Below are positions 1 to 64,000 of a stretch of DNA of 64,000 bases, one piece after another. How positions within the stretch are numbered: position 1 is the first letter of the stretch; each line of letters begins with the position of its first letter. The notes under the pieces were generated by a model. The model worked only from the letters and a program-made list of their open reading frames with translations. It ran no database searches and was not told the origin of the DNA. The position numbers and the translations under genes were made by a program. The stretch is from Kiritimatiellia bacterium (GTDB taxonomy: Bacteria; Verrucomicrobiota; Kiritimatiellia; RFP12; UBA1067), in assembly GCA_045598585.1 (NCBI GenBank), contig JAZLMG010000063.1, positions 3,205-67,204 of the forward strand, read 5' to 3'.

Positions 1-226
1 TCCGAACTATGGAAAGCCCGGCACGAAGCTCGTCTTAAAGCCCGGCATGACGCTCGCCATCGAGCCGATGATCACGCTCACCAAGGCGGGCGAAAAGACG
101 ATAGTTCTTAATGATGACTGGACGGTCGTGACGCGCGACAATTCCTTAAGCGCTCACTTCGAACACACGGTCGTCATTACCGATCATGGTGCGGAAGTCT
201 TGACTTTGCCGGCGGATTATCCCTGA
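1..226 (+). CDS. map: methionine aminopeptidase type I, C-terminal part (5' end outside window)
   Basis: Frame 2 reads [24 protein letters not shown]...[19 protein letters not shown], the conserved C-terminal region of MetAP-I; stop TGA at 224-226. Confidence 0.85.
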
Positions 227-324
227 AACCATTAAGCCCGAAGGCGCCCCGGTCGAATGGCGGCTGATTGCTTGGTGGTGGATTTTCCGTCGGTGTTATT
301 TAGTAGAGAAAAGAGTAAGCGAAA

Positions 325-522
325 ATGGTTCAAATCAATAAAGAGTGCTGCAAGGGCTGCGGACGTTGCGTTACCGCCTGCCCGAAGAAGTGCCTCGAGC
401 TCGGCGGCGAGATGAACGCCATGGGCATCAAGGCCGTATCTTACAAGGGCGAAGGTTGTATCAGCTGTGGAATTTGCTTCTACAATTGCCCGGAGCCGTA
501 TGCTTTGAGGGTAGAGAAATGA
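325..522 (+). CDS. 4Fe-4S dicluster ferredoxin-type (delta) subunit of a 2-oxoacid:ferredoxin oxidoreductase
   Basis: 65 aa with two CxxCxxCxxxCP motifs (CCKGCGRCVTACP, CISCGICFYNCP); stop overlaps the next start (ATGA). Confidence 0.8.
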   Translation: MVQINKECCKGCGRCVTACPKKCLELGGEMNAMGIKAVSYKGEGCISCGICFYNCPEPYALRVEK

Positions 523-1574
523 CGAAATTCGTTAAGTCCAATGAAGCCGTCGTAATGGGCGCGTTGTACGCCGGTTGCGAAATCTATTTCGGCTATCCGA
601 TCACTCCCGCTTCCGAAATCGCCCATGGCGCGGCGAAATGGTTTCCGATGTTAGGGCGCAAGTTCGTTCAGGCCGAATGCGAAACCGCTTCGATCAATAT
701 GATGTTCGGCGCGGCAGGTGCGGGCAAGCTCTCGATGACGGCGACTTCCGGTCCCGGCTTTTCGCTTATGCAGGAGGGCTTGAGCTACCTCGCGGGTGCG
801 GAACTTCCCGCCGTCGTTATCGACGTTAACCGCGCGGGCCCTGGTCTCGGCAACGTCTACCCCGAACAGTCCGACTACACTTCGGCGGTTAAGGGTGGTG
901 GACACGGCAGCTACTCGACTTTCACGCTCGCTCCCGCTTCGGCGCAGGAAATGTTCGATTTGACCGTTAAGGCCTTCGAAATGGCCGCCAAGTGGCGCAC
1001 TCCCGCGGTCGTCTTCGCCGATGGCCTCCAGGGCCAGATGATGGAAACGGTCGAGCTTCCCGATACCGAAATGAAGGCGCCCGATTTCAGCGCTTGGGCG
1101 GCCGAAGGAACTCCGGCGACTCGCAACAATTTGGTAAAGTCCATTTATCTCGACGCGAAGCAGCAGGAAGAATTCAATCGTCATCTTCAAGCGAAGTACG
1201 CGAAGATGCAGGCGGACGCGATGAGCGAGAGCTACTTGGTCGAGGATGCCGAGATCCTTCTCGTCGGCTTCGGCATTTCGAGCCGCATTGCGCGCACGAC
1301 CGCCGAAACGCTTCGAAAGGAAGGTATCAAGGCGGGCTGCTTCAGGCCGATTACTTTAAATCCTTTCCCGCGCGAAGATCTTGCCAAAGTTGCCGCGGGC
1401 AAAAAGATTCTTACAATCGAACTCGACGCCGGTCAGTTTGCCGATGATGTCCGCCTCAATCTCGCGAAGATGGGCCTCGGAGCGGAAGCGGCAACCTTAA
1501 AGATGATCAATCGCATGGGCGGCGAAGTCGTTTCGGTCGATGATGCGGTAAAGGCCGCAAAGGAGATGATTTAA
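519..1574 (+). CDS. 2-oxoacid:ferredoxin oxidoreductase alpha subunit (Vor/Kor/Por type)
   Basis: Starts MTKFVKSNEAVVMGALYAGCEIYFGYPITPASEI, the typical OFOR alpha N-terminus. I chose the internal ATG at 519 instead of the track ORF start at 345, which overlaps the delta gene. Confidence 0.8.
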   Translation: MTKFVKSNEAVVMGALYAGCEIYFGYPITPASEIAHGAAKWFPMLGRKFVQAECETASINMMFGAAGAGKLSMTATSGPGFSLMQEGLSYLAGAELPAVVIDVNRAGPGLGNVYPEQSDYTSAVKGGGHGSYSTFTLAPASAQEMFDLTVKAFEMAAKWRTPAVVFADGLQGQMMETVELPDTEMKAPDFSAWAAEGTPATRNNLVKSIYLDAKQQEEFNRHLQAKYAKMQADAMSESYLVEDAEILLVGFGISSRIARTTAETLRKEGIKAGCFRPITLNPFPREDLAKVAAGKKILTIELDAGQFADDVRLNLAKMGLGAEAATLKMINRMGGEVVSVDDAVKAAKEMI

Positions 1575-2971
1575 TGGCTACGATCGAACAGAAGGGTATG
1601 TACAAGGTCTTTCCCCGCTCGGGAAAGAACGTTTCCTATACTCACTATTGCCCCGGCTGCGGGCATGGCATCATCAATAAGCTTATCGCCGAAGCGTGTG
1701 CCGAAATGGGGCTTCAGGATGAAACGATTTTCGTTGACCCCGTCGGCTGCGGCGTCTTTACCTACTATTATTGGGACGCGGCGCACATTTCCGCCGCGCA
1801 TGGCCGAGCTTCGGCGTGTGCGACGGGCGTTTCGCGCGCTCGTCCCGACGCGGTCACTATCGCTTATCAGGGCGATGGAGATCTCGGCGCCATCGGTTTC
1901 AACAACGCTTTCCAGGCGGCGAGCCGTGGTGAAAAGTTCGGCTGTATCTTCGTTAACAATTCGCTTTACGGCATGACCGGCGGTCAGATGGCTCCGACCA
2001 CGCTCGAAGGCGAAAAGACGACGACGACGCCCTTTGGACGCGACAGCTCGCTTACGGGTTATCCCTTGCATGTCTGCGAAGTTTTCAATCAGCTTAAAGC
2101 GCCCGTCTATATCGCTCGCGTTTCGGTTGCCGATACGCGCCGCATCATGCAGGCGAAGCAGGCGATTCGCAAGGTTTTCCAGATTCAGAAGGAAAAGAAG
2201 GGCTATGCGATTCTCGAAATCCTCGCTCCTTGCCCCACGAACTTCAAGATGACGCCCGACAAGGCCGCTCAATTCGTCATCGACGAAATGGAGAAGGAAT
2301 TTCCCTTGGGCGTTTTCCGCGATGAAACGGCCGACCATGTAAACCCAAAGTCGGTCGAAGTCCCGTTAGTTAAGAGCTGCATGGAACTCTTCCAAGAAAA
2401 GGATTCGATTCCTGCCGCGATAAATGACGCCGGCTTCGCCGAAAAGCGCTTCAAATTCGCGGGTTACGGCGGGCAGGGCATCCTTTCTTTGGGGCTTACG
2501 GTAGCTGAAGCGGCGCGTCTCGAGCGTCGTCATACCTTGTGGTTCCCGAGCTATGGTCCCGAACAGCGTGGTGGCAGCGCGAATTGCTCCGTCGTCGTTT
2601 CGGGAACTCCCATCGGCTCGCCTACCGTCGAACATCCCGATGTTCTCGTTGCGATGAATCAGCCTGCTTACGAGCGTTTTGCCGCGGATGTGAAGCCGGG
2701 CGGAACGATTATCGTCGATTCGACCGTGCCCGTTCTTGTCGAGCCCCCGGAGGGCGTGAAGCTTATCAAGTGGCCCGCGATCAAGATGGCCGAAGAGTTC
2801 GGCGTCCCGAAGGCGGCGAATACGATGATGCTCGCGGCGCTTAAGAAGTTCGCGCTTACGGGACTATCGGCGGAAAATCTCGAGACCGCGCTTATCGCGA
2901 GCTTCAAGAAGAAACCTGAACTCGGCGAAAAGAATCGCGAGTTGCTCCGTAAAGCGGAGCAACAAGGTTGA
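1574..2971 (+). CDS. 2-oxoacid:ferredoxin oxidoreductase beta subunit (TPP-binding) fused to a gamma domain
   Basis: YCPGCGHG and GDGD..G TPP-binding motifs in the N-terminal half; the C-terminal half resembles a gamma subunit (GYGGQGILSLG). TAATG overlap with the alpha gene. Confidence 0.8.
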   Translation: MATIEQKGMYKVFPRSGKNVSYTHYCPGCGHGIINKLIAEACAEMGLQDETIFVDPVGCGVFTYYYWDAAHISAAHGRASACATGVSRARPDAVTIAYQGDGDLGAIGFNNAFQAASRGEKFGCIFVNNSLYGMTGGQMAPTTLEGEKTTTTPFGRDSSLTGYPLHVCEVFNQLKAPVYIARVSVADTRRIMQAKQAIRKVFQIQKEKKGYAILEILAPCPTNFKMTPDKAAQFVIDEMEKEFPLGVFRDETADHVNPKSVEVPLVKSCMELFQEKDSIPAAINDAGFAEKRFKFAGYGGQGILSLGLTVAEAARLERRHTLWFPSYGPEQRGGSANCSVVVSGTPIGSPTVEHPDVLVAMNQPAYERFAADVKPGGTIIVDSTVPVLVEPPEGVKLIKWPAIKMAEEFGVPKAANTMMLAALKKFALTGLSAENLETALIASFKKKPELGEKNRELLRKAEQQG

Positions 2972-3001
2972 AGGTAGAAGGTAAAAGGAAGGGGAGGCGA
3001 A

Positions 3002-3802
3002 ATGAAGATATATTTTTATGTCAATACCGACAAGCCGGAAGCCGCGCTTGCTCGCGTTTCGCTCTCCTCGCTCGCTAGCGTCCATAGCCACAAGGTCGTT
3101 GATTCGGGCTATGATGCCGATGTCGTGATATCGCTCGGAGGTGACGGGACGATTCTTCGCGCCGTTCACGAGTTTCCCGGCGTTCCTGTTCTCGGCTTCA
3201 ACTTAGGCGGGCTCGGGTATCTCTCGAGCGTTGAGAAGAAAGACTTCGAAAAGGCATTTTCGATGCTTTCGAAGGGCGAGTTCGCTGTCGTTCCGCGCAT
3301 GACCTTAGCCGCTTCGAAAAACGGCAGCCCTCGTCGCCTCGCCTTGAACGACATCGTTCTTAATCGTGAGATGTCTGGTCACGCGGCGATTCTCGATCTC
3401 GAAGTCGATGGGCGTGGAGTAACGCGTTATCTCTCCGATGGTCTTATCGTTGCGACTCCCACGGGATCGACCGCTTATTCGCTTGCAGCGGGTGGGCCGA
3501 TTCTCACCGCCGACTCGAAGAGCTTCGTGGTGACGCCGATGAATCCCCACGCCTTGTCGATTCGCCCAATCGTCTTCGGTGATAATTCGCGCTTTAAGAT
3601 CACCTCCCACTCTCGCGAGAATGGGGAAGGCGGCAAAATCGGAGTTTATGCCGATGGCGTCAGAGTTTTCGAGCTCGAAGCGGGCGAATCGCTTGACATC
3701 GAGAAATGCAATGAGGGGGCTCTCATGGTCGACCTCTCCGGCTACGACCCCTACGACGTGATGGCCAAGAAACTCGGCTTCGGCGGCACCGCGATAAAGT
3801 AA
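3002..3802 (+). CDS. nadK: NAD kinase
   Basis: GGDGTILRA motif, NLGGLGYL, and TPTGSTAYSLAAGGPI. Confidence 0.85.
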   Translation: MKIYFYVNTDKPEAALARVSLSSLASVHSHKVVDSGYDADVVISLGGDGTILRAVHEFPGVPVLGFNLGGLGYLSSVEKKDFEKAFSMLSKGEFAVVPRMTLAASKNGSPRRLALNDIVLNREMSGHAAILDLEVDGRGVTRYLSDGLIVATPTGSTAYSLAAGGPILTADSKSFVVTPMNPHALSIRPIVFGDNSRFKITSHSRENGEGGKIGVYADGVRVFELEAGESLDIEKCNEGALMVDLSGYDPYDVMAKKLGFGGTAIK

Positions 3803-3803
3803 G

Positions 3804-4637
3804 ATGATCGAGTTTTCCGGAGATGCGATTTTAGTCGAGGAAGCGCGGCAGATCAAGGCGCTTTCGAAAATCGCCGACATGATTTCCTCTCGCAAGGGCG
3901 TTAAGCTCGTACTTCTTTGCGGGCCGAGCTCGGCGGGAAAGACGACGACGGCGAAGCGCCTCGCGATTCAGCTCCAGGTCGATGGTTACTCGGCTTTATC
4001 GATGTCGACCGACGATTATTTTGTCGGGGATGAGCGTAACCCGCGCGATGAAAACGGCGAGCTAGACTATGAGCATGTCGACTGCGTGGACGCGGCGGAG
4101 CTTGAAGAAGATTTGTCGAAGCTTATTCGCGGCGAAACGATAACTCCGCGCAGATTCGATTTCCAGAAGCATGTCGGCTTTCGTGATACTTCGAAGAGCT
4201 TGACCTTGCCCGAAAACGGAATCATTATCTTGGAGGGAATTCACGCCCTCAATCCGAAACTTACCGGGCATATCGCGAGCGAGAAGAAGTTCAAAATCTT
4301 TATCCACTGCTCGAAAACGCGGCGCTTTTATCGTCGGCTAGTTCGTGATAGCCATTATCGTAATATGAACGCCGCTTCGACGATATCGATTTGGCCGAAG
4401 GTCTTGAAAGGCGAAGAAACTTGGATCAATCCTCATCGCTCGGAAGCCGATGTCGAGTTCGAGTCTTCGCTTCCTTACGAGTTCGGCGTTCTTCGTCCTT
4501 TCGTCGAGAAGATGCTCGCCTCCGAAACGCCCGAGCTCCTCGCGCCCTTAATCGAATATGCTCCGATTCCGGCGAAGAAAGTGCCCGGTGACTCGATTCT
4601 TCGCGAGACTATCGGCGAGAGCCTTTTGGAGTATTGA
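3804..4637 (+). CDS. uridine kinase / PRK-family P-loop nucleoside kinase-like protein
   Basis: Walker A in LLCGPSSAGKTTTAKRL; the downstream layout is uridine-kinase-like (ILEGIHALNP). Confidence 0.6.
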   Translation: MIEFSGDAILVEEARQIKALSKIADMISSRKGVKLVLLCGPSSAGKTTTAKRLAIQLQVDGYSALSMSTDDYFVGDERNPRDENGELDYEHVDCVDAAELEEDLSKLIRGETITPRRFDFQKHVGFRDTSKSLTLPENGIIILEGIHALNPKLTGHIASEKKFKIFIHCSKTRRFYRRLVRDSHYRNMNAASTISIWPKVLKGEETWINPHRSEADVEFESSLPYEFGVLRPFVEKMLASETPELLAPLIEYAPIPAKKVPGDSILRETIGESLLEY

Positions 4638-4671
4638 TTTCCCGCAAGATATTGCCGCGAAGCGGCAAATA

Positions 4672-4680
4672 TGATATAAT
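4672..4680 (+). promoter_or_regulatory. extended -10 promoter (TGATATAAT) 7 nt upstream of the trpS ATG
   Basis: TGATATAAT at 4672-4680 and ATG at 4688. The in-frame upstream ORF extension would have to read through the promoter. Confidence 0.55.
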
Positions 4681-4687
4681 ATACAAT

Positions 4688-8931
<4,244 letters not shown>

Positions 8932-8935
<4 letters not shown>

Positions 8936-9906
8936 AGAAGATTGGTATCATTCTTGGTGCTGCCGCTGTTGCGACTCTCGCGGGTTGTAAGGATCCCGGC
9001 TATAACTATCAGCGCTCGACCGACGTTAAGGTCGTCGAAGAGACTCCCGTCGTTGAAGAGACTCCCGTTGTCGAGGAAACTCCCGCTCCTATCGTTGTCG
9101 AAGAAGTGAAGTGCTCTTGCCCCGCCGGTACGACCCATGAAACCGCGTGCAAGTGCGGCGCGAATGATTGCAAGTGCAAGATCACTCCTCCGAAGCCGGC
9201 CGAACCCGAATACACGACCTACATCGTTCAGCGTGGCGATTATCTCGCCAAGATCTCCAAGAAGTACAACATCACCGTCAAGGCGATCAAGGACTTGAAC
9301 CCTCAGATCAAGGAAGATAACGTCGTCAAGCTCGGTCAGAAGATCAAGCTCCCCGGCAAGGTTGATGTCGGTGCTCAGACCGTCCCCGCCGGTGCTAAGG
9401 CCGAAACCAAGACCACGAAGGAATATAAGGCCTACACGGGCGCTACCAAGGAATACACGATTCAGGCCGGCGATACGCTCGGTAAGATCGCCTATGGTAA
9501 CGGCATCAACATTCGTCAGCTCAAGGAGATGAACGGCATGAAGTCCGACGTCATCCACGCCGGTCAGAAGATCAAGATTCCTGCCGATGGCAAGGCCGCT
9601 CCTGCTGCTCCTAAGGCCGAGCCCACTTCGAAGGTCGCTCCTGCCGGCAATGCCGACCCCGCGATTGTCGAGGAAGCTCCGGCTCCCGAGGCGCCTGCTG
9701 AACCCATTGTCGAGGAAGCCCCCGCTCCGCAAGTCGAAGAAGTTTCCGGATTCGATTACACCGTTCTCGAAGGTGAAGATCTCACCGCCGTTTCGATCAA
9801 GTGGGGCGTTTCGCCCGCTCAGATTCGTGAGCTCAACAACCTCGGTGATGGCAACGATCTTACCGCCGGCCAGGTCATCAAGCTTCCCGCTGACGCTCAG
9901 CAGTAA
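8932..9906 (+). CDS. LysM-repeat lipoprotein
   Basis: Signal peptide with lipobox LAGC. Three LysM units are present (YIVQRGDYLAKISKKYNITVKAIKDLN, YTIQAGDTLGKIAYGNGINIRQLKEMN, YTVLEGEDLTAVSIKWGVSPAQIRELN), separated by PA/PE-rich linkers. Confidence 0.8.
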
Positions 9907-9914
9907 AAAATAAA

Positions 9915-11072
9915 GTGCGGAAGTCCGTACTATTCGCGCTAGGCCTGGTTGTCGCGTTAATCGTGGCGCTGGGCCTAGTCGTTTTGTCGAGCGCCGGTCA
10001 AGCGAACGGAACTCGACTTTATCATGACGCGTTCTTTTTCTTCAAGCGTCAGATTCTTTTCGTTTGCATTGGCGCTCCTTGGGCGTGGATGCTTTCCAAA
10101 TTCGATTATCACCATCTGCGTGATAACACCTCTCTTACATATTTCGGTTTTGCGGTTTTGGTGCTGCTGTTGGTGCTCACGCTGTTCTTCCCGCCGATCA
10201 ATGGTTCAAGACGCTGGATTCCGTTAAAAGTATTCAATCTTCAGCCGAGCGAAATTGCGAAATTGATGTCGGTAATCATTGTCGCGATGTGGACCGATCG
10301 TTTAAGATGGCAAATCGGCGAATTCAAGCGCGGCGCTTTTATTCCCGTTATGTTTATCGGGCTACTGGCGGGGCTTGTGATTTGTGAGCCGGATTTCGGG
10401 TCGACCATGGTTATCATTCTCGCGGGCGGCGTTACGATGTTTCTAGCGGGTACGAAAATCGCGCATATTGCCATTTTCGGTAGTGCCGCTATGCCGATGT
10501 TCGGCTATCTCGTATACAAAAACGCAAACCGCATGGCGCGAATTGCCGCGTACATGAAAGAGCATTACGACATGACTATAAATGTCGCTGCGGAAGTTTC
10601 TTCCAAGGCCGTTGATAATGCCGCTTATCAAGGTCACCACGCGCTTGTCGCGCTTCAAAATGGCGGTATTTGGGGCGTAGGGCTTAACGAGTCGATGCAG
10701 AAGCATATGTTCCTCCCCGAAGCTCATACCGACATGATTTTCGCTATCGGCGCGGAAGAGCTGGGGCTTATCTTCTCTGTCGGCTTGGTGCTTCTGTGGG
10801 TCATCTTTTTCGCGCTTTCTTTCAATATAGCGAAGCATTCCGTCGATCGATTCGGTAAACTCATCGTCTTCGGCATGGCGTTCATCCTTTGTTTTCAGAC
10901 GTTTTTCAATATCGGAGTCGTATGCGGTGCTTTGCCGATGAAGGGCATGGCGCTCCCGTTCTTCACTTACGGAGGAACAAATATTCTTTGCGCTTTTACA
11001 GCCGTAGGGCTAATTCTCTCCGTAGGCCGACATGCTTACAACTCCGGGAAGCGGATTTATCGTCGTGGCTAA
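9915..11072 (+). CDS. ftsW: SEDS-family peptidoglycan glycosyltransferase FtsW/RodA
   Basis: Polytopic membrane protein with the SEDS motifs QPSEIAKL and EAHTDMIFA. Its position after murD fits a dcw-type context. GTG start. Confidence 0.8.
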   Translation: MRKSVLFALGLVVALIVALGLVVLSSAGQANGTRLYHDAFFFFKRQILFVCIGAPWAWMLSKFDYHHLRDNTSLTYFGFAVLVLLLVLTLFFPPINGSRRWIPLKVFNLQPSEIAKLMSVIIVAMWTDRLRWQIGEFKRGAFIPVMFIGLLAGLVICEPDFGSTMVIILAGGVTMFLAGTKIAHIAIFGSAAMPMFGYLVYKNANRMARIAAYMKEHYDMTINVAAEVSSKAVDNAAYQGHHALVALQNGGIWGVGLNESMQKHMFLPEAHTDMIFAIGAEELGLIFSVGLVLLWVIFFALSFNIAKHSVDRFGKLIVFGMAFILCFQTFFNIGVVCGALPMKGMALPFFTYGGTNILCAFTAVGLILSVGRHAYNSGKRIYRRG

Positions 11073-12198
11073 CGCAGAAGAGATTAAGCCCTACTCGGTT
11101 ACGTCGCTTACGACGGCGATGAAAGGGCTTTTGGAAAAGAACTTTTTCCGCATCTACGTCGAAGGCGAAATCAGCGGCTTTAAGCGTTATCCCTCGGGGC
11201 ATGTATACTTTACCTTGAAAGACGAAGGAGCGCAGCTCTCTGCCGTCATGTTCTCGAGCTATTTCGAGAGGTGTAAGGTAAAATCGGCATTGAAGGATGG
11301 CGCGAAAGTGCTTCTTTATGCTACCGCTTCGATGTATCCTCAGCGCGGCAGTTGCCAGCTTAACGTGCTTGCGGCGAAACTCGTCGGGATTGGGGATTTG
11401 ATGCAGAAGTACCTTGAGCTTAAAGCGAAGCTCGAAGCGGAGGGTCTCTTCGACTCTAGACGCAAGAAGCCGCTCCCGAGATTGCCGCGCAAGATCGGTA
11501 TCGTCACGAGCGAAGCGGGTGCGGTTATTCACGACATGTGTAATGTCCTTACGCGCCGTTTCCCGGCGTTGGAGATTCGTCTTTTCCCGGCTCTTGTTCA
11601 AGGTGCGGGCGCGGCAGAGTCGATTTTACGCGGTGTAGAGTACTTTAATACCGAATATATTCCCGATCTTCTTATCGTCGCACGTGGTGGCGGGAGCTTC
11701 GAAGACCTCTTTTGCTTTAATGACGAGGCGCTGGTGCGGGCTGTCGCCGCTTCGCGCGTTCCGACGATTTCGGCGGTCGGTCATGAAACCGATTTTACCT
11801 TGTGTGATTTTGCCGCGGATAAGCGTGCCGGAACGCCCTCAATCGCGGCGGAAATGGCGGTCCCTGTGCTGACGGAGCTTGAGGAGCGTCTTTCCAACGC
11901 TCGTCTTCGCATGATTGCCGCGCTTAGAGCGAAAGGGGATAGTTTCGCTCAGTATATCGATCAGCTTTCCTCGGAGCTTGTGCGAGCACTTAAATATTCG
12001 CTTTCGCTTGTGGAAGCTCGGCTTAATACGGCAACTCGCTCATTGCTTCTCTTGTCTCCTTATTCGGTTTTGGAACGCGGCTATTCGCTTACTACAAAAG
12101 CGGATGGTTCGGTCGTTAAGGATGCCGAGTCGTTAGTGAAGGGGGATAGAATCTTTTCTCGTTTCGCCTCCGGTTCGGCGACTTCGATAGTCGAGTAA
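11032..12198 (+). CDS. xseA: exodeoxyribonuclease VII large subunit
   Basis: SVTSLTTAMKGLLEKNFFRIYVEGEISGFKRYPSGHVYFTLKD and ARGGGSFEDLFCFNDE motifs. The start is uncertain (an alternative GTG lies at 11065). Confidence 0.85.
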   Translation: MLTTPGSGFIVVANAEEIKPYSVTSLTTAMKGLLEKNFFRIYVEGEISGFKRYPSGHVYFTLKDEGAQLSAVMFSSYFERCKVKSALKDGAKVLLYATASMYPQRGSCQLNVLAAKLVGIGDLMQKYLELKAKLEAEGLFDSRRKKPLPRLPRKIGIVTSEAGAVIHDMCNVLTRRFPALEIRLFPALVQGAGAAESILRGVEYFNTEYIPDLLIVARGGGSFEDLFCFNDEALVRAVAASRVPTISAVGHETDFTLCDFAADKRAGTPSIAAEMAVPVLTELEERLSNARLRMIAALRAKGDSFAQYIDQLSSELVRALKYSLSLVEARLNTATRSLLLLSPYSVLERGYSLTTKADGSVVKDAESLVKGDRIFSRFASGSATSIVE

Positions 12199-12382
12199 AA
12201 TTTTTTGTCGATTCCCAAGGTAAATGCGCATTATCCCCTAGGGGATAAGAGTGTGAGACCTGATCAAAGAACTCCTATACCGGTAAATGTGCCTGCCAAT
12301 AAAATTGCAATGCGCATTAACAATGAGAATCTACATTCTTCTGAGATTACTACATTTCCGCTTGCAAAAAGGCAAGGAAAAA

Positions 12383-12391
12383 TGATATAAT
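12383..12391 (+). promoter_or_regulatory. extended -10 promoter (TGATATAAT) for infA
   Basis: TGATATAAT lies 35 nt upstream of the infA ATG; an AAGG RBS lies between them. Confidence 0.5.
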
Positions 12392-12425
12392 ATAGAAGTT
12401 TATTTCACTAAAGAAGGTTGCATAA

Positions 12426-12653
12426 ATGGCGAAAGAAGAAGATCAGGCGATTGAAGTGACGGGCGTCGTCACTAAAGTCTTGCCGGCTACTATGTACAAG
12501 GTTCAGCTCGAAAACGGGCATGAAATCCTCGCGCACATCTCCGGAAAGATGCGCAAGTTCTTCATCAAGATCGCTATCGGCGACAAGGTCACGGTCGAAA
12601 TCTCGCCCTATGATCTTGGCAAGGGCCGTATCACCTATCGTCACAAAGTTTAA
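12426..12653 (+). CDS. infA: translation initiation factor IF-1
   Basis: [69 protein letters not shown] is canonical IF-1 sequence. Confidence 0.95.
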
Positions 12654-12673
12654 TCATATAAGGAGAACATAAC

Positions 12674-13438
12674 ATGTCAGGTCACAGCCACTGGGCGACT
12701 ATTAAGCGCGCGAAAGGCGCTGCGGATGCTAAGAAGGGTAAAATCTTCTCGAAGCTTGGTAAGGAAATCACGATCGTCGTTAAGGCGAAGGGCGGTAACC
12801 CCGATAACAACCCGACCCTCCGTACGCTCATCGCGAAGGCCAAGGCCGCGCAGATGCCGAACGACAACATCGAACGCGCCATCAAGAAGGGCACGGGCGA
12901 ACTCGAATCCGCCGCGCTCGTCGACGCTCAGTACGAAGGCATCAAGGGCGGTACCGCCGTTGTCGTCAACGTTCTTACCGATAACAAGAACCGCGCTGCC
13001 GCGGAAGTCGGTAACGTCTTCAAGAAGAACGGCCTCGAATTCGCGAAGCAGGGCTCCGCTACCCGTCTCTTCGATCGCATGGGTCAGATCATGATCCCCG
13101 CCGCTGACGGTATCGATGAAGACAAGGTCACCGAAGTCGCTCTCGACGTCGGCGCCGAGGACGTCGTCACGGAAGATGGCGGCTTCACCGTCAAGTGCCA
13201 GCCCAACGATTTCACGACCGTTCTCGAAGCCATCAAGGCCGCCGGCATCAATGTCGACGAAGAGAACAGCTCGGTCGGTCTCGTTCCGAACATGATGAAC
13301 CCTGTGAGCGACGTCGCTGCTGCGAAGGCCATCAACAAGTTCGTCGAAATGCTCGAAGACCTCGAAGACGTTCAGGACGTTTACACCAACATGGAAACGA
13401 CCGATGAAGTCGACGCGGCTCTCGAAGCCGAGGGCTAA
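12674..13438 (+). CDS. yebC: YebC/PmpR family transcriptional regulator
   Basis: MSGHSHWATIKRAKGAADAKKGKIFSKL is the family signature N-terminus. Confidence 0.9.
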   Translation: MSGHSHWATIKRAKGAADAKKGKIFSKLGKEITIVVKAKGGNPDNNPTLRTLIAKAKAAQMPNDNIERAIKKGTGELESAALVDAQYEGIKGGTAVVVNVLTDNKNRAAAEVGNVFKKNGLEFAKQGSATRLFDRMGQIMIPAADGIDEDKVTEVALDVGAEDVVTEDGGFTVKCQPNDFTTVLEAIKAAGINVDEENSSVGLVPNMMNPVSDVAAAKAINKFVEMLEDLEDVQDVYTNMETTDEVDAALEAEG

Positions 13439-13444
13439 GTAAAA

Positions 13445-13466
13445 AATCTTGCGCTAAAGCAAGATT
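13445..13466 (+). terminator. hairpin after yebC (AATCTTGC-gctaaa-GCAAGATT)
   Basis: Perfect 8-bp stem. There is no T-run on the plus side, so terminator function is doubtful. Confidence 0.3.
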
Positions 13467-13471
13467 CCCTA

Positions 13472-13500
13472 TTGACAAGTGGCGGGTAGTTATGATATAC
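13472..13500 (+). promoter_or_regulatory. sigma70-type promoter for tRNA-Tyr
   Basis: TTGACA at 13472-13477, a ~17-nt spacer, then a TGATATAC-type -10, about 20 nt before the tRNA 5' end. Confidence 0.5.
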
Positions 13501-13521
13501 TATTCGCCACTTACGTTTACT

Positions 13522-13607
13522 GGTGAGATACTCAAGCGGTCAACGAGGGCAGACTGTAAATCTGCTGGCTTACGCCTTCCAAGGTTCGAATCCTTGCCTC
13601 ACCACCA
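13522..13607 (+). tRNA. tRNA-Tyr (GTA anticodon), class II with long variable arm, CCA encoded
   Basis: Folded by hand. The acceptor is GGTGAG(A)/(C)CTCACC with one mismatch at 7:66. The D stem is CTC/GAG and the anticodon stem is GCAGA/TCTGC with loop CTGTAAA. A variable-arm hairpin GGC..GCC and a T arm CAAGG-TTCGAAT-CCTTG follow, then A-CCA. Confidence 0.9.
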
Positions 13608-13670
13608 CCTTCAGGCTTCGCGGCACTTCGCCCTGACAAGCTATTTTAGATAAAAGAGGGTTTCCTTAAA

Positions 13671-14675
13671 ATGCTCAACTGGATGGATAGTCTTTACGGA
13701 CGTAGCTTGATGCGTCTTACTTCGTTCACCGATGAAGAAATGCTGAACCTCATCGATCTCGCAGGTCAGCTCAAGGCGCGTCGTCACGCGGGAGTGCGCG
13801 GCGATCTCTTGAAGCGTAAGAACATCGCGCTCATTTTCGAAAAGTCTTCGACTCGTACGCGTAACTCCTCGATCATCGCGGCGCGTGATGAAGGCGGCGG
13901 CGCGGAATATCTGACGCGTCCCGACATCCATTTCGGCAAGAAGGAATCCGTGAAGGACACCGCGCGTGTCTTGGGCCGTATCTACGACGGCATCCTCTTC
14001 CGTGGCTTCGAGCAGAAGACCTGCGAAGATCTTGCGAAGTATTCGGGCGTCCCGGTGTGGAACGGCCTTACCGACGACTATCACCCGACTCAGGTCTTCG
14101 CCGATTTCCTCACGATCAAGGAAACGTTCGGCTCGCTCGAAGATGTCACGCTCGCTTACGTTGGCGACGGGCGCAACAATGTCGCGAACTCCGTCATGAT
14201 GGGCTGCGCCAAGTGCAAGATCAACTACATCTGCTGCTGCCCGAAGGAACTTGAACCCGACGCGAAAGTTCTCGCGGAAGCTCGCGAAGTCGCCGAGCGC
14301 AACGGCGTCACGATCAAGGTTTTCAACGATCCGATCGAAGGCGTGAAGGGCGCGAATGTTCTTTATACCGACGTCTGGGTTTCGATGGGCGAAGAAGCGA
14401 AGACCGCCGAGCGTATCAAGATGCTCCGTCCGTATCAGATCAATATGGAGCTTATGCGCGCGACCGGCAACATCGATGGGAAACTCATGTTCCTTCATTG
14501 CCTCCCCGCGTTCCATGACTACAATACCGAAGTCACCAAGGAATCCGGCGCTCTCGAGGTCACCGACGAAGTCTTCGAATCGAAGTACTCGAAGGTCTTC
14601 GACGAATCCGAGAATCGCATGCACACGATCAAGGCGCTCTTCGTCTCGGCGCTCTGCAAGCGTGAATCGGTTTAA
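13671..14675 (+). CDS. argF: ornithine carbamoyltransferase
   Basis: SSTRTR, HPTQ and HCLP motifs are present in the expected order. Confidence 0.85.
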   Translation: MLNWMDSLYGRSLMRLTSFTDEEMLNLIDLAGQLKARRHAGVRGDLLKRKNIALIFEKSSTRTRNSSIIAARDEGGGAEYLTRPDIHFGKKESVKDTARVLGRIYDGILFRGFEQKTCEDLAKYSGVPVWNGLTDDYHPTQVFADFLTIKETFGSLEDVTLAYVGDGRNNVANSVMMGCAKCKINYICCCPKELEPDAKVLAEAREVAERNGVTIKVFNDPIEGVKGANVLYTDVWVSMGEEAKTAERIKMLRPYQINMELMRATGNIDGKLMFLHCLPAFHDYNTEVTKESGALEVTDEVFESKYSKVFDESENRMHTIKALFVSALCKRESV

Positions 14676-14680
14676 GTAAA

Positions 14681-15628
14681 GTGGAAAACTTTCTTCTCGT
14701 ATTCGAGCGCGTCCTGATCCTCTTCTTGATGATGGGGGTCGGGTTCGTCTCGAGAAAGACGAAGTTCCTCTCGGACCATGCCATCAAAGGCATGGTCGAC
14801 CTTTTATTGATCGTCGTCACGCCTGCGGTCATTATCGACGTCTTCTCACGAGACTTTGATCCGATGATGCTGAAAGGGCTCGGGATCGCGGCGCTGCTGA
14901 CTGCCGCGCTCCACTTGGCGCTGATTGCGATTTCGCTTCTCGTCATTCGCCGCGCTCATCCCGAGACCGATCCTGTCTTGAAGCTCGCCATCGTTTTCTC
15001 GAATTCGGGCTTTATGGGGATTCCGATGCAGCGGGCGATTCTCGGCGACGAAGGCGTCTTCTATGGCGCCGTCTATATCGCGATCTTCAATCTTTTTATC
15101 TGGACTTGGGGCTTCAGGCGGATGCAGCGCAAGCGCTTTCAGGCGTGGCAGCGTACGGCGCGGCAGATTGCGCTCAATCCCGGCATGATCGGCCTTACAC
15201 TCGGGCTTATCGTCTTCATGATGCCTTGGAAGCTCCCTGAAGTCATCAAGAGCCCCGTCCACTCGCTTTCCGACCTCAATACGCCGCTCGCGATGATCGT
15301 GATCGGCTACTATCTCGCGGGCGCTAACCTCCGTTTCGCGTTATCCCGCTTTAGGACGAATCTCGCGATGGCGATGCGCCTCGTAGTCACTCCGCTTTTG
15401 TTCATTGCCGCGATATACCCCCTCAAGGGCTCGGTAGACTACAATATGTTGATGGCGCTCGTTATCGCCGCTTCTGCGCCGACTGCCGCGACAGTTTCGA
15501 TGTTTGCCGCGAAATTCAAGCGAGATGTCGATACTTCCGTCGCTTTGGTGAGCGCATCGACTGCGATTTCGATTCTGACGATGCCCATTATTATTGCTTT
15601 TGCGCTTAACATTTTGGCGAAATTATGA
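14681..15628 (+). CDS. AEC (auxin efflux carrier) family transporter
   Basis: About 10-TM hydrophobic protein with an N-terminus typical of the AEC family. GTG start. Confidence 0.65.
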   Translation: MENFLLVFERVLILFLMMGVGFVSRKTKFLSDHAIKGMVDLLLIVVTPAVIIDVFSRDFDPMMLKGLGIAALLTAALHLALIAISLLVIRRAHPETDPVLKLAIVFSNSGFMGIPMQRAILGDEGVFYGAVYIAIFNLFIWTWGFRRMQRKRFQAWQRTARQIALNPGMIGLTLGLIVFMMPWKLPEVIKSPVHSLSDLNTPLAMIVIGYYLAGANLRFALSRFRTNLAMAMRLVVTPLLFIAAIYPLKGSVDYNMLMALVIAASAPTAATVSMFAAKFKRDVDTSVALVSASTAISILTMPIIIAFALNILAKL

Positions 15629-15634
15629 TATAAT
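15626..15634 (+). promoter_or_regulatory. extended -10 promoter (TGATATAAT) 7 nt upstream of the ATG at 15642
   Basis: The box lies inside the 3' end of the AEC gene; the ATG follows after 7 nt. Confidence 0.5.
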
Positions 15635-15641
15635 TCTCAGT

Positions 15642-16163
15642 ATGAGAAATACACTAATTGTAGTTTGCGTAATTTTCGCGGTGGGCTTCGCTTTTGCTGC
15701 GGATCTCTTCGGCGATAAAATAAGCGTCAAGTCGTCGCGTCCTGCGAAGATCACTTCGGATTCGACCTTCTATGATCGCAAGGAGGGAATCGTTCAATTT
15801 ACGGGTAACGTTCACGTCGATGACGAGAACTATCAGATGCACTCCGATAAGGCCTACGTCTTCTTGCAGGGGACGAATGATTTAAGCCGTATCGTCGCGA
15901 TCGGCAACGTCGCTTTAACGAACGACACGCGCCGTGCTTATGGTGCGAAAGTTTCGTACTACAAGGATAACGGCCTCGTCGTCCTTTATTCGAACGACGA
16001 GATCAAGGCTGAAGTTCGCGATGAAAAGCCCGAGGGCAATCAGATGGTTCGCGGCGAAAAGATCAAGTTCTGGATCAACTCCGAACAGATTGAAGTCGTG
16101 AAGGCCGAGATCGAAGCTCCCGCTCAGGGCGGTATGGGCGACGTCATCAAGGGGCTTAAGTAA
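15642..16163 (+). CDS. LptA/OstA-N family periplasmic protein
   Basis: Signal peptide MRNTLIVVCVIFAVGFAFA, followed by OstA-like beta-jellyroll sequence (ITSDSTFYDRKEGIVQFTGNVHVDDENYQMHSDKAYVF). Confidence 0.6.
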   Translation: MRNTLIVVCVIFAVGFAFAADLFGDKISVKSSRPAKITSDSTFYDRKEGIVQFTGNVHVDDENYQMHSDKAYVFLQGTNDLSRIVAIGNVALTNDTRRAYGAKVSYYKDNGLVVLYSNDEIKAEVRDEKPEGNQMVRGEKIKFWINSEQIEVVKAEIEAPAQGGMGDVIKGLK

Positions 16164-16936
16164 TGCGCGGCAAAGGACCGAGAGAACTCGTCACCGGCGG
16201 CGAGTGGATTTACGGGCGTAATCCCGTCGAAGAGGCTCTCGCGGCAGGTCGTCGCACGGCGAGTGAAATCGTCCTTCCCGCGTATATGCCCGAGGAAGAC
16301 GATCAGATTCAGCGTATCCGCGACGAAGCGCGCGCTCGTCGCCTCGTCATTCGCACGATGGAGCGTGACCAGCTCGATAAGCTCACTCGCTTCGGACATC
16401 ATCAGGGTGTCGCCTTGAAGACGACCGGCTATCCTTACGTCGGAATCGAAGATATCATTGCCGATGTTGAGGAAGATGAAAACGCCATCGTCGTCATTCT
16501 CGATCACCTCGAAGATCCGCAAAATGTCGGCTCGATTCTTCGTACGGCTTGCGCTATCGGCGCGAAGGGCGTCATCATCCCCGAAGATCGCGCTTGTGGA
16601 ATAACTCCCGCGGCAGTTCGCGCTTCGGCGGGCGGCGCGGAGCATATCAAGGTAGCTCATGTCGTCAACCTCGTTCGCGCCATCGAAGAACTCAAGGAAG
16701 CGGGACTTTGGATGACCGGCCTCGATTGGGGCAAGGACGCGAAGAAGTATACCGAAATCGATTTCAAAGGTCGCGTCGGCCTCGTCGTCGGCGCCGAAGG
16801 AAGCGGTATCTCGCGTTTGGTGCGCGAGAACTGCGATTTTATTGCGGAACTCCCGATGCCGGGCGGCTTTGAGTCGCTCAATGCCGGCGTCGCAGCCGCA
16901 GTCACGATGTATGAAATCCTCCGTCAACATGATTAG
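16163..16936 (+). CDS. rlmB: TrmH/SpoU-family 23S rRNA 2'-O-methyltransferase (RlmB-like)
   Basis: N-terminal substrate-binding domain plus SpoU motifs (LDHLEDPQNVGSILRTA, GAEGSGIS, ESLNAGVAAAV). Confidence 0.8.
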   Translation: MRGKGPRELVTGGEWIYGRNPVEEALAAGRRTASEIVLPAYMPEEDDQIQRIRDEARARRLVIRTMERDQLDKLTRFGHHQGVALKTTGYPYVGIEDIIADVEEDENAIVVILDHLEDPQNVGSILRTACAIGAKGVIIPEDRACGITPAAVRASAGGAEHIKVAHVVNLVRAIEELKEAGLWMTGLDWGKDAKKYTEIDFKGRVGLVVGAEGSGISRLVRENCDFIAELPMPGGFESLNAGVAAAVTMYEILRQHD

Positions 16937-18995
16937 CTCTGATTTAACCTCGTACGGCGAAGACGTCTTTTCCGAAAAGGCGATTAAGGAATATCTTCCG
17001 AAGACGGTAGCGACGAAGCTTCTCGCGACGATGCGCGAGGGTAAGCCGCTCGATCCCTCGATTGCCGGCAAAGTCGCCGAAGGTCTTAAAAATTGGGCGC
17101 TTAATAAGGGCGCGACCCACTTTACTCACTGGTTCCAGCCGCTTACGGGCGGAACGGCCGAAAAGCACGATGCTTTCCTCGAGCCCGCCGGTATCGCCGA
17201 GGCGATTTACAAGTTCTCAGGCAAGAATCTTATCGGTGGCGAAGCGGATGCTTCGAGCTTCCCCTCTGGCGGTCTTCGCTCGACTTTCGAAGCGCGTGGA
17301 TATACCGCTTGGGATCCGACCTCTCCCGCTTTCATCAAGCGTCACGAAAACGGCGCGACTCTTTGCATTCCGACGGCATTCTGCTCGTACCTCGGCGACG
17401 CTCTCGATATGAAGACTCCGCTTCTTCGTTCGATTCAGGTCGTCACCAAAGCGACTGAGCGTCTCATGAAGAAGTTCGGCGTTCCGCCCGCTCATGTCTC
17501 GATCACGCTCGGCGCGGAGCAGGAATATTTCCTTATCGACAAGTCGTTCTATTTGAAGCGTCCCGATCTTCTTCAGACCGGTCGCACGGTCTTCGGTGCA
17601 GCGCCTGCGAAGCATCAGCAGCTCGATGACCACTACTACGGCTCGATTCGTCCGCGCATTTTGAAGTTCATGACCGAGGTCGAGGATAATCTCTGGCGTC
17701 TCGGCATCCCCGCGAAGACGCGTCACAACGAAGTCGCGCCCGCCCAGTTCGAGCTTGCGCCGATGTTCGAGGATCTTAACCTCGCCGTCGACCACAATAT
17801 GCTCATCATGGAAGTTCTTCGTCAGACGGCGGAGAAGAACGGCCTCGTTTGCCTTCTCCATGAAAAGCCGTTTGCGGGCGTCAACGGCTCCGGAAAGCAT
17901 TGCAACTGGTCGATCGCGTATGGAGACAAGAATCTTTTCTCGCCCGGTAACAATCCTCGCGAGAACGCGCTCTTTTTGACCTTCCTCTCGGCGATTATTC
18001 GCGCCGTCGATCTCCACGCGGATCTTCTTCGCATGACGACTGCAGGGGCCGGTAACGATCATCGTCTCGGCGCGAACGAGGCTCCCCCCGCAATTATCTC
18101 GATCTTCCTCGGTGATGAGCTTAATTCGGTCATGAAGGAAATCGAAACCGGCAAGGCGGAAAAGCGCGAAGGTGGGAAGGGTATGCAAATCGGCGTCGAT
18201 ACGCTTCCAGTTTTGCCGCGCGATACGACCGATCGTAACCGCACTTCGCCTTTCGCTTTCACGGGCAACAAGTTCGAATTCCGTGCGCCCGGCTCTTCGC
18301 AGAACTGCGCCCAGTCGCAGATGGTCTTAAACACCATCGTCGCCGAATCGATCGACGCGATTTGCGATAAGCTTGAGGCGATGGAAGGTGACTTCAATAC
18401 GAATCTCCAGGCGCTTCTCCAGCGTCTTATCAAGGCCCACAAGCGCGTCATCTTCTCGGGTGACGGATATTCCGCCGACTGGCCGAAAGAAGCGAAGAAG
18501 CGTAAACTCCCGAATCTTACGAACACCATCGAAGCCCTTAAGCCGCTTAAGAACGCGGCGAATAAGGCGCTCTTCGTCAAGTACGGCGTTCTTTCCGAAA
18601 CCGAAATGGACGCGAGGTTCGAGATCGGCATGGAGGATTACGAGCGCCGCATTCGTATTGAGGGCTCGATCACGCTCGAAATCGCGCGTTCGATGATTTG
18701 CCCCGTGGTTGCCGACGAATTCTCGCGTCTTGCGACCGCTATCGGTCAGGCGAAGAAGGATGGACTTAAGGTTGGTATTCGTGGTCTTACCGCGCTTTCC
18801 TTGAAGCTCGGCGCGGGACTTGATGATTTGCACGTGAAGTGCGAAAAGATGGAAAAAGCTCTCGATAAGGGCAGCTACGCCGAGCAGATCGAAGCGATGC
18901 GCGATTTGCGCAAGACGGTCGACAAGCTCGAATACTTGGTCGATGATGCTCGTTGGCCGCTCCCGAAATATCGCGAGATGCTGTTCATTTATTAA
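16929..18995 (+). CDS. glnN: glutamine synthetase type III
   Basis: About 690 aa, with the GSIII-type N-terminus (SYGEDVFSEKAIKEYLPK) and the catalytic region HNEVAPAQFELAP..LHEKPFAGVNGSGKHCNWS. Start chosen at the ATG at 16929, overlapping the rlmB end. Confidence 0.85.
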   Translation: MISSDLTSYGEDVFSEKAIKEYLPKTVATKLLATMREGKPLDPSIAGKVAEGLKNWALNKGATHFTHWFQPLTGGTAEKHDAFLEPAGIAEAIYKFSGKNLIGGEADASSFPSGGLRSTFEARGYTAWDPTSPAFIKRHENGATLCIPTAFCSYLGDALDMKTPLLRSIQVVTKATERLMKKFGVPPAHVSITLGAEQEYFLIDKSFYLKRPDLLQTGRTVFGAAPAKHQQLDDHYYGSIRPRILKFMTEVEDNLWRLGIPAKTRHNEVAPAQFELAPMFEDLNLAVDHNMLIMEVLRQTAEKNGLVCLLHEKPFAGVNGSGKHCNWSIAYGDKNLFSPGNNPRENALFLTFLSAIIRAVDLHADLLRMTTAGAGNDHRLGANEAPPAIISIFLGDELNSVMKEIETGKAEKREGGKGMQIGVDTLPVLPRDTTDRNRTSPFAFTGNKFEFRAPGSSQNCAQSQMVLNTIVAESIDAICDKLEAMEGDFNTNLQALLQRLIKAHKRVIFSGDGYSADWPKEAKKRKLPNLTNTIEALKPLKNAANKALFVKYGVLSETEMDARFEIGMEDYERRIRIEGSITLEIARSMICPVVADEFSRLATAIGQAKKDGLKVGIRGLTALSLKLGAGLDDLHVKCEKMEKALDKGSYAEQIEAMRDLRKTVDKLEYLVDDARWPLPKYREMLFIY

Positions 18996-19013
18996 GGGTA
19001 GAAAGATTCAAAA

Positions 19014-20744
19014 ATGAAAAGGCAGATGAGAAAGGGCGCGAAAGCCCTGGTGGAAAGTTTGGAAAAGGCCGGCGTCGAGGTGCTCTTCGGGTACCCGGGT
19101 GGTACGGTTATCGATATTTTCAATGAGCTTGATACGGCGAAGTTCCAGTTCGTTTTAGGTCGTCATGAGCAGGGTTCGGCGCACATGGCCGACGGTTATG
19201 CTCGCGCGACCGGTAAGCCCGGCGTGTGCCTCGTTACCTCGGGTCCCGGCGCGACGAACACGATTACGGGTCTCGCTACCGCGAACATGGACGGCGTCCC
19301 GATGGTTCTTATCTCGGGTCAGGTTTCCCTCTCCGCGATCGGTACCGACGCTTTCCAGGAAGCTGACATGAGCGGAATCTGCCGCGCGGTCACGAAACAT
19401 AGCTTCCTCGTCAAATCCGCCGCGGAAATCCCCGAAACCGTCGCGCAGGCGTTTTACATCGCGACTCACGGCAAGCCCGGTCCTGTCGTCATCGACATCC
19501 CGAAGAACGTTCAGCAGGAGCTTACCGACGCTCAATATCCCGAGCGCGTTTCCCTCCGCGCCTATCACCCCGAACAGGCCGCGAGAACGAGCGAGCTCAA
19601 TAAGATGGCGAAGCTCATCAACGAGGCGAAGAAGCCCGTTATCTACGCGGGTGGCGGCGTTATAGCTGCGGGCGCTGCGAAGGATGTCGCGTCTCTAGCC
19701 GCGAAGGCCGAGATTCCCGTTGCGACGACGCTTATGGGCTTAGGCAGCTTCGACGAAAAGTCGCCGCTCTCGCTCGGTATGGCCGGTATGCACGGCTCTG
19801 CTGCCGCGAATTGGGCGGTCAACGAGTGTGATGTCTTAGTCGCTCTTGGTGTTCGCTTCTCCGACCGCGTTATCGGCGAAGTCGCGAAATATGCGCCGAA
19901 CGCGAAGATCATCCATGTCGATCTCGATCCCGCGTCAATTGATAAGAACGTCGTCGCGCACCTCGGTATTTGTGCCGATGTGAAGGATGTCCTTACGACC
20001 GTCAATTCGCGCATCAAGCGCGCGGAGCATAAGGAGTGGGTTGAGAAGATCGCGACTTGGAAGAAAGATAAGCCGATGACATTCCCGATCATGCACAAGG
20101 GCGTCATCATGCCTCAGCAGGTCATCGAAGCTATCGACAAGGCCTCGAATGGTGACGCGGTAATCGTAACCGACGTCGGTCAGAATCAGATGTGGGCCGC
20201 TCAGTATTTCCGTCATAATCACGCGCGTCGTTTCCTCTCTTCGGGCGGTATGGGCACGATGGGCTTCGGTATCCCCGCTGCTATCGGCGCACAATTCGGT
20301 CGTCCCGACCTCGATGTTGTCGCGGTTTGTGGAGACGGAGGCGCTCAGATGACGTTCGAAGAAGTGATCGTTGCGGTTGAGCATAAGCTCCCCGTAACTT
20401 TCGTCGTCATCAACAACAACTGCCTCGGCATGGTTCGTCAGTGGCAGGAACTCTTCTACAACGCGAAGTACTCGGGTTCGATTCTCTCCCCGAAGGGTCG
20501 CGGCAAAAACGAGAAGATTCCCGAAGACCTCGAATATGACTATCTTCCCGATATCTGCAAGCTCGCCGAAGCGCATGGTGCCAAGGCGTATCGCGTCATT
20601 GACCCGAAGAAGCTCGACTCCGTGATGAAGGAGGCTATCGATTCCGAGAAGACTTGCGTCGTCGAAGTTATCGTCGAGCCGCGCGCGAACGTCTATCCGA
20701 TGATTCCCGCCGGTAAGAGCGTTTCCGACATGGTCTTCGGCTAA
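19014..20744 (+). CDS. ilvB: acetolactate synthase large subunit
   Basis: TPP-enzyme layout with GYPGG, GPGATN and GGMGTMGFGIPAAIGA..GDGGAQM motifs. Confidence 0.9.
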   Translation: MKRQMRKGAKALVESLEKAGVEVLFGYPGGTVIDIFNELDTAKFQFVLGRHEQGSAHMADGYARATGKPGVCLVTSGPGATNTITGLATANMDGVPMVLISGQVSLSAIGTDAFQEADMSGICRAVTKHSFLVKSAAEIPETVAQAFYIATHGKPGPVVIDIPKNVQQELTDAQYPERVSLRAYHPEQAARTSELNKMAKLINEAKKPVIYAGGGVIAAGAAKDVASLAAKAEIPVATTLMGLGSFDEKSPLSLGMAGMHGSAAANWAVNECDVLVALGVRFSDRVIGEVAKYAPNAKIIHVDLDPASIDKNVVAHLGICADVKDVLTTVNSRIKRAEHKEWVEKIATWKKDKPMTFPIMHKGVIMPQQVIEAIDKASNGDAVIVTDVGQNQMWAAQYFRHNHARRFLSSGGMGTMGFGIPAAIGAQFGRPDLDVVAVCGDGGAQMTFEEVIVAVEHKLPVTFVVINNNCLGMVRQWQELFYNAKYSGSILSPKGRGKNEKIPEDLEYDYLPDICKLAEAHGAKAYRVIDPKKLDSVMKEAIDSEKTCVVEVIVEPRANVYPMIPAGKSVSDMVFG

Positions 20745-20758
20745 AGGATTTAACGACT

Positions 20759-21004
20759 ATGAACGAAGAAATCTATCGTCTTAATTGTTACGTCGAAAAC
20801 AAGCCGGGCGTCTTGGCGCGTATGGTCGGGCTTATCTCCGGTCGTGGCTACAATATTCAGGCACTTCATGTAGGACCTACCGAAGACGGCACTGTCTCGC
20901 ACATGAAGATCGACGTTCTCGCGACGCAGAAAGTCGTCAATCAAATCATTCTTCAACTTAGAAATCAGGTCAACGTCATTGAAGTGACGAGCCGTAAAAT
21001 GTAA
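20759..21004 (+). CDS. ilvN: acetolactate synthase small subunit (ACT domain only)
   Basis: VENKPGVLARMVGLISGRGYNIQAL ACT-domain signature, immediately after ilvB. Confidence 0.75.
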   Translation: MNEEIYRLNCYVENKPGVLARMVGLISGRGYNIQALHVGPTEDGTVSHMKIDVLATQKVVNQIILQLRNQVNVIEVTSRKM

Positions 21005-21016
21005 GGACAAGTAAAA

Positions 21017-22294
21017 ATGAATACGGTACTTATCGGTGCGCAGTGGGGTGATGAAGGCAAGGGCAAGGTCATTGACTTTTTGACCGAAGAGGCGGATGTC
21101 GTCGTCCGTTTCCAGGGCGGCTCGAACGCCGGTCACACGGTCGTCGTCGGAGATAAGAAGTACGTTCTCCACCTCGTTCCTTCGGGCGTTCTTCATGGCG
21201 GCAAGCACTGCGTTATCGGCAACGGCGTCGTTATGGATCCGTTCGACCTTATGCGCGAACTCGATGAAGTAAAGAGCTGGGGCTTCGACATCATGGGTCG
21301 CTTCCACATCTCCGAGCGCGCTCAGATGGTCATGCAGTGGCACCGCGCGATCGATAAGGCCGAAGAGGCCGCTCGTCCCGAGGGCAAGAAGATCGGTACG
21401 ACTGGTCGCGGCATCGGTCCTGCTTACGCGGCGAAAGTCGGACGCTACGGTATGCGCGTCGGCGATATCTTGAAGCCCAACTTCCTCGATCTTATTCGCG
21501 ATCAGGTCGCCGAAGCTAACCGCACTTTGAAGGCCCTTGGCGCTCAGGAACTCGACGCGGAAGAGATGGTCAAGCTCTATACGCCGATGGTTCCCGCGCT
21601 CATGCCTTATGTTACCGACACGATCCAGTTCCTCCACGAGAATCTCGATCAGAAGAAGTCGGTTCTCTTCGAGGGCGCTCAGGCGACGATGCTCGATATC
21701 GACTTCGGAACTTATCCTTACGTGACGAGCTCGAATCCTACTGCCGGTGGCGCTTGCACGGGCTCCGGCGTTTCGCCGCGCTCGATCGATCGCGTCATCG
21801 GCGTCCTTAAGCTTTACACGACTCGCGTTGGCGAAGGCCCGTTCCCCACGGAACTCTTCCCCGACGACCGCGAGACCTTACGTTCGCGCGGTGGTGAATT
21901 CGGCGCTACTACCGGTCGTCCGCGTCGTTGCGGTTGGTTTGATGCCGTCGTTGCCCGCTATGCTCAGCGCGTCAACGGTATCGACTTCTGGGCGATGACG
22001 AAGCTCGACGTTCTCGATACGTTCAAGATCGTCAAGATTTGCACGGGCTATAAGCGCTCCGATGGGTTTGTCTATCAGACCTTCCCCGCCGATCTCGATG
22101 TTCTTAAGGATTGCACGCCCGTTTACGAAGAGATGCCCGGTTGGGAATGCGAAACCTCGCACATCACCGATTACGCGGCCTTGCCCGAGAACGCGAAGAA
22201 GTACATTAACCGCATTCTCGACCTCGTCGGCGGCAAGCTCGGCGTCCTTTCGGTCGGTCCTGCGCGTGAAACGACGCTTCGCATCAATATCTGA
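21017..22294 (+). CDS. purA: adenylosuccinate synthetase
   Basis: GAQWGDEGKGK P-loop, GGSNAGHT and TTGRGIGPAY. Confidence 0.95.
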   Translation: MNTVLIGAQWGDEGKGKVIDFLTEEADVVVRFQGGSNAGHTVVVGDKKYVLHLVPSGVLHGGKHCVIGNGVVMDPFDLMRELDEVKSWGFDIMGRFHISERAQMVMQWHRAIDKAEEAARPEGKKIGTTGRGIGPAYAAKVGRYGMRVGDILKPNFLDLIRDQVAEANRTLKALGAQELDAEEMVKLYTPMVPALMPYVTDTIQFLHENLDQKKSVLFEGAQATMLDIDFGTYPYVTSSNPTAGGACTGSGVSPRSIDRVIGVLKLYTTRVGEGPFPTELFPDDRETLRSRGGEFGATTGRPRRCGWFDAVVARYAQRVNGIDFWAMTKLDVLDTFKIVKICTGYKRSDGFVYQTFPADLDVLKDCTPVYEEMPGWECETSHITDYAALPENAKKYINRILDLVGGKLGVLSVGPARETTLRINI

Positions 22295-22300
22295 TAAGAT

Positions 22301-22861
22301 ATGAACCTCTACGTAGCGACTCATAACGCACACAAAATTCGGGAGATCTCTGAGATTCTCCCGAATTTCACTATTATTCCCGATGATCCCGAAGGAGTTG
22401 AGGAAAACGCTCCCGATTTCGCAGGTAACGCGCTTATTAAGGTTCGCGCCATTGCCGCGAAGCATAAGGGAGCGTGGGCTATGGCCGATGATTCGGGCCT
22501 CGAGGTCGAAGCCCTCGGGGGCGCGCCCGGTGTTCATTCCGCACGTTATGCGGGTGAGCCCTCGTCGACGCCCGCCAATAATGCGCTCTTACTTAAGAAC
22601 ATGACGGGGGTTACGAACCGCCGAGCTCAGTTTACTTGCGTCTGCGCGTTTGTCGATCCCGAAGGTAAAGAGCATATCGTCGAAGGACATTGCCCGGGGA
22701 AGATTGCCGAGACGCCCTCGGGCGCTTCCGGCTTCGGCTATGATCCTTTGTTCATTCCCGATGGCTACGATGTTAGCTTCGCCGATTTGACGGCCGAACA
22801 AAAAAACGCGATCTCTCATCGAGGTCGCGCTTTGGAAGAAGCTCGTAAGCTCTTCGATTAA
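22301..22861 (+). CDS. rdgB: dITP/XTP pyrophosphatase (RdgB/HAM1)
   Basis: ATHNAHKIREI, DDSGLEVEALGGAPGVHSARY and FGYDPLF. Confidence 0.9.
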   Translation: MNLYVATHNAHKIREISEILPNFTIIPDDPEGVEENAPDFAGNALIKVRAIAAKHKGAWAMADDSGLEVEALGGAPGVHSARYAGEPSSTPANNALLLKNMTGVTNRRAQFTCVCAFVDPEGKEHIVEGHCPGKIAETPSGASGFGYDPLFIPDGYDVSFADLTAEQKNAISHRGRALEEARKLFD

Positions 22862-23640
22862 CGCTTAGAGGTCATCGCGTAATAGGGAAGGGCGAGGAAG
22901 CAGACGGCGCCCAAGATATTACCTATCGTGACGAAAAAGAGATCGTAGAAGTAATTTCCGATCGTCAGCACTTCTTTCCCGCAAGGATGAATGAGCGAAA
23001 TGCCGACGATCGACATGTTCGCGATCGAGTGCTCGAAGCCGGCGACCATGAAGATCAAGATGCACCAAATGGTCATGATAAGTCGCGAGGTTTCTTCCTT
23101 AAGTTTGAACGTGCACCAAACGGCGAGGCAGACGAGAACATTACAAAGAATGCCGCGAAGAATCATCTGAAGGGGCGTGAAGGAGAGTTTCGCCGCGGAA
23201 ACGGAGGCGAAGTACTCGGAAACGACCGGAACCGAATCGGCGCCCGCGTAGTGGTAGACGGCTATCGTGATCCAGCTACCGACCAAGTTGCCGAACCAAC
23301 AAAACGCCCAAAGCGCGGCAACCTTGCCCCAGAGTTTCGGCTTATCAAGTCCAATCATGCCAACCGTGAAGTTGTTTCCCGTAAAAAGTTCGCACCCGGC
23401 GGTGATGACGAGCGAGAGCGCGGAAGCGAAGGCTATGGCCGCGCTGATTTTCGCGATACCGAACGCATTAGGGCCGAGCGCGAGGACATAGCCGCCTATC
23501 GACATCGAGATAATCGCGCCGAAAGTGATGAACATACCGGCGATCATCGAGGCGATGAAGAAGCCGCGAGGGTTGTTTTCAAGGGCGGAAAGCTTGTTTC
23601 CCGCCACGGTGAGGACATTGTCAATAGCTGGTTTATGCAT
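22858..23640 (-). CDS. formate/nitrite transporter (FNT) family protein
   Basis: FNT-type 6-TM protein (FTGNNF, GFEHSIANM). Start set at the ATG at 23640 (MHKPAIDN), because the longer ORF would read through its own -10 box. Confidence 0.8.
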   Translation of the reverse strand: MHKPAIDNVLTVAGNKLSALENNPRGFFIASMIAGMFITFGAIISMSIGGYVLALGPNAFGIAKISAAIAFASALSLVITAGCELFTGNNFTVGMIGLDKPKLWGKVAALWAFCWFGNLVGSWITIAVYHYAGADSVPVVSEYFASVSAAKLSFTPLQMILRGILCNVLVCLAVWCTFKLKEETSRLIMTIWCILIFMVAGFEHSIANMSIVGISLIHPCGKEVLTIGNYFYDLFFVTIGNILGAVCFLALPYYAMTSKR

Positions 23641-23650
23641 AACAATGTGA

Positions 23651-23659
23651 ATTATACCA
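23651..23659 (-). promoter_or_regulatory. extended -10 promoter (TGGTATAAT, minus strand) 10 nt upstream of the FNT ATG
   Basis: The reverse complement of ATTATACCA at 23651-23659 is TGGTATAAT. Confidence 0.5.
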
Positions 23660-23680
23660 TTTACTTTCACCCTCGTCTAG

Positions 23681-23689
23681 TGGTATAAT
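23681..23689 (+). promoter_or_regulatory. extended -10 promoter (TGGTATAAT) for the CaCA antiporter gene, divergent from the FNT promoter
   Basis: TGGTATAAT lies 27 nt upstream of the ATG at 23717. Confidence 0.45.
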
Positions 23690-23716
23690 ATTATATCTGA
23701 AAATAAATGGATAATC

Positions 23717-24712
23717 ATGTACGCTGATATTTCGCTTGCTCTGTCGCTCATTTTCATCCTCGGGGGCTTCTTCGCGCTCACGTGGTCGAGTGATTATTTT
23801 GTCGACGCTTCGGCCTTGATTGCGAAGCGCCTCGGTGTTTCTCCGCTCATAATCGGTATGGTCATCATCGGCTTCGGTACTTCCGCGCCCGAGCTTTGCG
23901 TTTCGACGATGACGGGTATTTCGGGCCACTCGAATATGTCGCTCGGTAACGCCTACGGCTCTTGCATCTTCAACATTCTCGCGATTCTCGGAGTTGCCGC
24001 GCTCATTCGGCCGCTCAAAGTCAAGTCGAGCGTCGTCAAATACTCCGTTCCTTCGCTCCTTGCAATTACGGGTATTTCCTTCTCCTATCTTAAAGATGGC
24101 ATGATGTCGCGCGTCGAGTCGCTCATTCTTCTCGCGATCTTTTTAGGCCTTATGGGCTATAACTGCTATTCGGAGAGAAAAGGTGAAGGGGAAGGTGAAG
24201 ATGATGTTCCTCTTGGCAATAATCAATCCTCGCTTTTTACTCTAAGTCTGAAACTTCTTATTGGCTTAACGGTCCTGATTCTTTCTTCTCATGTCCTCGT
24301 TTGGGGTGCGGTCGACTTTGCGCGTATGCTCGGCGTATCGGAACTTTTGATTGGGCTTACCATCATCGCCATCGGGACGTCGCTCCCGGAGCTCGCCTCC
24401 GCGATAGCTTCCGCGCGGCGCGGCGAACATGAATTCGTCATCGGCAATATCGTCGGCTCCAACCTCTTCAATACGCTCGCCGTTGTCGGTATCGCGGGCT
24501 CGCTTACGCCGATCAAGGATTTCTCGCCGTATATTCTATATCGCGATCTCCCGATTATGCTCCTCGGGACTTCGATGATTGCGCTTTTCGGTTTCAATTG
24601 GAAAAATCCGAAAAGTGAAGGCCATATCAACCGCATCGAGGGAGCTTTTTGGGTCTTATCCATTATCGCCTATTTCGTTTTAACCATTTATCAGGAGATA
24701 CATAATGTCTAA
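23717..24712 (+). CDS. Ca2+/Na+ antiporter (CaCA family, YrbG-like)
   Basis: Two alpha-repeat signatures, GTSAPEL and GTSLPEL, with GNIVGSN. Confidence 0.8.
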   Translation: MYADISLALSLIFILGGFFALTWSSDYFVDASALIAKRLGVSPLIIGMVIIGFGTSAPELCVSTMTGISGHSNMSLGNAYGSCIFNILAILGVAALIRPLKVKSSVVKYSVPSLLAITGISFSYLKDGMMSRVESLILLAIFLGLMGYNCYSERKGEGEGEDDVPLGNNQSSLFTLSLKLLIGLTVLILSSHVLVWGAVDFARMLGVSELLIGLTIIAIGTSLPELASAIASARRGEHEFVIGNIVGSNLFNTLAVVGIAGSLTPIKDFSPYILYRDLPIMLLGTSMIALFGFNWKNPKSEGHINRIEGAFWVLSIIAYFVLTIYQEIHNV

Positions 24713-25376
24713 AGTTATCGCCATCGACGGCCCCAGCGGCGCCGGTAAGTCCTCGGTTTCGCGTATTGTCGGAGAAAAGCTCGGTTTCCTCCATGTCGAT
24801 TCGGGTGCACTCTATCGCATCATGACCTGGCAGGCCTTGGAAAAGAAGATCAATACCGACGATCCCGAAGAAGTCGCCAAGCTCGCGGAGAAAGTCGTGA
24901 TCGAATGTCGTCCTGAAGAAGGTCACATCGCCTATTATGTCGAAGGCGTCGCTCCGGGCAACAAGATCCGCACTCCCGAAATCAATGCTCACGCTTCGAA
25001 AGTCGCGACCGTCAAAGCGATTCGCGATTATGTGACGAATCTTCTTCGCGGCATGACGCAGTATGGCGATATCGTCGTCGAAGGCCGCGACATCACAACC
25101 GCCGTCTTCCCCGACTCGCCTGCTCGCTTCTATCTTACCGCGTCTGCCGAAGCTCGTGCGCGTCGTCGCCAGAAGGAAGAAGTCGAGAAGGGTATAGCAA
25201 ACCAAACCGCCGAAGCCGTTAAGGCCTCGCTCCTCGCGCGTGACCAAATCGACTCGACGCGTAAGTATGCTCCCCTCAAAAAGGCCGACGGCGCCATCGA
25301 GATCGACTCGAGCGATTTGACGCTCGATGAGGTCGTTCAGCTCGTTATGGACAAGGTTAATGAAGCTTTCGGTTAA
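24705..25376 (+). CDS. cmk: cytidylate kinase
   Basis: VIAIDGPSGAGKSSVSR P-loop and DSGALYR. Confidence 0.9.
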   Translation: MSKVIAIDGPSGAGKSSVSRIVGEKLGFLHVDSGALYRIMTWQALEKKINTDDPEEVAKLAEKVVIECRPEEGHIAYYVEGVAPGNKIRTPEINAHASKVATVKAIRDYVTNLLRGMTQYGDIVVEGRDITTAVFPDSPARFYLTASAEARARRRQKEEVEKGIANQTAEAVKASLLARDQIDSTRKYAPLKKADGAIEIDSSDLTLDEVVQLVMDKVNEAFG

Positions 25377-26193
25377 GCTTTGTCTCGCTATCCTCGCCGT
25401 TTACCTCGGCGCGGCACTTTACGGCGAATATGAGTATCGGGTCGCGAAGTATCGGGATGTGACGCCGATATATAACCGCGTCGATACGTCCTGCCGTTAT
25501 CTTCCGCCTTCTCCTCAGCATATTTTAGGTACCGACAACCTCGGCCGCTCGGTCGCGCGTCGCCTCGTACAAGGTACGCGCATCGCGTTCCATGTCGGTA
25601 TCATGACCTCTTTAATCGCGATCCCCTTGGGGGTGCTCTTGGGGCTACTCGGCGGATATTTCGGCGGCAAGGTCGATTCTCTCGTCGTTTGGCTTTCCGC
25701 AACTGTCGCGAGTATGCCGGGACTTCTCTTTATTTTGGCAATTTCGCTCATAGTCGGGCAAGGGCTCCTTGGTATCTATCTCGGTATCGGCTTTACGACC
25801 TGGGTAGGCGTCTGTCGTACGATTCGCGCGGAGGTGATGAAACATCGCGAAAGAGCGTATGTTCAGGCCGCGAAGACGCTCGGCTACTCTCACGCTCGCA
25901 TCATGTTCCGCCACATTCTCCCGAATGTGATGCATATTGTCCTTATTCAGTTCTCAATTCGTTTCCCTTCGGCGGTTTCGACGGAAGTCTTCATTTCCTT
26001 CCTCGGTATCGGCGTTCAGGGAGAGCCGAGCTGGGGCATTATGATCAACAACGCGCGTCTTCGCCTTTGGCAGGGCGTTTGGTGGGAAATGGCGTTTACG
26101 ACCGCGGCGATTTTCGTTCTCGTTTTGGTGTTCAATCATTTGGCGGACTATTTGCGCGATCGTTTGGACCCCGCATTAAGAAGTGAAAGGTAA
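25360..26193 (+). CDS. ABC transporter permease (peptide/nickel DppC/OppC type)
   Basis: HILGTDNLGRSV motif and EAA loop (AAKTLGYSHARIMFRHILPN). No cognate ATPase or binding-protein gene is adjacent. Confidence 0.7.
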   Translation: MKLSVKLCLAILAVYLGAALYGEYEYRVAKYRDVTPIYNRVDTSCRYLPPSPQHILGTDNLGRSVARRLVQGTRIAFHVGIMTSLIAIPLGVLLGLLGGYFGGKVDSLVVWLSATVASMPGLLFILAISLIVGQGLLGIYLGIGFTTWVGVCRTIRAEVMKHRERAYVQAAKTLGYSHARIMFRHILPNVMHIVLIQFSIRFPSAVSTEVFISFLGIGVQGEPSWGIMINNARLRLWQGVWWEMAFTTAAIFVLVLVFNHLADYLRDRLDPALRSER

Positions 26194-27004
26194 TATGTTT
26201 CCGATAACTCTCAAAAATCCGCTTATCGTCTTCGATATCGAATCGACCGGCACCAGCCCTCGCAAAGACCGCATCATTGAACTCGCTGCGATCAAGGTAA
26301 ATGTGGACGGCTCCGAAGAAGAGCGCTGTTGGCTCCTTAACCCGACTTGTCACATCCCTGAGGAAACTACCGCGATTCACGGTATCGCCGACGAAGACGT
26401 TAAGGACTGCCCGACTTTCGCCGAGAAAGCCCTCGAGATTTTCGAGTTCTTTAAGGAGGCGGATCTCTCCGGCTACAACTCCGACCGCTTCGACGTGCTT
26501 ATGCTCGAAGAAGAATTCGCGCGCGTAAGTCTTAATTTTGCCGCGTCTTCCCGCAAGCACGTCGATGTCCAGCGTATTTACCATAAGAAAGAACCTCGCG
26601 ATTTGACCGCGGCAGTTCGCTACTATCTCGGCCGCTCCCACGATGGCGCGCATGGCGCCGAAGCGGATACTCGCGCGACGCTTGAAGTCTTGAAGGCGCA
26701 GCTCGTCAAGTACGCTGACGTCCCTCGCACAGTCGAGGAAATCGACGAATATCTCGCGCCCCATGACCCGAATAATGCGGATCGCGGCGGACTTATCCGC
26801 TGGAAGAACGGCGCGTGGGTCCTCAACTTCGGCAAGAAGAAGGGCGAGCGTCTCGACAAGCTCCTGATCAATGAACCGAACTTCCTTCGTTGGATGCTTA
26901 AAGGCGACTTCGATACGGAAGTCAGAATGATCGTCAAAGATCTCCTTGATAACGGCAAGCTCCCTCCCGCCCCGAAACAGAATGTAATTACGAAAGAACT
27001 CTAA
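26183..27004 (+). CDS. DEDDh 3'-5' exonuclease (DnaQ-like) domain protein
   Basis: Exo I motif VFDIESTG, Exo II GYNSDRFDVLML and Exo III HGAEADTRAT. Confidence 0.7.
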   Translation: MKGNMFPITLKNPLIVFDIESTGTSPRKDRIIELAAIKVNVDGSEEERCWLLNPTCHIPEETTAIHGIADEDVKDCPTFAEKALEIFEFFKEADLSGYNSDRFDVLMLEEEFARVSLNFAASSRKHVDVQRIYHKKEPRDLTAAVRYYLGRSHDGAHGAEADTRATLEVLKAQLVKYADVPRTVEEIDEYLAPHDPNNADRGGLIRWKNGAWVLNFGKKKGERLDKLLINEPNFLRWMLKGDFDTEVRMIVKDLLDNGKLPPAPKQNVITKEL

Positions 27005-27007
27005 ACA

Positions 27008-28612
27008 ATGGCAGGCGAATATCAGTTTTCTTTAATCGACGTCACGAAGCAGCAGGGCACGAAGACGATCCTGAAAGACGTCAATCTCTCGTTTTTCTAT
27101 GGCGCTCATATCGGTGTTATCGGCGGAAACGGCGCGGGTAAGTCCTCGCTTCTTAAGATTCTTGCCGGGCTCGACACCGATCTTATGGGCACGGTGCAAG
27201 TCGCGAAGGGCACCAAGGTCGGCTATCTCCCGCAGGAACCTGTCCTCGACGACTCGAAGACCGTTCTCGAGACGGTTATGGAAGGCGTCAAGGAAGCTCA
27301 GGATATGGTGACGCGCTACGAAGATCTTTGCTGCGAGCTTGACGATCCGAAGGCTGCGGAGGAGATGGAGCGTCTTCAGGCGATCATCGACGCGAACGAC
27401 TACTGGAATCTCGAGAACCTCGTCGAGCGTCGCATGGCCGACCTCGGTTGCCCCGATGGCTCGAAATCGGTTGCCGTTCTCTCGGGCGGTGAACGTCGCC
27501 GCGTCGCCATCGCTCGACTCCTTCTTTCGAATCCCGACGTCCTTCTCCTCGACGAACCGACGAACCACCTCGACGCCGAAACGACGTTCCGCCTCGAGGC
27601 GTATTTGAAGGAGTTCAAGGGTACCTTGATTGTCGTCACGCACGACCGCTACTTCCTCTCGGACGTTACCGACTGGATTCTCGAACTCGACCACGGCATC
27701 TGCTATCCTTATAAGGGGAATTACGAAGGGTGGCTCAAGCAGAAGGAAGCGCTGCTTCAGCGCGAGGCGAACGTCGAAAAGTCGCGTCAGAAGATGCTCG
27801 AAAACGAACTCAAGTGGATTCAGACGAATCCCTCGGGACGCCATGCGAAGGCGAAGGCGCGTGTCGAGCGTTACGAAGAACTCCAGAAACAGACCGTCAA
27901 TACTCGCGAAGACGATCTCGTCATCCGCATTCCGCCGGGCCCGCGCCTCGGCAACCTCGTCGTCAAGGCCGAACACGTCAAGATGGCTTTCGGCGATCAG
28001 GTTCTCTATACCGATCTCAACTTCGATTTGCCGCGCGGCGGTATTGTCGGCGTTATCGGCGCGAATGGTGCGGGCAAGACGACACTCTTTAAACTCATTA
28101 CCGGACAGCTTCAGCCCGTCGAAGGCAAGTTCACGGTCGGCGAAACGGTCAAGCTCTCTTACGTCGATCAGACGCGCAGCGAACTTAAGCCTGAAGAAAC
28201 TGTCTATGAGGCGATTACGGGTGGTGGCGAATTCGTCAATCTCGCGGGTACGACGATGATGAACGGCCGTGCTTATTGCTCGCGCTTCAACTTCCGTGGT
28301 CCCGAACAGCAGAAGAAAGTCGGCGTTCTCTCGGGCGGTGAAAGAAACCGCGTCCACCTCGCGAAGCTTCTTACTTCGGGCGGCAATCTCCTCCTTCTTG
28401 ACGAACCGACGAACGACCTCGACGTCGCGACCTTGCGTTCCTTGGAAGAAGGTCTCCAGGAATTCGGTGGTTGCGTGATGGTTGTCTCGCACGACCGCTG
28501 GTTCCTCGACCGAATCGCGACCCATATTCTCGCTTTCGAAGGTAAAGGCAAGACCACCTGGTTCGAGGGCTCATACTCCGAATATCACGAAATGCTCTCG
28601 AAAAGAAAATAA
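27008..28612 (+). CDS. ettA: ABC-F ATPase, EttA-like translational throttle
   Basis: Two ABC cassettes (GGNGAGKSS / LSGGERRR / LLLDEP and GANGAGKTT / LSGGERNR / LLLDEP) and no TM domain. Confidence 0.85.
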   Translation: MAGEYQFSLIDVTKQQGTKTILKDVNLSFFYGAHIGVIGGNGAGKSSLLKILAGLDTDLMGTVQVAKGTKVGYLPQEPVLDDSKTVLETVMEGVKEAQDMVTRYEDLCCELDDPKAAEEMERLQAIIDANDYWNLENLVERRMADLGCPDGSKSVAVLSGGERRRVAIARLLLSNPDVLLLDEPTNHLDAETTFRLEAYLKEFKGTLIVVTHDRYFLSDVTDWILELDHGICYPYKGNYEGWLKQKEALLQREANVEKSRQKMLENELKWIQTNPSGRHAKAKARVERYEELQKQTVNTREDDLVIRIPPGPRLGNLVVKAEHVKMAFGDQVLYTDLNFDLPRGGIVGVIGANGAGKTTLFKLITGQLQPVEGKFTVGETVKLSYVDQTRSELKPEETVYEAITGGGEFVNLAGTTMMNGRAYCSRFNFRGPEQQKKVGVLSGGERNRVHLAKLLTSGGNLLLLDEPTNDLDVATLRSLEEGLQEFGGCVMVVSHDRWFLDRIATHILAFEGKGKTTWFEGSYSEYHEMLSKRK

Positions 28613-28738
28613 TTTTCGAACGAGCTGTGCGCCAGACTAGATTTTGAAAGAGTTATTCGGTGCATTTGACGTTTCTATGTGTCATCTGAGATTGCTTGTC
28701 ACACCCGAGTTTAAGGGTTGAGGTATGAAAGGGAAATA

Positions 28739-28747
28739 TGATATAAT
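28739..28747 (+). promoter_or_regulatory. extended -10 promoter (TGATATAAT) 7 nt upstream of the nadA ATG
   Basis: TGATATAAT at 28739-28747; ATG at 28755. Confidence 0.5.
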
Positions 28748-28754
28748 TTGCAAT

Positions 28755-29651
28755 ATGATTAAAGAGATAGAAGAACTGAAAAAGGCGAGGAACGCGGTTA
28801 TCCTCGCCCATAACTATACGCGCGGAGAAGTTCAGGATGTAGCCGACTATACGGGCGACTCGCTTGAGCTTGCCCGCAAAGCGACCCAGGTCGAGGCGGA
28901 CGTGATCGTTTTTTGCGGCGTCTACTTCATGGCCGAAACCGCGAAGATTTTAAACCCCACGAAGACGGTCCTCATTCCCGATCCTTCCGCCGGGTGTCCG
29001 ATGGCCGACATGATTACCGGCGAACAGCTTCGCGCGCTTAAGGCGAAGCATCCGGGCGCCAAGGCCGTCTGCTACGTCAACTCGACCGCTGAAGTGAAGG
29101 CCGAATGCGATATGTGCGTCACGAGCGGGAACGCCGAGAAGGTCATGAAGACTTTCGGTGAAGACGAAGAAATCCTTTTCGTTCCCGATCAGCATTTGGG
29201 TGGTCATATCGCCGGACTCTTGGGGCGCAAATATCAGCTTTGGCCCGGCTTTTGTCCGACGCATGCGATGCTTACCGCCAAGTCGATCGAAGAAGCGCGA
29301 AAAGCTCATCCCGGCGTTAAGGTCATGGTTCACCCCGAATGCGCGAAAGATGTGCGCGACGCGGCGGACTACAACCTCTCGACGGGCGGAATGTGCAAGC
29401 TCGCACGCGAGTCGGAGGAAAAGGAGTTTATCGTCGGCACCGAACTCGGCATTCTTCATCGTCTCCAAAAGGAGAATCCCGAAAAGAAGTTTTATCCTGT
29501 CACCGAACGTCTCGTTTGCCCGAATATGAAGAAGACGACGCTCGAAAACCTGCGTGACGCTCTCAAACACAACCAACACGAAGTCATCGTTCCCGCCGAA
29601 ACTGCCGCGAAAGCCAAGAAGGCGATTGAAGCGATGCTTAAAATCAGCTGA
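28755..29651 (+). CDS. nadA: quinolinate synthase
   Basis: ILAHNY, DYTGDSL, FCGVYFMAET and HPEC motifs. Confidence 0.9.
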   Translation: MIKEIEELKKARNAVILAHNYTRGEVQDVADYTGDSLELARKATQVEADVIVFCGVYFMAETAKILNPTKTVLIPDPSAGCPMADMITGEQLRALKAKHPGAKAVCYVNSTAEVKAECDMCVTSGNAEKVMKTFGEDEEILFVPDQHLGGHIAGLLGRKYQLWPGFCPTHAMLTAKSIEEARKAHPGVKVMVHPECAKDVRDAADYNLSTGGMCKLARESEEKEFIVGTELGILHRLQKENPEKKFYPVTERLVCPNMKKTTLENLRDALKHNQHEVIVPAETAAKAKKAIEAMLKIS

Positions 29652-30559
29652 TGTTACCTTTACTTCTTGCTCTAACGATCGCCTTCCCGAAGGCGAATCA
29701 GTCGCTCGCATACTATGACGAGTGTTATCTGATCGGAGCCGTCGACCCCGGCGCCACCAATATCGTGATTCAAGGTAAGGATGTTCCCGTTCATGCCTCG
29801 GGAGCTTTCGCAACGATGATCAGCCTCGTCGAAGGGACGAATACGGTAAATGTTGCTGGGAGTAATCACGTCTTCCGCGTCGCCAAAAAGCCCGCGCCCC
29901 CGAAGCCGCTTCCTCCCGGAGCTGAGCCGCCGAAGCCGAAACCTTACGAAAAGCTCGGTTATGCCGCAGATGAAGCGCGGCCCCATCCGGTCGGTCTTGA
30001 GCCCGAAGAGATTACGGTTATTCTCGACCCCGGACATGGCGGCAAAGATCCCGGCAGCTTCTCGCCCCACAATCTCCCCGAAAAGGACGCGAATCTCCGT
30101 ATGGCCAAGGCGGTCAAGAAGGAGATGGAAGCGATCGGCTACAAGGTCTTTTTGACGCGTGAAGACGATTCCTTCGTCGAGCTCTTCGAGCGTCCGCGCC
30201 TTGCTCACGAAAAGAACGCTGAAGCGTTTATCTCGATTCATCATAATGCGCCGCCTCCCAATAAGAATCCGCTCGAGTTCCGTTATACGGCCGTTTATGC
30301 GTGGAACGACATAGGTATGGAGCTCGGTACGGCGATCAACAAGGCGATGGCTGAGGTCTTGGAAGGCGAGGTCAAAAATAACGGCGTTCCTCACGCGAAC
30401 TATGCGGTAACGCGAAATCCCGAGATCCCGAGTTGCCTTATCGAAGTCGATTTTCTTACCTCCCCCGAAAGCGAACTTTCGTGCTGGGACAAGAATCGTC
30501 GCGTGATGTTAGCTAAGGCCATTGCCGAGGGCTTTCGCGCTTGGACGATGAAAAGATAA
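29651..30559 (+). CDS. N-acetylmuramoyl-L-alanine amidase (Amidase_3) with N-terminal extension
   Basis: ILDPGHGGKDPG, SIHHNA and the remainder of the Amidase_3 layout in the C-terminal half. Confidence 0.8.
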   Translation: MLPLLLALTIAFPKANQSLAYYDECYLIGAVDPGATNIVIQGKDVPVHASGAFATMISLVEGTNTVNVAGSNHVFRVAKKPAPPKPLPPGAEPPKPKPYEKLGYAADEARPHPVGLEPEEITVILDPGHGGKDPGSFSPHNLPEKDANLRMAKAVKKEMEAIGYKVFLTREDDSFVELFERPRLAHEKNAEAFISIHHNAPPPNKNPLEFRYTAVYAWNDIGMELGTAINKAMAEVLEGEVKNNGVPHANYAVTRNPEIPSCLIEVDFLTSPESELSCWDKNRRVMLAKAIAEGFRAWTMKR

Positions 30560-30567
30560 ACTCCCCC

Positions 30568-30597
30568 TTGACGAAGGGTAGGGAAAAGTGGTAAAAT
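30568..30597 (+). promoter_or_regulatory. sigma70-type promoter (TTGACG - 18 nt - TAAAAT with upstream TG)
   Basis: TTGACG at 30568-30573 and TGGTAAAAT at 30589-30597, upstream of the CDS at 30636. Confidence 0.5.
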
Positions 30598-30635
30598 ATT
30601 AGGGTTAATTTAACACAAAGAAGGAAAAATCAACA

Positions 30636-31331
30636 ATGAAGAAAATGATGAAGTTCGCTCTCGTTGCGCTCGCGCTCAGCTTGGTCGCGCCGGTTATGGC
30701 CGATGAAGACGAAGGTGCTGTCGGTTACACCCCCGTTGCTGTCGCTCTTTGGTCGCCCGTTCAGCTCCCTTGGGGACAGGGTAACTGGGATGTCTTCGGC
30801 CTCGATCTCGGTATCTTCTACACCGATGTCGCCAAGATGTACGGTTACAACTTCGCTGCTGCCGGTACTTGCCGCGACGACGTTATCGGTCTTACGACTA
30901 CCGCGATTTTCAACTACGCCAACTCCGATGTTTATGGTTTGCGCGCGGGTCTCGGCGTCAATATGTGCAACGGCACGGTCTATGGTCTTGAGGCGGGCGG
31001 CTTCGGCTACCACCGCAAGATTTACGGTATGGACGTCGAGTTCCTCGGCACGATGCAGGAAGAAGCTTGCGGCGTTTTGATCGGCGGTATTCTTAACCTT
31101 ACCGAAAAGGAAACGACCGGCGCCACCATCGCTATCGGCGTCAACCTCGCTCCCAAGGCCTATGGCGCGCAGATTGCCGGTGTCTTCAACCAGACTGAAG
31201 AACTCCACGGTTGTCAGATCGGCCTCGTCAACTTCGCACGCGAGTGCCCCTGGGGCTTCCAGGTCGGTGTTGTCAATATCATCATGGACAACCAGGTCAA
31301 GGTCCTTCCGCTCGTAAATGGCTACTTCTAA
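30636..31331 (+). CDS. secreted repeat protein (G-x-Q/E-x-G-x-x-N type surface repeats)
   Basis: Signal peptide (MKKMMKFALVALALSLVAPVMA) followed by degenerate ~20-aa Gly-rich repeats (YGLEAGGFG, GAQIAGVFNQ, GCQIGLVNFA, GFQVGVVNI). Confidence 0.5.
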   Translation: MKKMMKFALVALALSLVAPVMADEDEGAVGYTPVAVALWSPVQLPWGQGNWDVFGLDLGIFYTDVAKMYGYNFAAAGTCRDDVIGLTTTAIFNYANSDVYGLRAGLGVNMCNGTVYGLEAGGFGYHRKIYGMDVEFLGTMQEEACGVLIGGILNLTEKETTGATIAIGVNLAPKAYGAQIAGVFNQTEELHGCQIGLVNFARECPWGFQVGVVNIIMDNQVKVLPLVNGYF

Positions 31332-32322
31332 TAACCCATTCTTGAAGAAGGCAACGGGAGCTAATTCTAAAGCTCCCGTTTCTTCTGTCGATAAGAAGAA
31401 GCATGGCCTCGGAAGGGGCTTGAGCTCGCTTATCCCTCAGACGCCCGTAAAACCGGCGTCTTTGCCTGCTATTAAGCCCGTCGCCCCTCAGGCGGCTGCT
31501 GCGGAACCCGGCAAGCCCTTGGAACTTCCGATTCTCGACATCGAACGCTCGCCTTATCAGCCGCGTCGTGAGTTCAAGGAAGAGGAGCTTAAGGAGCTCG
31601 CCGAATCGCTTAAGAACAACGGTCTTGTTCAGCCCCCGACTGTTCGTAAGAACTCGAAGGGCAAGTATGAACTTATCGCCGGTGAACGCCGTCTTCGTGC
31701 CGCGCAAATTGCCGGTTGGACGAAGATTCGCGTGACGCTCGTCGAAGCTGACGATCTTACGGCAGCTGCGATGACGACAACCGAAAACATCAATCGTGAG
31801 GACTTGAATCCGATTGAAGAGGCGATGGCCTACAAGACTTTGCAGGATACTTTCGGGCTTATCCAAGCACAAGTCGCCGAACGTGTGGGCAAGGGTCGCG
31901 CCACTGTTGCCAACTCGGTTCGCCTTTTGGAACTCCCCGAAGAAGTTCGTGAACTTATCTCGAATCGTCTTATCTCCGTTGGACATGCGAAAGTTCTTCT
32001 TTCGATCGAAGGCGAAAAGAATCGCACGATTCTCGCGCGTGAGGTCGTTAACGAGCAGTTAACCGTCAGAGCGCTTGAGAAAAAGATCGAACGACTCAAA
32101 AACCCTGTGGTCGAGTCGAAGAAGGGCGTGCCGGATCTTCCCGAAGGCTACGTCAAAAATCTCTCTGATCGTCTTAAAAAGTTCTTCGGTTGCGCAGTTC
32201 GCGTCACTTCCGGTGTTACTCACGAAAGCGGCAAACATACGAAGGGTGTCGTCGAAATCGACTTCTTCGATAATGACGAGCTCGATCGTATCATTCGCAT
32301 GATCGGAGTTACTGTCGAGTAA
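31318..32322 (+). CDS. parB: chromosome partitioning protein ParB
   Basis: GLGRGLSSLIP, PYQPRREF, GERRLRAA and ENINREDLNPIEEA. Confidence 0.85.
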   Translation: MATSNNPFLKKATGANSKAPVSSVDKKKHGLGRGLSSLIPQTPVKPASLPAIKPVAPQAAAAEPGKPLELPILDIERSPYQPRREFKEEELKELAESLKNNGLVQPPTVRKNSKGKYELIAGERRLRAAQIAGWTKIRVTLVEADDLTAAAMTTTENINREDLNPIEEAMAYKTLQDTFGLIQAQVAERVGKGRATVANSVRLLELPEEVRELISNRLISVGHAKVLLSIEGEKNRTILAREVVNEQLTVRALEKKIERLKNPVVESKKGVPDLPEGYVKNLSDRLKKFFGCAVRVTSGVTHESGKHTKGVVEIDFFDNDELDRIIRMIGVTVE

Positions 32323-32328
32323 AAGGGA

Positions 32329-33177
32329 ATGCTTTCGCTTCTGCTAGCGGCGGCATTAACTTTCACTCAGTCGGACGCTGAGCTTAGCTACAATACGGCT
32401 TCGAATTTGGTTGTGAAGCACACCCCGCGCGATGCGGGGACGATTCGCGGTAGAATTGCCGCGAATTATTTATTAGATGAAGCGAGCCGTATGGGCGTGA
32501 ATGTTCGCCGAGATCAGTTTGAGGCGAAGACGCGCAAGGGAATGCGAGATTTTGTAAATCTATACTGCGAGTTCAAATTTCATCCGGAAGGTGAGTGGAT
32601 CGTCCTCCTTTCGCACTACGATACCAAGCCCGGAATCGACTGTCCCGGTGCCAATGACGGCGCTTCCACTTCGGGACTTATGGTCGGGCTCGCCAATATG
32701 CTTACGAGAGCGAGCGGCTTCAAACATAATGTCCTTCTCGTTTGGACCGATGGTGAAGAAGCTCAACTCGCCTACGGCGTAAACGACGGGCTCTTCGGCT
32801 CGAAGCGCACGGTAGAGTGGATTAAAAAGAAAGACTACAAGGTTCGCGCGGTCATTTGTCTCGATATGCTCGGCGATAAGAATCTTGAGCTCTCGGTACC
32901 GAAAAACGGTCATCCTGCCTTGACCAAACTCGCCGTGGTTGCCGGGAAACGCGCGAAAGTGCCGGTGAAGCCGATTGAAGAGTTCGTGCGCGATGACCAT
33001 GTGCCGTTTCTCGAGGCGGATTACAAGGCCATTGATTTGATTGATTTTCATTATGGCTCGCAGCCGGGACTTAACGATTACTGGCACACGAGCGAAGATA
33101 CGATCGACAAGATTTCCGTTGAGTCGCTTAAAAAAAGCGGGTCGGTAGTTGCGCAACTTATCAATATTTTGCTATAA
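32329..33177 (+). CDS. M28-family metallopeptidase-like protein
   Basis: SHYDTKP..GANDGASTSG and DGEE metal-ligand motifs, and a distal DDH. Confidence 0.6.
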   Translation: MLSLLLAAALTFTQSDAELSYNTASNLVVKHTPRDAGTIRGRIAANYLLDEASRMGVNVRRDQFEAKTRKGMRDFVNLYCEFKFHPEGEWIVLLSHYDTKPGIDCPGANDGASTSGLMVGLANMLTRASGFKHNVLLVWTDGEEAQLAYGVNDGLFGSKRTVEWIKKKDYKVRAVICLDMLGDKNLELSVPKNGHPALTKLAVVAGKRAKVPVKPIEEFVRDDHVPFLEADYKAIDLIDFHYGSQPGLNDYWHTSEDTIDKISVESLKKSGSVVAQLINILL

Positions 33178-33178
33178 T
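33170..33178 (+). promoter_or_regulatory. extended -10 promoter (TGCTATAAT) 9 nt upstream of the ATG at 33188
   Basis: The box lies at the 3' end of the M28 gene; the ATG follows after 9 nt. Confidence 0.45.
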
Positions 33179-33187
33179 ATCAGCGAT

Positions 33188-33478
33188 ATGTTTTCCTCTT
33201 TAAAAGAACAATGGCTTTTTTATCTGACGATCCTTTTCATCGCCGGAATTTTCGTCTTTTTAGGGCTCGTCACATTCCCGAAATATCAGCGAGGAACGGA
33301 GCTTAAGAAGCGTGCGGCGGAACTCGACGAAGTCATCGAGAAGAAGAAACGCGAAATTGCCGAACTTAAGGATTTCCAGCAGCGTTTTCGCTCGGATCCC
33401 GATTTCGTCGAAAAGATCGCGCGGCAGAATCACCGCGTTTACCCCGGCGAGCTCGTCTTCGTTTTCGTCGATGAATAA
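33188..33478 (+). CDS. FtsB/DivIC-like septum formation initiator
   Basis: One N-terminal TM helix followed by a coiled coil (ELKKRAAELDEVIEKKKREIAELKDFQQRFRSDPDFVEKIAR). Confidence 0.6.
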   Translation: MFSSLKEQWLFYLTILFIAGIFVFLGLVTFPKYQRGTELKKRAAELDEVIEKKKREIAELKDFQQRFRSDPDFVEKIARQNHRVYPGELVFVFVDE

Positions 33479-33481
33479 GCG

Positions 33482-34159
33482 ATGGGCAATTTCTTTCGCT
33501 TGATTCTCGGAATCCTTCTTATCCCTGCGTGTTGGGGGATGGCGCTCGTATTATGTCGAGCGATAGTCATCGGCGTATCCGCGAAGACCGCTTCTTCGGT
33601 CGAGACGTTTTCGCTTTTGGGCGGCATGGTCGCCTTCGCGTTTTTTTGGATGGCGATCTCGAAGCCGATGAAAACCTATGTCCTCGGCCATGAGCTCACT
33701 CACGCTTTGTGGGGACTCGTTTTCGGGGCTCATCCTCATGATATAAAAGTGGGTCTCTCCGGCGGGAGCGTGAAGCTTACAAAGACCAATTTCCTGATCA
33801 CGCTTGCGCCGTACTTTTTCCCGTTTTACACTTTCGTCGTCATAATTGCCGCGCTTATCACCTATGCGTTCGTAAAACCCTTGCCGTTTATGCCGCTCTG
33901 GATGTTCTTGGTCGGATTTACCTGGGCTTTTCATGCGCTATTTACGCTTCAGACATTAACCGAACGTCAGCCCGATATCAAGCTTTACGGGCGCGTCTTC
34001 TCTTGGGTCTTCATTTTCCTCGCTAACGTAGTTTTGATCCTTGTTTTCATTGCTTCGACGAGCGAACTTACTTTTCTTCAGCTTTGGACGTTAATTCTTG
34101 ACCGCGTGGCGGGAATCTATTTGGAGATAATTCATGGAGCGCTATCTCTCTTTAATTGA
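33482..34159 (+). CDS. polytopic membrane protein with HExxH motif (putative zinc metallopeptidase)
   Basis: LGHELTHALWG motif between TM helices. Confidence 0.4.
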   Translation: MGNFFRLILGILLIPACWGMALVLCRAIVIGVSAKTASSVETFSLLGGMVAFAFFWMAISKPMKTYVLGHELTHALWGLVFGAHPHDIKVGLSGGSVKLTKTNFLITLAPYFFPFYTFVVIIAALITYAFVKPLPFMPLWMFLVGFTWAFHALFTLQTLTERQPDIKLYGRVFSWVFIFLANVVLILVFIASTSELTFLQLWTLILDRVAGIYLEIIHGALSLFN

Positions 34160-34895
34160 ATCGACACTTAAGGACATTTTCGATTCCCTCGGGCCTCGCC
34201 CTTATCCCTTGAACGAAGCTATGGCTTACGCGGTAAATGTCGGCGGAAAGCGAATTCGTCCGATTATCGCGCTCGCCTCCGCTGAAGCTGTCGGCGGGAA
34301 GAAGGAAGACGCGATTTATCCTGCCTGTGCGATCGAAATCCTTCACAATTATACGCTTGTCCACGATGATCTCCCGTCGATGGATAACGATACCTTGCGC
34401 CGCGGGCAGCCGACCGTATGGTCGAAGTACGGGGAGCCGGACGCGCTCCTAGTGGGTGACGCCTTGCAAGCGCTCGCTTTCTTGACTGCGGCAAAAGCGC
34501 CGCGTAATGTGGGTGCGATCATCTCGATCTTGGGTGAGAAGGCGGTCGGTGTCGTCCAAGGCCAAGTCGAAGATATCGCCCAAACAGGAGACGCCGATTA
34601 TATCTATACTCACAAGACGGCCGATCTCTTTATCGCCGCGGCAGTTATGGGCGGCCTCGCGGGTGGCGCTACTGAATCCCAGGTCGAAGCGCTCAAGACC
34701 TTCGCGCTCAATCTCGGTCTCGCCTTTCAGTACGAAGACGACATCCTCGATAATGACGGCGTCTGCGATCGTGAAGAGACGTTGCGCCGTATTGAATCGA
34801 CGACTTCCGCGGCGCTTGCTACGCTCGAGACCTTGCCCGGAGACACTTCGTTCTTGAAGTCGCTCGCCAACAAACTCAAAACCCGCCTCGTCTAA
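34134..34895 (+). CDS. short-chain (E)-prenyl diphosphate synthase (FPP/GGPP synthase)
   Basis: First Asp-rich motif LVHDDLPSMDNDTLRRG and second FQYEDDILD. Confidence 0.8.
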   Translation: MERYLSLIESTLKDIFDSLGPRPYPLNEAMAYAVNVGGKRIRPIIALASAEAVGGKKEDAIYPACAIEILHNYTLVHDDLPSMDNDTLRRGQPTVWSKYGEPDALLVGDALQALAFLTAAKAPRNVGAIISILGEKAVGVVQGQVEDIAQTGDADYIYTHKTADLFIAAAVMGGLAGGATESQVEALKTFALNLGLAFQYEDDILDNDGVCDREETLRRIESTTSAALATLETLPGDTSFLKSLANKLKTRLV

Positions 34896-34898
34896 CGA

Positions 34899-35813
34899 AT
34901 GGAAAAGTGTCGCGTTAATATCGAAGGCGATTTGCCGCGCTCAATTTTGATCACGAAAACCGAGCTTAAAAACGCCGCGGTTTCCTTTGCCGAAGCGTCG
35001 GGCAAGCGCATCAAGACGCCTTTCAAGGAAGTTACGATCATTCTTCAAGACGATGACTTTTCCGCTGAAGTTCACAGGGCGATCAATGGTGTGGAAGGGC
35101 CGACCGATGTCATCACTCAGCGCTATGATGCAATGCCGGGGGAAGAAGAAGGGGTGTACGGCGAACTTTATGTGAACGTCGATCAAGCTCTTCGAGTCGC
35201 CCCGAAGCGCGAAGGGTGGAGCGTGAAAAAGGAACTTTTACTTTATGTAGCTCACGGGATGGATCATCTCTCCGGAGCCGACGATTTGGAAGAAAAGGAT
35301 TATAATACCATGCGCAAGCGCGAACTCAATTGGCTGAAAAAGCTCACACTCCTTAGCTTATCACTTATCACTTATACTTTATCGCTTTCATCGCTCTTCG
35401 CGGCAAGCGAAGACGAAGAGATCATCGAGCTCGAGCGTTATTTCGTTACTCCTCAGGCGCGAATCATGCTTCCTGAAGCGGGAAGCTCGTATTCGGGCGG
35501 AGGCGCGACCTTCGGCTATTATCTTAACGAGTTTTGGGCATTAGAGGGAACTGCCGCGCTTTTGGAAAATAAAGGCTATTTTGGCGCGGATATTCTTTGG
35601 CATTGGTACGGCTACGAGCGGCTTGATCCGTTCTTCACTTTCGGCGTTTCGACGCTTACTTCCAAGGCGGTCGGTCCGAAGATTGGGGCGGGTACCTATT
35701 ACCACCTCGACGACAATTGGTCGCTCCGTGCAGATGGCGACGCGATGATGAATGTCGATGGAGAGACGGAAATGAATTATTCCTTGGCTCTTGGCATTCA
35801 GTACGCTTTTTGA
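34899..35813 (+). CDS. ybeY: YbeY-like endoribonuclease domain whose reading frame continues, without a stop, into a signal peptide plus beta-barrel OMP domain
   Basis: The N-terminal ~135 aa match the YbeY layout ending in [11 protein letters not shown] (family consensus HGxLHLxGYDH; the third His is Asp here). The same frame then reads [36 protein letters not shown] and ends ...LALGIQYAF. Confidence 0.6.
35310..35813 (+). CDS. possible independently translated small beta-barrel outer membrane protein (nested, in frame)
   Basis: Internal ATG at 35310 preceded by AAAGGA (35294-35299). It is followed by a classic signal peptide and a C-terminal aromatic residue (YAF). Confidence 0.4.
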
Positions 35814-35844
35814 TATAATATACCTTAACGAAAGGATAACGAAA

Positions 35845-36273
35845 ATGCTTAAAGGTATATCGCCCGTTATTTCGCCTGATTTATTGAAGGTCATGTCCGA
35901 GATGGGACATGGCGACGAAATCGTCATTTCCGACGCTCACTTCCCGGCTCACTATTTCGGCAAGGATTGCAACTATGTCCTTCGCGCGGATGGAGTCGGC
36001 GCCGACAAGCTTTTGTCCGGCATGATCCCGCTTTTCGAACTCGACAGCTACTCTCCGCCCGTCATCATGATGGAAGCGGTTCCCGGGGACACGCTAGACC
36101 CCGAAGTCGAGAAGAAGTATCGCGCCGCGCTTAAGTTCGATGGCGAAATCGTTCGCATGGAGCGCTATGCGTTTTATGAACGCGCGAAGAAGGCCTATGC
36201 GGTTGTTCTTACGGGAGAGACCGCGAAATACGGCAACATCATCCTCAAGAAGGGCGTCACGCCCGTTGCGTAA
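35845..36273 (+). CDS. fucU: L-fucose mutarotase / RbsD-FucU family
   Basis: [35 protein letters not shown] signature. A TGATATAAT box lies at 35811-35819. Confidence 0.8.
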
Positions 36274-36291
36274 TTATAAGGAGAAACTATC

Positions 36292-36486
36292 ATGAGACCC
36301 GGACTTTGGCAGATTGTAATCGTTGTTCTCGTCGTCGCCGTTCTTTTCGGCGCGAAGAAGATTCCCGAACTCGCTCGCTCCCTCGGTAAGGCGAAGGGCG
36401 AATTCATGAAGGGGCTTAAGGAAGGCGAGAAGGAAGAGCCGTCTACGTCTGAAGACTCCGCCGTGCCAGGTGCCAAGGCAGAGTGA
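36292..36486 (+). CDS. tatA: twin-arginine translocase subunit TatA/E
   Basis: One TM helix followed by LFGAKKIPELARSLGKAKGEF. Confidence 0.9.
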   Translation: MRPGLWQIVIVVLVVAVLFGAKKIPELARSLGKAKGEFMKGLKEGEKEEPSTSEDSAVPGAKAE

Positions 36487-37940
36487 TCAGCGAGCTTATC
36501 CGAGAGCGGCTTAAGGCCGTCCCCACGAACCCCGGCTGTTACCTGATGCGTGACAGGCGGGGTCAAATCATTTATGTCGGGAAAGCGAAGAATTTAAAGC
36601 GCCGCGTCTCGAGTTATTTCCGCTCCGGCGCGAAGCATACGCCGAAAGTCCGTTCGATGGTCGAGACGATTTACGACTTCGAGTGGATGACGGTCAAGAA
36701 CGAAGCTGAATCGCTTCTAACCGAAGCGTCGCTTATCAAGAAATATAAGCCACACTTCAATATTTTGATGCGCGATGATAAGCGCTATCTCGCTTTGCGA
36801 GCCGATCCGAACGTCGATTTCCCGCGCTTTACCTGTGTTCGCATCGTGCGTGAGGATGGGGCGATTTACTTCGGGCCTTTTCCTTCGAGCCCGATTGTCA
36901 GAACCGCCAAAGACTTCGTCGAAAAGCGCTATGGAATCAGGGAGTGTGACTCGCTCTCACCTTGCGAAGAGGATCATAAGCATTGCCTCGCCGACATTAT
37001 TCGCACTTGTTCCGCGCCATGCCTTAAGAAAATCTCCAAAGACGAATACCGCGCACGTTTCGACGAGGCTTGCGCGTTTCTCAGGGGCGAGAGGCCGGGC
37101 GTTTTCGAAGAACTGAAAGCGAAGATGCTCGAGGCGGTCGAAAAAGAAAAGTTCGAGCGCGCGGCGGAATTTCGTGATTTGATTGCGGCCTTGAAAGAAA
37201 TGACGAAAGCTCACTTCGTCCGCAAGTCTCCGCACATGAAGGAAGAAGATGCGAAGAAGGGTATCGAGGAGCTTGCCGAAGCGATAGGACTCGAAAAACT
37301 GCCGCGCATAATCGAATGTGTTGATATTTCCAATTTGTTCGGAACTCACAACGTCGCTTCGCTTGTCGTCGCGCGAGATGGGCTTCCCGACGGGAGATAT
37401 TATCGTCACTTCAAGATCAAGAGTTTTGAAGGTGCGGACGATCCCCGAGCTATGGCCGAAGTCGTGCGCCGCAGATATGGACCCGATTCGACTTTACTTA
37501 AAACTAGCCCGAGAGCCGATCTCTATATTTGCGATGGTGGCATAACTCAGCTTCGTGCGGCTCGCGCGGTTTTCAAGGAACTCGGTATTGATGATATTCC
37601 GACCGTGGGCCTCGCGAAGCGCCTCGAGGAGATCGTCCTCGATGATGGGCGCGAGTCCATCTTGCTTCCACGTGACTCGGAAGCGCTCTTCGTCATTACC
37701 CGCCTTCGTGACGAAGCCCACCGCTTCGCTATCACATTCCACCGCTCCTTGCGCGAAAAGACGATTCGTGAATCGGTCTTGGACGAGGTTCCCGGCATCG
37801 GAGAGGCGAAGAAGGTGAAGCTCCTTAAGACTTTCAAGTCCATTTACGGCATCGCCAAAGCCAGTGTCGAAGACATTTCCAAAGTAGCCGGCGTTTCTCT
37901 CGAAATTGCATCCGCCGTCCTCCGCGCGGCTAAATCTTGA
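36483..37940 (+). CDS. uvrC: excinuclease ABC subunit C (compact form)
   Basis: GIY-YIG (GCYLMRDRRGQIIYVGKAKNLKRRV), a UVR motif (FERAAEFRD) and a C-terminal (HhH)2. GTG start overlaps the tatA stop. Confidence 0.85.
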   Translation: MISELIRERLKAVPTNPGCYLMRDRRGQIIYVGKAKNLKRRVSSYFRSGAKHTPKVRSMVETIYDFEWMTVKNEAESLLTEASLIKKYKPHFNILMRDDKRYLALRADPNVDFPRFTCVRIVREDGAIYFGPFPSSPIVRTAKDFVEKRYGIRECDSLSPCEEDHKHCLADIIRTCSAPCLKKISKDEYRARFDEACAFLRGERPGVFEELKAKMLEAVEKEKFERAAEFRDLIAALKEMTKAHFVRKSPHMKEEDAKKGIEELAEAIGLEKLPRIIECVDISNLFGTHNVASLVVARDGLPDGRYYRHFKIKSFEGADDPRAMAEVVRRRYGPDSTLLKTSPRADLYICDGGITQLRAARAVFKELGIDDIPTVGLAKRLEEIVLDDGRESILLPRDSEALFVITRLRDEAHRFAITFHRSLREKTIRESVLDEVPGIGEAKKVKLLKTFKSIYGIAKASVEDISKVAGVSLEIASAVLRAAKS

Positions 37941-37971
37941 AATTTCATTCTCTCTATAACGAAAATACCAT

Positions 37972-39024
37972 ATGCGCATCCTACAAGTAGCGACCGGATT
38001 ACAGAAGGCGAGTGGAGTGACGACTTTCGTCGAGAATGTCGTATCCGAACTTCGTGCCCTTGGACATGAAGTCGAGGTGCTTACGAAGAAGGACGATCCC
38101 TCTCTCACTTTAACTTCTACACTCTCACTTTTACACTCTTACGACATCGTCCATCTTCACGGGCTCTGGGATCCTTGGCTCCTTAAAATCGCTCTAAAAG
38201 TGCCGCGTGGACGCCTCGTTTGGTCGACACACGGCATGACCGCCCCCTGGTCGCTCCGCCACAAATGGTGGAAGAAGCTCCTCGTCTGGCATCTCGCCCA
38301 AAAGCCGCTTTTAAAGCGCGCGGCGCTTATCCACTCGACCGTCGAGAAAGAGCGCGAATGGAACGTGAATTTAGGTTTAGGTGTAGGGTCTAGGTGCAGA
38401 AGTCTTGTTGCACCTTTGGGAACTCATTTGCCGAAAGAAAAAACCGAATCTTCCGCTGTACACCTACACCTTGAACCTACGCCTAAAACTCTCCTCTTTG
38501 TAGGTCGTGTATATCCTGTTAAGGCGCTGGATCGTCTCATTGAGGCGTTCGTAAAAGCGAAGCCCGAAGGATGGTGCCTTCGCATTGTCGGGCCTGATCA
38601 AGCGGGCCACCAAGCTGAGTTGGAAGCTCTCTGCAAGCATCTTGGACTCAGCTCGGACGATTCGAAAATCGTTTTCGCCGGTCCTAAATTCGATTCTGAG
38701 CTCGATGCCGAGTACACTCGCTGCTCCGCCCTTGCACTCGTCTCCCATACCGAGAACTTCGGCGCAACTGTGGTCGACGCTATGGAGCACGGCAAGCCGG
38801 TTATCACCTCGACAAATACCCCATGGAAGGAAGTTGCCGATTTTGGCTGCGGCTGGTGGGTTGACAACGATGTCGAAACTCTCGCCTCGACCCTCAACTC
38901 AATATTCAACACTCCTACTTCAACACTGGAATCGATGGGCAAGCGCGGGAGAATGCTTGTCGAAGCGAAGTACACTTGGTCCGCTGTCGCCAAAACCCTT
39001 GTCTCCGCCTACTCCGCCTTATAA
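37972..39024 (+). CDS. GT4-family (GT-B fold) glycosyltransferase, first gene of the glycan locus
   Basis: MRILQVATGL... N-terminus, LLFVGR, and an E..FG.....EAM-type motif (TENFGATVVDAMEHGKPVI). Confidence 0.8.
   Translation: MRILQVATGLQKASGVTTFVENVVSELRALGHEVEVLTKKDDPSLTLTSTLSLLHSYDIVHLHGLWDPWLLKIALKVPRGRLVWSTHGMTAPWSLRHKWWKKLLVWHLAQKPLLKRAALIHSTVEKEREWNVNLGLGVGSRCRSLVAPLGTHLPKEKTESSAVHLHLEPTPKTLLFVGRVYPVKALDRLIEAFVKAKPEGWCLRIVGPDQAGHQAELEALCKHLGLSSDDSKIVFAGPKFDSELDAEYTRCSALALVSHTENFGATVVDAMEHGKPVITSTNTPWKEVADFGCGWWVDNDVETLASTLNSIFNTPTSTLESMGKRGRMLVEAKYTWSAVAKTLVSAYSAL
38370..38487 (+). repeat. 27-bp imperfect inverted repeats (21/27) flanking 64 bp inside the GT4 coding sequence
   Basis: Left arm TTTAGGTTTAGGTGTAGGGTCTAGGTG (38370-38396) against the reverse complement of CACCTACACCTTGAACCTACGCCTAAA (38461-38487). 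There is an inner hairpin GGTGCA..TGCACC at 38393-38414. Confidence 0.6.
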
Positions 39025-39161
39025 GCTCATTCCCACCGATATACCTGCCATTCGCTTCGAACACCGACGAAAGAGTCGTATCTAAAGTTTTCGCAAACGT
39101 TAGAATTGACTTTGGTGGATGGGGTTGAATGTTGATTCAAACTTCGCTATGGTCAAAGTGA

Positions 39162-39180
39162 CCGAAATTTGGTATAATAT
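39162..39180 (+). promoter_or_regulatory. locus-specific promoter copy D (CCGAAATTTGGTATAATAT)
   Basis: Same 19-mer context as copies B and C; it drives only the GT2-like stub. Confidence 0.5.
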
Positions 39181-39197
39181 TACATACTAATACTCTC

Positions 39198-39299
39198 ATG
39201 ACCGACATAACCGTTATAATCCTAACCGGGAAGGAAGAGCTGCATATCGGGCGGTGGGGATATGGCAAAGTTGGGTGTGTTTGCCGCGCGGGCGCCTAA
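39198..39299 (+). pseudogene. 5' stub resembling a GT2 glycosyltransferase N-terminus
   Basis: MTDITVIILTGKEELHIGR resembles the GT2 start (xxVIIxTxNEExxIxR). The frame then decays and stops after 33 codons. Confidence 0.3.
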
Positions 39300-39552
39300 G
39301 CTGCCGCGCTAGGCGTGACTGAGCTGCGCGGGGACGACGAACTTTGCGCGGGCGCTAACAGGATCATGCTAGGCGAAACGTAGATATGCCGTCGGCGGTA
39401 TTCCGCGGGGCGTAGGAATTCTAGTTTCGTCTAATTCTGCGTGTCGGCATAGCCGACCTGCGGTTAATTAGTTCGTTCCTAACTCGTCCCTAATCCCCAG
39501 CCCCTAACCCCTAAATCCGATTTTCTTCCTTTCCATTCTTGCCGCGGAAGCG

Positions 39553-39650
39553 GGGAATATGGTATAATATCTCATAGAAAATGAGAACGCCGATATACGC
39601 TTATTATCGCCTATGGACGCGGTGTAGGTTTGTACACCACGTAGCGATAG
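39553..39650 (+). promoter_or_regulatory. promoter + conserved leader module, copy A
   Basis: TGGTATAAT (hexamer at 39563-39568); ATGAGAACGCCGATA...; hairpin GGTGTA(39621-26)/TACACC(39633-38); then CGTAGCGATAG. The short ORF at 39581-39664 ends 1 nt before the wzx-stub ATG. Confidence 0.55.
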
Positions 39651-39665
39651 CTTTAGTGTACTGAT

Positions 39666-40022
39666 ATGACCGCCAACCGCCGCATAGCCCTGGACATCGT
39701 TGCCACATACATGCGCCGGAGAAGCTTAGCTTCGAAGGGTAGGTGCTGCATGCACGACGAAGTCGCCCACAAGGGCCTGCGCAGATCGCGGCCTTCGGCT
39801 ATTTCCGCATTGCTCCAATCCGGGTATGCGTTGGTGTTGGGGTTGTTGGTTGCGCGGTGGGGTTTGCAGGTGCTTGGACATGTTGGTTATGGATTGTATG
39901 GCGTCGTCGGTGGGCTGACTGTTTTGATTCCATTCCTCCTTCTTCATCCTATCTCCCCCATCCCCAACACCGCGCCATCGGGTTTCGTGATTGGTGGTAT
40001 ATCACCGCGAAATTTGGTATAA
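39666..40022 (+). pseudogene. 5' fragment of a wzx-like flippase gene, interrupted by ~110 bp of unrelated sequence
   Basis: MTANRRIALDIVATY ... GYALVLGLLVARWGLQVLGHVGYGLYGVVGGL aligns to the intact Wzx N-terminus at 56058 (MTKSQRIVLNTIVSYGR..LGLFSSRWILKGLGVDDFGVFGVVGG) and, at the nucleotide level, to the stub at 51392. The frame then decays. Confidence 0.55.
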
Positions 40023-40101
40023 TAGTGGTCGTAAAATGAGAAGGACGATATACGATTATCACCAATTGACGCGGCGTGGATACACTTGCCGTGGAGCGGG
40101 A
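40005..40101 (+). promoter_or_regulatory. promoter + conserved leader module, copy B (upstream of the 814-aa methyltransferase)
   Basis: CCGCGAAATTTGGTATAATA; ATGAGAAGGACGATA at 40036; hairpin GGCGTG(40073-78)/CAC-tt-GCC(40083-90); then CGTGGAGCGGGA. Confidence 0.55.
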
Positions 40102-40165
40102 TATTGCCTACATTTTTCTTGCTACGGGGTCAGACTCCATAGAGCCCATAATGGAATTTTGAAAG

Positions 40166-42610
40166 ATGAAGAATTATTGTTTTATGAAATCGTATAATCC
40201 AAGCCATATCAATTATGCATTAGTTGAAGGTTCTAGACCGCCAATGTATAGTGCGATGAAATATTGGGGGCGAAAGCCTCATAATATTTGGAATGATTAT
40301 ATTGCACATTATTGTCCTCCAGATGGGGTTGTACTTGATCCTTTTGTTGGTAGTGGAATTACGGCGTTTGAAGCAATTAAGCTTGGTCGCAAAGTTATAG
40401 CTACGGATTTGAATCCTTTATCAACATTCGTCATTGAAGTGATGACCGCTCCATTCGACAAGGAGGTGTTTTGTACGGCGGCAGAGTCAATTATTAAAGC
40501 TATTGAAGTTGATAAGATTTATCGAGAGAATTATGTTAGAAAGATATTAGATAAAGAATATGTAGTTTACAATTATATTTGGAAGAAAGGGCGCGTTGAT
40601 TTTATCCATGCCAAGGACCAAGATGGAGAAGTGCTTGGCGTTTCAAGCGAAGCGTCCGATATTCAACGAGCTGAAAAGATGACGAGTCTAGACATCCCGT
40701 TCTGGTATCCTATCGATGACTTCCCGCGGAATCCATCCATAAACCACAATTTTATTACGAAGATTGGCGGATGTACGATTGATAAATTGTGGACAAAGCG
40801 CAACTTGTATTTATTAGCGAAGATGTTCCACTTGATTCAGCAAGTCGAGGATGAGGTTGTTGCTAATCAGTTAATGTATGCGTTTATTCACACTCTCCAT
40901 CTTGTTTCTAAAATGGTTGTGCCTCGGTCAGAGAAGGGTAATCGGGATTTCTCCGGTAGCTGGGGACGCGCGGACTATATGATTCGCAACCGTTCTATGG
41001 AGCAGAATCCTTTGATTGTGTTCAAGCGTTCTTGCTTTGATCGGCAAGGTATAGTGAATGCTTTATTAGATGCTAAGAACCAAATGAAGAAGGTGAAGTT
41101 AAATTGTCTTACACCTTCGAATCGGATGAAGAGCTCGGCGGATGTAAACTACGGGACAATTGATGTTGCTGATTTGCGGGATTATATTAAAGATGATTCA
41201 ATTGATTTCATATTGACAGATCCGCCTTATGGTGGGTTGGTTCAGTATATGGATTTGAGTATGGTTTGGCTAGTCTGGCTTCAACAGTTTAATGCACGAT
41301 TTCGTCCCGATGTTACGGGTGAAATTACGTTCAAGCGAGGTGTTGTTGATCGCGATACATATAAGAAACGATTGACAAATGCCTTTAAAAATGCCTATAG
41401 GGTCTTGAAGCCAGAACATTATCTCGTCGCGACTTTTCATAATCAACATATTGGAGAGTGGAATGACTTCGTTTGTGCTATTCGAGATGCGGGTTTTGTT
41501 TTTGAGAAGATGACTCATCAATACAATCGGCGTTCAGGAGAGTCGAATGTTGCGAATCCGTATGGGACAACTAGCTCGGATTATTATATTAGATGTAAAA
41601 AAACTTCCGCCAAGAGTGTCACGAGTGATAGGGATGAGTTGGCGGTGTATGTTGTGAATAGAACTAGGGCAATTCTCACAGAGCGTGGAGAGCCAACTCC
41701 CTTTGAATTTTTACTTAACGGATTATTGCCTGATATGTTGCAAGCTGGATATTTGCGGCCTGAAGAACCTGAAGTTGAATTGCGAAATATCCTAAACATC
41801 GAGGTAGGTTTGAATAAGATGTTTGTCGTTAATGCAAATCCTAAAAATCAAGGGGGAGATATCTTTTGGTTTAATCATCCAGAAAAGTATATAAATCATG
41901 CGAGTATGAGTCTTGCGGATCGTGTGGATACAACAGTAAGAGCATTGTTGCGCCGCAAGATAGCAGTAAAGTACGATGATATAGTTGCGGAGATTTTTAA
42001 GGAGTTTCCTAATGGGCAGACCCCTGACCCGAGAGGGCTCGTTAAAGTCGTTTCTCGATATGCGTCAAAGTCTAGTGGGAAATGGAAGTTGAATCCGGAT
42101 GTTGAACGTGACTGCTCTGAGCATACGCATATTATCGAGCTGTTGTGCAAGTTGTCAAAAAGAGCTGGCGTGGCTTCGCATGTTGGGAATCGCGAGAAAG
42201 GAGAATATGTTCGCGAGAATGTTAATCTTTGCGATTTGTCCACATTGAAGAATCTTGATAGTCTGACGGAATATGGTCGAGGGCAATTGTCGCGTATCGG
42301 AATGATTGATATGATATGGGTGGAGAAAGCGGCAAGTAGAATTGTCGCAGCATTCGAGGTGGAGAATTCAACGGATTTTATAGGCGCAATTGGTCGGGCG
42401 TCAAACATATCCGATTCTGTTCCAAAGTTTATGATTATTCCGAAAAGGCGCGAGGTAGAGTTCTTGCGTTTTCGAGATCCGTTATTTGTTGAAAGCTTTA
42501 GGACACAATCATGGAAATATCTGTTATATGAAGACATTGAGCGACTTGCCACGGCAAAAGTCGTTTCAATTTCAGATATTGGTAAATCGGCCAAGGATGT
42601 TGAGTTATGA
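40166..42610 (+). CDS. 814-aa N6-adenine/N4-cytosine DNA methyltransferase with a large internal TRD-like insert and a C-terminal PD-(D/E)xK-like domain
   Basis: YWGRKP motif, then motif I VLDPFVGSG (nt 40340-40357) followed by ATDLNP. About 290 aa downstream is motif IV LTDPPYGG (DPPY at nt 41219-41230). The C-terminal ~140 aa read HTHIIELL..G..IDMIWVE..RIVAAFEVENST. Confidence 0.8.
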   Translation: MKNYCFMKSYNPSHINYALVEGSRPPMYSAMKYWGRKPHNIWNDYIAHYCPPDGVVLDPFVGSGITAFEAIKLGRKVIATDLNPLSTFVIEVMTAPFDKEVFCTAAESIIKAIEVDKIYRENYVRKILDKEYVVYNYIWKKGRVDFIHAKDQDGEVLGVSSEASDIQRAEKMTSLDIPFWYPIDDFPRNPSINHNFITKIGGCTIDKLWTKRNLYLLAKMFHLIQQVEDEVVANQLMYAFIHTLHLVSKMVVPRSEKGNRDFSGSWGRADYMIRNRSMEQNPLIVFKRSCFDRQGIVNALLDAKNQMKKVKLNCLTPSNRMKSSADVNYGTIDVADLRDYIKDDSIDFILTDPPYGGLVQYMDLSMVWLVWLQQFNARFRPDVTGEITFKRGVVDRDTYKKRLTNAFKNAYRVLKPEHYLVATFHNQHIGEWNDFVCAIRDAGFVFEKMTHQYNRRSGESNVANPYGTTSSDYYIRCKKTSAKSVTSDRDELAVYVVNRTRAILTERGEPTPFEFLLNGLLPDMLQAGYLRPEEPEVELRNILNIEVGLNKMFVVNANPKNQGGDIFWFNHPEKYINHASMSLADRVDTTVRALLRRKIAVKYDDIVAEIFKEFPNGQTPDPRGLVKVVSRYASKSSGKWKLNPDVERDCSEHTHIIELLCKLSKRAGVASHVGNREKGEYVRENVNLCDLSTLKNLDSLTEYGRGQLSRIGMIDMIWVEKAASRIVAAFEVENSTDFIGAIGRASNISDSVPKFMIIPKRREVEFLRFRDPLFVESFRTQSWKYLLYEDIERLATAKVVSISDIGKSAKDVEL

Positions 42611-43500
42611 AGAAGACTAAAGTCGAAAAGAGGCCTCGCAAACCAAAGGAGCTTGAAAATAAACCCGGGAAGTACGATCAACGTAATTCTCTAAACGATC
42701 TTGACGGAAGGAGTTGGTTGCTTGCGACGCGGAGTTTCTGGATGTCGGAAACATCTAAAGAGGATAAAGCGGCTTATGCGCATCCAGCACCTTTTATGGT
42801 GAAAGACATAGAACGACTTATCAGTATGTTTACAAAAAGGGGTATGACGGTCCTTGATCCGTTTGTGGGGAGCGGTACCACAATGCTTGCCGCAACCAAC
42901 TTGGGCAGGCGCAGCATTGGAATTGATCTGAATCCTGAATACAAGGAAATTTTCCTTCGTCGAGTGGAAGGATTGAATTTAGTGTCTGGAACGGAATATA
43001 AGGTAGGGGATTCTCTGTCTGAGCTTGACCACGTAGGAGAGGTTGACTATGTTGTCACATCGCCACCTTATCATAACATTCTAAGGAACGATTCGAAGGG
43101 TACGAGGAATAAAAATGGTAAAGCGTACAGAATGTCGGCGCGTGATGGTGTTGAGTTCTATAGTGAGAGTATTAACGACTTGGGGAACTTTGATAAATAC
43201 ACAGATTTTTTGTGCGCGTTGAAAGCCATAATGATGAAGGTATATCGGTGTTTGAAATGCAAGCGGTATGCAACAATTGTCATCAGCGATTTCACAATTA
43301 ACAAGAAGGAAGTATGTGTGCAGGCTGATATTGTTAGAATGATGCAAGAAATCGGGTTTGAATTTAGTGGAACGACGGTTTTGCTCCAAAATGTCAAGCC
43401 GTTGTATCCGTTTGGATATCCATACGCGTATAAGATCAATCATCATCACCAAAACATAATTACTTTCAGAAAAGTGATAGATGGAAATAAGATTGTATAA
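42607..43500 (+). CDS. 297-aa N4-cytosine/N6-adenine DNA methyltransferase (SPPY type)
   Basis: AHPAPF...VLDPFVGSGTT...GIDLNP, then VVTSPPYHN (nt 43060-43071). ATGA start/stop overlap with the 814-aa gene. Confidence 0.85.
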   Translation: MKKTKVEKRPRKPKELENKPGKYDQRNSLNDLDGRSWLLATRSFWMSETSKEDKAAYAHPAPFMVKDIERLISMFTKRGMTVLDPFVGSGTTMLAATNLGRRSIGIDLNPEYKEIFLRRVEGLNLVSGTEYKVGDSLSELDHVGEVDYVVTSPPYHNILRNDSKGTRNKNGKAYRMSARDGVEFYSESINDLGNFDKYTDFLCALKAIMMKVYRCLKCKRYATIVISDFTINKKEVCVQADIVRMMQEIGFEFSGTTVLLQNVKPLYPFGYPYAYKINHHHQNIITFRKVIDGNKIV

Positions 43501-43512
43501 AAAGGTCTGAAC

Positions 43513-44304
43513 ATGCGATGTAAGGCTATAGATCAGTTTGTATCCGAAGTGATAGGCGTCATTGAGGCAGAACAAAAGAATCATCCGGAGGATGGCGCGG
43601 AGTTCTTTTTCCGTGGTGAGAGTTGTAATTATAGGCACCGTGGGGATCCTATGGCAGAGCTGGATGCTCAAATCCCCTGCTATGTAGATCGCGAAGAGGT
43701 ATGGCGTAAAAACGAACGCGAACTCTATCATGAGGCGCTGCGGCTGAATGTTGCATCGTTTCATGAGGATCGAACGATGGTAGAACGTATCTCGCGGATG
43801 CAGCACTATGGTCTTCCGACGCGTTTTGCGGACGCATCAACGAGCGCATTTGTAGCATTGCACTTTGCGCTTGGTGGAGGCAATCTTGATGTCGCAGGAC
43901 GCATGAAAGATTCTGAGGATGGCTTTGTGCGTGTGATGAAAGTCGCCAAGCGTAAGATGAAGACTTTTACCAGCGACATTATAACAGCGATTGCGCACTT
44001 GCCGCTTGTGAAGCAGGGAGATGTCAATCCGAGTGTCGTCAATGGATTGGAAGTCTTGCGTTATGAAGTTACAAACGAGCGCCCCGGTTTTTCGATGAAT
44101 ATTCGGCAGGATGATTCGGCTAAGTTGAAGGAGCTAGAAACGCAACTTCGCAAAGAGATTCAGCAAGTATGGGCCTTTAAGCCTATTTGGAATACGCCGC
44201 GAATTCGCAATCAGAGCGGACTTGCTGGATGCCGGCTTTATCAGCGCTATACACTCTTCGTATTCCTTGATAATACGCGGCAATTCCGCAACGAAATAGG
44301 TTGA
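43513..44304 (+). CDS. FRG-domain protein with the C-terminus replaced by junction sequence
   Basis: FFFRGES...MQHYGLPTRFADASTSAFVALHFAL matches the FRG-domain signature (FRGq...aQHyGlPTrlLDwT). Sensible sequence ends near IRNQSGLA (~44224), where it meets the IS remnant on the opposite strand. Confidence 0.65.
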   Translation: MRCKAIDQFVSEVIGVIEAEQKNHPEDGAEFFFRGESCNYRHRGDPMAELDAQIPCYVDREEVWRKNERELYHEALRLNVASFHEDRTMVERISRMQHYGLPTRFADASTSAFVALHFALGGGNLDVAGRMKDSEDGFVRVMKVAKRKMKTFTSDIITAIAHLPLVKQGDVNPSVVNGLEVLRYEVTNERPGFSMNIRQDDSAKLKELETQLRKEIQQVWAFKPIWNTPRIRNQSGLAGCRLYQRYTLFVFLDNTRQFRNEIG

Positions 44305-44559
44305 ACAAGGGCATCCTACCGATACCCATAGCTTACGCGCGTTCTCGAGATCTTCGTCCGAGTAAGTCTTTCCTCTGCCTTTTCTTTCTCGATAACGGAT
44401 ATTCCCGGTCATAAGTTTGATGACATACTTCCTGGTGAAGTCCAAAGTCTCGCAAACTTCATTGAGAATGCGAGTTCGTTTTGCTGTAGACGATACGGCG
44501 TAAGCACGACGTTTTTCGGCTACATATTCGGCGATTGATTTTCTTGACATTGTGCACAT
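44256..44559 (-). mobile_element. IS remnant: N-terminal HTH part (~100 aa) of a DDE (rve-type) transposase; the catalytic domain is missing
   Basis: MSRKSIAEYVAEKRRAYAVSSTAKRTRILNEVCETLDFTRKYVIKLM...RKGRGKTYSDEDLENARKLWVSVGCPCSTYFVAELP follows the usual HTH - RGRP-xY - C(G)KRL pattern of such transposases. No DDE region follows. GTGCAC-containing repeats lie at 44553-44640. Confidence 0.55.
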
Positions 44560-44702
44560 GCTCCTATTTTACCACGGTGCACAGTATTTGACGAATGGGT
44601 ATCATCAAAAAAGTGCATCTTGCAATTTCGGGTGCACACTATTATAACGAATCGCGACATTAACCTTTTACGAGCGACTATCTTCTCAATCTGCCGAAAA
44701 TA

Positions 44703-44711
44703 TGATACAAT
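44703..44711 (+). promoter_or_regulatory. extended -10-like box (TGATACAAT) upstream of the small ORF / DUF4145 pair
   Basis: TGATACAAT lies 23 nt before the ATG at 44735; GGAGGTG lies between them. Confidence 0.4.
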
Positions 44712-44734
44712 GATATTGGAGGTGTTTTTTAAGT

Positions 44735-44842
44735 ATGAATGGAAGAACAGAGAATCTCAGATTGAGTAATCTGAAGCGTTCGAGTTCCGAATTCGACGAA
44801 CGCTACGCCGAAGTCAGCAAACACAAAAAACATTTGCACTAA
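44735..44842 (+). CDS. 35-aa small ORF with a strong RBS (below the track cutoff)
   Basis: GGAGGTG lies 8 nt upstream. The product is MNGRTENLRLSNLKRSSSEFDERYAEVSKHKKHLH. It ends 33 nt before the DUF4145 gene, which has its own AAGGAG RBS. Confidence 0.3.
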   Translation: MNGRTENLRLSNLKRSSSEFDERYAEVSKHKKHLH

Positions 44843-44875
44843 GTTAATTAGGTGCGTATTAAAAGGAGAACGTAA

Positions 44876-45562
44876 ATGATACAAATTGATTTTGATTCCC
44901 ATACGTATATTTGTCCATTTTGTGGACATGCTCAGGCATTTGGAGGAAATTTTGGGGAAAGAAACATTGGGTTGTTCTATGATGCATATTCGATGAATCT
45001 TACAGCGGAGAACGGACGCTCATGTTTGACAGTTCGCTGGTTTACTTGCTCGAATCGCAACTGCGGGAGGACTTGCCTGTCGACGTTTAACCGACTAACT
45101 GGCGCGCAACAAGACATATATCCAACGGCAACATATAAGCATTATCCTAAATACATTCCATCGCAGATCAGATCCGACTATGAGGAGGCGTGTCAGATTA
45201 TTAGTATGAGCCCAAAGGCTGCAGCTACGCTTTTCCGCCGGTGTTTACAAGGAATGATTCGCGATTTTTGGGGCATTAAAAAATCGCGTCTTATTGATGA
45301 AATTGAAGCTCTTAAAGACAATATTCCGACTACACAATGGAAGGCTATTGATGCGTTGCGAAAGCTTGGTAATATTGGTGCTCATATGGAGAAGGACGTC
45401 GATGTGATTATAGATATTGATAAGGGAGAGGCAGAACGTTTGCTACAGTTAATAGAAATTCTAATTGAGAAATGGTATATTGCTCGACATGATGAGGAAT
45501 CGCTTTATCAAGCAATAACCGGTGTTGCAGAAGACAAAGTAAAAGTTCGTAAGAAAGATTGA
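44876..45562 (+). CDS. Zn-ribbon + DUF4145 (HEPN-like) domain protein
   Basis: N-terminal CPFCGH ... CSNRNCG. The C-terminal part reads DYEEACQIISMSPKAAATLFRRCLQGMIRD ... ALRKLGNIGAH, matching the DUF4145 pattern including R..GN...H. Confidence 0.7.
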   Translation: MIQIDFDSHTYICPFCGHAQAFGGNFGERNIGLFYDAYSMNLTAENGRSCLTVRWFTCSNRNCGRTCLSTFNRLTGAQQDIYPTATYKHYPKYIPSQIRSDYEEACQIISMSPKAAATLFRRCLQGMIRDFWGIKKSRLIDEIEALKDNIPTTQWKAIDALRKLGNIGAHMEKDVDVIIDIDKGEAERLLQLIEILIEKWYIARHDEESLYQAITGVAEDKVKVRKKD

Positions 45563-45785
45563 TTAAGGCTCAACACTAAGCATGCTCTAAATGCTTGATT
45601 CATGATTAGCTATGCGGTATGTGTTGCATCATAAATGCGCGCAAAAGGGTATAAATGGGCGCAAGCATTACGATAGCTTAGATACCTGAATGTGTTGCGA
45701 CCTGAAGATGACGCCTGTTTATTGGCAAAGGCCGAAAGTGTCTCTATCCAATGATATTAGGAGTGTTTATATTTCAAAGCGAATA

Positions 45786-45794
45786 TGGTATAAT
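45786..45794 (+). promoter_or_regulatory. locus-specific promoter copy E (TGGTATAATATAAG)
   Basis: It shares GGTATAATATAAG with copy C. A GAAGG RBS and the ATG at 45815 follow. Confidence 0.45.
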
Positions 45795-45814
45795 ATAAGT
45801 CAGTGAAGGTTGTT

Positions 45815-46924
45815 ATGGCTAATAAAATTTCGCGAAGAGAATTTGTTTCTTCTATTGTTGCACTCGGCATTATGCCGAATGTGTTGGCGTGTGTAGACGG
45901 AGACGGTCGTGCTGTCCTTAATGGTGTTGCGCGTAAGAAACGCTCATTGGGACAGTATTTTACTGAAGGTTCTTGCTGGCTTCAGCCTCAAGTAGCGGAC
46001 TTTATTCGTAATTCGAAATGTCATATAGCCTATGATCCATTTGCTGGTAGTGGAAGTCTTTTTAGTCCTGTCACAAATTCCATTGCGAGCGTAACCGAAG
46101 TTGAGGGATTGGATATTGATCCAACTTTGGGATGGCCTGTTAACGATTCTCTTATTGGCATACCGCATAAAGAAGGGTCGATAATTATAACCAATCCACC
46201 TTATATTTCTAACTTTTCAGCCTCAAGAAAACGGATAGGAGATGATTTAAAGAAATATTTTGATTTAACTTGCTACGATGATGTCTATCTGCTCGCACTT
46301 CAACGAATGTTAGAGGCGCAATCTTATGTCGTTGCCATTATTCCTGAAACATTTATTAATTCACCGTTCAGGGATAAGCAACTCCTGCGCTCGATTACAA
46401 TATTGGAAGAGAATCCTTTCTTGGATACTGATACTCCTGTTGTGGTTGTTTGTTTTGATTCCATCCCCAAGTCGTATAAAGACATAAGCATTTACAAAGG
46501 ATATGAATACGCATGCTCTTTGCAAGATGTCGAGGATTGTCGACTGGTGCCTGAAAATATAGTGCGTATGAAATTTAATGAGCCTACAGGTTGGCTTGGC
46601 GTGAGATGTGTAGACTCGACTAATCCAAATAATAAGTTGCATTTTGATTTTAAAGAAAATATCGATTATGATTGGGATAAGGGTATAAAGGCGTCGTCCC
46701 GTTTGATGACGCTCGTTTCTATAGATATCCCTTGTGATAAAAGGCAAGTTTTTATCGACGAGTGCAATCAAGAGCTAGAGCAAATTAGAGAAAAATCTCA
46801 CGATATAATGTTGAGTCCGTTTAAAGGCAATATGAAAAACGGGGTGCGTCGTCGCAGATTAGATTTTCAAACTTGTCGAGCAATTATTGAACGAGCATAC
46901 AAGGTGACAGTCTCTACATATTAA
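45815..46924 (+). CDS. gamma-class N6-adenine DNA methyltransferase (NPPY) with an anomalous Tat/lipobox-like N-terminus
   Basis: GQYFTE, motif I YDPFAGSGSL, and motif IV IIITNPPY (nt 46193-46204). The N-terminus is MANKISRREFVSSIVALGIMPNVLAC. The track ORF starts at the GTG at 45803. Confidence 0.8.
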   Translation: MANKISRREFVSSIVALGIMPNVLACVDGDGRAVLNGVARKKRSLGQYFTEGSCWLQPQVADFIRNSKCHIAYDPFAGSGSLFSPVTNSIASVTEVEGLDIDPTLGWPVNDSLIGIPHKEGSIIITNPPYISNFSASRKRIGDDLKKYFDLTCYDDVYLLALQRMLEAQSYVVAIIPETFINSPFRDKQLLRSITILEENPFLDTDTPVVVVCFDSIPKSYKDISIYKGYEYACSLQDVEDCRLVPENIVRMKFNEPTGWLGVRCVDSTNPNNKLHFDFKENIDYDWDKGIKASSRLMTLVSIDIPCDKRQVFIDECNQELEQIREKSHDIMLSPFKGNMKNGVRRRRLDFQTCRAIIERAYKVTVSTY

Positions 46925-46970
46925 TTATGAGGAAATGATTAATTAGTTTTGGATCTTCGGAGGGAAGGCC

Positions 46971-48005
46971 ATGACAAATCTAGAGCTTTTTAAATATTCT
47001 GGTAAAAATCCTGAACCGTTGATAGATAAAGCTTATGTTCGTGATGAAGAATGCATTATTCCTATATCGCTATCAATAAAAGACTCTTCAGCAAAATCTT
47101 TGTTAGTTGAGAAGAATACTCGTCTTATACAGTTGATATCAACCTTTTGTTATTTAAGGGAGAAAGGTCGAGAGGATGATTGTATTGAAGTTCACGATTT
47201 GATTAGCGAGGTTATTGAAATTCTTACTAAAATAGAAAATATTAATCTTTCGCCATTTTCTCAGTTTTTCTTAGTGTATGATACGACTTATGATTCGTTT
47301 CTTGAGTATAGTCTTGAGGAGCAGAAGAATTTCATTCGTAAAATACTTTGCGCCTATTGTGATAAAAGGCATTCAATATATTTATCGCATGGATATACTA
47401 ATACGATTCTTCAGGTTGTTAAAGATAGCTATTCTCATAAAGGTAATTCAACGGCGGGTATTGATAAAGTAAAAAAGATATTAAATAATAATGGATTTCG
47501 CTATAAGGAAAAGGTTGACGATATAGGCGATAAATATTATTTCTTTCCGGATAAAGGCGGTTCGAATTTGTTTTCTAAATTTGTTAAAGAGCATAAACTC
47601 AAAGCCAAGTTTGTTAGTAGCAGGCAGGGGAAGCTTCCTGATATAGTATTGCGATATAAAGACGAATATTACATTATTGAGTTGAAGCATATTAAATCTT
47701 CGGGAGGAGGACAAGATAAACAATTGAGCGAAATAATTGATTTTGTTGGTTCTTTTGAGGATGATAATTCCAAAGTGCATTTCGTCTCGTATCTAGATGG
47801 CCTATATTCAAATAAATTACACAATAATGATTTATGGTACAAAAAGAAGGCGCCTGACAAGTTGAGCAAAATTGGGAAGCAGTACGATTCAATAAAGAAG
47901 AACCTTGAAAAGAACAAAGGCAATTATTTCCTTAATACTAAAGGTCTTGAAAAATTCATGAGATTGCTAGTCGAAGGAAAGTTGGAGGAAAGTGCCAGTG
48001 AATAA
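46971..48005 (+). CDS. PD-(D/E)xK restriction endonuclease-like protein, paralog 1
   Basis: KLPDIVLRYKDEYYIIELKHIKSSGGGQDKQ gives a PD-x12-ExK motif. It aligns along its whole length with the next gene. Confidence 0.6.
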   Translation: MTNLELFKYSGKNPEPLIDKAYVRDEECIIPISLSIKDSSAKSLLVEKNTRLIQLISTFCYLREKGREDDCIEVHDLISEVIEILTKIENINLSPFSQFFLVYDTTYDSFLEYSLEEQKNFIRKILCAYCDKRHSIYLSHGYTNTILQVVKDSYSHKGNSTAGIDKVKKILNNNGFRYKEKVDDIGDKYYFFPDKGGSNLFSKFVKEHKLKAKFVSSRQGKLPDIVLRYKDEYYIIELKHIKSSGGGQDKQLSEIIDFVGSFEDDNSKVHFVSYLDGLYSNKLHNNDLWYKKKAPDKLSKIGKQYDSIKKNLEKNKGNYFLNTKGLEKFMRLLVEGKLEESASE

Positions 48006-48963
48006 TATAGATTTGTTTTTGTATTCCGGAGAACACCCCGAGCCGATTATCGATCCATACTATAATCGTGAGAAGGTTGTTATTCCTCTTTCTGCATTCC
48101 AAACAAATGAGTTAGTTGAGAAAAATGCTAGATTGATTCAGTTAATTACTGTTTTCTCTTACTTTATTGGAGAAGGCAAGACACTGTCCAATCCTGATAT
48201 GCACGGTTTAATCGATGAGGTAATAAAAATCTTAAAGGAGACGGAAGGCATAAACTTATCTCCTTTTTCTCAATTCTTTATGGTCTATAACTCCACCTAT
48301 GGTTCGTTTCTGACATATGGATATAAGGAGCAGCGCCAGTTTATTTACGAGATGCTTCATCTTTATGTAAAAGAACGGCACAGTATGTATCTAAGTCATG
48401 GATATTCTAACAGCACACTTCAAGTTGTTTGTGACAATTATTCGCATAAGAGAAATTCTAAGACTACTATTATAAAAATCTGTGATCTTCTTAATGGTGT
48501 TGGGTTTATCCATGATAGTGATGGAGTAGGACTCTTATCTAAAAATTATTATTTTTTACCCGACAAAGGTGATAAGAAAGCATTTGATTTATTTAAGCAA
48601 CAGCATGGTGTTGTTATGGAGTCCGCTAAGCATGAGCAGAACAAATTGCCTGATATGGTTCTAGTTGATAATGATGAGTGCTATGTTATAGAAATGAAGA
48701 GTATGAAAGGCGTTGGTGGTGGACAAGACAAACAGCTGACAGAGGTTATTAACTTCATTCGATATTCTGAAGCTGATCAACATGTGCATTATGTAGTTTT
48801 TCTTGACGGAGAGTATTCAAATATTCTACATGCTGCTATCAAGCAACCTAAAGTTGAGTGCCAATATAAAGATATAATTTCTTGTCTTCAAATGAATCCT
48901 GGAAATTACTTTCTTAACTCCTCTGGATTTAGTAAGTTTATACACGAGCGATTAAATGTATAA
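47992..48963 (+). CDS. PD-(D/E)xK restriction endonuclease-like protein, paralog 2
   Basis: KLPDMVLVDNDECYVIEMKSMKGVGGGQDKQ. It shares blocks with paralog 1 (EKNxRLIQLI, INLSPFSQFF, YLSHGY, LQVVxDxYSHK, YYFxPDKG). The GTG start has a GGAGGA RBS and overlaps paralog 1 by 14 nt. Confidence 0.6.
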   Translation: MPVNNIDLFLYSGEHPEPIIDPYYNREKVVIPLSAFQTNELVEKNARLIQLITVFSYFIGEGKTLSNPDMHGLIDEVIKILKETEGINLSPFSQFFMVYNSTYGSFLTYGYKEQRQFIYEMLHLYVKERHSMYLSHGYSNSTLQVVCDNYSHKRNSKTTIIKICDLLNGVGFIHDSDGVGLLSKNYYFLPDKGDKKAFDLFKQQHGVVMESAKHEQNKLPDMVLVDNDECYVIEMKSMKGVGGGQDKQLTEVINFIRYSEADQHVHYVVFLDGEYSNILHAAIKQPKVECQYKDIISCLQMNPGNYFLNSSGFSKFIHERLNV

Positions 48964-49004
48964 AGATTTTTCTCCTTTTTTTACGTTTTGCTATGGTCTA
49001 ATAG

Positions 49005-49099
49005 TCCGAAATTTGGTATAATATAAGCATAAGATGAGGAAGACGATAGAGATTTATCGCCAATTGACACGGTGCAGATTTGCACTCCGTGGAGCGGGA
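49005..49099 (+). promoter_or_regulatory. promoter + conserved leader module, copy C (upstream of the 724-aa gene)
   Basis: TCCGAAATTTGGTATAATA; ATGAGGAAGACGATA at 49034; hairpin GGTGCA(49071-76)/TGCAC-t-CC(49081-88); then CGTGGAGCGGGA. Confidence 0.55.
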
Positions 49100-49196
49100 G
49101 CTTTGAAGTGCCGTGGGGATTTGCTACAGGGCTCTAGTATGATGACGCATATTTATTACTTATTCTGAAGATAAGGATTTTAAATATAACACGGGG

Positions 49197-51371
49197 GTGC
49201 TTGTGAATCAAAATGTTATAAAACGAATTTTGTCACGTATGACAAAAGAGGAATTCGAATCTCTTGTGCCAATCGTGCTAAAGGCGGCGAGTGGAATGGT
49301 TCCAGTGTGTGTGGACGGATCGAACGATGGTTCCGTTGATTATCATTTGTATAATGGCTTGAACAAGTCACGAATAGTGGTGCAAACTACGGATAACTGG
49401 CAGAACCTTGAGCGCAAGATTAAGGGTAATATGTCGGATGTTGCTGGGCGGGCAGATATAGACATATATTATATGATGGTAAAAGAGGTTGTGTCGAATG
49501 ATGTAAAAGAAAGATTAGAACAGCAGGCTCTTGATAAACATCACTTGATGATGAAGATTCTGGGGGCTAACGAGGTTTCAAGTTTTATCCTCAGATATGA
49601 TTTGATCGATGATTTGTTTAGGTTATCGCACACCGTATCCGACGAGCCAAGTGGTAAGCGAATTCAGCAACCTGAAGTGATGCTACACATGTACTTGTCA
49701 ATGAGTAGTGATAGTAGGGATCTCAATCAAGAGATGATTGACTCAACATTGCGATTCATTCTTTTCAATAAACCACAACAGGGGCGGCAAGAGCTGGCGA
49801 ATGAAGTATTGCAATACTTGCGCCTCCCAGAGCTCAGGCAGTTAGATGTAGTTGGACGTATCGAATCCTTGAGATCTAAAGGTGTATTTGATGAATGTGA
49901 AGGACAGCTAGATTTGTCCTCCGCTGCGAGAAAAGAAATTGATCAATTGGTAGGTGATTATGATGCGGAGTTATCCCTATTTTCCGACATTTGCGTTTCA
50001 ACGATAAAGGAAATTGCAGGTAGAGATTTTGCAATTTCGAATCAAAAAGAGTTTGCGACGTTATTAGCGCGATGCTATGTCTCTTGTTATCTTGATGTAG
50101 TAAAAAGGTCTGATTATGAATTGGATAGCGAGATATTTGCGTCTCCGGTGCTTAATTCGCCATTGACACAAATCAAGTCAATGCTGTTGAAAGATGGTAT
50201 CGCGCAACATAAGTTAGATGAATGCGTGAACACACTTGTTCTTCGTGCGTCAGGTAATTCGTTGGTGAAACGTTTAGCACAATCTGTGGTTTATGTTGCG
50301 ATTCGGGATTATTCAAGCCGCAATTCGCCAGCCGTGTTTAACACTGATAATTGGGGCTCGGTATCAGTTTACGTTGATGCGGCTGCTCTAATGCCATTTC
50401 TCGTATCCTCGCTTTTTGAGCAAGGTAGATTTGCTCGAAATGAGACATGTTTGGCAATTTCTACGATTCAGAAGACTCGATGCAAGTTGTTAGTGCCATT
50501 CGATTATGTTGATGAGGCATCGTCTCATCTGATTGCTGCGAGATGGTATTGTGAAAATGAGGAAGGCTTTGAGGCGGACTTTGAATTTGTTCCGAACGCA
50601 TATGTCTCCTCGTACTACAAGATGAAAAAGTGTGGTATCGAAGTTCCTGATACCCTGAGAGAATATCTTAGCTTGTTTTGCGAGGATCTATTCAAGTTTG
50701 ATAGCAGTCAGTATTCCTACAAATCAGTTGTCAGAGCATCGATTTCGACGTTAGCGCGATATTATGGCGTTGAGATGACGGAATTTAAGGACGCTTTAGA
50801 CGAGCAAGATATTGCTTATTGTGACGAGTGGAAAGAATTCCTGAAAAAGAAGAAAACTGACTGGCGACTTATAAGGCATGACGCATCAGTTTTGTCACAT
50901 ATATATCACAAAGGGAGAACGCAATTGGGTAGAAACGTTCTCGTTACTTGGGATAATTCGCTTCTTAGGGCTGACCGGACACTTCGTAGGGATATCTGGA
51001 TAGTGACCCCTGTTGATATGGCGGACTTGGTAAGTGTGTCGTTTAATGATGAAAATTATGACTTGATGGCATTGTCGCATGCTGTTGCGTCGGTTACGAC
51101 GTCGAGCAAGGAAATGGCTTATGGGCACATCCTTGAGAAAATAATGCTTATGTGCAAAGATAAAAAGATGGATTGGAAATGTAGGTTGGAGATACAGAGA
51201 ATAAGGGACGAGTTCTTTAGTTATTGTGATTCGAATGATAGTAAAGATTGTAGCATCGAATCTGAGGAATGCGAAAAGCGTACCATGGAGATACTTGATA
51301 AATCTGGCTTCTCCGAAGAAGAGTCAGGAGTGGAGTTGACAGGCGGAGAGTCTCAAGATATCAACGAGTGA
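49197..51371 (+). CDS. 724-aa orphan: Mrr/REase-like N-terminal domain, wHTH-like middle, PIN-like C-terminal region
   Basis: FESLVPIVLKAASGMVPVCVDGSNDGSVDY...RIVVQTT resembles the Mrr_cat pattern but lacks the Lys. The C-terminal region contains VSVYVDAAALMPFL, LLVPFDYVDEASSHL and NVLVTWDNSLL, which resemble PIN acidic motifs. There is no P-loop. The start is ambiguous (GTG at 49197 or 49203, ATG at 49239). Confidence 0.45.
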   Translation: MLVNQNVIKRILSRMTKEEFESLVPIVLKAASGMVPVCVDGSNDGSVDYHLYNGLNKSRIVVQTTDNWQNLERKIKGNMSDVAGRADIDIYYMMVKEVVSNDVKERLEQQALDKHHLMMKILGANEVSSFILRYDLIDDLFRLSHTVSDEPSGKRIQQPEVMLHMYLSMSSDSRDLNQEMIDSTLRFILFNKPQQGRQELANEVLQYLRLPELRQLDVVGRIESLRSKGVFDECEGQLDLSSAARKEIDQLVGDYDAELSLFSDICVSTIKEIAGRDFAISNQKEFATLLARCYVSCYLDVVKRSDYELDSEIFASPVLNSPLTQIKSMLLKDGIAQHKLDECVNTLVLRASGNSLVKRLAQSVVYVAIRDYSSRNSPAVFNTDNWGSVSVYVDAAALMPFLVSSLFEQGRFARNETCLAISTIQKTRCKLLVPFDYVDEASSHLIAARWYCENEEGFEADFEFVPNAYVSSYYKMKKCGIEVPDTLREYLSLFCEDLFKFDSSQYSYKSVVRASISTLARYYGVEMTEFKDALDEQDIAYCDEWKEFLKKKKTDWRLIRHDASVLSHIYHKGRTQLGRNVLVTWDNSLLRADRTLRRDIWIVTPVDMADLVSVSFNDENYDLMALSHAVASVTTSSKEMAYGHILEKIMLMCKDKKMDWKCRLEIQRIRDEFFSYCDSNDSKDCSIESEECEKRTMEILDKSGFSEEESGVELTGGESQDINE

Positions 51372-51391
51372 TTGTTGTTCGGGCTATTATA

Positions 51392-51502
51392 ATGACCGCA
51401 AATCGTCGCATATTCCTGAATATCATTGCCACATACGGGCGCTCCCTGTATGCGTTGGTGATTGGGGTTGTTGCCGGGCGGAGGACTTTTATGTCGAGAT
51501 GA
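51392..51502 (+). pseudogene. second 5' stub of the wzx-like flippase gene (30 codons, then out-of-family sequence and a stop)
   Basis: MTANRRIFLNIIATYGRSLYALVIGVVAGR shows clear nucleotide similarity to 39666-39710 plus 39826-39860 and matches the intact Wzx N-terminus at 56058. Confidence 0.5.
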
Positions 51503-51517
51503 AGGGGGAGGGGCTCT

Positions 51518-52399
51518 ATGAGTGAATATACATGCTTTATTGATGAGAGCGGGTGTAAGCAACGTGCGCGGACCCCGATTGCCGACCCTTTTGACATTGG
51601 GGTTGCGGTGGGAGTTGTCGTTCCTTCTGAAAAGGAAAAGAGTTTTAGTCAAGAAATTGCATCAGCTATTCTTTCCTTGGATGTTGAACTTAAGGATGAT
51701 ACGCATGTTACAGATGTTTCTTCTGTTTTGCAAGAGCCTGTTCGGAAGGGAGTATATGATGTAGTTCGCCGTTACGAAGCTGAATTGTATTGGCAAGCAA
51801 TATCCGCTTCCGGATTTCAGCGGTGGGAAGTTGGCATAACTGATGCCGCAGTCAATTCTGCGAAGAATGACTCCAATCCTAATATTGCAATAGTCGGCAA
51901 TCCTGAAAATCCGAGTGCTCATGCAACATTGATCGCAGGAGTGATGGAGAAAGCACTTGCATGTTATGATCAGGTAATGTTTATGACGGATGAGGTTGAT
52001 GCGAAGATATTGAATGAGGCTCAGAATGAAGTTGATGAAGTATTTCGATCCGGCCCTACTACTTATACCGTTAACGCTTATGATAAATGTGCAAGAACAA
52101 GGTTGACGGGGAAAATTGTCAGTACTTGCATAGGGCTTGAGCCTGTTGCTGAAAAAAAATGGGATTTGAAGATTCTTCCCAAGAACAATGGAGGTATTCT
52201 CGCAGCCGATGTTATAGCTAATGCGCTATTATATCATTTGAATGCGCATGTTAAATCGGGAGGGGAGACGTTGAATGATAAGGCCGCAATCAGAGGCTTT
52301 GATCTGGCTGAGTTATGTCGTTGCGCAGAGGGTGGTTGTCCTGATATTGGAGATACTCTTTATGCATTGCGGAAGTGCACGGGAGGTGTTGATGCATGA
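51518..52399 (+). CDS. DUF3800-family protein
   Basis: The N-terminus YTCFIDESG is the DUF3800 hallmark. GGGGAGGGG RBS. Its stop overlaps the next start (ATGA). Confidence 0.65.
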   Translation: MSEYTCFIDESGCKQRARTPIADPFDIGVAVGVVVPSEKEKSFSQEIASAILSLDVELKDDTHVTDVSSVLQEPVRKGVYDVVRRYEAELYWQAISASGFQRWEVGITDAAVNSAKNDSNPNIAIVGNPENPSAHATLIAGVMEKALACYDQVMFMTDEVDAKILNEAQNEVDEVFRSGPTTYTVNAYDKCARTRLTGKIVSTCIGLEPVAEKKWDLKILPKNNGGILAADVIANALLYHLNAHVKSGGETLNDKAAIRGFDLAELCRCAEGGCPDIGDTLYALRKCTGGVDA

Positions 52400-53106
52400 A
52401 AGCATTTTGTTCGATTCTAGCAGGTGGCGTTGGAAAGCGTATGGGCGGAGAGCTGCCGAAGCAGTTCATTCCGCTTAAGGGTGTGCCGATCATCATTCGC
52501 ACGATTCGCCGCGTTTTGGCGTGTGAAGAGTTTACTGCAGTTGTTGTTGCTATTCATCCCGAGTGGGAGACGTACTTCTTTGAGATGCTCTCCAAGTATG
52601 CGATTGATCTTTCGCGTGTCGTCATTTGCTACGGTGGCGCGGAGCGGCACGACTCGATTCTCAATACTCTCGCTGCGGCAAAAGCGAAGTTCGACGTCGG
52701 CGAAGAAGATATCGTTGTCGTTCATGATGCGGTGCGACCGTTTGTGAGCGCGGCGGTCTTGAAGGAGAGTACCTCTGCTGCATCGCTGTACGGTGCGTGT
52801 GTGGCAACGCTTCCTGCCGTTGACACCATGTTGGTTGTCAAAGACGGCATTGTGGTTGATGTCCCCGATCGTTCGAAGCTTTACAACGGGCAAGCGCCGG
52901 ATAGTGCACGTCTTTTGTTGCTCGAGCGAGCGATCCTCTCTCTCACGGCGGAGGAGCGGAAGGTGATTACGGGAACTGCGCAGATTTGTGTCGTGAAGGG
53001 GATTCCGGTGAAAGCGATTCCCGGCAACCCGAACAATATCAAAATCACAACACCTCACGATCTTGAGGTTGGGGAACGAATTTTGGCAGCACTGGGGGAG
53101 GACTGA
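52396..53106 (+). CDS. IspD/TarI-family pentitol-phosphate (ribitol-5-P-type) cytidylyltransferase
   Basis: ILAGGVGKRMGGELPKQFIPLKGVPII N-terminal signature, and VHDAVRPF. Confidence 0.8.
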   Translation: MKAFCSILAGGVGKRMGGELPKQFIPLKGVPIIIRTIRRVLACEEFTAVVVAIHPEWETYFFEMLSKYAIDLSRVVICYGGAERHDSILNTLAAAKAKFDVGEEDIVVVHDAVRPFVSAAVLKESTSAASLYGACVATLPAVDTMLVVKDGIVVDVPDRSKLYNGQAPDSARLLLLERAILSLTAEERKVITGTAQICVVKGIPVKAIPGNPNNIKITTPHDLEVGERILAALGED

Positions 53107-53109
53107 GCG

Positions 53110-54108
53110 ATGAAAGCTTTGGTACTAGATGCTATTGAACAATTAAACTACAAGGATGTTCCGACGCCAACGCCGAAGGCGGGCGAGGTTTTGCTTAAAG
53201 TCAAAGCCTGCGGAATTTGTTCGAGCGACTTTGATCGTTGTCTGAAAACGGGGACTTATCACTTCCCGACAATCCCGGGACATGAATTTTCCGGGCAAAT
53301 TGCCGCGGTAGGTGATGGCGTTGATGCGTCGCTTGTCGGCAAGCGCGCGGTCGTGTTGCCGCTTCTCCCCGACCATGCTTGCGATCAGTGTCAGATTGAA
53401 GCCTATGCGCGATGCAAGAATTATAACTATCATGGTTCGCGGTGCGACGGGGCTTTCGCGGAGTATTTGGCAACGCCGGTCTGGAATGTTCAGACCTTTG
53501 ACGATTCGCTTGACTACAAAGTCGCGGCGCTTTGTGAACCCGCGGCAGTTGCGTACCATGGCGTTAGCGCGGCAAATCTCAAGTCAGGAATGAAGACGCT
53601 TGTCGTCGGCACGGGCGCAATCGGTATTATGGTCGGGCTCTGGGCGCGCGAGCAGGGTGCGAATGTCGTTTTCTCTTGTCGCAAAGAGCGTAAGCGTGCG
53701 TTCATTGAATCATTCGGATTTACCGCGTTCTATGATGGTAAGGCTAATGATTTTGATGTCGCGCTTGAGTGCGTCGGGTCAGACGAGTCGCTTGAGATGG
53801 TGATTAATGCCGTCAAGCCCGCAGCGACTATCGTACTCGTCGGCAATCCCGATGGAGATAAGCAGATAGCCCGTAAGGTTTATTGGAAGATTCTTCGTTC
53901 AGAGTTGACCTTGAAAGGTGTTTGGAATTCGAGCTATACGTCGTCCAATAACGAGTGGCAGAAGGTTCTTCGCGCCTTCGAAAAGAACTCGGACGTCTTC
54001 GCTAAACTCATTACGCATACTTTCCCGCTCTCTGACGGGCTCGACGCATTTGCCGCGCTTAAGAATCCTCAGACATTCGCAGTGAAAGGAATGTTCGTCA
54101 ATGACTAA
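53110..54108 (+). CDS. Zn-dependent medium-chain dehydrogenase (TarJ-like pentulose-5-P reductase candidate)
   Basis: GICSSD..GHEFSG Zn-ligand pattern and a GTGAIG Rossmann motif. The functional call rests on its position between the cytidylyltransferase and the epimerase. Confidence 0.65.
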   Translation: MKALVLDAIEQLNYKDVPTPTPKAGEVLLKVKACGICSSDFDRCLKTGTYHFPTIPGHEFSGQIAAVGDGVDASLVGKRAVVLPLLPDHACDQCQIEAYARCKNYNYHGSRCDGAFAEYLATPVWNVQTFDDSLDYKVAALCEPAAVAYHGVSAANLKSGMKTLVVGTGAIGIMVGLWAREQGANVVFSCRKERKRAFIESFGFTAFYDGKANDFDVALECVGSDESLEMVINAVKPAATIVLVGNPDGDKQIARKVYWKILRSELTLKGVWNSSYTSSNNEWQKVLRAFEKNSDVFAKLITHTFPLSDGLDAFAALKNPQTFAVKGMFVND

Positions 54109-54775
54109 CCGTCCTTCAAAGATCAGCGCATCGATGATGTGTGCGCATCCGTTCCATATAGCGGAGAGTGTTCGTGCGCTTGAAGCGGCCGGTGTCGAGT
54201 ATCTACATCAGGATGTGATGGATGGTAAGTTCGTGCCGAATCTCGGCATGTCACTCGACCATATGAAGTTTCTTCGTAAGTCGACGAAGATCCCGTTTGA
54301 CTTCCATCTGATGACGCTCGATCCTGATAGCATCATTCCGATTCTTGAGCCGCGCGAAGGGGATATTCTGACGGTTCATTACGAAAGCACGTTCCAAGTT
54401 CAGCGCACGCTTGAGAATGCTCGTAAGTACGGCAGTAAAGTCTTTATTGCGATTAATCCGGCGACTTCGCTCTCCGCTCTCGATGAGGTTGTTCATTATG
54501 TTGACGGGGTTAATCTTTTGATGGTTAATCCGGGCTTTGCAGGGCAAAAGGCCGTTGCATCGTGTTTCAAGAAAGCGGAACGCCTCGCCGAGTTTCTGAA
54601 GAACTGCGACCGCGAATCGATTGACTGGGAGGTTGATGGTAATATTACATTCGAGAATGCACGAAAGTTGAAGGCTCTTGGCTCGAATATCTTTGTCGCT
54701 GGCACATCGAGCATCTTTAAGAATAATGTTGTTGATAATGATTTGTTGTCAAATCTGCGGAATTGTATTCAATGA
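54101..54775 (+). CDS. rpe: ribulose-phosphate 3-epimerase paralog
   Basis: SASMMCA.., HQDVMDGKFVPNL, DFHLM and VNPGFAGQK. Confidence 0.85.
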   Translation: MTNRPSKISASMMCAHPFHIAESVRALEAAGVEYLHQDVMDGKFVPNLGMSLDHMKFLRKSTKIPFDFHLMTLDPDSIIPILEPREGDILTVHYESTFQVQRTLENARKYGSKVFIAINPATSLSALDEVVHYVDGVNLLMVNPGFAGQKAVASCFKKAERLAEFLKNCDRESIDWEVDGNITFENARKLKALGSNIFVAGTSSIFKNNVVDNDLLSNLRNCIQ

Positions 54776-56058
54776 GTGTTTACAAAAAACTTCAATCGGT
54801 TAAATTTCTTCGTCGTGTCCATCAGTGGTATTGGACATTTATTCGACTCTTTTTGTTTGAGCGCTTTTTGCCATCGATGTTTTTGCGGATTAGATATGTC
54901 TTTATGCTAAAGAAAATTAGGAAATGCTATAAGAAACGCAAGCTTCGCGTAGTTTTCCTTTTAAGTAATCCATCGAAGTGGAAAGTTCAATCGCTATATG
55001 ACTTGATGAAGCAGTCGGATTTTTTCGATCCTCTAGTTGTTGCCACGCCTATGGATATCGAATGTCAGCAACCTATCGAAAATCAGCGTCTAGCAATGCA
55101 AAAAGTCGGAGAATTTTTGCAAGGACGAGGGATCGTATACGATTACGGGATTGATATGCAGTCAGGAAGATTAAAATCTCTACGAAAATTTAATCCTGAT
55201 ATTATTTGGTATACTCAACCTTGGCATATTGACGCGACACAAGCTCCGATGACTACATCGGCCTTTGCGCTATCATGTTATACGCCATATTTCGTGCAGA
55301 ATTATGGCGGATTGGATATGGATTGCCTTTTGCTGCTTCATAGGGAATTATGGCGTCATTTTACATTAAGTGAGAGATGGGCTGGGGAGTTTATGAATGC
55401 ACAAGGGGTCGCTCGCGCAGGTTCTGTTGTCGGATCCGGTCATCCGATGCTCGATGAATTCTATTTGCGTCGCGACGAGCATCTGAAGAGTGAATGTGTG
55501 ATATATGCGCCTCATTTCTCGTGCAATATCGTTGAATGCTTCTCAACATTCTTGAAGAACGGCCGAGAGATTCTCGAATTGGCAAAATCGCATCCCGAAA
55601 TCAACTGGGTGTTTAAACCTCACCCGACATTGCGTTTCACGCTTGAGAATCATTGCGGCTGGACCAAGTCGGAAATCGATGCGTATTATAGCGAATGGGA
55701 AAAAATAGCGACTCCTTGTTACGATGGTAATTATGTTTCTCTATTTAAGCAATCTTGTGCGATGATAACAGATTGTGCATCGTTCTTGGTAGAATATGCT
55801 TGTACAGGCAATCCTATTATCCATCTTATATCTTCGAATGCCAAATATCAACCTCATCCAATAGCCGCCAAGCTGTTCGGATCTTATTATCAAGCGCGCA
55901 ATTGGGACGAGTTCACGAATCATTTTGAAGAAGTTGTTCTAAAGAAGAACGATTATAAGAAAGACGAGCGACTTTCGGCGGTAAGAGATATGCGGCTTCT
56001 TGATAATTATGCCGCGAAGAATATAATTGAGTATCTTGATAAGGAATTTTCGAAGTAA
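54763..56058 (+). CDS. CDP-alditol:poly(alditol phosphate) transferase (TagB/TagF family)
   Basis: VIYAPHF, FKPHP and MITDCASFLVEYACTGNPII resemble the TagF-family C-terminal motifs. An alternative start ATG at 54772 forms an ATGA overlap with rpe. Confidence 0.6.
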   Translation: MYSMSVYKKLQSVKFLRRVHQWYWTFIRLFLFERFLPSMFLRIRYVFMLKKIRKCYKKRKLRVVFLLSNPSKWKVQSLYDLMKQSDFFDPLVVATPMDIECQQPIENQRLAMQKVGEFLQGRGIVYDYGIDMQSGRLKSLRKFNPDIIWYTQPWHIDATQAPMTTSAFALSCYTPYFVQNYGGLDMDCLLLLHRELWRHFTLSERWAGEFMNAQGVARAGSVVGSGHPMLDEFYLRRDEHLKSECVIYAPHFSCNIVECFSTFLKNGREILELAKSHPEINWVFKPHPTLRFTLENHCGWTKSEIDAYYSEWEKIATPCYDGNYVSLFKQSCAMITDCASFLVEYACTGNPIIHLISSNAKYQPHPIAAKLFGSYYQARNWDEFTNHFEEVVLKKNDYKKDERLSAVRDMRLLDNYAAKNIIEYLDKEFSK

Positions 56059-57599
56059 TGACAAAGTCTCAGCGTATTGTTTTAAACACAATTGTCTCTT
56101 ATGGACGTACTGTTCTTTCTATGGCACTGGGGCTTTTCAGCTCGCGATGGATTCTAAAAGGACTTGGAGTTGATGACTTCGGCGTATTTGGTGTCGTAGG
56201 CGGAATTATGACATTTGTTACGATATTAAACAGCTTGCTTTCATCTTCAGTTTCACGCTATTATGCGCATGCAATTGGTGAGGCTGCAGCTGAAAATGTC
56301 GAATCGAATGAAAACCTTGAGAGATGGTTTAATTCGGCTCTAACGATTCACTGGATATTGCCTATTATACTCGTTCTGATTGGATACCCGGTAGGTGTAT
56401 ATGCCTTAGGACATTGGTTACAGATTCCCGTTGGTAGAGAGAATGCTTGCATATGGATATTACGATTGTCAATGTTGACATCTTTTTTTCATATGGTGAG
56501 TGTTCCGTATATTTCAATGTATATGGCGAAACAGTTGATCGCGGAGTTGTCTATTTGGAGTGTTGCAACAACTTTTACGAACTTCGGCATTGCTTATTGG
56601 ATGCTCTCGTTTAATGGAGATCGATTGATTATGTTTGCTGCATTGACAGCAATCATGCCTTCAATAATTCTTCTTATCCAGGTTTGGAGGGCTCGCTCGC
56701 AATTTGCGATGTGTAGAGTTCGATTCAGATATATGTTTGATTTTAGCCGCTTGTCTAAAATATTCAGCTTTGCATTCTGGGATGCGTTCGGTTGGCTTGG
56801 TATGACAGTACGAGATAATGGTTCGGTTCTCGTTTTAAATCACTATTACGGCACGAGTTTAAACGCTGCATATAGTTTGGCACATCGAGTGATTTCGTAT
56901 ACGACTTCGTTATCCGCGTCTATAAACGGAGCGCTACAGCCGGCAATAACGACTTCCGTTGGTGAAGGTAAACTGGACGAGGCGAAAAGTTTGGCGTTTA
57001 AGAGTTGTAAATTCGCGACACTGATGATTCTTTTCTTTGCAGTTCCGGTTATTGTGGAAATTGACGAGTTGCTATATCTGTGGCTTCAAGAGCCGCCGGC
57101 ATACACAGCAACATTTTGCCGCTTGGTTTTAATTTCGTTAGTATTGCAGCATTTGGGTTGGGGGCATCAGATAATTATGGTAGCCATCGGGAAAATCGGC
57201 ATGTTGCAATTTATATTGGCTTCTATTTGTTGTTCGGGACTATTGTTTATGATTGGGCTCATTTGGTTAGGATGTGGACCGGAAAGTATCGGCTATATGC
57301 TTATAATAGTGTTTGGTTTAATGATGATAACACGTGTTATATTTGCACGTAAGTACTTCGGGATGTCGTTACGATACTGGCTATGTAGAGTTTGTGTTCC
57401 GATATTGATAGTCGGATTCGTGTCATATTTAAGTTCCGCGATGTTTGCATTACAATTCAAGCAGTCCTTTCTTCGATTAATTGGTTCCGGGATTGTTTCT
57501 TCTTGTGTGATGATAGCATTATCTTTTACTTGGGTGTTGGATAAAGATGAGAAACGCATGATTTTATCTAAACTCAAAGCTCGCTTCTTTAAGAAGTAA
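56058..57599 (+). CDS. wzx: Wzx-type (MOP superfamily) polysaccharide flippase, intact copy
   Basis: About 12-14 TM segments with a Wzx-type N-terminus. ATGA overlap with the TagF-like gene. Confidence 0.75.
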   Translation: MTKSQRIVLNTIVSYGRTVLSMALGLFSSRWILKGLGVDDFGVFGVVGGIMTFVTILNSLLSSSVSRYYAHAIGEAAAENVESNENLERWFNSALTIHWILPIILVLIGYPVGVYALGHWLQIPVGRENACIWILRLSMLTSFFHMVSVPYISMYMAKQLIAELSIWSVATTFTNFGIAYWMLSFNGDRLIMFAALTAIMPSIILLIQVWRARSQFAMCRVRFRYMFDFSRLSKIFSFAFWDAFGWLGMTVRDNGSVLVLNHYYGTSLNAAYSLAHRVISYTTSLSASINGALQPAITTSVGEGKLDEAKSLAFKSCKFATLMILFFAVPVIVEIDELLYLWLQEPPAYTATFCRLVLISLVLQHLGWGHQIIMVAIGKIGMLQFILASICCSGLLFMIGLIWLGCGPESIGYMLIIVFGLMMITRVIFARKYFGMSLRYWLCRVCVPILIVGFVSYLSSAMFALQFKQSFLRLIGSGIVSSCVMIALSFTWVLDKDEKRMILSKLKARFFKK

Positions 57600-57607
57600 A
57601 AAAGAAA

Positions 57608-57631
57608 GGGGAGGGCGGTTAAGCCCTCCCC
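57608..57631. terminator. bidirectional rho-independent terminator between convergent genes
   Basis: GGGGAGGGC-ggttaa-GCCCTCCCC is a perfect 9-bp stem. An A-run lies on the left, which is a T-run for the minus-strand gene ending at 57652. Confidence 0.7.
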
Positions 57632-57651
57632 AATTCTCATGCTTGCAGTCC

Positions 57652-58725
57652 TTAGTGTACGTCGTAAGGAATGTCGAGGGAGATGATCGTGCCGTCCGGG
57701 AGCAAGAGTTCGAACTTGACCGGATTGCCGACCTCGTACCACGCGCCATCGGGCTCGACCGTCGAGTTGCGCTTGAACTCCGCGCGGACAAGAGAGTCAG
57801 AGACGCGTTCGAAGGTGGTGTCGAGAGGATTCGGGTCCCACTTCGTATCGGCGAGGAGCTCGCCCGTCGACTTGCTGTAGACCGCGTAACGACCCTTCAC
57901 GCCTTCAGGAATGTGCTTCGCCTTGATCTCGATATTCGAGTAGAGGTTCGTGAGAAGGCCCTCGCTCTCGACGTTGCCCGCGGCGTTGAGCTGCGTGAAC
58001 GAAACGAGCTTCGGAATCGCAAGACCCGCGAGAAGCGTGACCGCCTTCTTCGAGGTGTAGACCTGACCATCCTCGACGCCGCCGCGCGACTTCATGACGA
58101 ACTGCATCACGGAGCCGGGCTCGATGTCTTCGAGCGCTTCGGGCGCATTGAAGCGAGCGTGCGAAACGTCGCTTTCGACACACTCGAGCTGAATCTCGGT
58201 TTCGCCGAGCGAGAGCGTCGCGGAATCGCCTTCAAGGAACTCCATATGCGAGCCGTTCGCGGAGAACGTGCCCTGGGGCTTGATGACGTTCTGGACGGTC
58301 TTCGCACCATCGTACGTCACGTCGTTGATGCGAACGCCGATGCCTTCGGTCGTGTTCTGGAACGTCGCGTCAAGACGCTTCGCCGATTCGCCCAAGAGGA
58401 CGGGGCGAATGATCGCCTTGCAAGTTTCGTTCCAGGGGCTCGAGGGAGACTCGAGATTGCCGCTGCCATACGGCGCCCACTTGATGAGCTTCGTGATGCC
58501 GCGCGGGCGACCATCTTCGTTGATCTTCTTGCCGGCGACTTCCGCTAGCATCTTAGAGCCGTGGAGGAGCTCATCGGCGCTCATGGAGAGACGCTTTTCG
58601 GTCACGACTTCCTGACAGAAGTCACGATCGAAGACACCGTCCTTCGGCTCGAGCTGAGGACGAAACCCCTTGTAGCCGTTGACCTCGTAAGGTGCGGCAG
58701 TGAACTTAATTACGGGCTTGGCCAT
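57652..58725 (-). CDS. 357-aa hypothetical protein; N-terminal ~95 aa possibly HU-like (HU-HIG type) DNA-binding, with a beta-rich C-terminal extension
   Basis: Good RBS (AAGAAAGGAAAATAATT-ATG), normal amino-acid composition, and it ends at the terminator. The N-terminus GFRPQLEPKDGVFDRDFCQEVVTEKRLSMSADELLHGSKMLAEVAGKKINEDGRPRGI loosely follows the HU-HIG pattern. Confidence 0.5.
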   Translation of the reverse strand: MAKPVIKFTAAPYEVNGYKGFRPQLEPKDGVFDRDFCQEVVTEKRLSMSADELLHGSKMLAEVAGKKINEDGRPRGITKLIKWAPYGSGNLESPSSPWNETCKAIIRPVLLGESAKRLDATFQNTTEGIGVRINDVTYDGAKTVQNVIKPQGTFSANGSHMEFLEGDSATLSLGETEIQLECVESDVSHARFNAPEALEDIEPGSVMQFVMKSRGGVEDGQVYTSKKAVTLLAGLAIPKLVSFTQLNAAGNVESEGLLTNLYSNIEIKAKHIPEGVKGRYAVYSKSTGELLADTKWDPNPLDTTFERVSDSLVRAEFKRNSTVEPDGAWYEVGNPVKFELLLPDGTIISLDIPYDVH

Positions 58726-58783
58726 AATTATTTTCCTTTCTTGTTTTTGGTTTTTTGAGGGGGTATAGTGTTTTAATTAAAAG

Positions 58784-58814
58784 GGTTAAGTATTTACCCC
58801 CAAAATACTTAACC
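58784..58814 (-). terminator. 12-bp perfect hairpin (GGTTAAGTATTT-accccca-AAATACTTAACC), T-rich on both sides
   Basis: It sits between the small-ORF cluster and the 357-aa gene. It could be a terminator, an attenuator or an operator. Confidence 0.4.
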
Positions 58815-58839
58815 TTTTTGATGAAAGTACTTAGGTACT

Positions 58840-58959
58840 TTACCGGCAGCAACCGCCCATCAAAACGCCGGTGACAGCGCCGATCAAGGCCGCGAGTGCA
58901 GGCTTGATCTGCGGCTTGATCACTTCCCAAATTGCTTCTAAGATTTCACTCCAGTTCAT
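58840..58959 (-). CDS. 39-aa hydrophobic peptide (below the track cutoff)
   Basis: MNWSEILEAIWEVIKPQIKPALAALIGAVTGVLMGGCCR, with a GAGGTG RBS 5 nt upstream, 8 nt after the preceding stop. Confidence 0.35.
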   Translation of the reverse strand: MNWSEILEAIWEVIKPQIKPALAALIGAVTGVLMGGCCR

Positions 58960-58967
58960 ATCGCACC

Positions 58968-59183
58968 TCACACACGAATTGCGGTCAATTCTTCGCGGAC
59001 GACGAGGGTGAACTTATAGTCCCCGATCGTGACGCCTTCCATGAAAGCCTCGCGGTTCTCGGCGATTGCGGCCTTGACGAGAGGGAGCGTATCCTTCTTG
59101 TCCTTAGCGGATTCCTTAGCGCTGCAGATCGCTTCTCCGAGTGTCGCGAACGCGTTCTTTTCGGTCTTGGTGAATGTAGGCAT
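58968..59183 (-). CDS. 71-aa hypothetical protein
   Basis: Compact spacing within the minus-strand operon, plausible composition, and an AAGGAAA RBS. Confidence 0.5.
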   Translation of the reverse strand: MPTFTKTEKNAFATLGEAICSAKESAKDKKDTLPLVKAAIAENREAFMEGVTIGDYKFTLVVREELTAIRV

Positions 59184-59208
59184 GTTAGTTTTCCTTTCTT
59201 TTTATCGG

Positions 59209-59418
59209 TTAAATGCAGAACGGACAGATCGAGGAGAAGAGACAAGTCTTCACCTTCGGCTTGCGGAAGCGAACGGCATAGTCGCTCGTGTACTGGCCAT
59301 GCTTGTCGCGCTTCGTTGCGCGGCGCTCGGTCATCTTCCAAGTCCCATCGGGATAAACCGTGAGAATAAAGTGACGCGGCACTTCCGTCGGAATGCATTC
59401 GTTTATGTTAATCGTCAT
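59209..59418 (-). CDS. 69-aa hypothetical protein with C-terminal Cys cluster
   Basis: MTININECIP...KTCLFSSICPFCI, with an AGGAAAAACC RBS. Confidence 0.5.
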   Translation of the reverse strand: MTININECIPTEVPRHFILTVYPDGTWKMTERRATKRDKHGQYTSDYAVRFRKPKVKTCLFSSICPFCI

Positions 59419-59552
59419 TTGGTTTTTCCTTTCTGTTAAGTTTACGAGGGACGGCCCATGCTCGCCCCTCCATATCAGTTAGTGCCCTGAGAGGCTCGAA
59501 AATTCCCAACTTTTTTCAAGTTTTTTAAAAAGAGCACTTTCAAAATATTTGA

Positions 59553-59574
59553 CCCCTCTGTGTGTGTGGAGGGG
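59553..59574 (-). terminator. hairpin CCCCTC-(tg)5-GAGGGG, followed by a T-rich tract on the minus strand
   Basis: 6-bp GC stem. It lies downstream (in the minus sense) of the DUF3987 gene and the iterons. Confidence 0.4.
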
Positions 59575-59695
59575 AAAAAGACTAACCGCATGAATATACA
59601 TAGAAATATTGAAAGAAGAGAGATAATTATTGTTATTTATATATATAAAGGTATTTCTCTCTATTTATAGCGCGAGGATTTTCAAAATAAACGCA

Positions 59696-59785
59696 TTGAA
59701 GGTCCTTGAAGGTTTGAAAGTCGAGACAAAAAAAGACCTCCAAAGCTTCAAAGCCTTGAAGGTCCGTGATTGAAGGTTTGAAAGT
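59696..59785. repeat. iteron-like direct repeats: two copies of TTGAAGGTCC(0-4 nt)TTGAAGGTTTGAAAGT, 60 bp apart, plus inverted CTTCAA units
   Basis: Copies at 59696-59721 and 59756-59785, and CTTCAAagccTTGAAG at 59745-59760. An adjacent AT-rich tract spans 59590-59680. Confidence 0.65.
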
Positions 59786-59789
59786 TCTT

Positions 59790-61046
59790 TTAGACTATCT
59801 CAGCTAAGAAATAGCGATCCTTTCCGGTCTTCGAATCCTTGCGAGCGACGATTTCGCCCGATTCGATCAAGTCCTCCAGGAACTCGTCTCGAAGCGCGCG
59901 GCGCAAGTACTGCGTGCGGCGAGTGACATCGCTCTTCAAAGCGCCCTTGACACCTGCCGCGGCAATTTCGAGTACGATGCGCTTCTTGGCCTTTTCGGTG
60001 GTCGATTCACTGATATTCGAGTTGACTACGCGAATAAGCTCCTCGATCAAGTAACGAATAAGCCGAGTCGCATATTCCGCATCTCGCTTTTCGATCTGCG
60101 CGCGCTCCCCGAGTCGCGACACCGCCAAAATCAAGGCGACGCGGCGCGAGTTTTCGAGGGCCTTGCCGTAGAGATAATTCGATTCCTCGCCGGACTTGTC
60201 GGCGATGATCATCTTCGAATAGATCTCGTTGTTGAACGCGGCGAAAATCGTCTTCGCTTCGTCGGTCGTCGGCACGGTCTGAATCTGAGGCTTAAGTCCC
60301 GTCGTATCGACATCGCCGCTTTCTCCCTTCCAAGCGAGTACCGGTCCACGAATCGAATTCGGAATCGGCACTATCGTCTTCGCCTGAGGCTTCGGGCGCG
60401 CCTTCGAGATGAAGAAGATGTTACGCGCGAGCCAGCCATCCCTGAGATCATTGCGAGACATCGACTCGAAGAGAATCTGGGGCTGGGTGGTAGCGTAAAG
60501 GCAGAGGTGCGGATTGTCGACAGTAAGAGGCGGAACTTCCTTCCCATCGCGCGGCACCCGCTGCTTTCCCTTCCACCGACCGTTAGCCGAACTCCAAAGC
60601 TCGAGAAGAGCAGGCTTGATGGCGTGCTGAGGCGAACCCTTCGCAGCGGGGTCGGACGCGTTCCCGAAGAAGTACCCGGCTTCATCGATCGTGAAGCAAG
60701 TTCGAGGCTCGCGCTTAAGCGCCCACTCGATCGCCGAGTCGCTCGTCACCTGGCCTAAGCGCAAGTGAGTCGCGTTACATTCGTCGAGAATGCGCTGAAT
60801 CGACTTTAGCGGATGATCCTTTCCCGAGCTCGTGTAACCTACCGACATCACGAAGATGTTGGTTCGCTGCCCGTCATCTCCCTGTACGCGGCGCCCATAG
60901 AGGGTGCCTGCGAGAGTCAGTGCCGCGCCGAGCGCGAAGCCGGGCTGAGTGCAAACGGCGGTTTCGTTGATGTAGTTCATTACCTCCTCGACAAAGCCCC
61001 CGGGGTGCTTGAGGTCGGCAGGAAGTTCTCCATTAGCATTCTTCAT
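59790..61046 (-). CDS. DUF3987-like protein (helicase/primase-associated replication protein of mobile elements)
   Basis: The N-terminal third, GFVEEVMNYINETAVCTQPGFALGAALTLAGTLYGRRV...NIFVMSVGYTSSGKDHPLKSI, follows the DUF3987 pattern with a degenerate P-loop (GYTSSGKD). Confidence 0.55.
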   Translation of the reverse strand: MKNANGELPADLKHPGGFVEEVMNYINETAVCTQPGFALGAALTLAGTLYGRRVQGDDGQRTNIFVMSVGYTSSGKDHPLKSIQRILDECNATHLRLGQVTSDSAIEWALKREPRTCFTIDEAGYFFGNASDPAAKGSPQHAIKPALLELWSSANGRWKGKQRVPRDGKEVPPLTVDNPHLCLYATTQPQILFESMSRNDLRDGWLARNIFFISKARPKPQAKTIVPIPNSIRGPVLAWKGESGDVDTTGLKPQIQTVPTTDEAKTIFAAFNNEIYSKMIIADKSGEESNYLYGKALENSRRVALILAVSRLGERAQIEKRDAEYATRLIRYLIEELIRVVNSNISESTTEKAKKRIVLEIAAAGVKGALKSDVTRRTQYLRRALRDEFLEDLIESGEIVARKDSKTGKDRYFLAEIV

Positions 61047-61395
61047 TTTCGTTCTCCTTGTAGTTTTCGTATTCCTCTGAAGTGATCAGGTCCATCTCCA
61101 AACGCCAGAGGTAGTAGTTCGTGATGGGATGGGGGATATCGAGAATGGCTTCGCCGAAGACGAACGTCATCCCTGCGAGATATGAGGGGTCGACATTCGA
61201 GGCGACCATTCCCGCATGATACGCGGCAAAACGCTTACCCTTGGGGTCTTCTTCGATCGAGCGGAAGTACTCGATCTCGAGCGTGGTGAGCGAGCCGACT
61301 TCTCCGTTCAGATACGCCTCAATCGCCGCGCGCTGCTCCGCGGCATTTTCGTACTGCGGAACGTCTTCATTGTATAGGTTCTTTACTATCTTCAT
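61033..61395 (-). CDS. 120-aa acidic hypothetical protein
   Basis: 14-nt overlap with the downstream DUF3987 gene, and an RBS AAAGGAAATAACT-ATG. Confidence 0.5.
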   Translation of the reverse strand: MKIVKNLYNEDVPQYENAAEQRAAIEAYLNGEVGSLTTLEIEYFRSIEEDPKGKRFAAYHAGMVASNVDPSYLAGMTFVFGEAILDIPHPITNYYLWRLEMDLITSEEYENYKENENEEC

Positions 61396-61417
61396 AGTTA
61401 TTTCCTTTCTTCTTTCT

Positions 61418-62137
61418 TCAACTCACTACCTTACGCGCCATCGCGAGGTACCCCGGCCACTTGCGATAGAAGTCGCTCTTCGACATCTTCGCGCCGCGCG
61501 CCGCTACGAGCATGTTTCCTTCCGCGGCAATATAAGCGCGAAAAGCGATGACTGCATCGTTCTGCAACTTGGCGAAAATCTCCTCGAGCATAAAGGCCGC
61601 TTCGCGTCGACGCGTCTCGGCGTTCGGTTCGCCGGGGAGCGCTTCCGCGAGCTGCTGGGCGGTCATCGGCTGAGGCGGCTCGGCGTTTTCGCCGGTCTCG
61701 CAAGCCGCGGCAAATGTTGCCGCGCCTACATCCGCTCCTTCCGCGGCGTTCTTCGCTTCCTTGATCGAATCGCGCTCTTCTTTCTCTAAGACCTTCTTCT
61801 CAACGCGGCGATATTCGTCGCGCATCGGGGAGACGACTCGCAAGTGGAAGTGATGGAAAGCGATCTTCGCAGTAGAGGCGAGATACGTTTCCGCGCTCGA
61901 AGTCTCGAGCACGATCTCGCGCTTCGCGATTCGTTCTGCAGTGCGCTCGACTTCGCGAATCGCCTCGCTGTAGGCGTCGAGGCTCTCCATCGGGAAGAAG
62001 TAGCCTGCCGCGTCAAGCTTCAGGAATTCGCGATTGATTCGCTTCCAAACCTTGGGGCTCAAGGGGCCCTCATAGCGCGACTCGATCGGCTCCAAGAGCC
62101 CGGTCGACGGATGGCGATAGAGTACGGGTACCGACAT
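61418..62137 (-). CDS. 239-aa protein with a C-terminal sigma-region-4-like HTH
   Basis: The C-terminus AVIAFRAYIAAEGNMLVAARGAKMSKSDFYRKW resembles a sigma70 region 4 / LuxR-type HTH. GGAGGA RBS. Confidence 0.45.
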   Translation of the reverse strand: MSVPVLYRHPSTGLLEPIESRYEGPLSPKVWKRINREFLKLDAAGYFFPMESLDAYSEAIREVERTAERIAKREIVLETSSAETYLASTAKIAFHHFHLRVVSPMRDEYRRVEKKVLEKEERDSIKEAKNAAEGADVGAATFAAACETGENAEPPQPMTAQQLAEALPGEPNAETRRREAAFMLEEIFAKLQNDAVIAFRAYIAAEGNMLVAARGAKMSKSDFYRKWPGYLAMARKVVS

Positions 62138-62139
62138 AC

Positions 62140-62274
62140 TTAGTCCTCCCCATAGCGCTTCGCGTCTTCGCGCTCGATTTCCTCATACATTTCCTCGTAA
62201 ATCGCCCGCATCATCGGCGAGAGATCCTCGAGGTCGTAGTCATTACTTACTTCATTATCGTAGTATTCGTGCAT
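62140..62274 (-). CDS. 44-aa strongly acidic small ORF (below the track cutoff)
   Basis: MHEYYDNEVSNDYDLEDLSPMMRAIYEEMYEEIEREDAKRYGED. Its stop lies 2 nt before the next ATG. It is the first ORF after the promoter. Confidence 0.35.
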   Translation of the reverse strand: MHEYYDNEVSNDYDLEDLSPMMRAIYEEMYEEIEREDAKRYGED

Positions 62275-62297
62275 CGTTTTTTACCTTTTTAGAGATC

Positions 62298-62333
62298 GGA
62301 ACACCGTGTCCCGAAGATGCGCATATTATCGCA
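62298..62333 (-). promoter_or_regulatory. extended -10 (TGCGATAAT, minus strand, 62325-62333) followed by the imperfect palindrome GGAACAC-c-GTGTCCC (62298-62312)
   Basis: The palindrome falls at about +6 to +20 relative to the predicted TSS, which is an operator-like position. Confidence 0.4.
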
Positions 62334-62351
62334 AGGTAAAAAACAAAATAT

Positions 62352-62373
62352 GGAGGAATTGCATTATTCCTCC
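62352..62373 (-). terminator. rho-independent terminator 2 (GGAGGAAT-tgcatt-ATTCCTCC, then ATATTTTGTTTTTT on the minus strand)
   Basis: Perfect 8-bp stem plus T-run. Confidence 0.6.
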
Positions 62374-62397
62374 GCGAGTATAAAAGGCAAAAAGAAA

Positions 62398-62421
62398 AGC
62401 CCCGCCTTTACAGGCAGGGCT
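62398..62421 (-). terminator. rho-independent terminator 1 after the 242-aa gene
   Basis: AGCCCTGCC-tgtaaa-GGCGGGGCT (one mismatch), followed by TTTTCTTTTTGCCTTTT on the minus strand. Confidence 0.65.
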
Positions 62422-62487
62422 TCAGCGAGTTATATAAAAATCTTAAATTCTATGAATATTACACTTGACGCATTATTGCATTATTCG

Positions 62488-63216
62488 TTATGTCTTATTC
62501 TCTCGATTTCTGGCGTTACGAATCGCATCAGCGATCTGCTTCTTTGTCGTGATGTGATACTTGGCGAGTTCAGTCTTAACTTGAGGAATATGAAGAAGAT
62601 CCTCGTGAGAACGCTTCTTTCCGCATTGCACGGGGTCTCCTAGCTTACCATCTAGGTACTTCTTCCAAAGCGCCGCGCATTTGTCTTCACCCACGCGCCG
62701 TGCCTCTTTCTTCTTCTCCTGTTCGGCGCGATTCTTATTTTGCTCTTCAATGCGATGAACGGTCTTTTGGATGTCGTGAAGCACCTCTCCTGTATGCTTC
62801 TTTCCTCCCACTCGTTCCTCCAACTGAAGACCATAGGTCTTCATCAGCTGCTTCACAATCTGCGGCGCTTTTAGTTCGACGGGCACATCTTCGGGAATCG
62901 TGCCGTCGATATGAATTTCCGCCGCGCTCTTCACTTGCTTTTTTAGGCGAGTGAACTTAAGAATCGTCTTCCACTTTAGTCCGCGGCGAATTCGCTCGGA
63001 AGCGATCGCCATTCCCTCGCCCGCGCGACTTAAAGTCACCTTGTCACCATCCGCTTCCCACGCGAACTCTCCCTCGCTGATTTTGGTCGGGAGCTTCCGC
63101 GGTACTTTCTTGAACTTCGAATAGGGGCTATTCAAAATCCACTGCCGGACCGTCTCCCAAATCTGCCCGAGCGTCGTCTCAGGGCGAAGATTAAAATCGA
63201 ATTGACTCAGCTTCAT
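62488..63216 (-). CDS. 242-aa hypothetical protein, translationally coupled to the upstream AAA_13-like ATPase
   Basis: ATGA start/stop overlap at 63213-63216. It has a Lys/Arg-rich middle and no motif I can name. Confidence 0.6.
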   Translation of the reverse strand: MKLSQFDFNLRPETTLGQIWETVRQWILNSPYSKFKKVPRKLPTKISEGEFAWEADGDKVTLSRAGEGMAIASERIRRGLKWKTILKFTRLKKQVKSAAEIHIDGTIPEDVPVELKAPQIVKQLMKTYGLQLEERVGGKKHTGEVLHDIQKTVHRIEEQNKNRAEQEKKKEARRVGEDKCAALWKKYLDGKLGDPVQCGKKRSHEDLLHIPQVKTELAKYHITTKKQIADAIRNARNRENKT

Positions 63217-64000
63217 TCGTCACTAACTCCTGTTGTAGGTGTGGTGGCGCGAATTCTCGTAAGCCATTTCTCAATCGTCTTTTTGATATTATCTCTATCG
63301 CCAGGCTTGCATAGTGACAAGACATGACTTGGCATTATCAAGTATAGAAGGCAAATGGAGTCTTGTACGGCAAGTTGTCGAGTGCTGTTGTCGATAAAGG
63401 GGAGTAGCCCGTTATGATTGGTCAAACTGCGTATTCTTCCCTGTAGATGACTCTCGTCGTGAACAACAAATCGAGAAAAGATTGTTCTGTAATACTGATT
63501 GTACTGAACTGCGTTTTCTCCGGATATCAAATCGTTCAAGAAAAGGAATTCAATGCCTTTTCTGAAGACAAAAGTCGAAAACGCTTCCAGCATGCGCCGA
63601 GCTTGGTTGCCTACGTGGATGTTTTCTTTAAGTTGACTCGGATCAGTTGCGGCAAATTCGAATATCTCTTCGAAGTTCCTGCAGTATTCGTTTATCCGTT
63701 CTACGCCCTCGTCGGAAGCCTTCATTTCCGGCCATTTGAAGTCGAGCGTTAAAAGCATTTGTCCGATCTTATATAAAGGATCATTTCTATTGTCGTCGTG
63801 TGATTTGATACATTGCGCCAAAGCGATATAAGAATATAGCTCGTGCATAAGACATATCAGGCGTGTTTCGGGCCGGAGCTTGTTACCGTCCTTATCCGTT
63901 ATTGTGCAAGTGAGATTCTCAATCTCAAACATGATATAGGAAAGAACGCCCATCTTGTTTTCGTGGTCAAAGCTCGATACGGGGTCATCAAGGATAATAA
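63213..64000 (-). CDS. AAA_13-type (PrrC/RloC-like) ABC-fold ATPase, C-terminal part (5' end outside window)
   Basis: The frame stays open to the window edge, and upstream of the track Met it reads IILDDPVSSFDHENK (Walker B / D-loop). It continues with RLICLMHELYSY and NQARRMLEAFSTFVF, as in AAA_13 family C-terminal regions. Confidence 0.6.
   Translation of the reverse strand, partial: IILDDPVSSFDHENKMGVLSYIMFEIENLTCTITDKDGNKLRPETRLICLMHELYSYIALAQCIKSHDDNRNDPLYKIGQMLLTLDFKWPEMKASDEGVERINEYCRNFEEIFEFAATDPSQLKENIHVGNQARRMLEAFSTFVFRKGIEFLFLNDLISGENAVQYNQYYRTIFSRFVVHDESHLQGRIRSLTNHNGLLPFIDNSTRQLAVQDSICLLYLIMPSHVLSLCKPGDRDNIKKTIEKWLTRIRATTPTTGVSDE

Follow-up and report, generated by a model that had tools for sequence, protein, structure and literature searches.

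In Bacteroides fragilis, UpxY recognises opsX, a site of about 40 bp in which a pause-hairpin region is joined to a non-template-strand hairpin with 5ʹ-GCG-AGC stems, and the pause hairpin reaches from −9 to −16 (Saba et al. 2024, PMC11685472). Each Bacteroides locus has an opsX of its own behind an invertible promoter, and the genes that come first after it are the upxY and upxZ of that locus. In Escherichia coli, RfaH is a single trans factor for many scattered, often horizontally acquired operons, and 12 nt of ops are enough for it, with no pause hairpin (Zuber et al. 2018, PMC5995543). In E. coli, the leaders that hold ops are untranslated. The JUMPstart 39-mer is present in 5,426/5,426 E. 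coli genomes and was located upstream of rfbB in the single match examined. LoaP, a further specialised NusG paralog, from Firmicutes and others, acts against intrinsic terminators, and its gene adjoins the target operons.

We analysed a window of 64,000 nt from a Kiritimatiellia bacterium. Three of its stretches (A, B, and C) are diverged versions of one module, a promoter with a leader, which stands before many unrelated operons in gut Kiritimatiellae. Their parts, the neighbouring genes and a promoter-only copy (Z) are as follows.

39143–39180, plus strand: copy Z, promoter only (TGGTCA, 17 nt, TGGTATAAT), without leader
39539–39568, plus strand: copy A promoter (TTGCCG, 18 nt, extended −10 box TGGTATAAT at 39560–39568), from sequence reading and a promoter scan
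39581–39664, plus strand: copy A upstream ORF, 27 codons plus TGA, through both hairpins and the ops-like motif; ATG at 39581, 12 nt past the −10 hexamer
39591–39609, plus strand: copy A hairpin 1, CGATA ... TATCG, from reading and folding
39617–39642, plus strand: copy A hairpin 2, candidate pause hairpin, ACG.GGTGTA (GGTTTG) TACACC.CGT, from folding and family-level covariation; arms GGTGTA 39621–39626 and TACACC 39633–39638, 3ʹ end at −12 relative to the predicted pause T
39644–39653, plus strand: copy A ops-like motif GCGATAGCTT, GCG-NN-AGC mini-hairpin retained, ending at the family-invariant T 39653
39666–40022, plus strand: degraded N-terminal stub 1 of wzx (flippase), downstream of copy A
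40015–40023, plus strand: copy B extended −10 box TGGTATAAT
40036–40197, plus strand: copy B upstream ORF, 53 codons, ATG at 40036, overlapping the methylase gene start at 40166
40046–40061, plus strand: copy B hairpin 1, CGATA ... TATCA
40070–40093, plus strand: copy B hairpin 2, CGCGGCGTG (GATA) CAC tt GCCGTG, 3ʹ end −13 from the predicted pause T
40096–40105, plus strand: copy B ops-like motif GCGGGATATT, AGC arm degraded, invariant T 40105
40166–45562, plus strand: copy B-headed operon, left part of a low-GC defence island
49014–49022, plus strand: copy C extended −10 box TGGTATAAT
49034–49168, plus strand: copy C upstream ORF, 44 codons, ATG at 49034
49044–49059, plus strand: copy C hairpin 1, CGATAG (AGAT) TTATCG, from folding
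49068–49091, plus strand: copy C hairpin 2, CACGGTGCA (GATT) TGCA ct CCGTG, 3ʹ end −13 from the predicted pause T
49094–49103, plus strand: copy C ops-like motif GCGGGAGCTT, GCG-NN-AGC mini-hairpin retained, invariant T 49103
49197–57599, plus strand: co-oriented gene run headed by copy C

The first-pass annotation had described A, B, and C as look-alike stretches with a shared order of elements, and they proved real, with the sequence as described. An nhmmer profile built from the three matched only these three in 64 kb, each with an E value of ~1e-28, and their mean column identity was 75% (MAFFT). B and C, estimated earlier as roughly three-quarters identical, share 74% over 70 nt, and the exact 3-nt indel that separates A from both appears as a 3-nt gap in the MAFFT alignment. 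Copy A differs from B and C in its promoter-proximal part (GGGGAATATGG) and inter-hairpin spacer (CCTATGGAC). The fourth, promoter-only copy Z had been missed; it is 87% identical to copy C at 48987–49024 and its promoter scores 10/12 plus TG in the scan. The hairpins fold as previously drawn, B and C each with a 2-nt bulge; taken singly, the three copies have unremarkable fold energies (z −0.8 to −1.9). The coordinates and peptides given for the upstream ORFs (27, 53, and 44 codons) were correct, and the TGA of copy A (39662–39664) does lie 1 nt ahead of the wzx-stub ATG at 39666. The box TGGTATAATA also occurs without a leader at 23681 and 45786 in the window; alone, it is a general strong promoter of this organism.

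A search with the pattern TGGTATAATA, 9–12 nt, ATG, 45–75 nt, CCRYGKRGCGRKA matched 79 metagenome contigs and nine genome contigs, of which seven bear the label Kiritimatiellae and come from ruminant or human gut; viral contigs gave no pattern match. A covariance model returned 127 copies, some 30 of which do not fit the search pattern. The further copies that had been predicted thus exist, with more than 120 recovered from gut and rumen Kiritimatiellae contigs, and the family has no Rfam entry. Its members share one order of parts, namely the extended −10 box TGGTATAATA, then, after about 11 nt, an ATG, a variable hairpin (hairpin 1) and a core of 41 nt, which comprises a hairpin with compensatory changes (hairpin 2) followed by GGCGAGAGCGT. 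Similarity stops sharply after the core: around the motif end, conservation is high from −35 to +6 and zero at +7/+8. The T at +4, a position that was never in the search pattern, is present in 122/122 copies.

The proposal of a covarying hairpin was borne out for hairpin 2, which is ~95% paired (94–96% of cells) across 119 distinct copies. Six of its eight pairs changed on both sides, and pair 80–97 is GC in 76, AU in 10 and GU in 1 in alignment A2 (99, 12, and 3 in A3). None of 500 shuffles reached the observed values, and slid controls were 24–61% paired. Hairpin 1 keeps its pairing, with sequences that differ among subfamilies. Between hairpin 2 and the invariant T, the GCG-NN-AGC mini-hairpin has its C3:G8 pair as CG in 110 of the 119 distinct copies and its G2:C9 pair as GC in 96, GT in 4 and AT in 3; copy B has lost the AGC arm. 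Hairpin 2 reaches −12/−13 in A, B, and C; in the main family it extends to −14. The main compensatory pair of hairpin 2 lies within 17 nt, so it could be one haplotype spread by recombination rather than many origins.

Symmetric half-site changes would likewise be shown by a palindromic operator, and hairpin 2 can be read as a duplex inverted repeat (GGTAT, 8 nt, ATACC) bound by a small XRE-family HTH protein that is encoded just upstream and represses or blocks transcription. In 27 contigs, an HTH_3 gene of 83–89 aa directly precedes the module, and its TAA stop falls within the −10 box. We nevertheless consider this very unlikely, since the G-U intermediates in the stems keep RNA pairing but break DNA symmetry, the repeat is located 60–85 nt downstream of the promoter, and A, B, C and most other copies have no HTH gene beside them. 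An operator also leaves the invariant single-stranded 3ʹ motif and the open frame unexplained.

That frame was the basis of a competing proposal in the first-pass annotation, a short upstream ORF. From the ATG to the core end, frame 0 has a stop in 0/90 copies, compared with nearly all copies in frame +1 and 38/90 in frame +2, and the lengths of the four main classes are multiples of 3 apart. The main-family peptide reads M-x(9-14)-(V/M)RYSAAYPTGRER(I). Leaderless-type gene starts are common in the lineage: the genes called as nadA, divIC, and scpA in relatives begin 9–11 nt after a −10 hexamer; in the window, the corresponding distance for long ORFs (trpS-like, nadA, and others) is 7–10 nt. 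The corresponding gap in the modules is 10–13 nt, as against 7–10 nt in clear leaderless-type genes, and translation of the upstream ORF is therefore not certain.

It is conceivable that this near-leaderless ORF is itself the functional unit and that no NusG paralog is involved, ribosome progress or stalling and the two hairpins setting expression, or the ORF delivering ribosomes to downstream genes that have no start signals of their own. Consistent with this, RYSAAYPTGRE is read in one frame in ~80/87 copies from at least 10 different 5ʹ subfamilies, and in 11 contigs the ORF is fused in frame to the downstream protein, mostly DUF6922, which has no separate start codon. However, variation shows no excess at third codon positions, the third position even being the least variable in the two largest subfamilies, and A, B, and C read the conserved 3ʹ motif in a frame other than that of the main family, without the peptide; together these indicate that a nucleic-acid element is conserved and not a peptide. 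R-to-K and P-to-S changes co-occur exactly as a swap of a G-C for an A-U pair predicts, and 7 of the 90 aligned copies have single-nucleotide frame changes with the core kept. The spacing between the ORF stop and the start of the downstream gene varies between −17 and +360 nt, so that the two are not consistently coupled, and no terminator follows the hairpins. Control by a leader peptide only is thus unlikely, though it retains some weight; the upstream-ORF proposal is partly right and is compatible with a functional RNA leader.

A specialised NusG paralog, which had been named as something to look for, is present in these bacteria. Its ORFs (163–171 aa, NusG N-terminal and KOW domains) match UpxY best among the NCBIfam models, at 77–86 bits and thus under the curated cutoff of 100 bits, followed by RfaH (49–57 bits), LoaP (30–39 bits) and NusG (25–37 bits). 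With at most 57 bits against a cutoff of 144, the paralog is not an RfaH ortholog, and the cutoff of LoaP is 125. There are 859 homologs, and NCBI names one of them ‘UpxY family transcription antiterminator [Kiritimatiellae bacterium]’. The paralog gene lies 0.6 kb upstream of a module in one contig (L050) and 1.25 kb upstream in another (L043). Six contigs from more distant relatives carry the gene without a module within 10 kb, so physical linkage of paralog and module rests on two contigs; the window encodes no NusG paralog.

The supposed resemblance to UpxY- and ops-type systems holds for the core layout, which matches the published opsX/ops architecture. As with opsX, a leader element of ~40 bp carries a pause hairpin and a GCG-AGC mini-hairpin and then a pause site (predicted here), the partner is a specialised NusG paralog (here a candidate, with UpxY as best family match), and the element stands in leaders of polysaccharide operons in gut hosts with many variable surface-polysaccharide loci. 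In contrast to Bacteroides, a genome has many repeats of one conserved core, the paralog gene does not follow it, neither UpxZ nor an invertible promoter was seen with the Kiritimatiellae modules, the targets include restriction, defence, and toxin-antitoxin cassettes, and an ORF crosses the site. The host also differs, belonging to the PVC superphylum and using sigma-70-type extended −10 promoters.

The ops-like motif of copy A was judged against E. coli ops12 (GGCGGTAGCGTG) and the GCG-AGC stems of opsX. The family motif GGCGAGAGCGTA agrees with ops12 at 9/12 positions, keeping the C3:G8 stem, G4/A7, and T11, a match noticed post hoc with a chance probability of ~0.01 by our own estimate; a wider JUMPstart match is marginal (chance ~0.05–0.1). 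The loop bases G5 and T6, which RfaH reads, are not conserved, and position 12 is usually A, not G. Unlike ops, the Kiritimatiellae core has a pause hairpin and is crossed by an open frame. What it has in common with ops and JUMPstart is a short conserved leader element ending at a pause site (predicted here), placed, like JUMPstart, just ahead of many polysaccharide gene starts, and with ops/RfaH the use of one trans factor (putative here). The combination of a specialised NusG paralog with a conserved leader hairpin before long accessory operons also recalls LoaP.

The idea of a functional leader that covaries and belongs with antitermination or processivity systems is therefore supported by the copies, the hairpin, the targets, the paralog, and the core layout. 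With moderate confidence, we favour the reading that the leader recruits a NusG-type processivity factor and that a near-leaderless upstream ORF crosses it; the transcription start, pause, paralog binding, antitermination, and upstream ORF translation are all inferred, the pause by analogy. The conserved core looks like the docking site of a specialised NusG-type factor. Each copy would be the start of a transcription unit with two layers, the lineage's generic strong promoter with its extended −10 box TGGTATAATA and a leader of ~90 nt whose 3ʹ core would serve as the loading site for a NusG paralog of the UpxY/RfaH kind. Polymerase would first transcribe hairpin 1, which is variable, then the conserved hairpin 2 as a possible RNA pause hairpin, and would pause at the invariant T, 12–14 nt beyond hairpin 2. 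In the paused bubble, the non-template strand would expose the GCG-NN-AGC mini-hairpin to be read by the paralog. Riding with polymerase, the paralog could confer resistance to pausing and to Rho or terminator signals, enabling polymerase to cross long polysaccharide operons and AT-rich foreign defence, restriction, and toxin-antitoxin genes. The ATG, 10–13 nt past the −10 hexamer, would be the entry point for the first ribosome, and with the frame open through the pause site this ribosome could trail polymerase to the pause and aid its release, and may couple to it via the paralog.

Reuse of the module before unrelated genes was confirmed, as at least 43 unrelated gene clusters follow the copies. 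The downstream genes include long polysaccharide operons with wzx as well as restriction, defence, and toxin-antitoxin genes. In L012, L021, L052, L073, and L081 the targets are long co-oriented polysaccharide operons, and other targets are AbiEii/DUF6922, HipA, AAA_21, Schlafen, RhuM, and ORF6N cassettes. Contigs with at least two copies have all of them on the same strand, and as many as four lie within 13 kb.

Such arrays could also arise if the module were a cassette boundary, an attC-like site or a homology patch, with its conservation and sharp 3ʹ edge being non-regulatory. Co-oriented copies spaced 1–7 kb apart, with short cassettes that are unrelated to each other (in many cases toxin-antitoxin or defence genes) and a repeated structured element in between, resemble integron attC arrays. 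Similarity ends sharply at +7, the same downstream gene stands behind different 5ʹ subfamilies (four for DUF6922, three for HipA), truncated cores occur in L025 and L037, related wzx stubs are found on many short contigs, and stubs have accumulated near the window copies (a GT2 stub and two wzx stubs). We still judge a recombination junction to be quite unlikely. Searches of ~570 kb of module-bearing sequence and of the window turned up no homolog of a tyrosine or serine recombinase and no integrase, and R/L boxes of the attC type are absent from the module. Unlike in integrons, the repeated element stands 5ʹ in each unit and includes a promoter and start codon; these, the open frame, and the fixed direction toward the downstream genes are all needless for a recombination site, and loop and single-stranded parts are conserved as much as the stems. 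Homologous exchange at the 41-nt core probably occurs as a consequence of conservation, not as its cause.

The genes downstream of A, B, and C in the window are unrelated, as had been stated: a wzx N-terminal stub, a DNA methylase, and a 724-aa protein, respectively. Under the processivity-leader reading, copy A would be a relic ahead of the degraded wzx, whose stub 1 has an in-frame insertion of ~100 nt (39717–39818); behind copy Z comes a GT2-like N-terminal stub, whose ATG is at 39198. Copy B would head a restriction/defence operon, which starts at 40166 with an N6/N4 DNA methylase of 814 aa (PglX-like/Type II) and continues with a second methylase, an FRG protein (PDC-S15), and a DUF4145 protein (PD-T7-4). 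Copy C would head an orphan gene and ribitol-type polysaccharide genes. The 724-aa orphan has no match in Pfam or PADLOC, and it is followed by wzx stub 2 (51392–51499), a 293-aa ORF, an IspD-like cytidylyltransferase, an alcohol dehydrogenase, a ribulose-phosphate epimerase, a 431-aa ORF, and a full Wzx/MatE-like flippase (56058–57599), a run that appears, from orientation and spacing only, to form a single operon.

The three full copies of the module, A (39553-39650), B (40005-40101) and C (49005-49099), were read directly in the regions 39300-40500 and 48800-49400, which confirmed the shared layout that the first-pass annotation had described for them. Alignment with MAFFT gave a mean column identity of 75%, and the exact 3-nt indel separating A from B and C was seen as a single gap. 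A profile built from the three copies and searched against the 64 kb of the window matched only these three, each with an E value of ~1e-28. With a repeat finder, a promoter-only copy, Z (39143-39180), was detected that is 87% identical to the upstream part of C and is followed by a GT2 glycosyltransferase stub in place of the leader. The promoter of Z drives this 33-codon stub (MTDITVIILTGKEELHIGR...; region 39143-39299, no leader), and three promoters on the same strand (Z, A and B) and two gene stubs are found within 900 nt. The hairpins of A, B and C folded as first drawn, and in single-sequence folding their stability was not significantly higher than that of shuffled sequences (z -0.8 to -1.9). 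The downstream genes are indeed unrelated, being a degraded wzx N-terminus (A), an 814-aa DNA methylase (B) and a 724-aa protein (C).

The copies lie in a variable region whose main features are as follows.

36483-37940, uvrC; core genes up to this gene, variable region beyond
39666-40022, wzx stub 1, an N-terminal Wzx flippase stub with an in-frame insertion of ~100 nt (39717-39818)
40000-52000, defence island of low GC inside the polysaccharide locus, with two N6/N4 methylases (one PglX-like; PglX-like/Type II), an FRG protein (PDC-S15) and a DUF4145 protein (PD-T7-4)
45786, leaderless-type promoter belonging to an Eco57I-like methylase of the island
46971-48005 and 47992-48963, two tandem BsuBI/PstI-like nuclease paralogs of the island
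51392-51499, wzx stub 2, the second N-terminal Wzx flippase stub in the window

Homologs of UvrC assign the window to Kiritimatiellae. Across 40.0-52 kb the GC content falls from about 55% to 33-45%, and beyond the island there are ribitol-type polysaccharide genes with a full Wzx flippase. The 724-aa ORF (49197-51371), which looks like an insertion between leader C and wzx stub 2, and a 293-aa ORF (51518-52399) had no match in Pfam or PADLOC. In a relative with 85% UvrC identity, scpA/scpB directly follow uvrC, where the window has the island; the contig of a 99%-identical relative stops 330 nt past uvrC. Synteny through UvrC was uninformative. C/T-rich tracts in which CTAAC/CCTAA units recur were noted upstream of A (39470-39530), and the related contig L039 has comparable tracts between its modules (1060-1130 and 1460-1540). 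On the minus strand, 59790-63953 is a block of ORFs of mixed GC that includes a protein with DUF3987, a domain found in primase-like proteins of mobile elements; the block may be a mobile element bordering the variable locus.

Patterns specific to A, B and C gave no matches, either among genome contigs (GGTATAAT..ATGAG..CGATA..TTATC) or among metagenome and viral contigs (ATGAG..CGATA..TTATCNCCNATNGAC), so the window's own subfamily was not found outside the window. A peptide rebuilt from the wzx stub led to 12 stub-like proteins on short contigs, three of which carried divergent copies of the module. The promoter, the spacing to an ATG and a hairpin followed by CCRYGKRGCGRKA are all that these copies share with A, B and C. 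This 3' motif did not occur elsewhere in the roughly 100 kb checked. A pattern based on it matched 79 metagenome contigs, 9 genome contigs and no viral contigs, and seven of the nine genome contigs bear the label Kiritimatiellae; they come from the gut of yak, goat, sheep and human (Hadza) hosts. The first-pass annotation had advised a search for additional copies; more than 120 variants were obtained, about 30 of them by covariance model alone. The observation is confirmed, far beyond chance. One contig labelled Clostridia (L093) was discarded as a chance pattern match that the covariance model did not recognise. Another, labelled as a Lachnospiraceae MAG (L098), has a true module at 432-529 followed by DUF6922/AbiEii; it is probably a mis-binned Kiritimatiellae contig, the alternative being horizontal transfer. 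Rfam had no match for the window copies or for ten contigs with copies of the main family outside the window, and its sub-threshold matches were a few chance ones in the window and microRNA-precursor ones to long hairpins elsewhere in the loci.

In 87 unique copies the layout was as follows: (AAATA)TGGTATAATA, 9-12 nt, an ATG, a variable 5' part and a near-constant 41-nt core, RTGAGGTATTCGGCTGCATACCCCACGGGGCGAGAGCGTAT. The extended -10 box of the module is TGGTATAAT, and the part after the ATG falls into at least 10 unrelated subfamilies. Upstream, information content sets in about 20 nt before the -10 box and no earlier; relative to the end of the motif it is high between -35 and +6, and past that it drops to zero at +7/+8. 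Although the search pattern did not include the T at +4, 122 of 122 copies have it, a count that takes in the approximately 30 copies found by covariance model only. In A, B and C this T is at 39653, 40105 and 49103. Where a contig has two or more copies, all are on one strand and 1-7 kb apart, with up to four in 13 kb.

The sharp edge of similarity, the arrays of copies and the pile-up of gene stubs would also suit a recombination site, which they suggest. Against this, the module itself has a promoter, a start codon and a fixed orientation, and phmmer searches with XerD and Hin found no recombinase homolog at E < 0.4 in about 570 kb. It differs from integron attC arrays in standing at the 5' end of each unit, with a promoter, and no integrase was found. 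Wzx stubs of 78-98 aa similar to those in the window are present on many short metagenome contigs (L003-L010; L039 1547-1700); some (L003) are fused to a GT2 N-terminus, and others (L004-L006) overlap, by an ATGA, an XRE gene that precedes a module. Such a small XRE (HTH_3) gene of 83-89 aa lies directly 5' of the module in 27 contigs, its TAA stop falling within the TATAAT box (for example, L053 8373-8639, L038 5047-5304 and L068 4556-4810). This arrangement raises the rival explanation that the module is an operator for the XRE protein; the gene is absent beside most copies, A, B and C included. A small-RNA gene and an RNA antitoxin were both rejected, since the core is not followed by a terminator and every copy is directed into the next gene.

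The covarying hairpin claimed by the first-pass annotation held up in the larger family. Hairpin 2, GUGAGGUAU [UCGGCUGC] AUACCCCAC, had 94-96% pairing, compared with 24-61% in slid controls. Changes on both sides were found in six of its eight pairs, and no shuffle matched the observed values. The G-C pair at alignment columns 80/97 is an A-U pair in 10-12 copies, which belong to several 5' subfamilies, and G-U intermediates were seen. One of the alignments was fitted to the covariance model and thus leans towards structure; the MAFFT alignment agrees with it. Hairpin 1 (CGATA...TATCG in A, B and C) varies in sequence between subfamilies with its pairing columns unchanged.

The competing claim had been that the conserved unit is a short upstream ORF. 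None of 90 copies had an in-frame stop between the ATG and the end of the core, whereas nearly all had one in the +1 frame and 38 of 90 in the +2 frame; lengths in the four main classes differ by multiples of three. The main-family frame encodes M-x(9-14)-(V/M)RYSAAYPTGRER(I), after which the position of its end varies, and in 11 contigs it continues into the downstream protein, mostly a DUF6922 protein. In eight loci (L046, L098, L086, L071, L050, L066, L028 and L063) the ORF enters the DUF6922 protein in frame without a separate start codon, so that the presumed antitoxin takes its start codon and ~25 N-terminal residues from the module, and the AbiEii toxin gene comes afterwards. A tight translational coupling of the upstream ORF stop to the start of the downstream gene was not general.

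Many ordinary genes of the lineage begin in the same manner. The called genes nadA, divIC and scpA of relatives start 9-11 nt past the -10 hexamer, and long ORFs of the window (trpS-like, nadA and others) start 7-10 nt past it. This arrangement, a gene start 7-11 nt after a TGnTATAAT box, was noted at 4672, 15626, 28739, 33170 and 23659 (minus strand) in the window, at 2260 and 6691 in L001 and at 6313 in L002. Leaderless or near-leaderless mRNAs therefore seem common in the lineage, and the ATG of the module is likely seen by ribosomes. The open frame is a real second layer of the element. That the leader peptide alone is the functional unit is argued against by three observations: third codon positions show no excess of variation, the R-to-K and P-to-S changes correspond exactly to both sides of one base-pair swap, and A, B and C keep the nucleotide motif while reading it in another frame. 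Judged by this pattern of conservation, the selected entity is a nucleic-acid element with an open frame, not a peptide. A leader-peptide transcription attenuator was also rejected: the ORF is present, but neither the window copies nor the consensus core has a T-run terminator after hairpin 2.

The 71 first downstream ORFs fell into 43 clusters, none of them NusG-like. They include Schlafen/AlbA_2-HATPase proteins, AbiEii with DUF6922, AAA_21/AAA_15 and AAA_13 ATPases, a HipA-like kinase, and RhuM, ORF6N, Bro-N, PD-(D/E)XK, ASCH, DUF3990 and 23S-rRNA-IVP proteins; DUF4062-HATPase proteins occur elsewhere in operons that have Schlafen/AlbA_2-HATPase. On the polysaccharide side they include an NDP-hexose dehydratase, a UDP-glucose dehydrogenase and long wzx-containing operons.

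A specialised NusG paralog, which the first-pass annotation had advised looking for, is not encoded in the window; UpxY-like ORFs were found upstream of modules in two related contigs. Phmmer searches with RfaH and NusG queries identified ORFs of 163-171 aa in two contigs, 0.6 kb (L050) and 1.25 kb (L043) upstream of a module and on the same strand as it; they have NusG N-terminal and KOW domains. Their best family was UpxY (NF033644; 77 and 86 bits, with a cutoff of 100), which scored above the RfaH, LoaP and NusG models. The RfaH model TIGR01955 gave 49-57 bits against a cutoff of 144.5, so that they do not qualify as RfaH orthologs, and the LoaP model NF033641 gave 30-39 bits against a cutoff of 125; a LoaP gene beside the target operon was likewise not found. 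Among 859 homologs of the paralog, one is named a Kiritimatiellae UpxY-family antiterminator by NCBI. In six contigs of more distant relatives (L100-L105), the paralog stands in varied contexts with no module within 10 kb. Given these contigs and the window, the link between factor and module is circumstantial.

One of the closest described elements is opsX of B. fragilis, an approximately 40-bp element recognised by UpxY (Saba et al., PMC11685472). Its first part is a pause hairpin of the nascent RNA that extends to -9 to -16, and its second, at the pause, is a hairpin of the non-template strand whose stems are 5'-GCG-AGC (PMC11685472). The 41-nt core has the same two parts, hairpin 2 with its compensatory changes and then GCG-NN-AGC. 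If the invariant T marks the pause, as the analogy would have it, the hairpin ends at -12/-13 in A, B and C and at -14 in the main family, which agrees with the opsX geometry. In GCG-NN-AGC, C3:G8 is CG in 110 of 119 distinct copies, G4/A7 is GA in 113 of 119, and the outer pair G2:C9 is GC in 96, GT in 4 and AT in 3; of the window copies, A and C retain the mini-hairpin and B has lost it. The loop is AG in the main family and AT or GG in the window copies. In Bacteroides UpxY-opsX loci, upxY and upxZ are the first two downstream genes, one pair per locus, and the promoter is invertible (PMC11685472). In contrast, the modules lack the upxY-upxZ order downstream, and a search of 37.9-58.8 kb found no inverted repeats on either side of the promoters of A, B, C and Z.

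The 12-nt ops consensus of E. coli on the non-template strand is GGCGGTAGnnTG (Zuber et al. 2018, PMC5995543). At 9 of 12 positions the 3' motif GGCGAGAGCGTA agrees with E. coli ops12, GGCGGTAGCGTG; for such a match somewhere in the core we estimated, in a post hoc comparison, a chance of ~0.01. By our own count A matches at 8, C at 7 and B at 6 of 12. As in RfaH-ops, a C3:G8 mini-hairpin would present two loop bases, and C3:G8, G4/A7 and T11 are kept; unlike ops, the main family is without G5, T6 and G12, departs from the 12-nt consensus and differs in the two loop bases read by RfaH. JUMPstart is resembled in that conservation ends at the putative pause; its 39-mer was present in all 5,426 E. 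coli genomes and lay upstream of rfbB in the one match examined. Because the ops consensus and the upxY-upxZ order are absent and the partner scores below the UpxY cutoff, the module belongs to neither described system.

As far as sequence analysis reaches, the main proposal of the first-pass annotation, a functional antitermination-type leader, is supported. For its mechanism we lean, with moderate confidence and by analogy, towards an ops/opsX-like leader that would recruit a NusG-type factor. If so, this type of NusG-paralog control would reach the PVC superphylum, beyond Proteobacteria and Bacteroidota, and its range of polysaccharide and virulence operons would widen to include restriction-modification, toxin-antitoxin and anti-phage cassettes. 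A bolder and rather unlikely proposal is that the module serves specifically to assemble a coupled polymerase-ribosome complex on foreign genes. In a bacterium where much of translation begins on leaderless transcripts, a ribosome entering at the 5' end of the RNA would follow RNA polymerase up to a programmed pause. At that point one UpxY/RfaH-like factor would bind the non-template-strand mini-hairpin and link both machines. One regulator could then license the whole accessory genome through the same plug-in promoter-leader, covering surface polysaccharides, restriction-modification, toxin-antitoxin and anti-phage cassettes, and anti-phage defence would come under NusG-paralog control. Such coupling would account for a frame that is open across the site with a peptide free to vary. 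An open frame that spans such a site is unusual and would make the link between ribosome loading and factor recruitment directly testable.

The collection offers more than 120 natural variants of what would be one recruitment site, with one core, many 5' halves and several GCG-NN-AGC loop variants, as data for how such factors read a paused transcription complex. In the poorly annotated genomes of gut Kiritimatiellae, the covariance model also marks operon starts and the borders of variable islands. Long near-perfect hairpins of ~100 nt, with weak microRNA-precursor matches, were noted just downstream of the module in L039 (834-941) and between genes of module-headed operons in L085 (3433-3535) and L089 (1069-1171); they may be terminators or insulators between cassettes.

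Follow-up and report, generated by a model that had tools for sequence, protein, structure and literature searches.

At the locus analysed here, an intact ORF on the plus strand (49197..51371) encodes a protein of 724 aa, followed by a stop codon, in a gut Kiritimatiellia genome; the 64-kb stretch of DNA that was analysed as a whole is referred to as the window. The ORF is a complete CDS with a GTG start codon that is backed by the alignment of homologues, and it is located in a low-GC island of ~11.5 kb in the GC profile. The GC content is 41.8% for the gene and 40.3% for the island, compared with 53.9% across positions 1-39000 of the window, in agreement with the AT-rich character ascribed to the ORF in a preliminary description. 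Because homologues with 49-50% identity align from residue 4 to residue ~710, the ORF is, as judged from these alignments, a real gene rather than a chance reading frame. The public gene call comprises 691 aa and starts at M34; because residues 4-33 are conserved, this call is probably 33 codons too short. All peptides quoted in the preliminary description were recovered from the translation, i.e., FESLVPIVLKAASG, VCVDGSNDGSVDY, and RIVVQTT at residues 20-65, the winged-helix stretch at residues 185-231, and VSVYVDAAAL (residues 389-398), LLVPFDYVDEASSHL (residues 431-445), and NVLVTWDNSLL (residues 580-590) in the C-terminal half. Consistent with the proposed absence of an NTPase motif, the protein has no Walker A motif, and this motif is present in 4 of 99 family members, which is at chance level.

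The gene was thought to have its own leader and, accordingly, it is preceded by a 233-nt intergenic region. This region has no ORF longer than 44 aa, none of its ORFs is common to the homologues, and we found no antitoxin gene in it. A promoter-like element and a conserved leader block (48987..49099, plus strand) contain direct repeats and, at 49013-49023, the extended −10-like element TTGGTATAATA, a motif with nine occurrences in the window versus 0.39 expected and on the plus strand every time. The 70-nt leader segment at 49030-49099 is also found upstream of the first gene of the island, and the leader direct repeats D1, D2, and D7 pair with 39143-39180 and 39995-40101 at 74-87% identity. 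RNA folding of the leader gave nonsignificant z-scores (−0.86 and −0.46), and Rfam had no match in the leader region. Immediately downstream of the gene is the right copy (51392..51489, plus strand) of an imperfect direct repeat flanking the low-GC island on both sides, with the left copy at 39666-39865 (D3, 80%; D6, 70%). The gene lies downstream of genes for a methyltransferase and two REase-like proteins, and the defence context of the window comprises three DNA methyltransferases, two REase-like paralogs, an FRG/PDC-S15 protein (7e-31), and a DUF4145/PD-T7-4 protein (3.7e-17).

An exhaustive HMM search yielded 252 clusters at E≤1e-3, including 70 at E≤1e-30, and nearly all of the clusters have proteins of 670-830 aa (around 700) that match end to end. 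Based on these matches, the protein is a member of a rare family without a name. Most of the 90%-identity clusters are singletons, and the distribution is sporadic. A word-indexed protein search found only three clusters, and a profile of 103 members gave no more; the family is visible only by exhaustive HMM search. Nucleotide and tblastn searches found no match in E. coli genomes, plasmids, or phage records, a scan of GTDB species representatives with an alignment-derived pattern found no relative, and searches of PDB sequences with the full protein, the family profile, the consensus of the N-domain, and the profile and consensus of the C-terminal core gave nothing significant. The preliminary description recognised no named defence system in this protein, and PADLOC v2, NCBIfam, and PHROGs were all negative. 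Specifically, the window protein had no match at E≤1 in PADLOC v2.0.0, and 60 members of the family gave only weak matches (E≥9e-5; no more than three members per model) to two Argonaute-associated TIR models, one of them with an additional REase domain, and to PDC-S02, PDC-M07B, and PDC-M15A. We found no description in the literature of a defence protein that combines Mrr, wHTH, and PIN domains; the Menshen NsnC inPIN fusions and BREX-related accessory nucleases were considered and are different proteins.

An AF2 model built with 103 homologues has a pLDDT of 90.3 and a pTM of 0.88, compared with a pLDDT of 43.9 using three sequences. In the model, residues 1-150 (49197..49646, plus strand) form a PD-(D/E)xK domain of the Mrr type, i.e., a restriction-endonuclease fold with the element order alpha-beta-beta-beta-alpha-beta (helix 17-32, strands 35-38, 49-53, and 56-65, helix 71-83, and strand 90-95). 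Consistently, Mrr_cat (PF04471) is the top Pfam match of the window protein, albeit at 14.1 bits (E=0.051) and below the cut-off of 21 bits, and the family consensus matches Mrr_cat above this cut-off (28.8 bits; E=1.4e-6). Among 60 members, 19 match Mrr_cat at E≤0.01 and 37 do so at E≤1, and no other domain of the family has an above-threshold profile match. Foldseek aligned the head with a probability of 1.0 to several phage "Restriction endonuclease" models in BFVD (rmsd 3.5-4.5 over 124-146 columns; ~130-146 residues aligned) and, among PDB structures, to FokI and Can2 (0.94-0.97) and also to BamHI; the use of the whole 724-aa model as the query accounts for the modest E-values (3e-3 or weaker). 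These results bear out the REase-like head proposed earlier.

In the head, D40, D44, D48, Q63, K74, and D78 are each present in 93-99% of the 103 members (D44 and D48 in 98, Q63 in 97, and K74 in 99). However, the catalytic D...(D/E/Q)-x-K triad is incomplete: D48 and Q63 are kept, while the lysine of the QxK motif is absent from all 103 members, of which 57 have threonine and 41 serine at position 65. Thus, the replacement of Lys by Thr that had been noticed in the window protein extends to the entire family. K74, which is located on the next helix, might substitute for the missing lysine. Because the Mrr-type lysine is missing in every member, the head may either be catalytically dead or use K74.

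The head is followed by a winged helix-turn-helix (residues 176-241; 49722..49919, plus strand), which had also been anticipated. In the AF2 model, three helices (176-191, 197-207, and 212-227) precede a beta-hairpin (231-234 and 237-240), all with a pLDDT of 93-98. Profile matches to this segment are weak and mutually consistent (cullin WH-B, E=0.0076; HARE-HTH, 0.011; Mrr_N, 0.017; AbiEi_4, 0.017), and Foldseek matched it to MarR, IclR, and MotA. An all-helical connector with only scattered sub-threshold Pfam matches (residues 242-385; 49920..50351, plus strand) leads to the C-terminal half.

[quoted passage not shown] In contrast to Mrr, which has ~300 aa and an Mrr_N wHTH N-terminal to Mrr_cat, the family has the two modules in reverse order and ~480 extra residues that include a second putative nuclease domain. 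We considered that the protein could be a divergent type IV (Mrr-like) enzyme, in which the N-domain would cut DNA via K74, the winged helix would read DNA or modified DNA, and the C-domain would be a regulatory or oligomerisation scaffold. A decayed site would hardly be expected to retain the six polar residues of the head so strongly, no other domain of the family reaches a profile threshold, and Mrr-type nucleases are usually paired with winged helices of the Mrr_N and HARE-HTH-like kinds. Nevertheless, we consider this possibility unlikely: not a single member has the canonical lysine, two members weakly match the Pfam family NA-iREase1 of inactive REase domains, and the C-domain has the invariant E440 and N467 and many of the near-invariant polar residues in an arrangement like that of an active site.

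This C-terminal alpha/beta domain (residues 386-620; 50352..51056, plus strand) is interrupted by a helical insertion of ~100 residues (residues 455-555; 50559..50861, plus strand) and followed by a helical tail (residues 621-724; 51057..51368, plus strand), which has conserved columns at D647 and D659 and an acidic end that is modelled with low confidence. The candidate active site comprises D394, E440, H444, H561, D562, T584, D586, and D610. E440 (103 of 103 members) and N467, the latter in the insertion within the family motif S-x-N-A-F-V-S-H-Y, are the two invariant residues of the family; D394 is Asp in 94 and Glu in 9 members, D562, T584, D586, and D610 are conserved in 102, 99, 101, and 92 of the 103 members, respectively, and H444 and H561 are near-invariant. 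The element order b1-a-a-b2-a-[insert]-b3-a-a-b4-a-b5-a in the AF2 model fits a PIN domain with its five parallel strands alternating with helices, and the acidic sites are at the places expected for PIN, i.e., where b1 ends, within the helix that follows b2, where the helix preceding b4 begins, and directly behind b4. Moreover, the family motif LDASVAIP resembles the PIN motif 1, hhDTSVhI. The preliminary description had pointed to three acidic PIN-like motifs; all three hold near-invariant acidic residues, and a fourth site, D562, had been missed. Thus, as in PIN nucleases (VapC, PF01850, clan CL0280; FEN, NYN), four spaced acidic residues and a threonine are at the expected positions.

Profile evidence for the PIN fold is below threshold. 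Once the insertion was excised from the consensus, PF01850 was the sole match among 24,736 Pfam models (15.6 bits; E=0.025; cut-off, 23.6) and spanned positions 1-105 of the 120 in the profile; the full-length proteins had no Pfam PIN match, and among single members, PIN_3 matched two (E=0.066) and PIN_TASOR one (E=0.0023). Foldseek with the whole-protein model returned no PIN structure among the top 50 hits in the PDB or BFVD. An hhalign comparison of the C-domain with a narrow VapC(fMet) alignment (Neff 2.1) recovered motif 1 only (10 columns; E=0.06-0.09; probability <1%). A search for more diverse PIN genes in the 4,876 ORFs of the family loci recovered only one. The family also differs from PIN proteins in having the helical insertion with the invariant Asn and two near-invariant His, and in being fused to DNA-binding modules without an adjacent antitoxin, while VapC is a small stand-alone toxin. 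The insertion itself weakly matches DUF499 (E=0.016). Altogether, the motifs and the structural model make it plausible, and in our view probable, that the C-terminal half is a PIN-like nuclease, as proposed earlier, although the Pfam matches are sub-threshold and no PIN fold was matched. Canonical PIN sites do not typically have such residues as the two near-invariant His and the invariant Asn, so that this domain could instead be another type of hydrolase.

Another idea is that the C-domain is no nuclease but a module of the macro-like or another Rossmann type with a binding or hydrolase function, and that the protein senses or processes a nucleotide-derived ligand. The C-terminal core profile repeatedly matched SVAIPLLSTGIF, a motif of the nsP3 macro domain of alphaviruses (E=0.03-0.17), and the His and Asn residues, as well as the lack of a PIN fold match, would be accommodated by such a module. 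However, the match spans only 40 residues and is not significant, the Gly-rich loops of macro domains are missing from the consensus, and PIN-clan families are the commonest, and have the best E-value, among the weak Pfam matches. In addition, SVAIP opens a helix right after b1 in the AF2 model, as in PIN, whereas the corresponding segment of macro domains is a strand with a Gly-rich loop after it. We judged the macro-domain similarity to be spurious on the basis of its length, lack of significance, and mismatch in secondary structure, and consider a function of this type very improbable.

Defence or mobile-element genes are present near the family gene in 8 of 12 annotated neighbourhoods by a plain tally, and the remaining four have no recognisable defence genes. 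Single homologues adjoin genes for AAA_15 and AbiH, RelB/YafQ, and AbiEii; for a 945-aa reverse transcriptase, Fic, and PDDEXK_9; or for a Mu-type transposase. One is at the end of a P2/HP1-like prophage, one is beside groES/groEL without defence genes, and at locus L099 the gene is downstream of hsdRMS, which encode a type I restriction-modification (R-M) system. An all-against-all comparison of neighbours identified no conserved partner gene; only DISARM genes and GT4/polysaccharide genes recur. The 293-aa ORF downstream of the window gene is not conserved beside homologues, and the ~290-aa genes located downstream in three loci are unrelated.

The recurring DISARM association concerns class-1 DISARM (drmD-drmMI-drmA-drmB-drmC); in at least two lineages, the family gene is located between drmMI and drmA of this system. 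At L098, L101, L102, and L105, it directly follows drmMI and precedes drmA on the same strand with gaps of 2-45 nt, and it is likewise positioned after drmMI at L010 and L115. The DISARM core with drmD and drmMI is present at L098, L101, L105, and L115, and a DrmD homologue and a DrmA/B-like fusion adjoin the family gene at L096. The likeness to DISARM lies in the association with N6-adenine methyltransferases; however, the family gene is not among the five defining genes and most members are outside DISARM loci. When the L098 and L010 Drm proteins were used as tblastn queries, no Drm homologue was found in the 64-kb window.

We also considered that the family protein does not form an autonomous system and instead serves DISARM or R-M complexes as an accessory or backup subunit, with the window copy as an orphan, and that it would be kept latent by the neighbouring modification-restriction machinery until a phage inhibits the latter, by analogy to PrrC and RloC. 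PrrC and RloC are anticodon nucleases in R-M loci that act as backup effectors; their N-domain is ABC-ATPase-like, and their nuclease domain is a different one. The family resembles them in that a putative nuclease gene is within or beside R-M operons; no homology between them and the family was found. This placement suggests, by analogy, a second-line or guard role. In addition to the conserved gene order, the divergence of DrmMI is similar to that of the family protein (~30% identity), suggesting co-inheritance. The contexts at L096 and L099 and the methyltransferase and two REase-like genes in the window point in the same direction, and the candidate nuclease DrmC has been reported to be dispensable for protection by class-1 DISARM (bioRxiv 10.1101/2021.12.28.474362). 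On the other hand, most contexts, including that of the window, are without DISARM genes, a promoter-like element and a 233-nt leader of its own precede the window gene, the DISARM-linked members do not group as one clade, and the experimentally studied class-1 DISARM of Serratia was described without such a gene (bioRxiv 10.1101/2021.12.28.474362). We regard such a non-autonomous role as unlikely. The earlier proposal of a single-gene immune effector has support from the genomic context only, in the lack of a conserved partner and the frequency of defence neighbours; in some lineages, however, the gene is embedded in DISARM operons.

The second recurring context could point away from immunity. 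The window copy and its relatives at L001, L005, and L116 are among glycosyltransferase/polysaccharide genes, and a distant member at L012 is beside a GT4 glycosyltransferase gene. Together with the single members by the Mu-type transposase, at the prophage end, and beside groES/groEL, this would fit a nuclease that serves DNA repair or a mobile element, or else a role connected with the polysaccharide gene clusters that house this clade. Such a role is in our estimation quite unlikely. Loci for surface polysaccharides are variable hot spots in their own right, the GC content of the island is low, and there is no plausible chemistry by which glycan synthesis would involve Mrr, wHTH, and PIN-like domains. 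The sporadic distribution with mostly singleton clusters and the lack of matches in E. coli, plasmids, phages, and, by pattern scan, GTDB representatives also argue against it.

We return to an immune nuclease, for which the protein is a credible new candidate given its domains and contexts. We give about an even chance to the explanation that the product of the gene is a metal-dependent nuclease of the type used in defence against phages or other mobile genetic elements and that the gene is carried on a horizontally acquired island. In the mechanism that we envisage, the Mrr-type domain and the adjacent winged helix would form a DNA-recognition head. This head keeps the acidic and Gln residues of the Mrr active site and has Thr/Ser where the catalytic Lys would be; the near-invariant K74 on the next helix may or may not compensate. 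The PIN-like domain would be the main catalytic effector, with a predicted site consisting of D394, E440, D562, T584-x-D586, and D610 supplemented by H444, H561, and, from the insertion, N467, and would cut nucleic acid once the head engages foreign DNA. The substrate could be DNA, resulting in direct restriction, or RNA, resulting in abortive infection. With neither an NTPase domain nor a conserved partner gene, the protein could act alone; in some lineages, it may have been recruited as an accessory nuclease in class-1 DISARM operons or beside other R-M loci. Only tentatively do we suggest the full version of this model, i.e., an undescribed one-protein anti-phage system, with this protein as its founding member, in which a rewired Mrr-derived head recognises and a His/Asn-supplemented PIN-like domain cleaves, and which also serves as the nuclease arm of some class-1 DISARM systems.

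The fusion of a sensor module to a nuclease is a theme shared with proteins that have inactive REase sensors, such as NA-iREase1 of NACHT/NLR-like proteins and the Menshen proteins NsnA and NsnC. In Menshen, catalytically depleted REase and PIN folds, i.e., the inREase sensors of NsnA and the inPIN fusions of NsnC, are reused as nucleic-acid sensors together with an effector nuclease (PMC12065111). By contrast, the family described here keeps the acidic residues of both domains, neither of which looks decayed; it has no STAND or ABC ATPase, is not part of a three-gene system, and matched no PADLOC Menshen model.

If active, the family would add a new single-protein nuclease architecture, with an Mrr-like head, a winged helix, and a PIN-like tail, to the prokaryotic immune effectors, and it would provide a concrete candidate for the accessory nuclease of some class-1 DISARM operons, whose own candidate nuclease, DrmC, is reportedly dispensable for protection. 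The loss of the Mrr lysine throughout the family, with retention of all acidic residues, also offers a clean test case for active-site migration versus conversion to a sensor in PD-(D/E)xK domains. Finally, the locus indicates that gut Kiritimatiellia, which are uncultured and poorly studied, carry compact defence islands within surface-polysaccharide loci.

We found that the target gene at 49197-51371 (+) is, as claimed in the preliminary description, an uninterrupted ORF of 724 codons, with a GTG start, and every peptide motif quoted there lies at its place. The AT-richness of the gene (41.8% GC versus 53.9% across positions 1-39000 of the window) and the lack of an NTPase motif (no Walker A) were likewise borne out. 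Because homologues align with the protein from residue 4 onward and the public gene call of 691 aa begins at M34 (window 49296), 33 codons downstream of the homologue-supported start, we suggest that this call is probably too short. Translation from M34 would cut away the first helix of the REase domain. A gap of 233 nt, in which no ORF exceeds 44 aa, separates the gene from its upstream neighbour. The "own leader" ascribed to the gene is justified because this gap carries a recurrent extended −10-like element, TTGGTATAATA (49013-49023). Allowing one mismatch, nine copies of this 11-mer are present in the window (23680, 33169, 35810, 39169, 39559, 40014, 45785, 49013, and 55786), compared with 0.39 expected by chance; every copy is on the + strand, and most shortly precede an ORF start. 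The 11-mer probably represents the consensus extended −10 promoter of the Kiritimatiellia host. The promoter-plus-leader block at 48987-49099 repeats, in direct orientation and at 74-87% identity, both 39143-39180 and 39995-40101; the latter lies upstream of the first island gene, which encodes an 814-aa methyltransferase. The copies at 48987-49099 and 39995-40101 have a common hairpin with compensatory changes; the folding z-scores of the hairpin copies are not significant, and the other 126 loci have no copy of the block.

The target family is real but rare. A word-indexed search of 5.8 billion proteins recovered, apart from the target, only two clusters (49-50% identity), and an exhaustive HMM search, run on 1.84 billion representatives, returned 252 clusters at E≤1e-3 (70 at E≤1e-30), nearly all of 670-830 aa and matching end to end. 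Among 20 clusters examined, the majority were singletons and none had a name beyond "hypothetical protein"; no relatives were found in E. coli genomes, PLSDB plasmids, or GenBank phages. The family divides deeply into two branches, with the window protein in a small clade of three.

Using 103 homologues, AlphaFold2 modeled the target with a pLDDT of 90.3 and a pTM of 0.88. Together with Pfam and Foldseek, the model supports the proposed REase-like head: residues 1-150 form a REase fold with an alpha-beta-beta-beta-alpha-beta core. Mrr_cat is the top Pfam match of the window protein (E=0.051) and matches 37 of 60 family members (E≤1); its score with the family consensus is 28.8 bits (cut-off 21). 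In Foldseek searches, phage "Restriction endonuclease" models rank first in BFVD (probability 1.0, 124-146 columns, rmsd 3.5-4.5), and the PDB matches include the nuclease domains of FokI, Can2, BamHI, MUS81, and FANCM. The Mrr signature DGxxDGGxD...Q is 88-95% conserved across the 103 members. The replacement of the QxK lysine by Thr, noticed in the single protein, proved to be family-wide, with Thr in 57, Ser in 41, and Lys in none of the 103. The helix after this position carries K74, conserved in 99/103, and residue 78, which is Asp in 96/103 and Asn in the window clade. The predicted wHTH-like middle also held up: residues 176-241 comprise three helices followed by a beta-hairpin, with weak but mutually consistent matches to profiles (cullin WH-B, 0.0076; HARE-HTH, 0.011; Mrr_N, 0.017; AbiEi_4, 0.017) and, by Foldseek, to MarR, IclR, and MotA. 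A helical connector (residues 242-385) follows.

Residues 386-620 form an alpha/beta domain (b1-a-a-b2-a-[~100-aa helical insertion]-b3-a-a-b4-a-b5-a), followed by a helical tail (621-724). This domain contains the only two invariant residues of the family, E440 and N467, and many of the near-invariant ones, namely D394, S396, V397, P400, Y437, H444, S465, H561, D562, T584, W585, D586, P605, and D610; the window clade has Ala, Ala, and Val at positions 396, 397, and 465. With D394 after b1, E440 in the helix after b2, D562 opening the helix before b4, and T584-x-D586 after b4, the acidic layout corresponds to the D-E-D-(T)D pattern seen in PIN domains. Consistent with the PIN-like tail proposed in the preliminary description, the family consensus with the insertion excised matched only PF01850 PIN among 24,736 Pfam models (profile positions 1-105 of 120); however, this match (E=0.025, 15.6 bits) is below threshold. 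Among 56 insertion-excised members, PIN_3 (two members) was the only family matched more than once and PIN_TASOR (one member, E=0.0023) gave the best E-value, both below threshold. Because the matches are sub-threshold, the top 50 whole-protein Foldseek matches include no PIN structure, and an hhalign comparison with a narrow VapC profile was negative, we rate the PIN-like fold as probable only.

The protein resembles a fusion of Mrr and PIN types and belongs to neither. Membership of Mrr proper was rejected because the protein lacks the lysine, carries the domains in reverse order, and does not have the right length, and membership of PF01850 because the score is below threshold. Compared with VapC-type PINs, the tail has His and Asn residues that supplement the acidic site and a large insertion with the invariant N467. 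In agreement with the preliminary description, which recognised no named defence system in this combination, no PADLOC v2, NCBIfam, or PHROGs model matched the protein, and targeted literature searches found no description of a protein of this type.

The target lies within a low-GC island (~40.0-51.5 kb, mean GC 40.3%) on an 81-kb NCBI contig. UvrC, encoded just upstream, shares 86% identity with its counterpart in a Kiritimatiellia MAG from horse faeces and 70-80% with UvrC from dozens of rumen/gut Kiritimatiellia MAGs. Besides the target, the island encodes N6/N4 DNA methyltransferases (814 and 297 aa), an FRG-domain protein (43513-44304; PADLOC PDC-S15, 7e-31), a DUF4145 protein (PD-T7-4, 3.7e-17), an Eco57I-like methyltransferase, and tandem PD-(D/E)xK-like paralogs (46971-48005 and 47992-48963; 47% identical). 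The paralogs, downstream of the Eco57I-like methyltransferase, weakly match BsuBI/PstI, Tsp45I, and NERD and may form a heterodimeric type II enzyme. A 141-aa ORF (44134-44559, −) that overlaps the 3' end of the FRG gene has no match in Pfam, PADLOC, or NCBIfam and may mark a rearrangement within the island. The island is flanked by a GT4 glycosyltransferase on one side and CDP-ribitol-type genes (IspD-like, E=3.8e-42) on the other, and is bracketed by imperfect direct repeats (39666-39865 and 51392-51489; 80% and 70% identity). On the left, the repeat forms the beginning of a 118-aa ORF (MTANRRIALDIVATY...); on the right, it starts 21 nt past the target stop codon. The two resemble a piece of a gene from the polysaccharide locus that was duplicated, and they mark the island borders. 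A 293-aa ORF (51518-52399, +) has no family match and was found beside none of the target homologues; because it overlaps the start of the IspD-like gene by 4 nt, it probably belongs to the polysaccharide operon rather than the island.

Because no gene is conserved next to family members across the family, the protein can be viewed as self-contained. Eight of 12 Pfam-annotated neighbourhoods, including the window, contain recognised defence or mobile-element genes, and nothing of the kind was recognisable in the other four; these raw counts suggest an enrichment of defence genes. The neighbours are AAA_15+AbiH, RelB/YafQ, and AbiEii at locus L001; a 945-aa reverse transcriptase, DUF4238, Fic, and PDDEXK_9 at L005; type I hsdRMS at L099; the end of a P2/HP1-like prophage at L093; and a Mu-type transposase with SoFic, a DrmD homologue, and a DrmA/B-like fusion at L096. 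The remaining two are class-1 DISARM lineages. In the L098 type, which recurs on three metagenome contigs, the order is DrmD, DrmMI, a 646-aa protein, the family member, DrmA, DrmB, and DrmC (E=0, 0, 9e-301, 2e-81, and 3e-85 for the Drm proteins), with all of these genes on one strand and a 2-nt gap before drmA. The 646-aa protein (L098 8016-9956), directly upstream of the family member inside the operon, is weakly similar to the C-terminal half of Lamassu LmuB and to PDC-M68B (E=5e-11 to 1e-8), and the two genes are possibly a two-gene insert in this lineage. In the L010 type, the order is a C5 methyltransferase, DrmD, DrmMI, the family member, two further genes, DrmA, and DrmB, and L115, a 31% identical relative, has the same order. 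Polysaccharide or GT4 genes are a second recurrent theme (window, L001, L005, L012, and L116). In the window, such stretches lie beside the island at 37972-39024 and 52396-57599. These five family members, from different lineages, lie inside or at the edge of such clusters, which suggests that, in these bacteria, defence genes preferentially integrate at surface-polysaccharide loci.

Most economically, the protein can be read as a metal-dependent, defence-island-type nuclease in which the Mrr-derived domain and the winged helix would recognise DNA and the PIN-like domain would cut, with DNA or RNA both possible substrates. The strong conservation of acidic residues in both domains argues that neither is a decayed relic. 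The head may still cut using K74; alternatively, it may be a sensor that binds a metal-DNA complex. We favor a putative sensor role because the QxK lysine is lost family-wide and family members occasionally match NA-iREase1 in Pfam. Altogether, we classify the protein as a candidate single-protein nuclease effector of defence islands, with a predicted PIN-like fold of the tail; the link to DISARM and the rewired Mrr site add to its interest. Class-1 DISARM has been described with drmD, drmMI, and drmABC only, and DrmC has been reported to be dispensable (bioRxiv 10.1101/2021.12.28.474362). Given that the gene lies within DISARM operons and next to R-M systems in some lineages, the family protein may act there as an accessory or backup nuclease.
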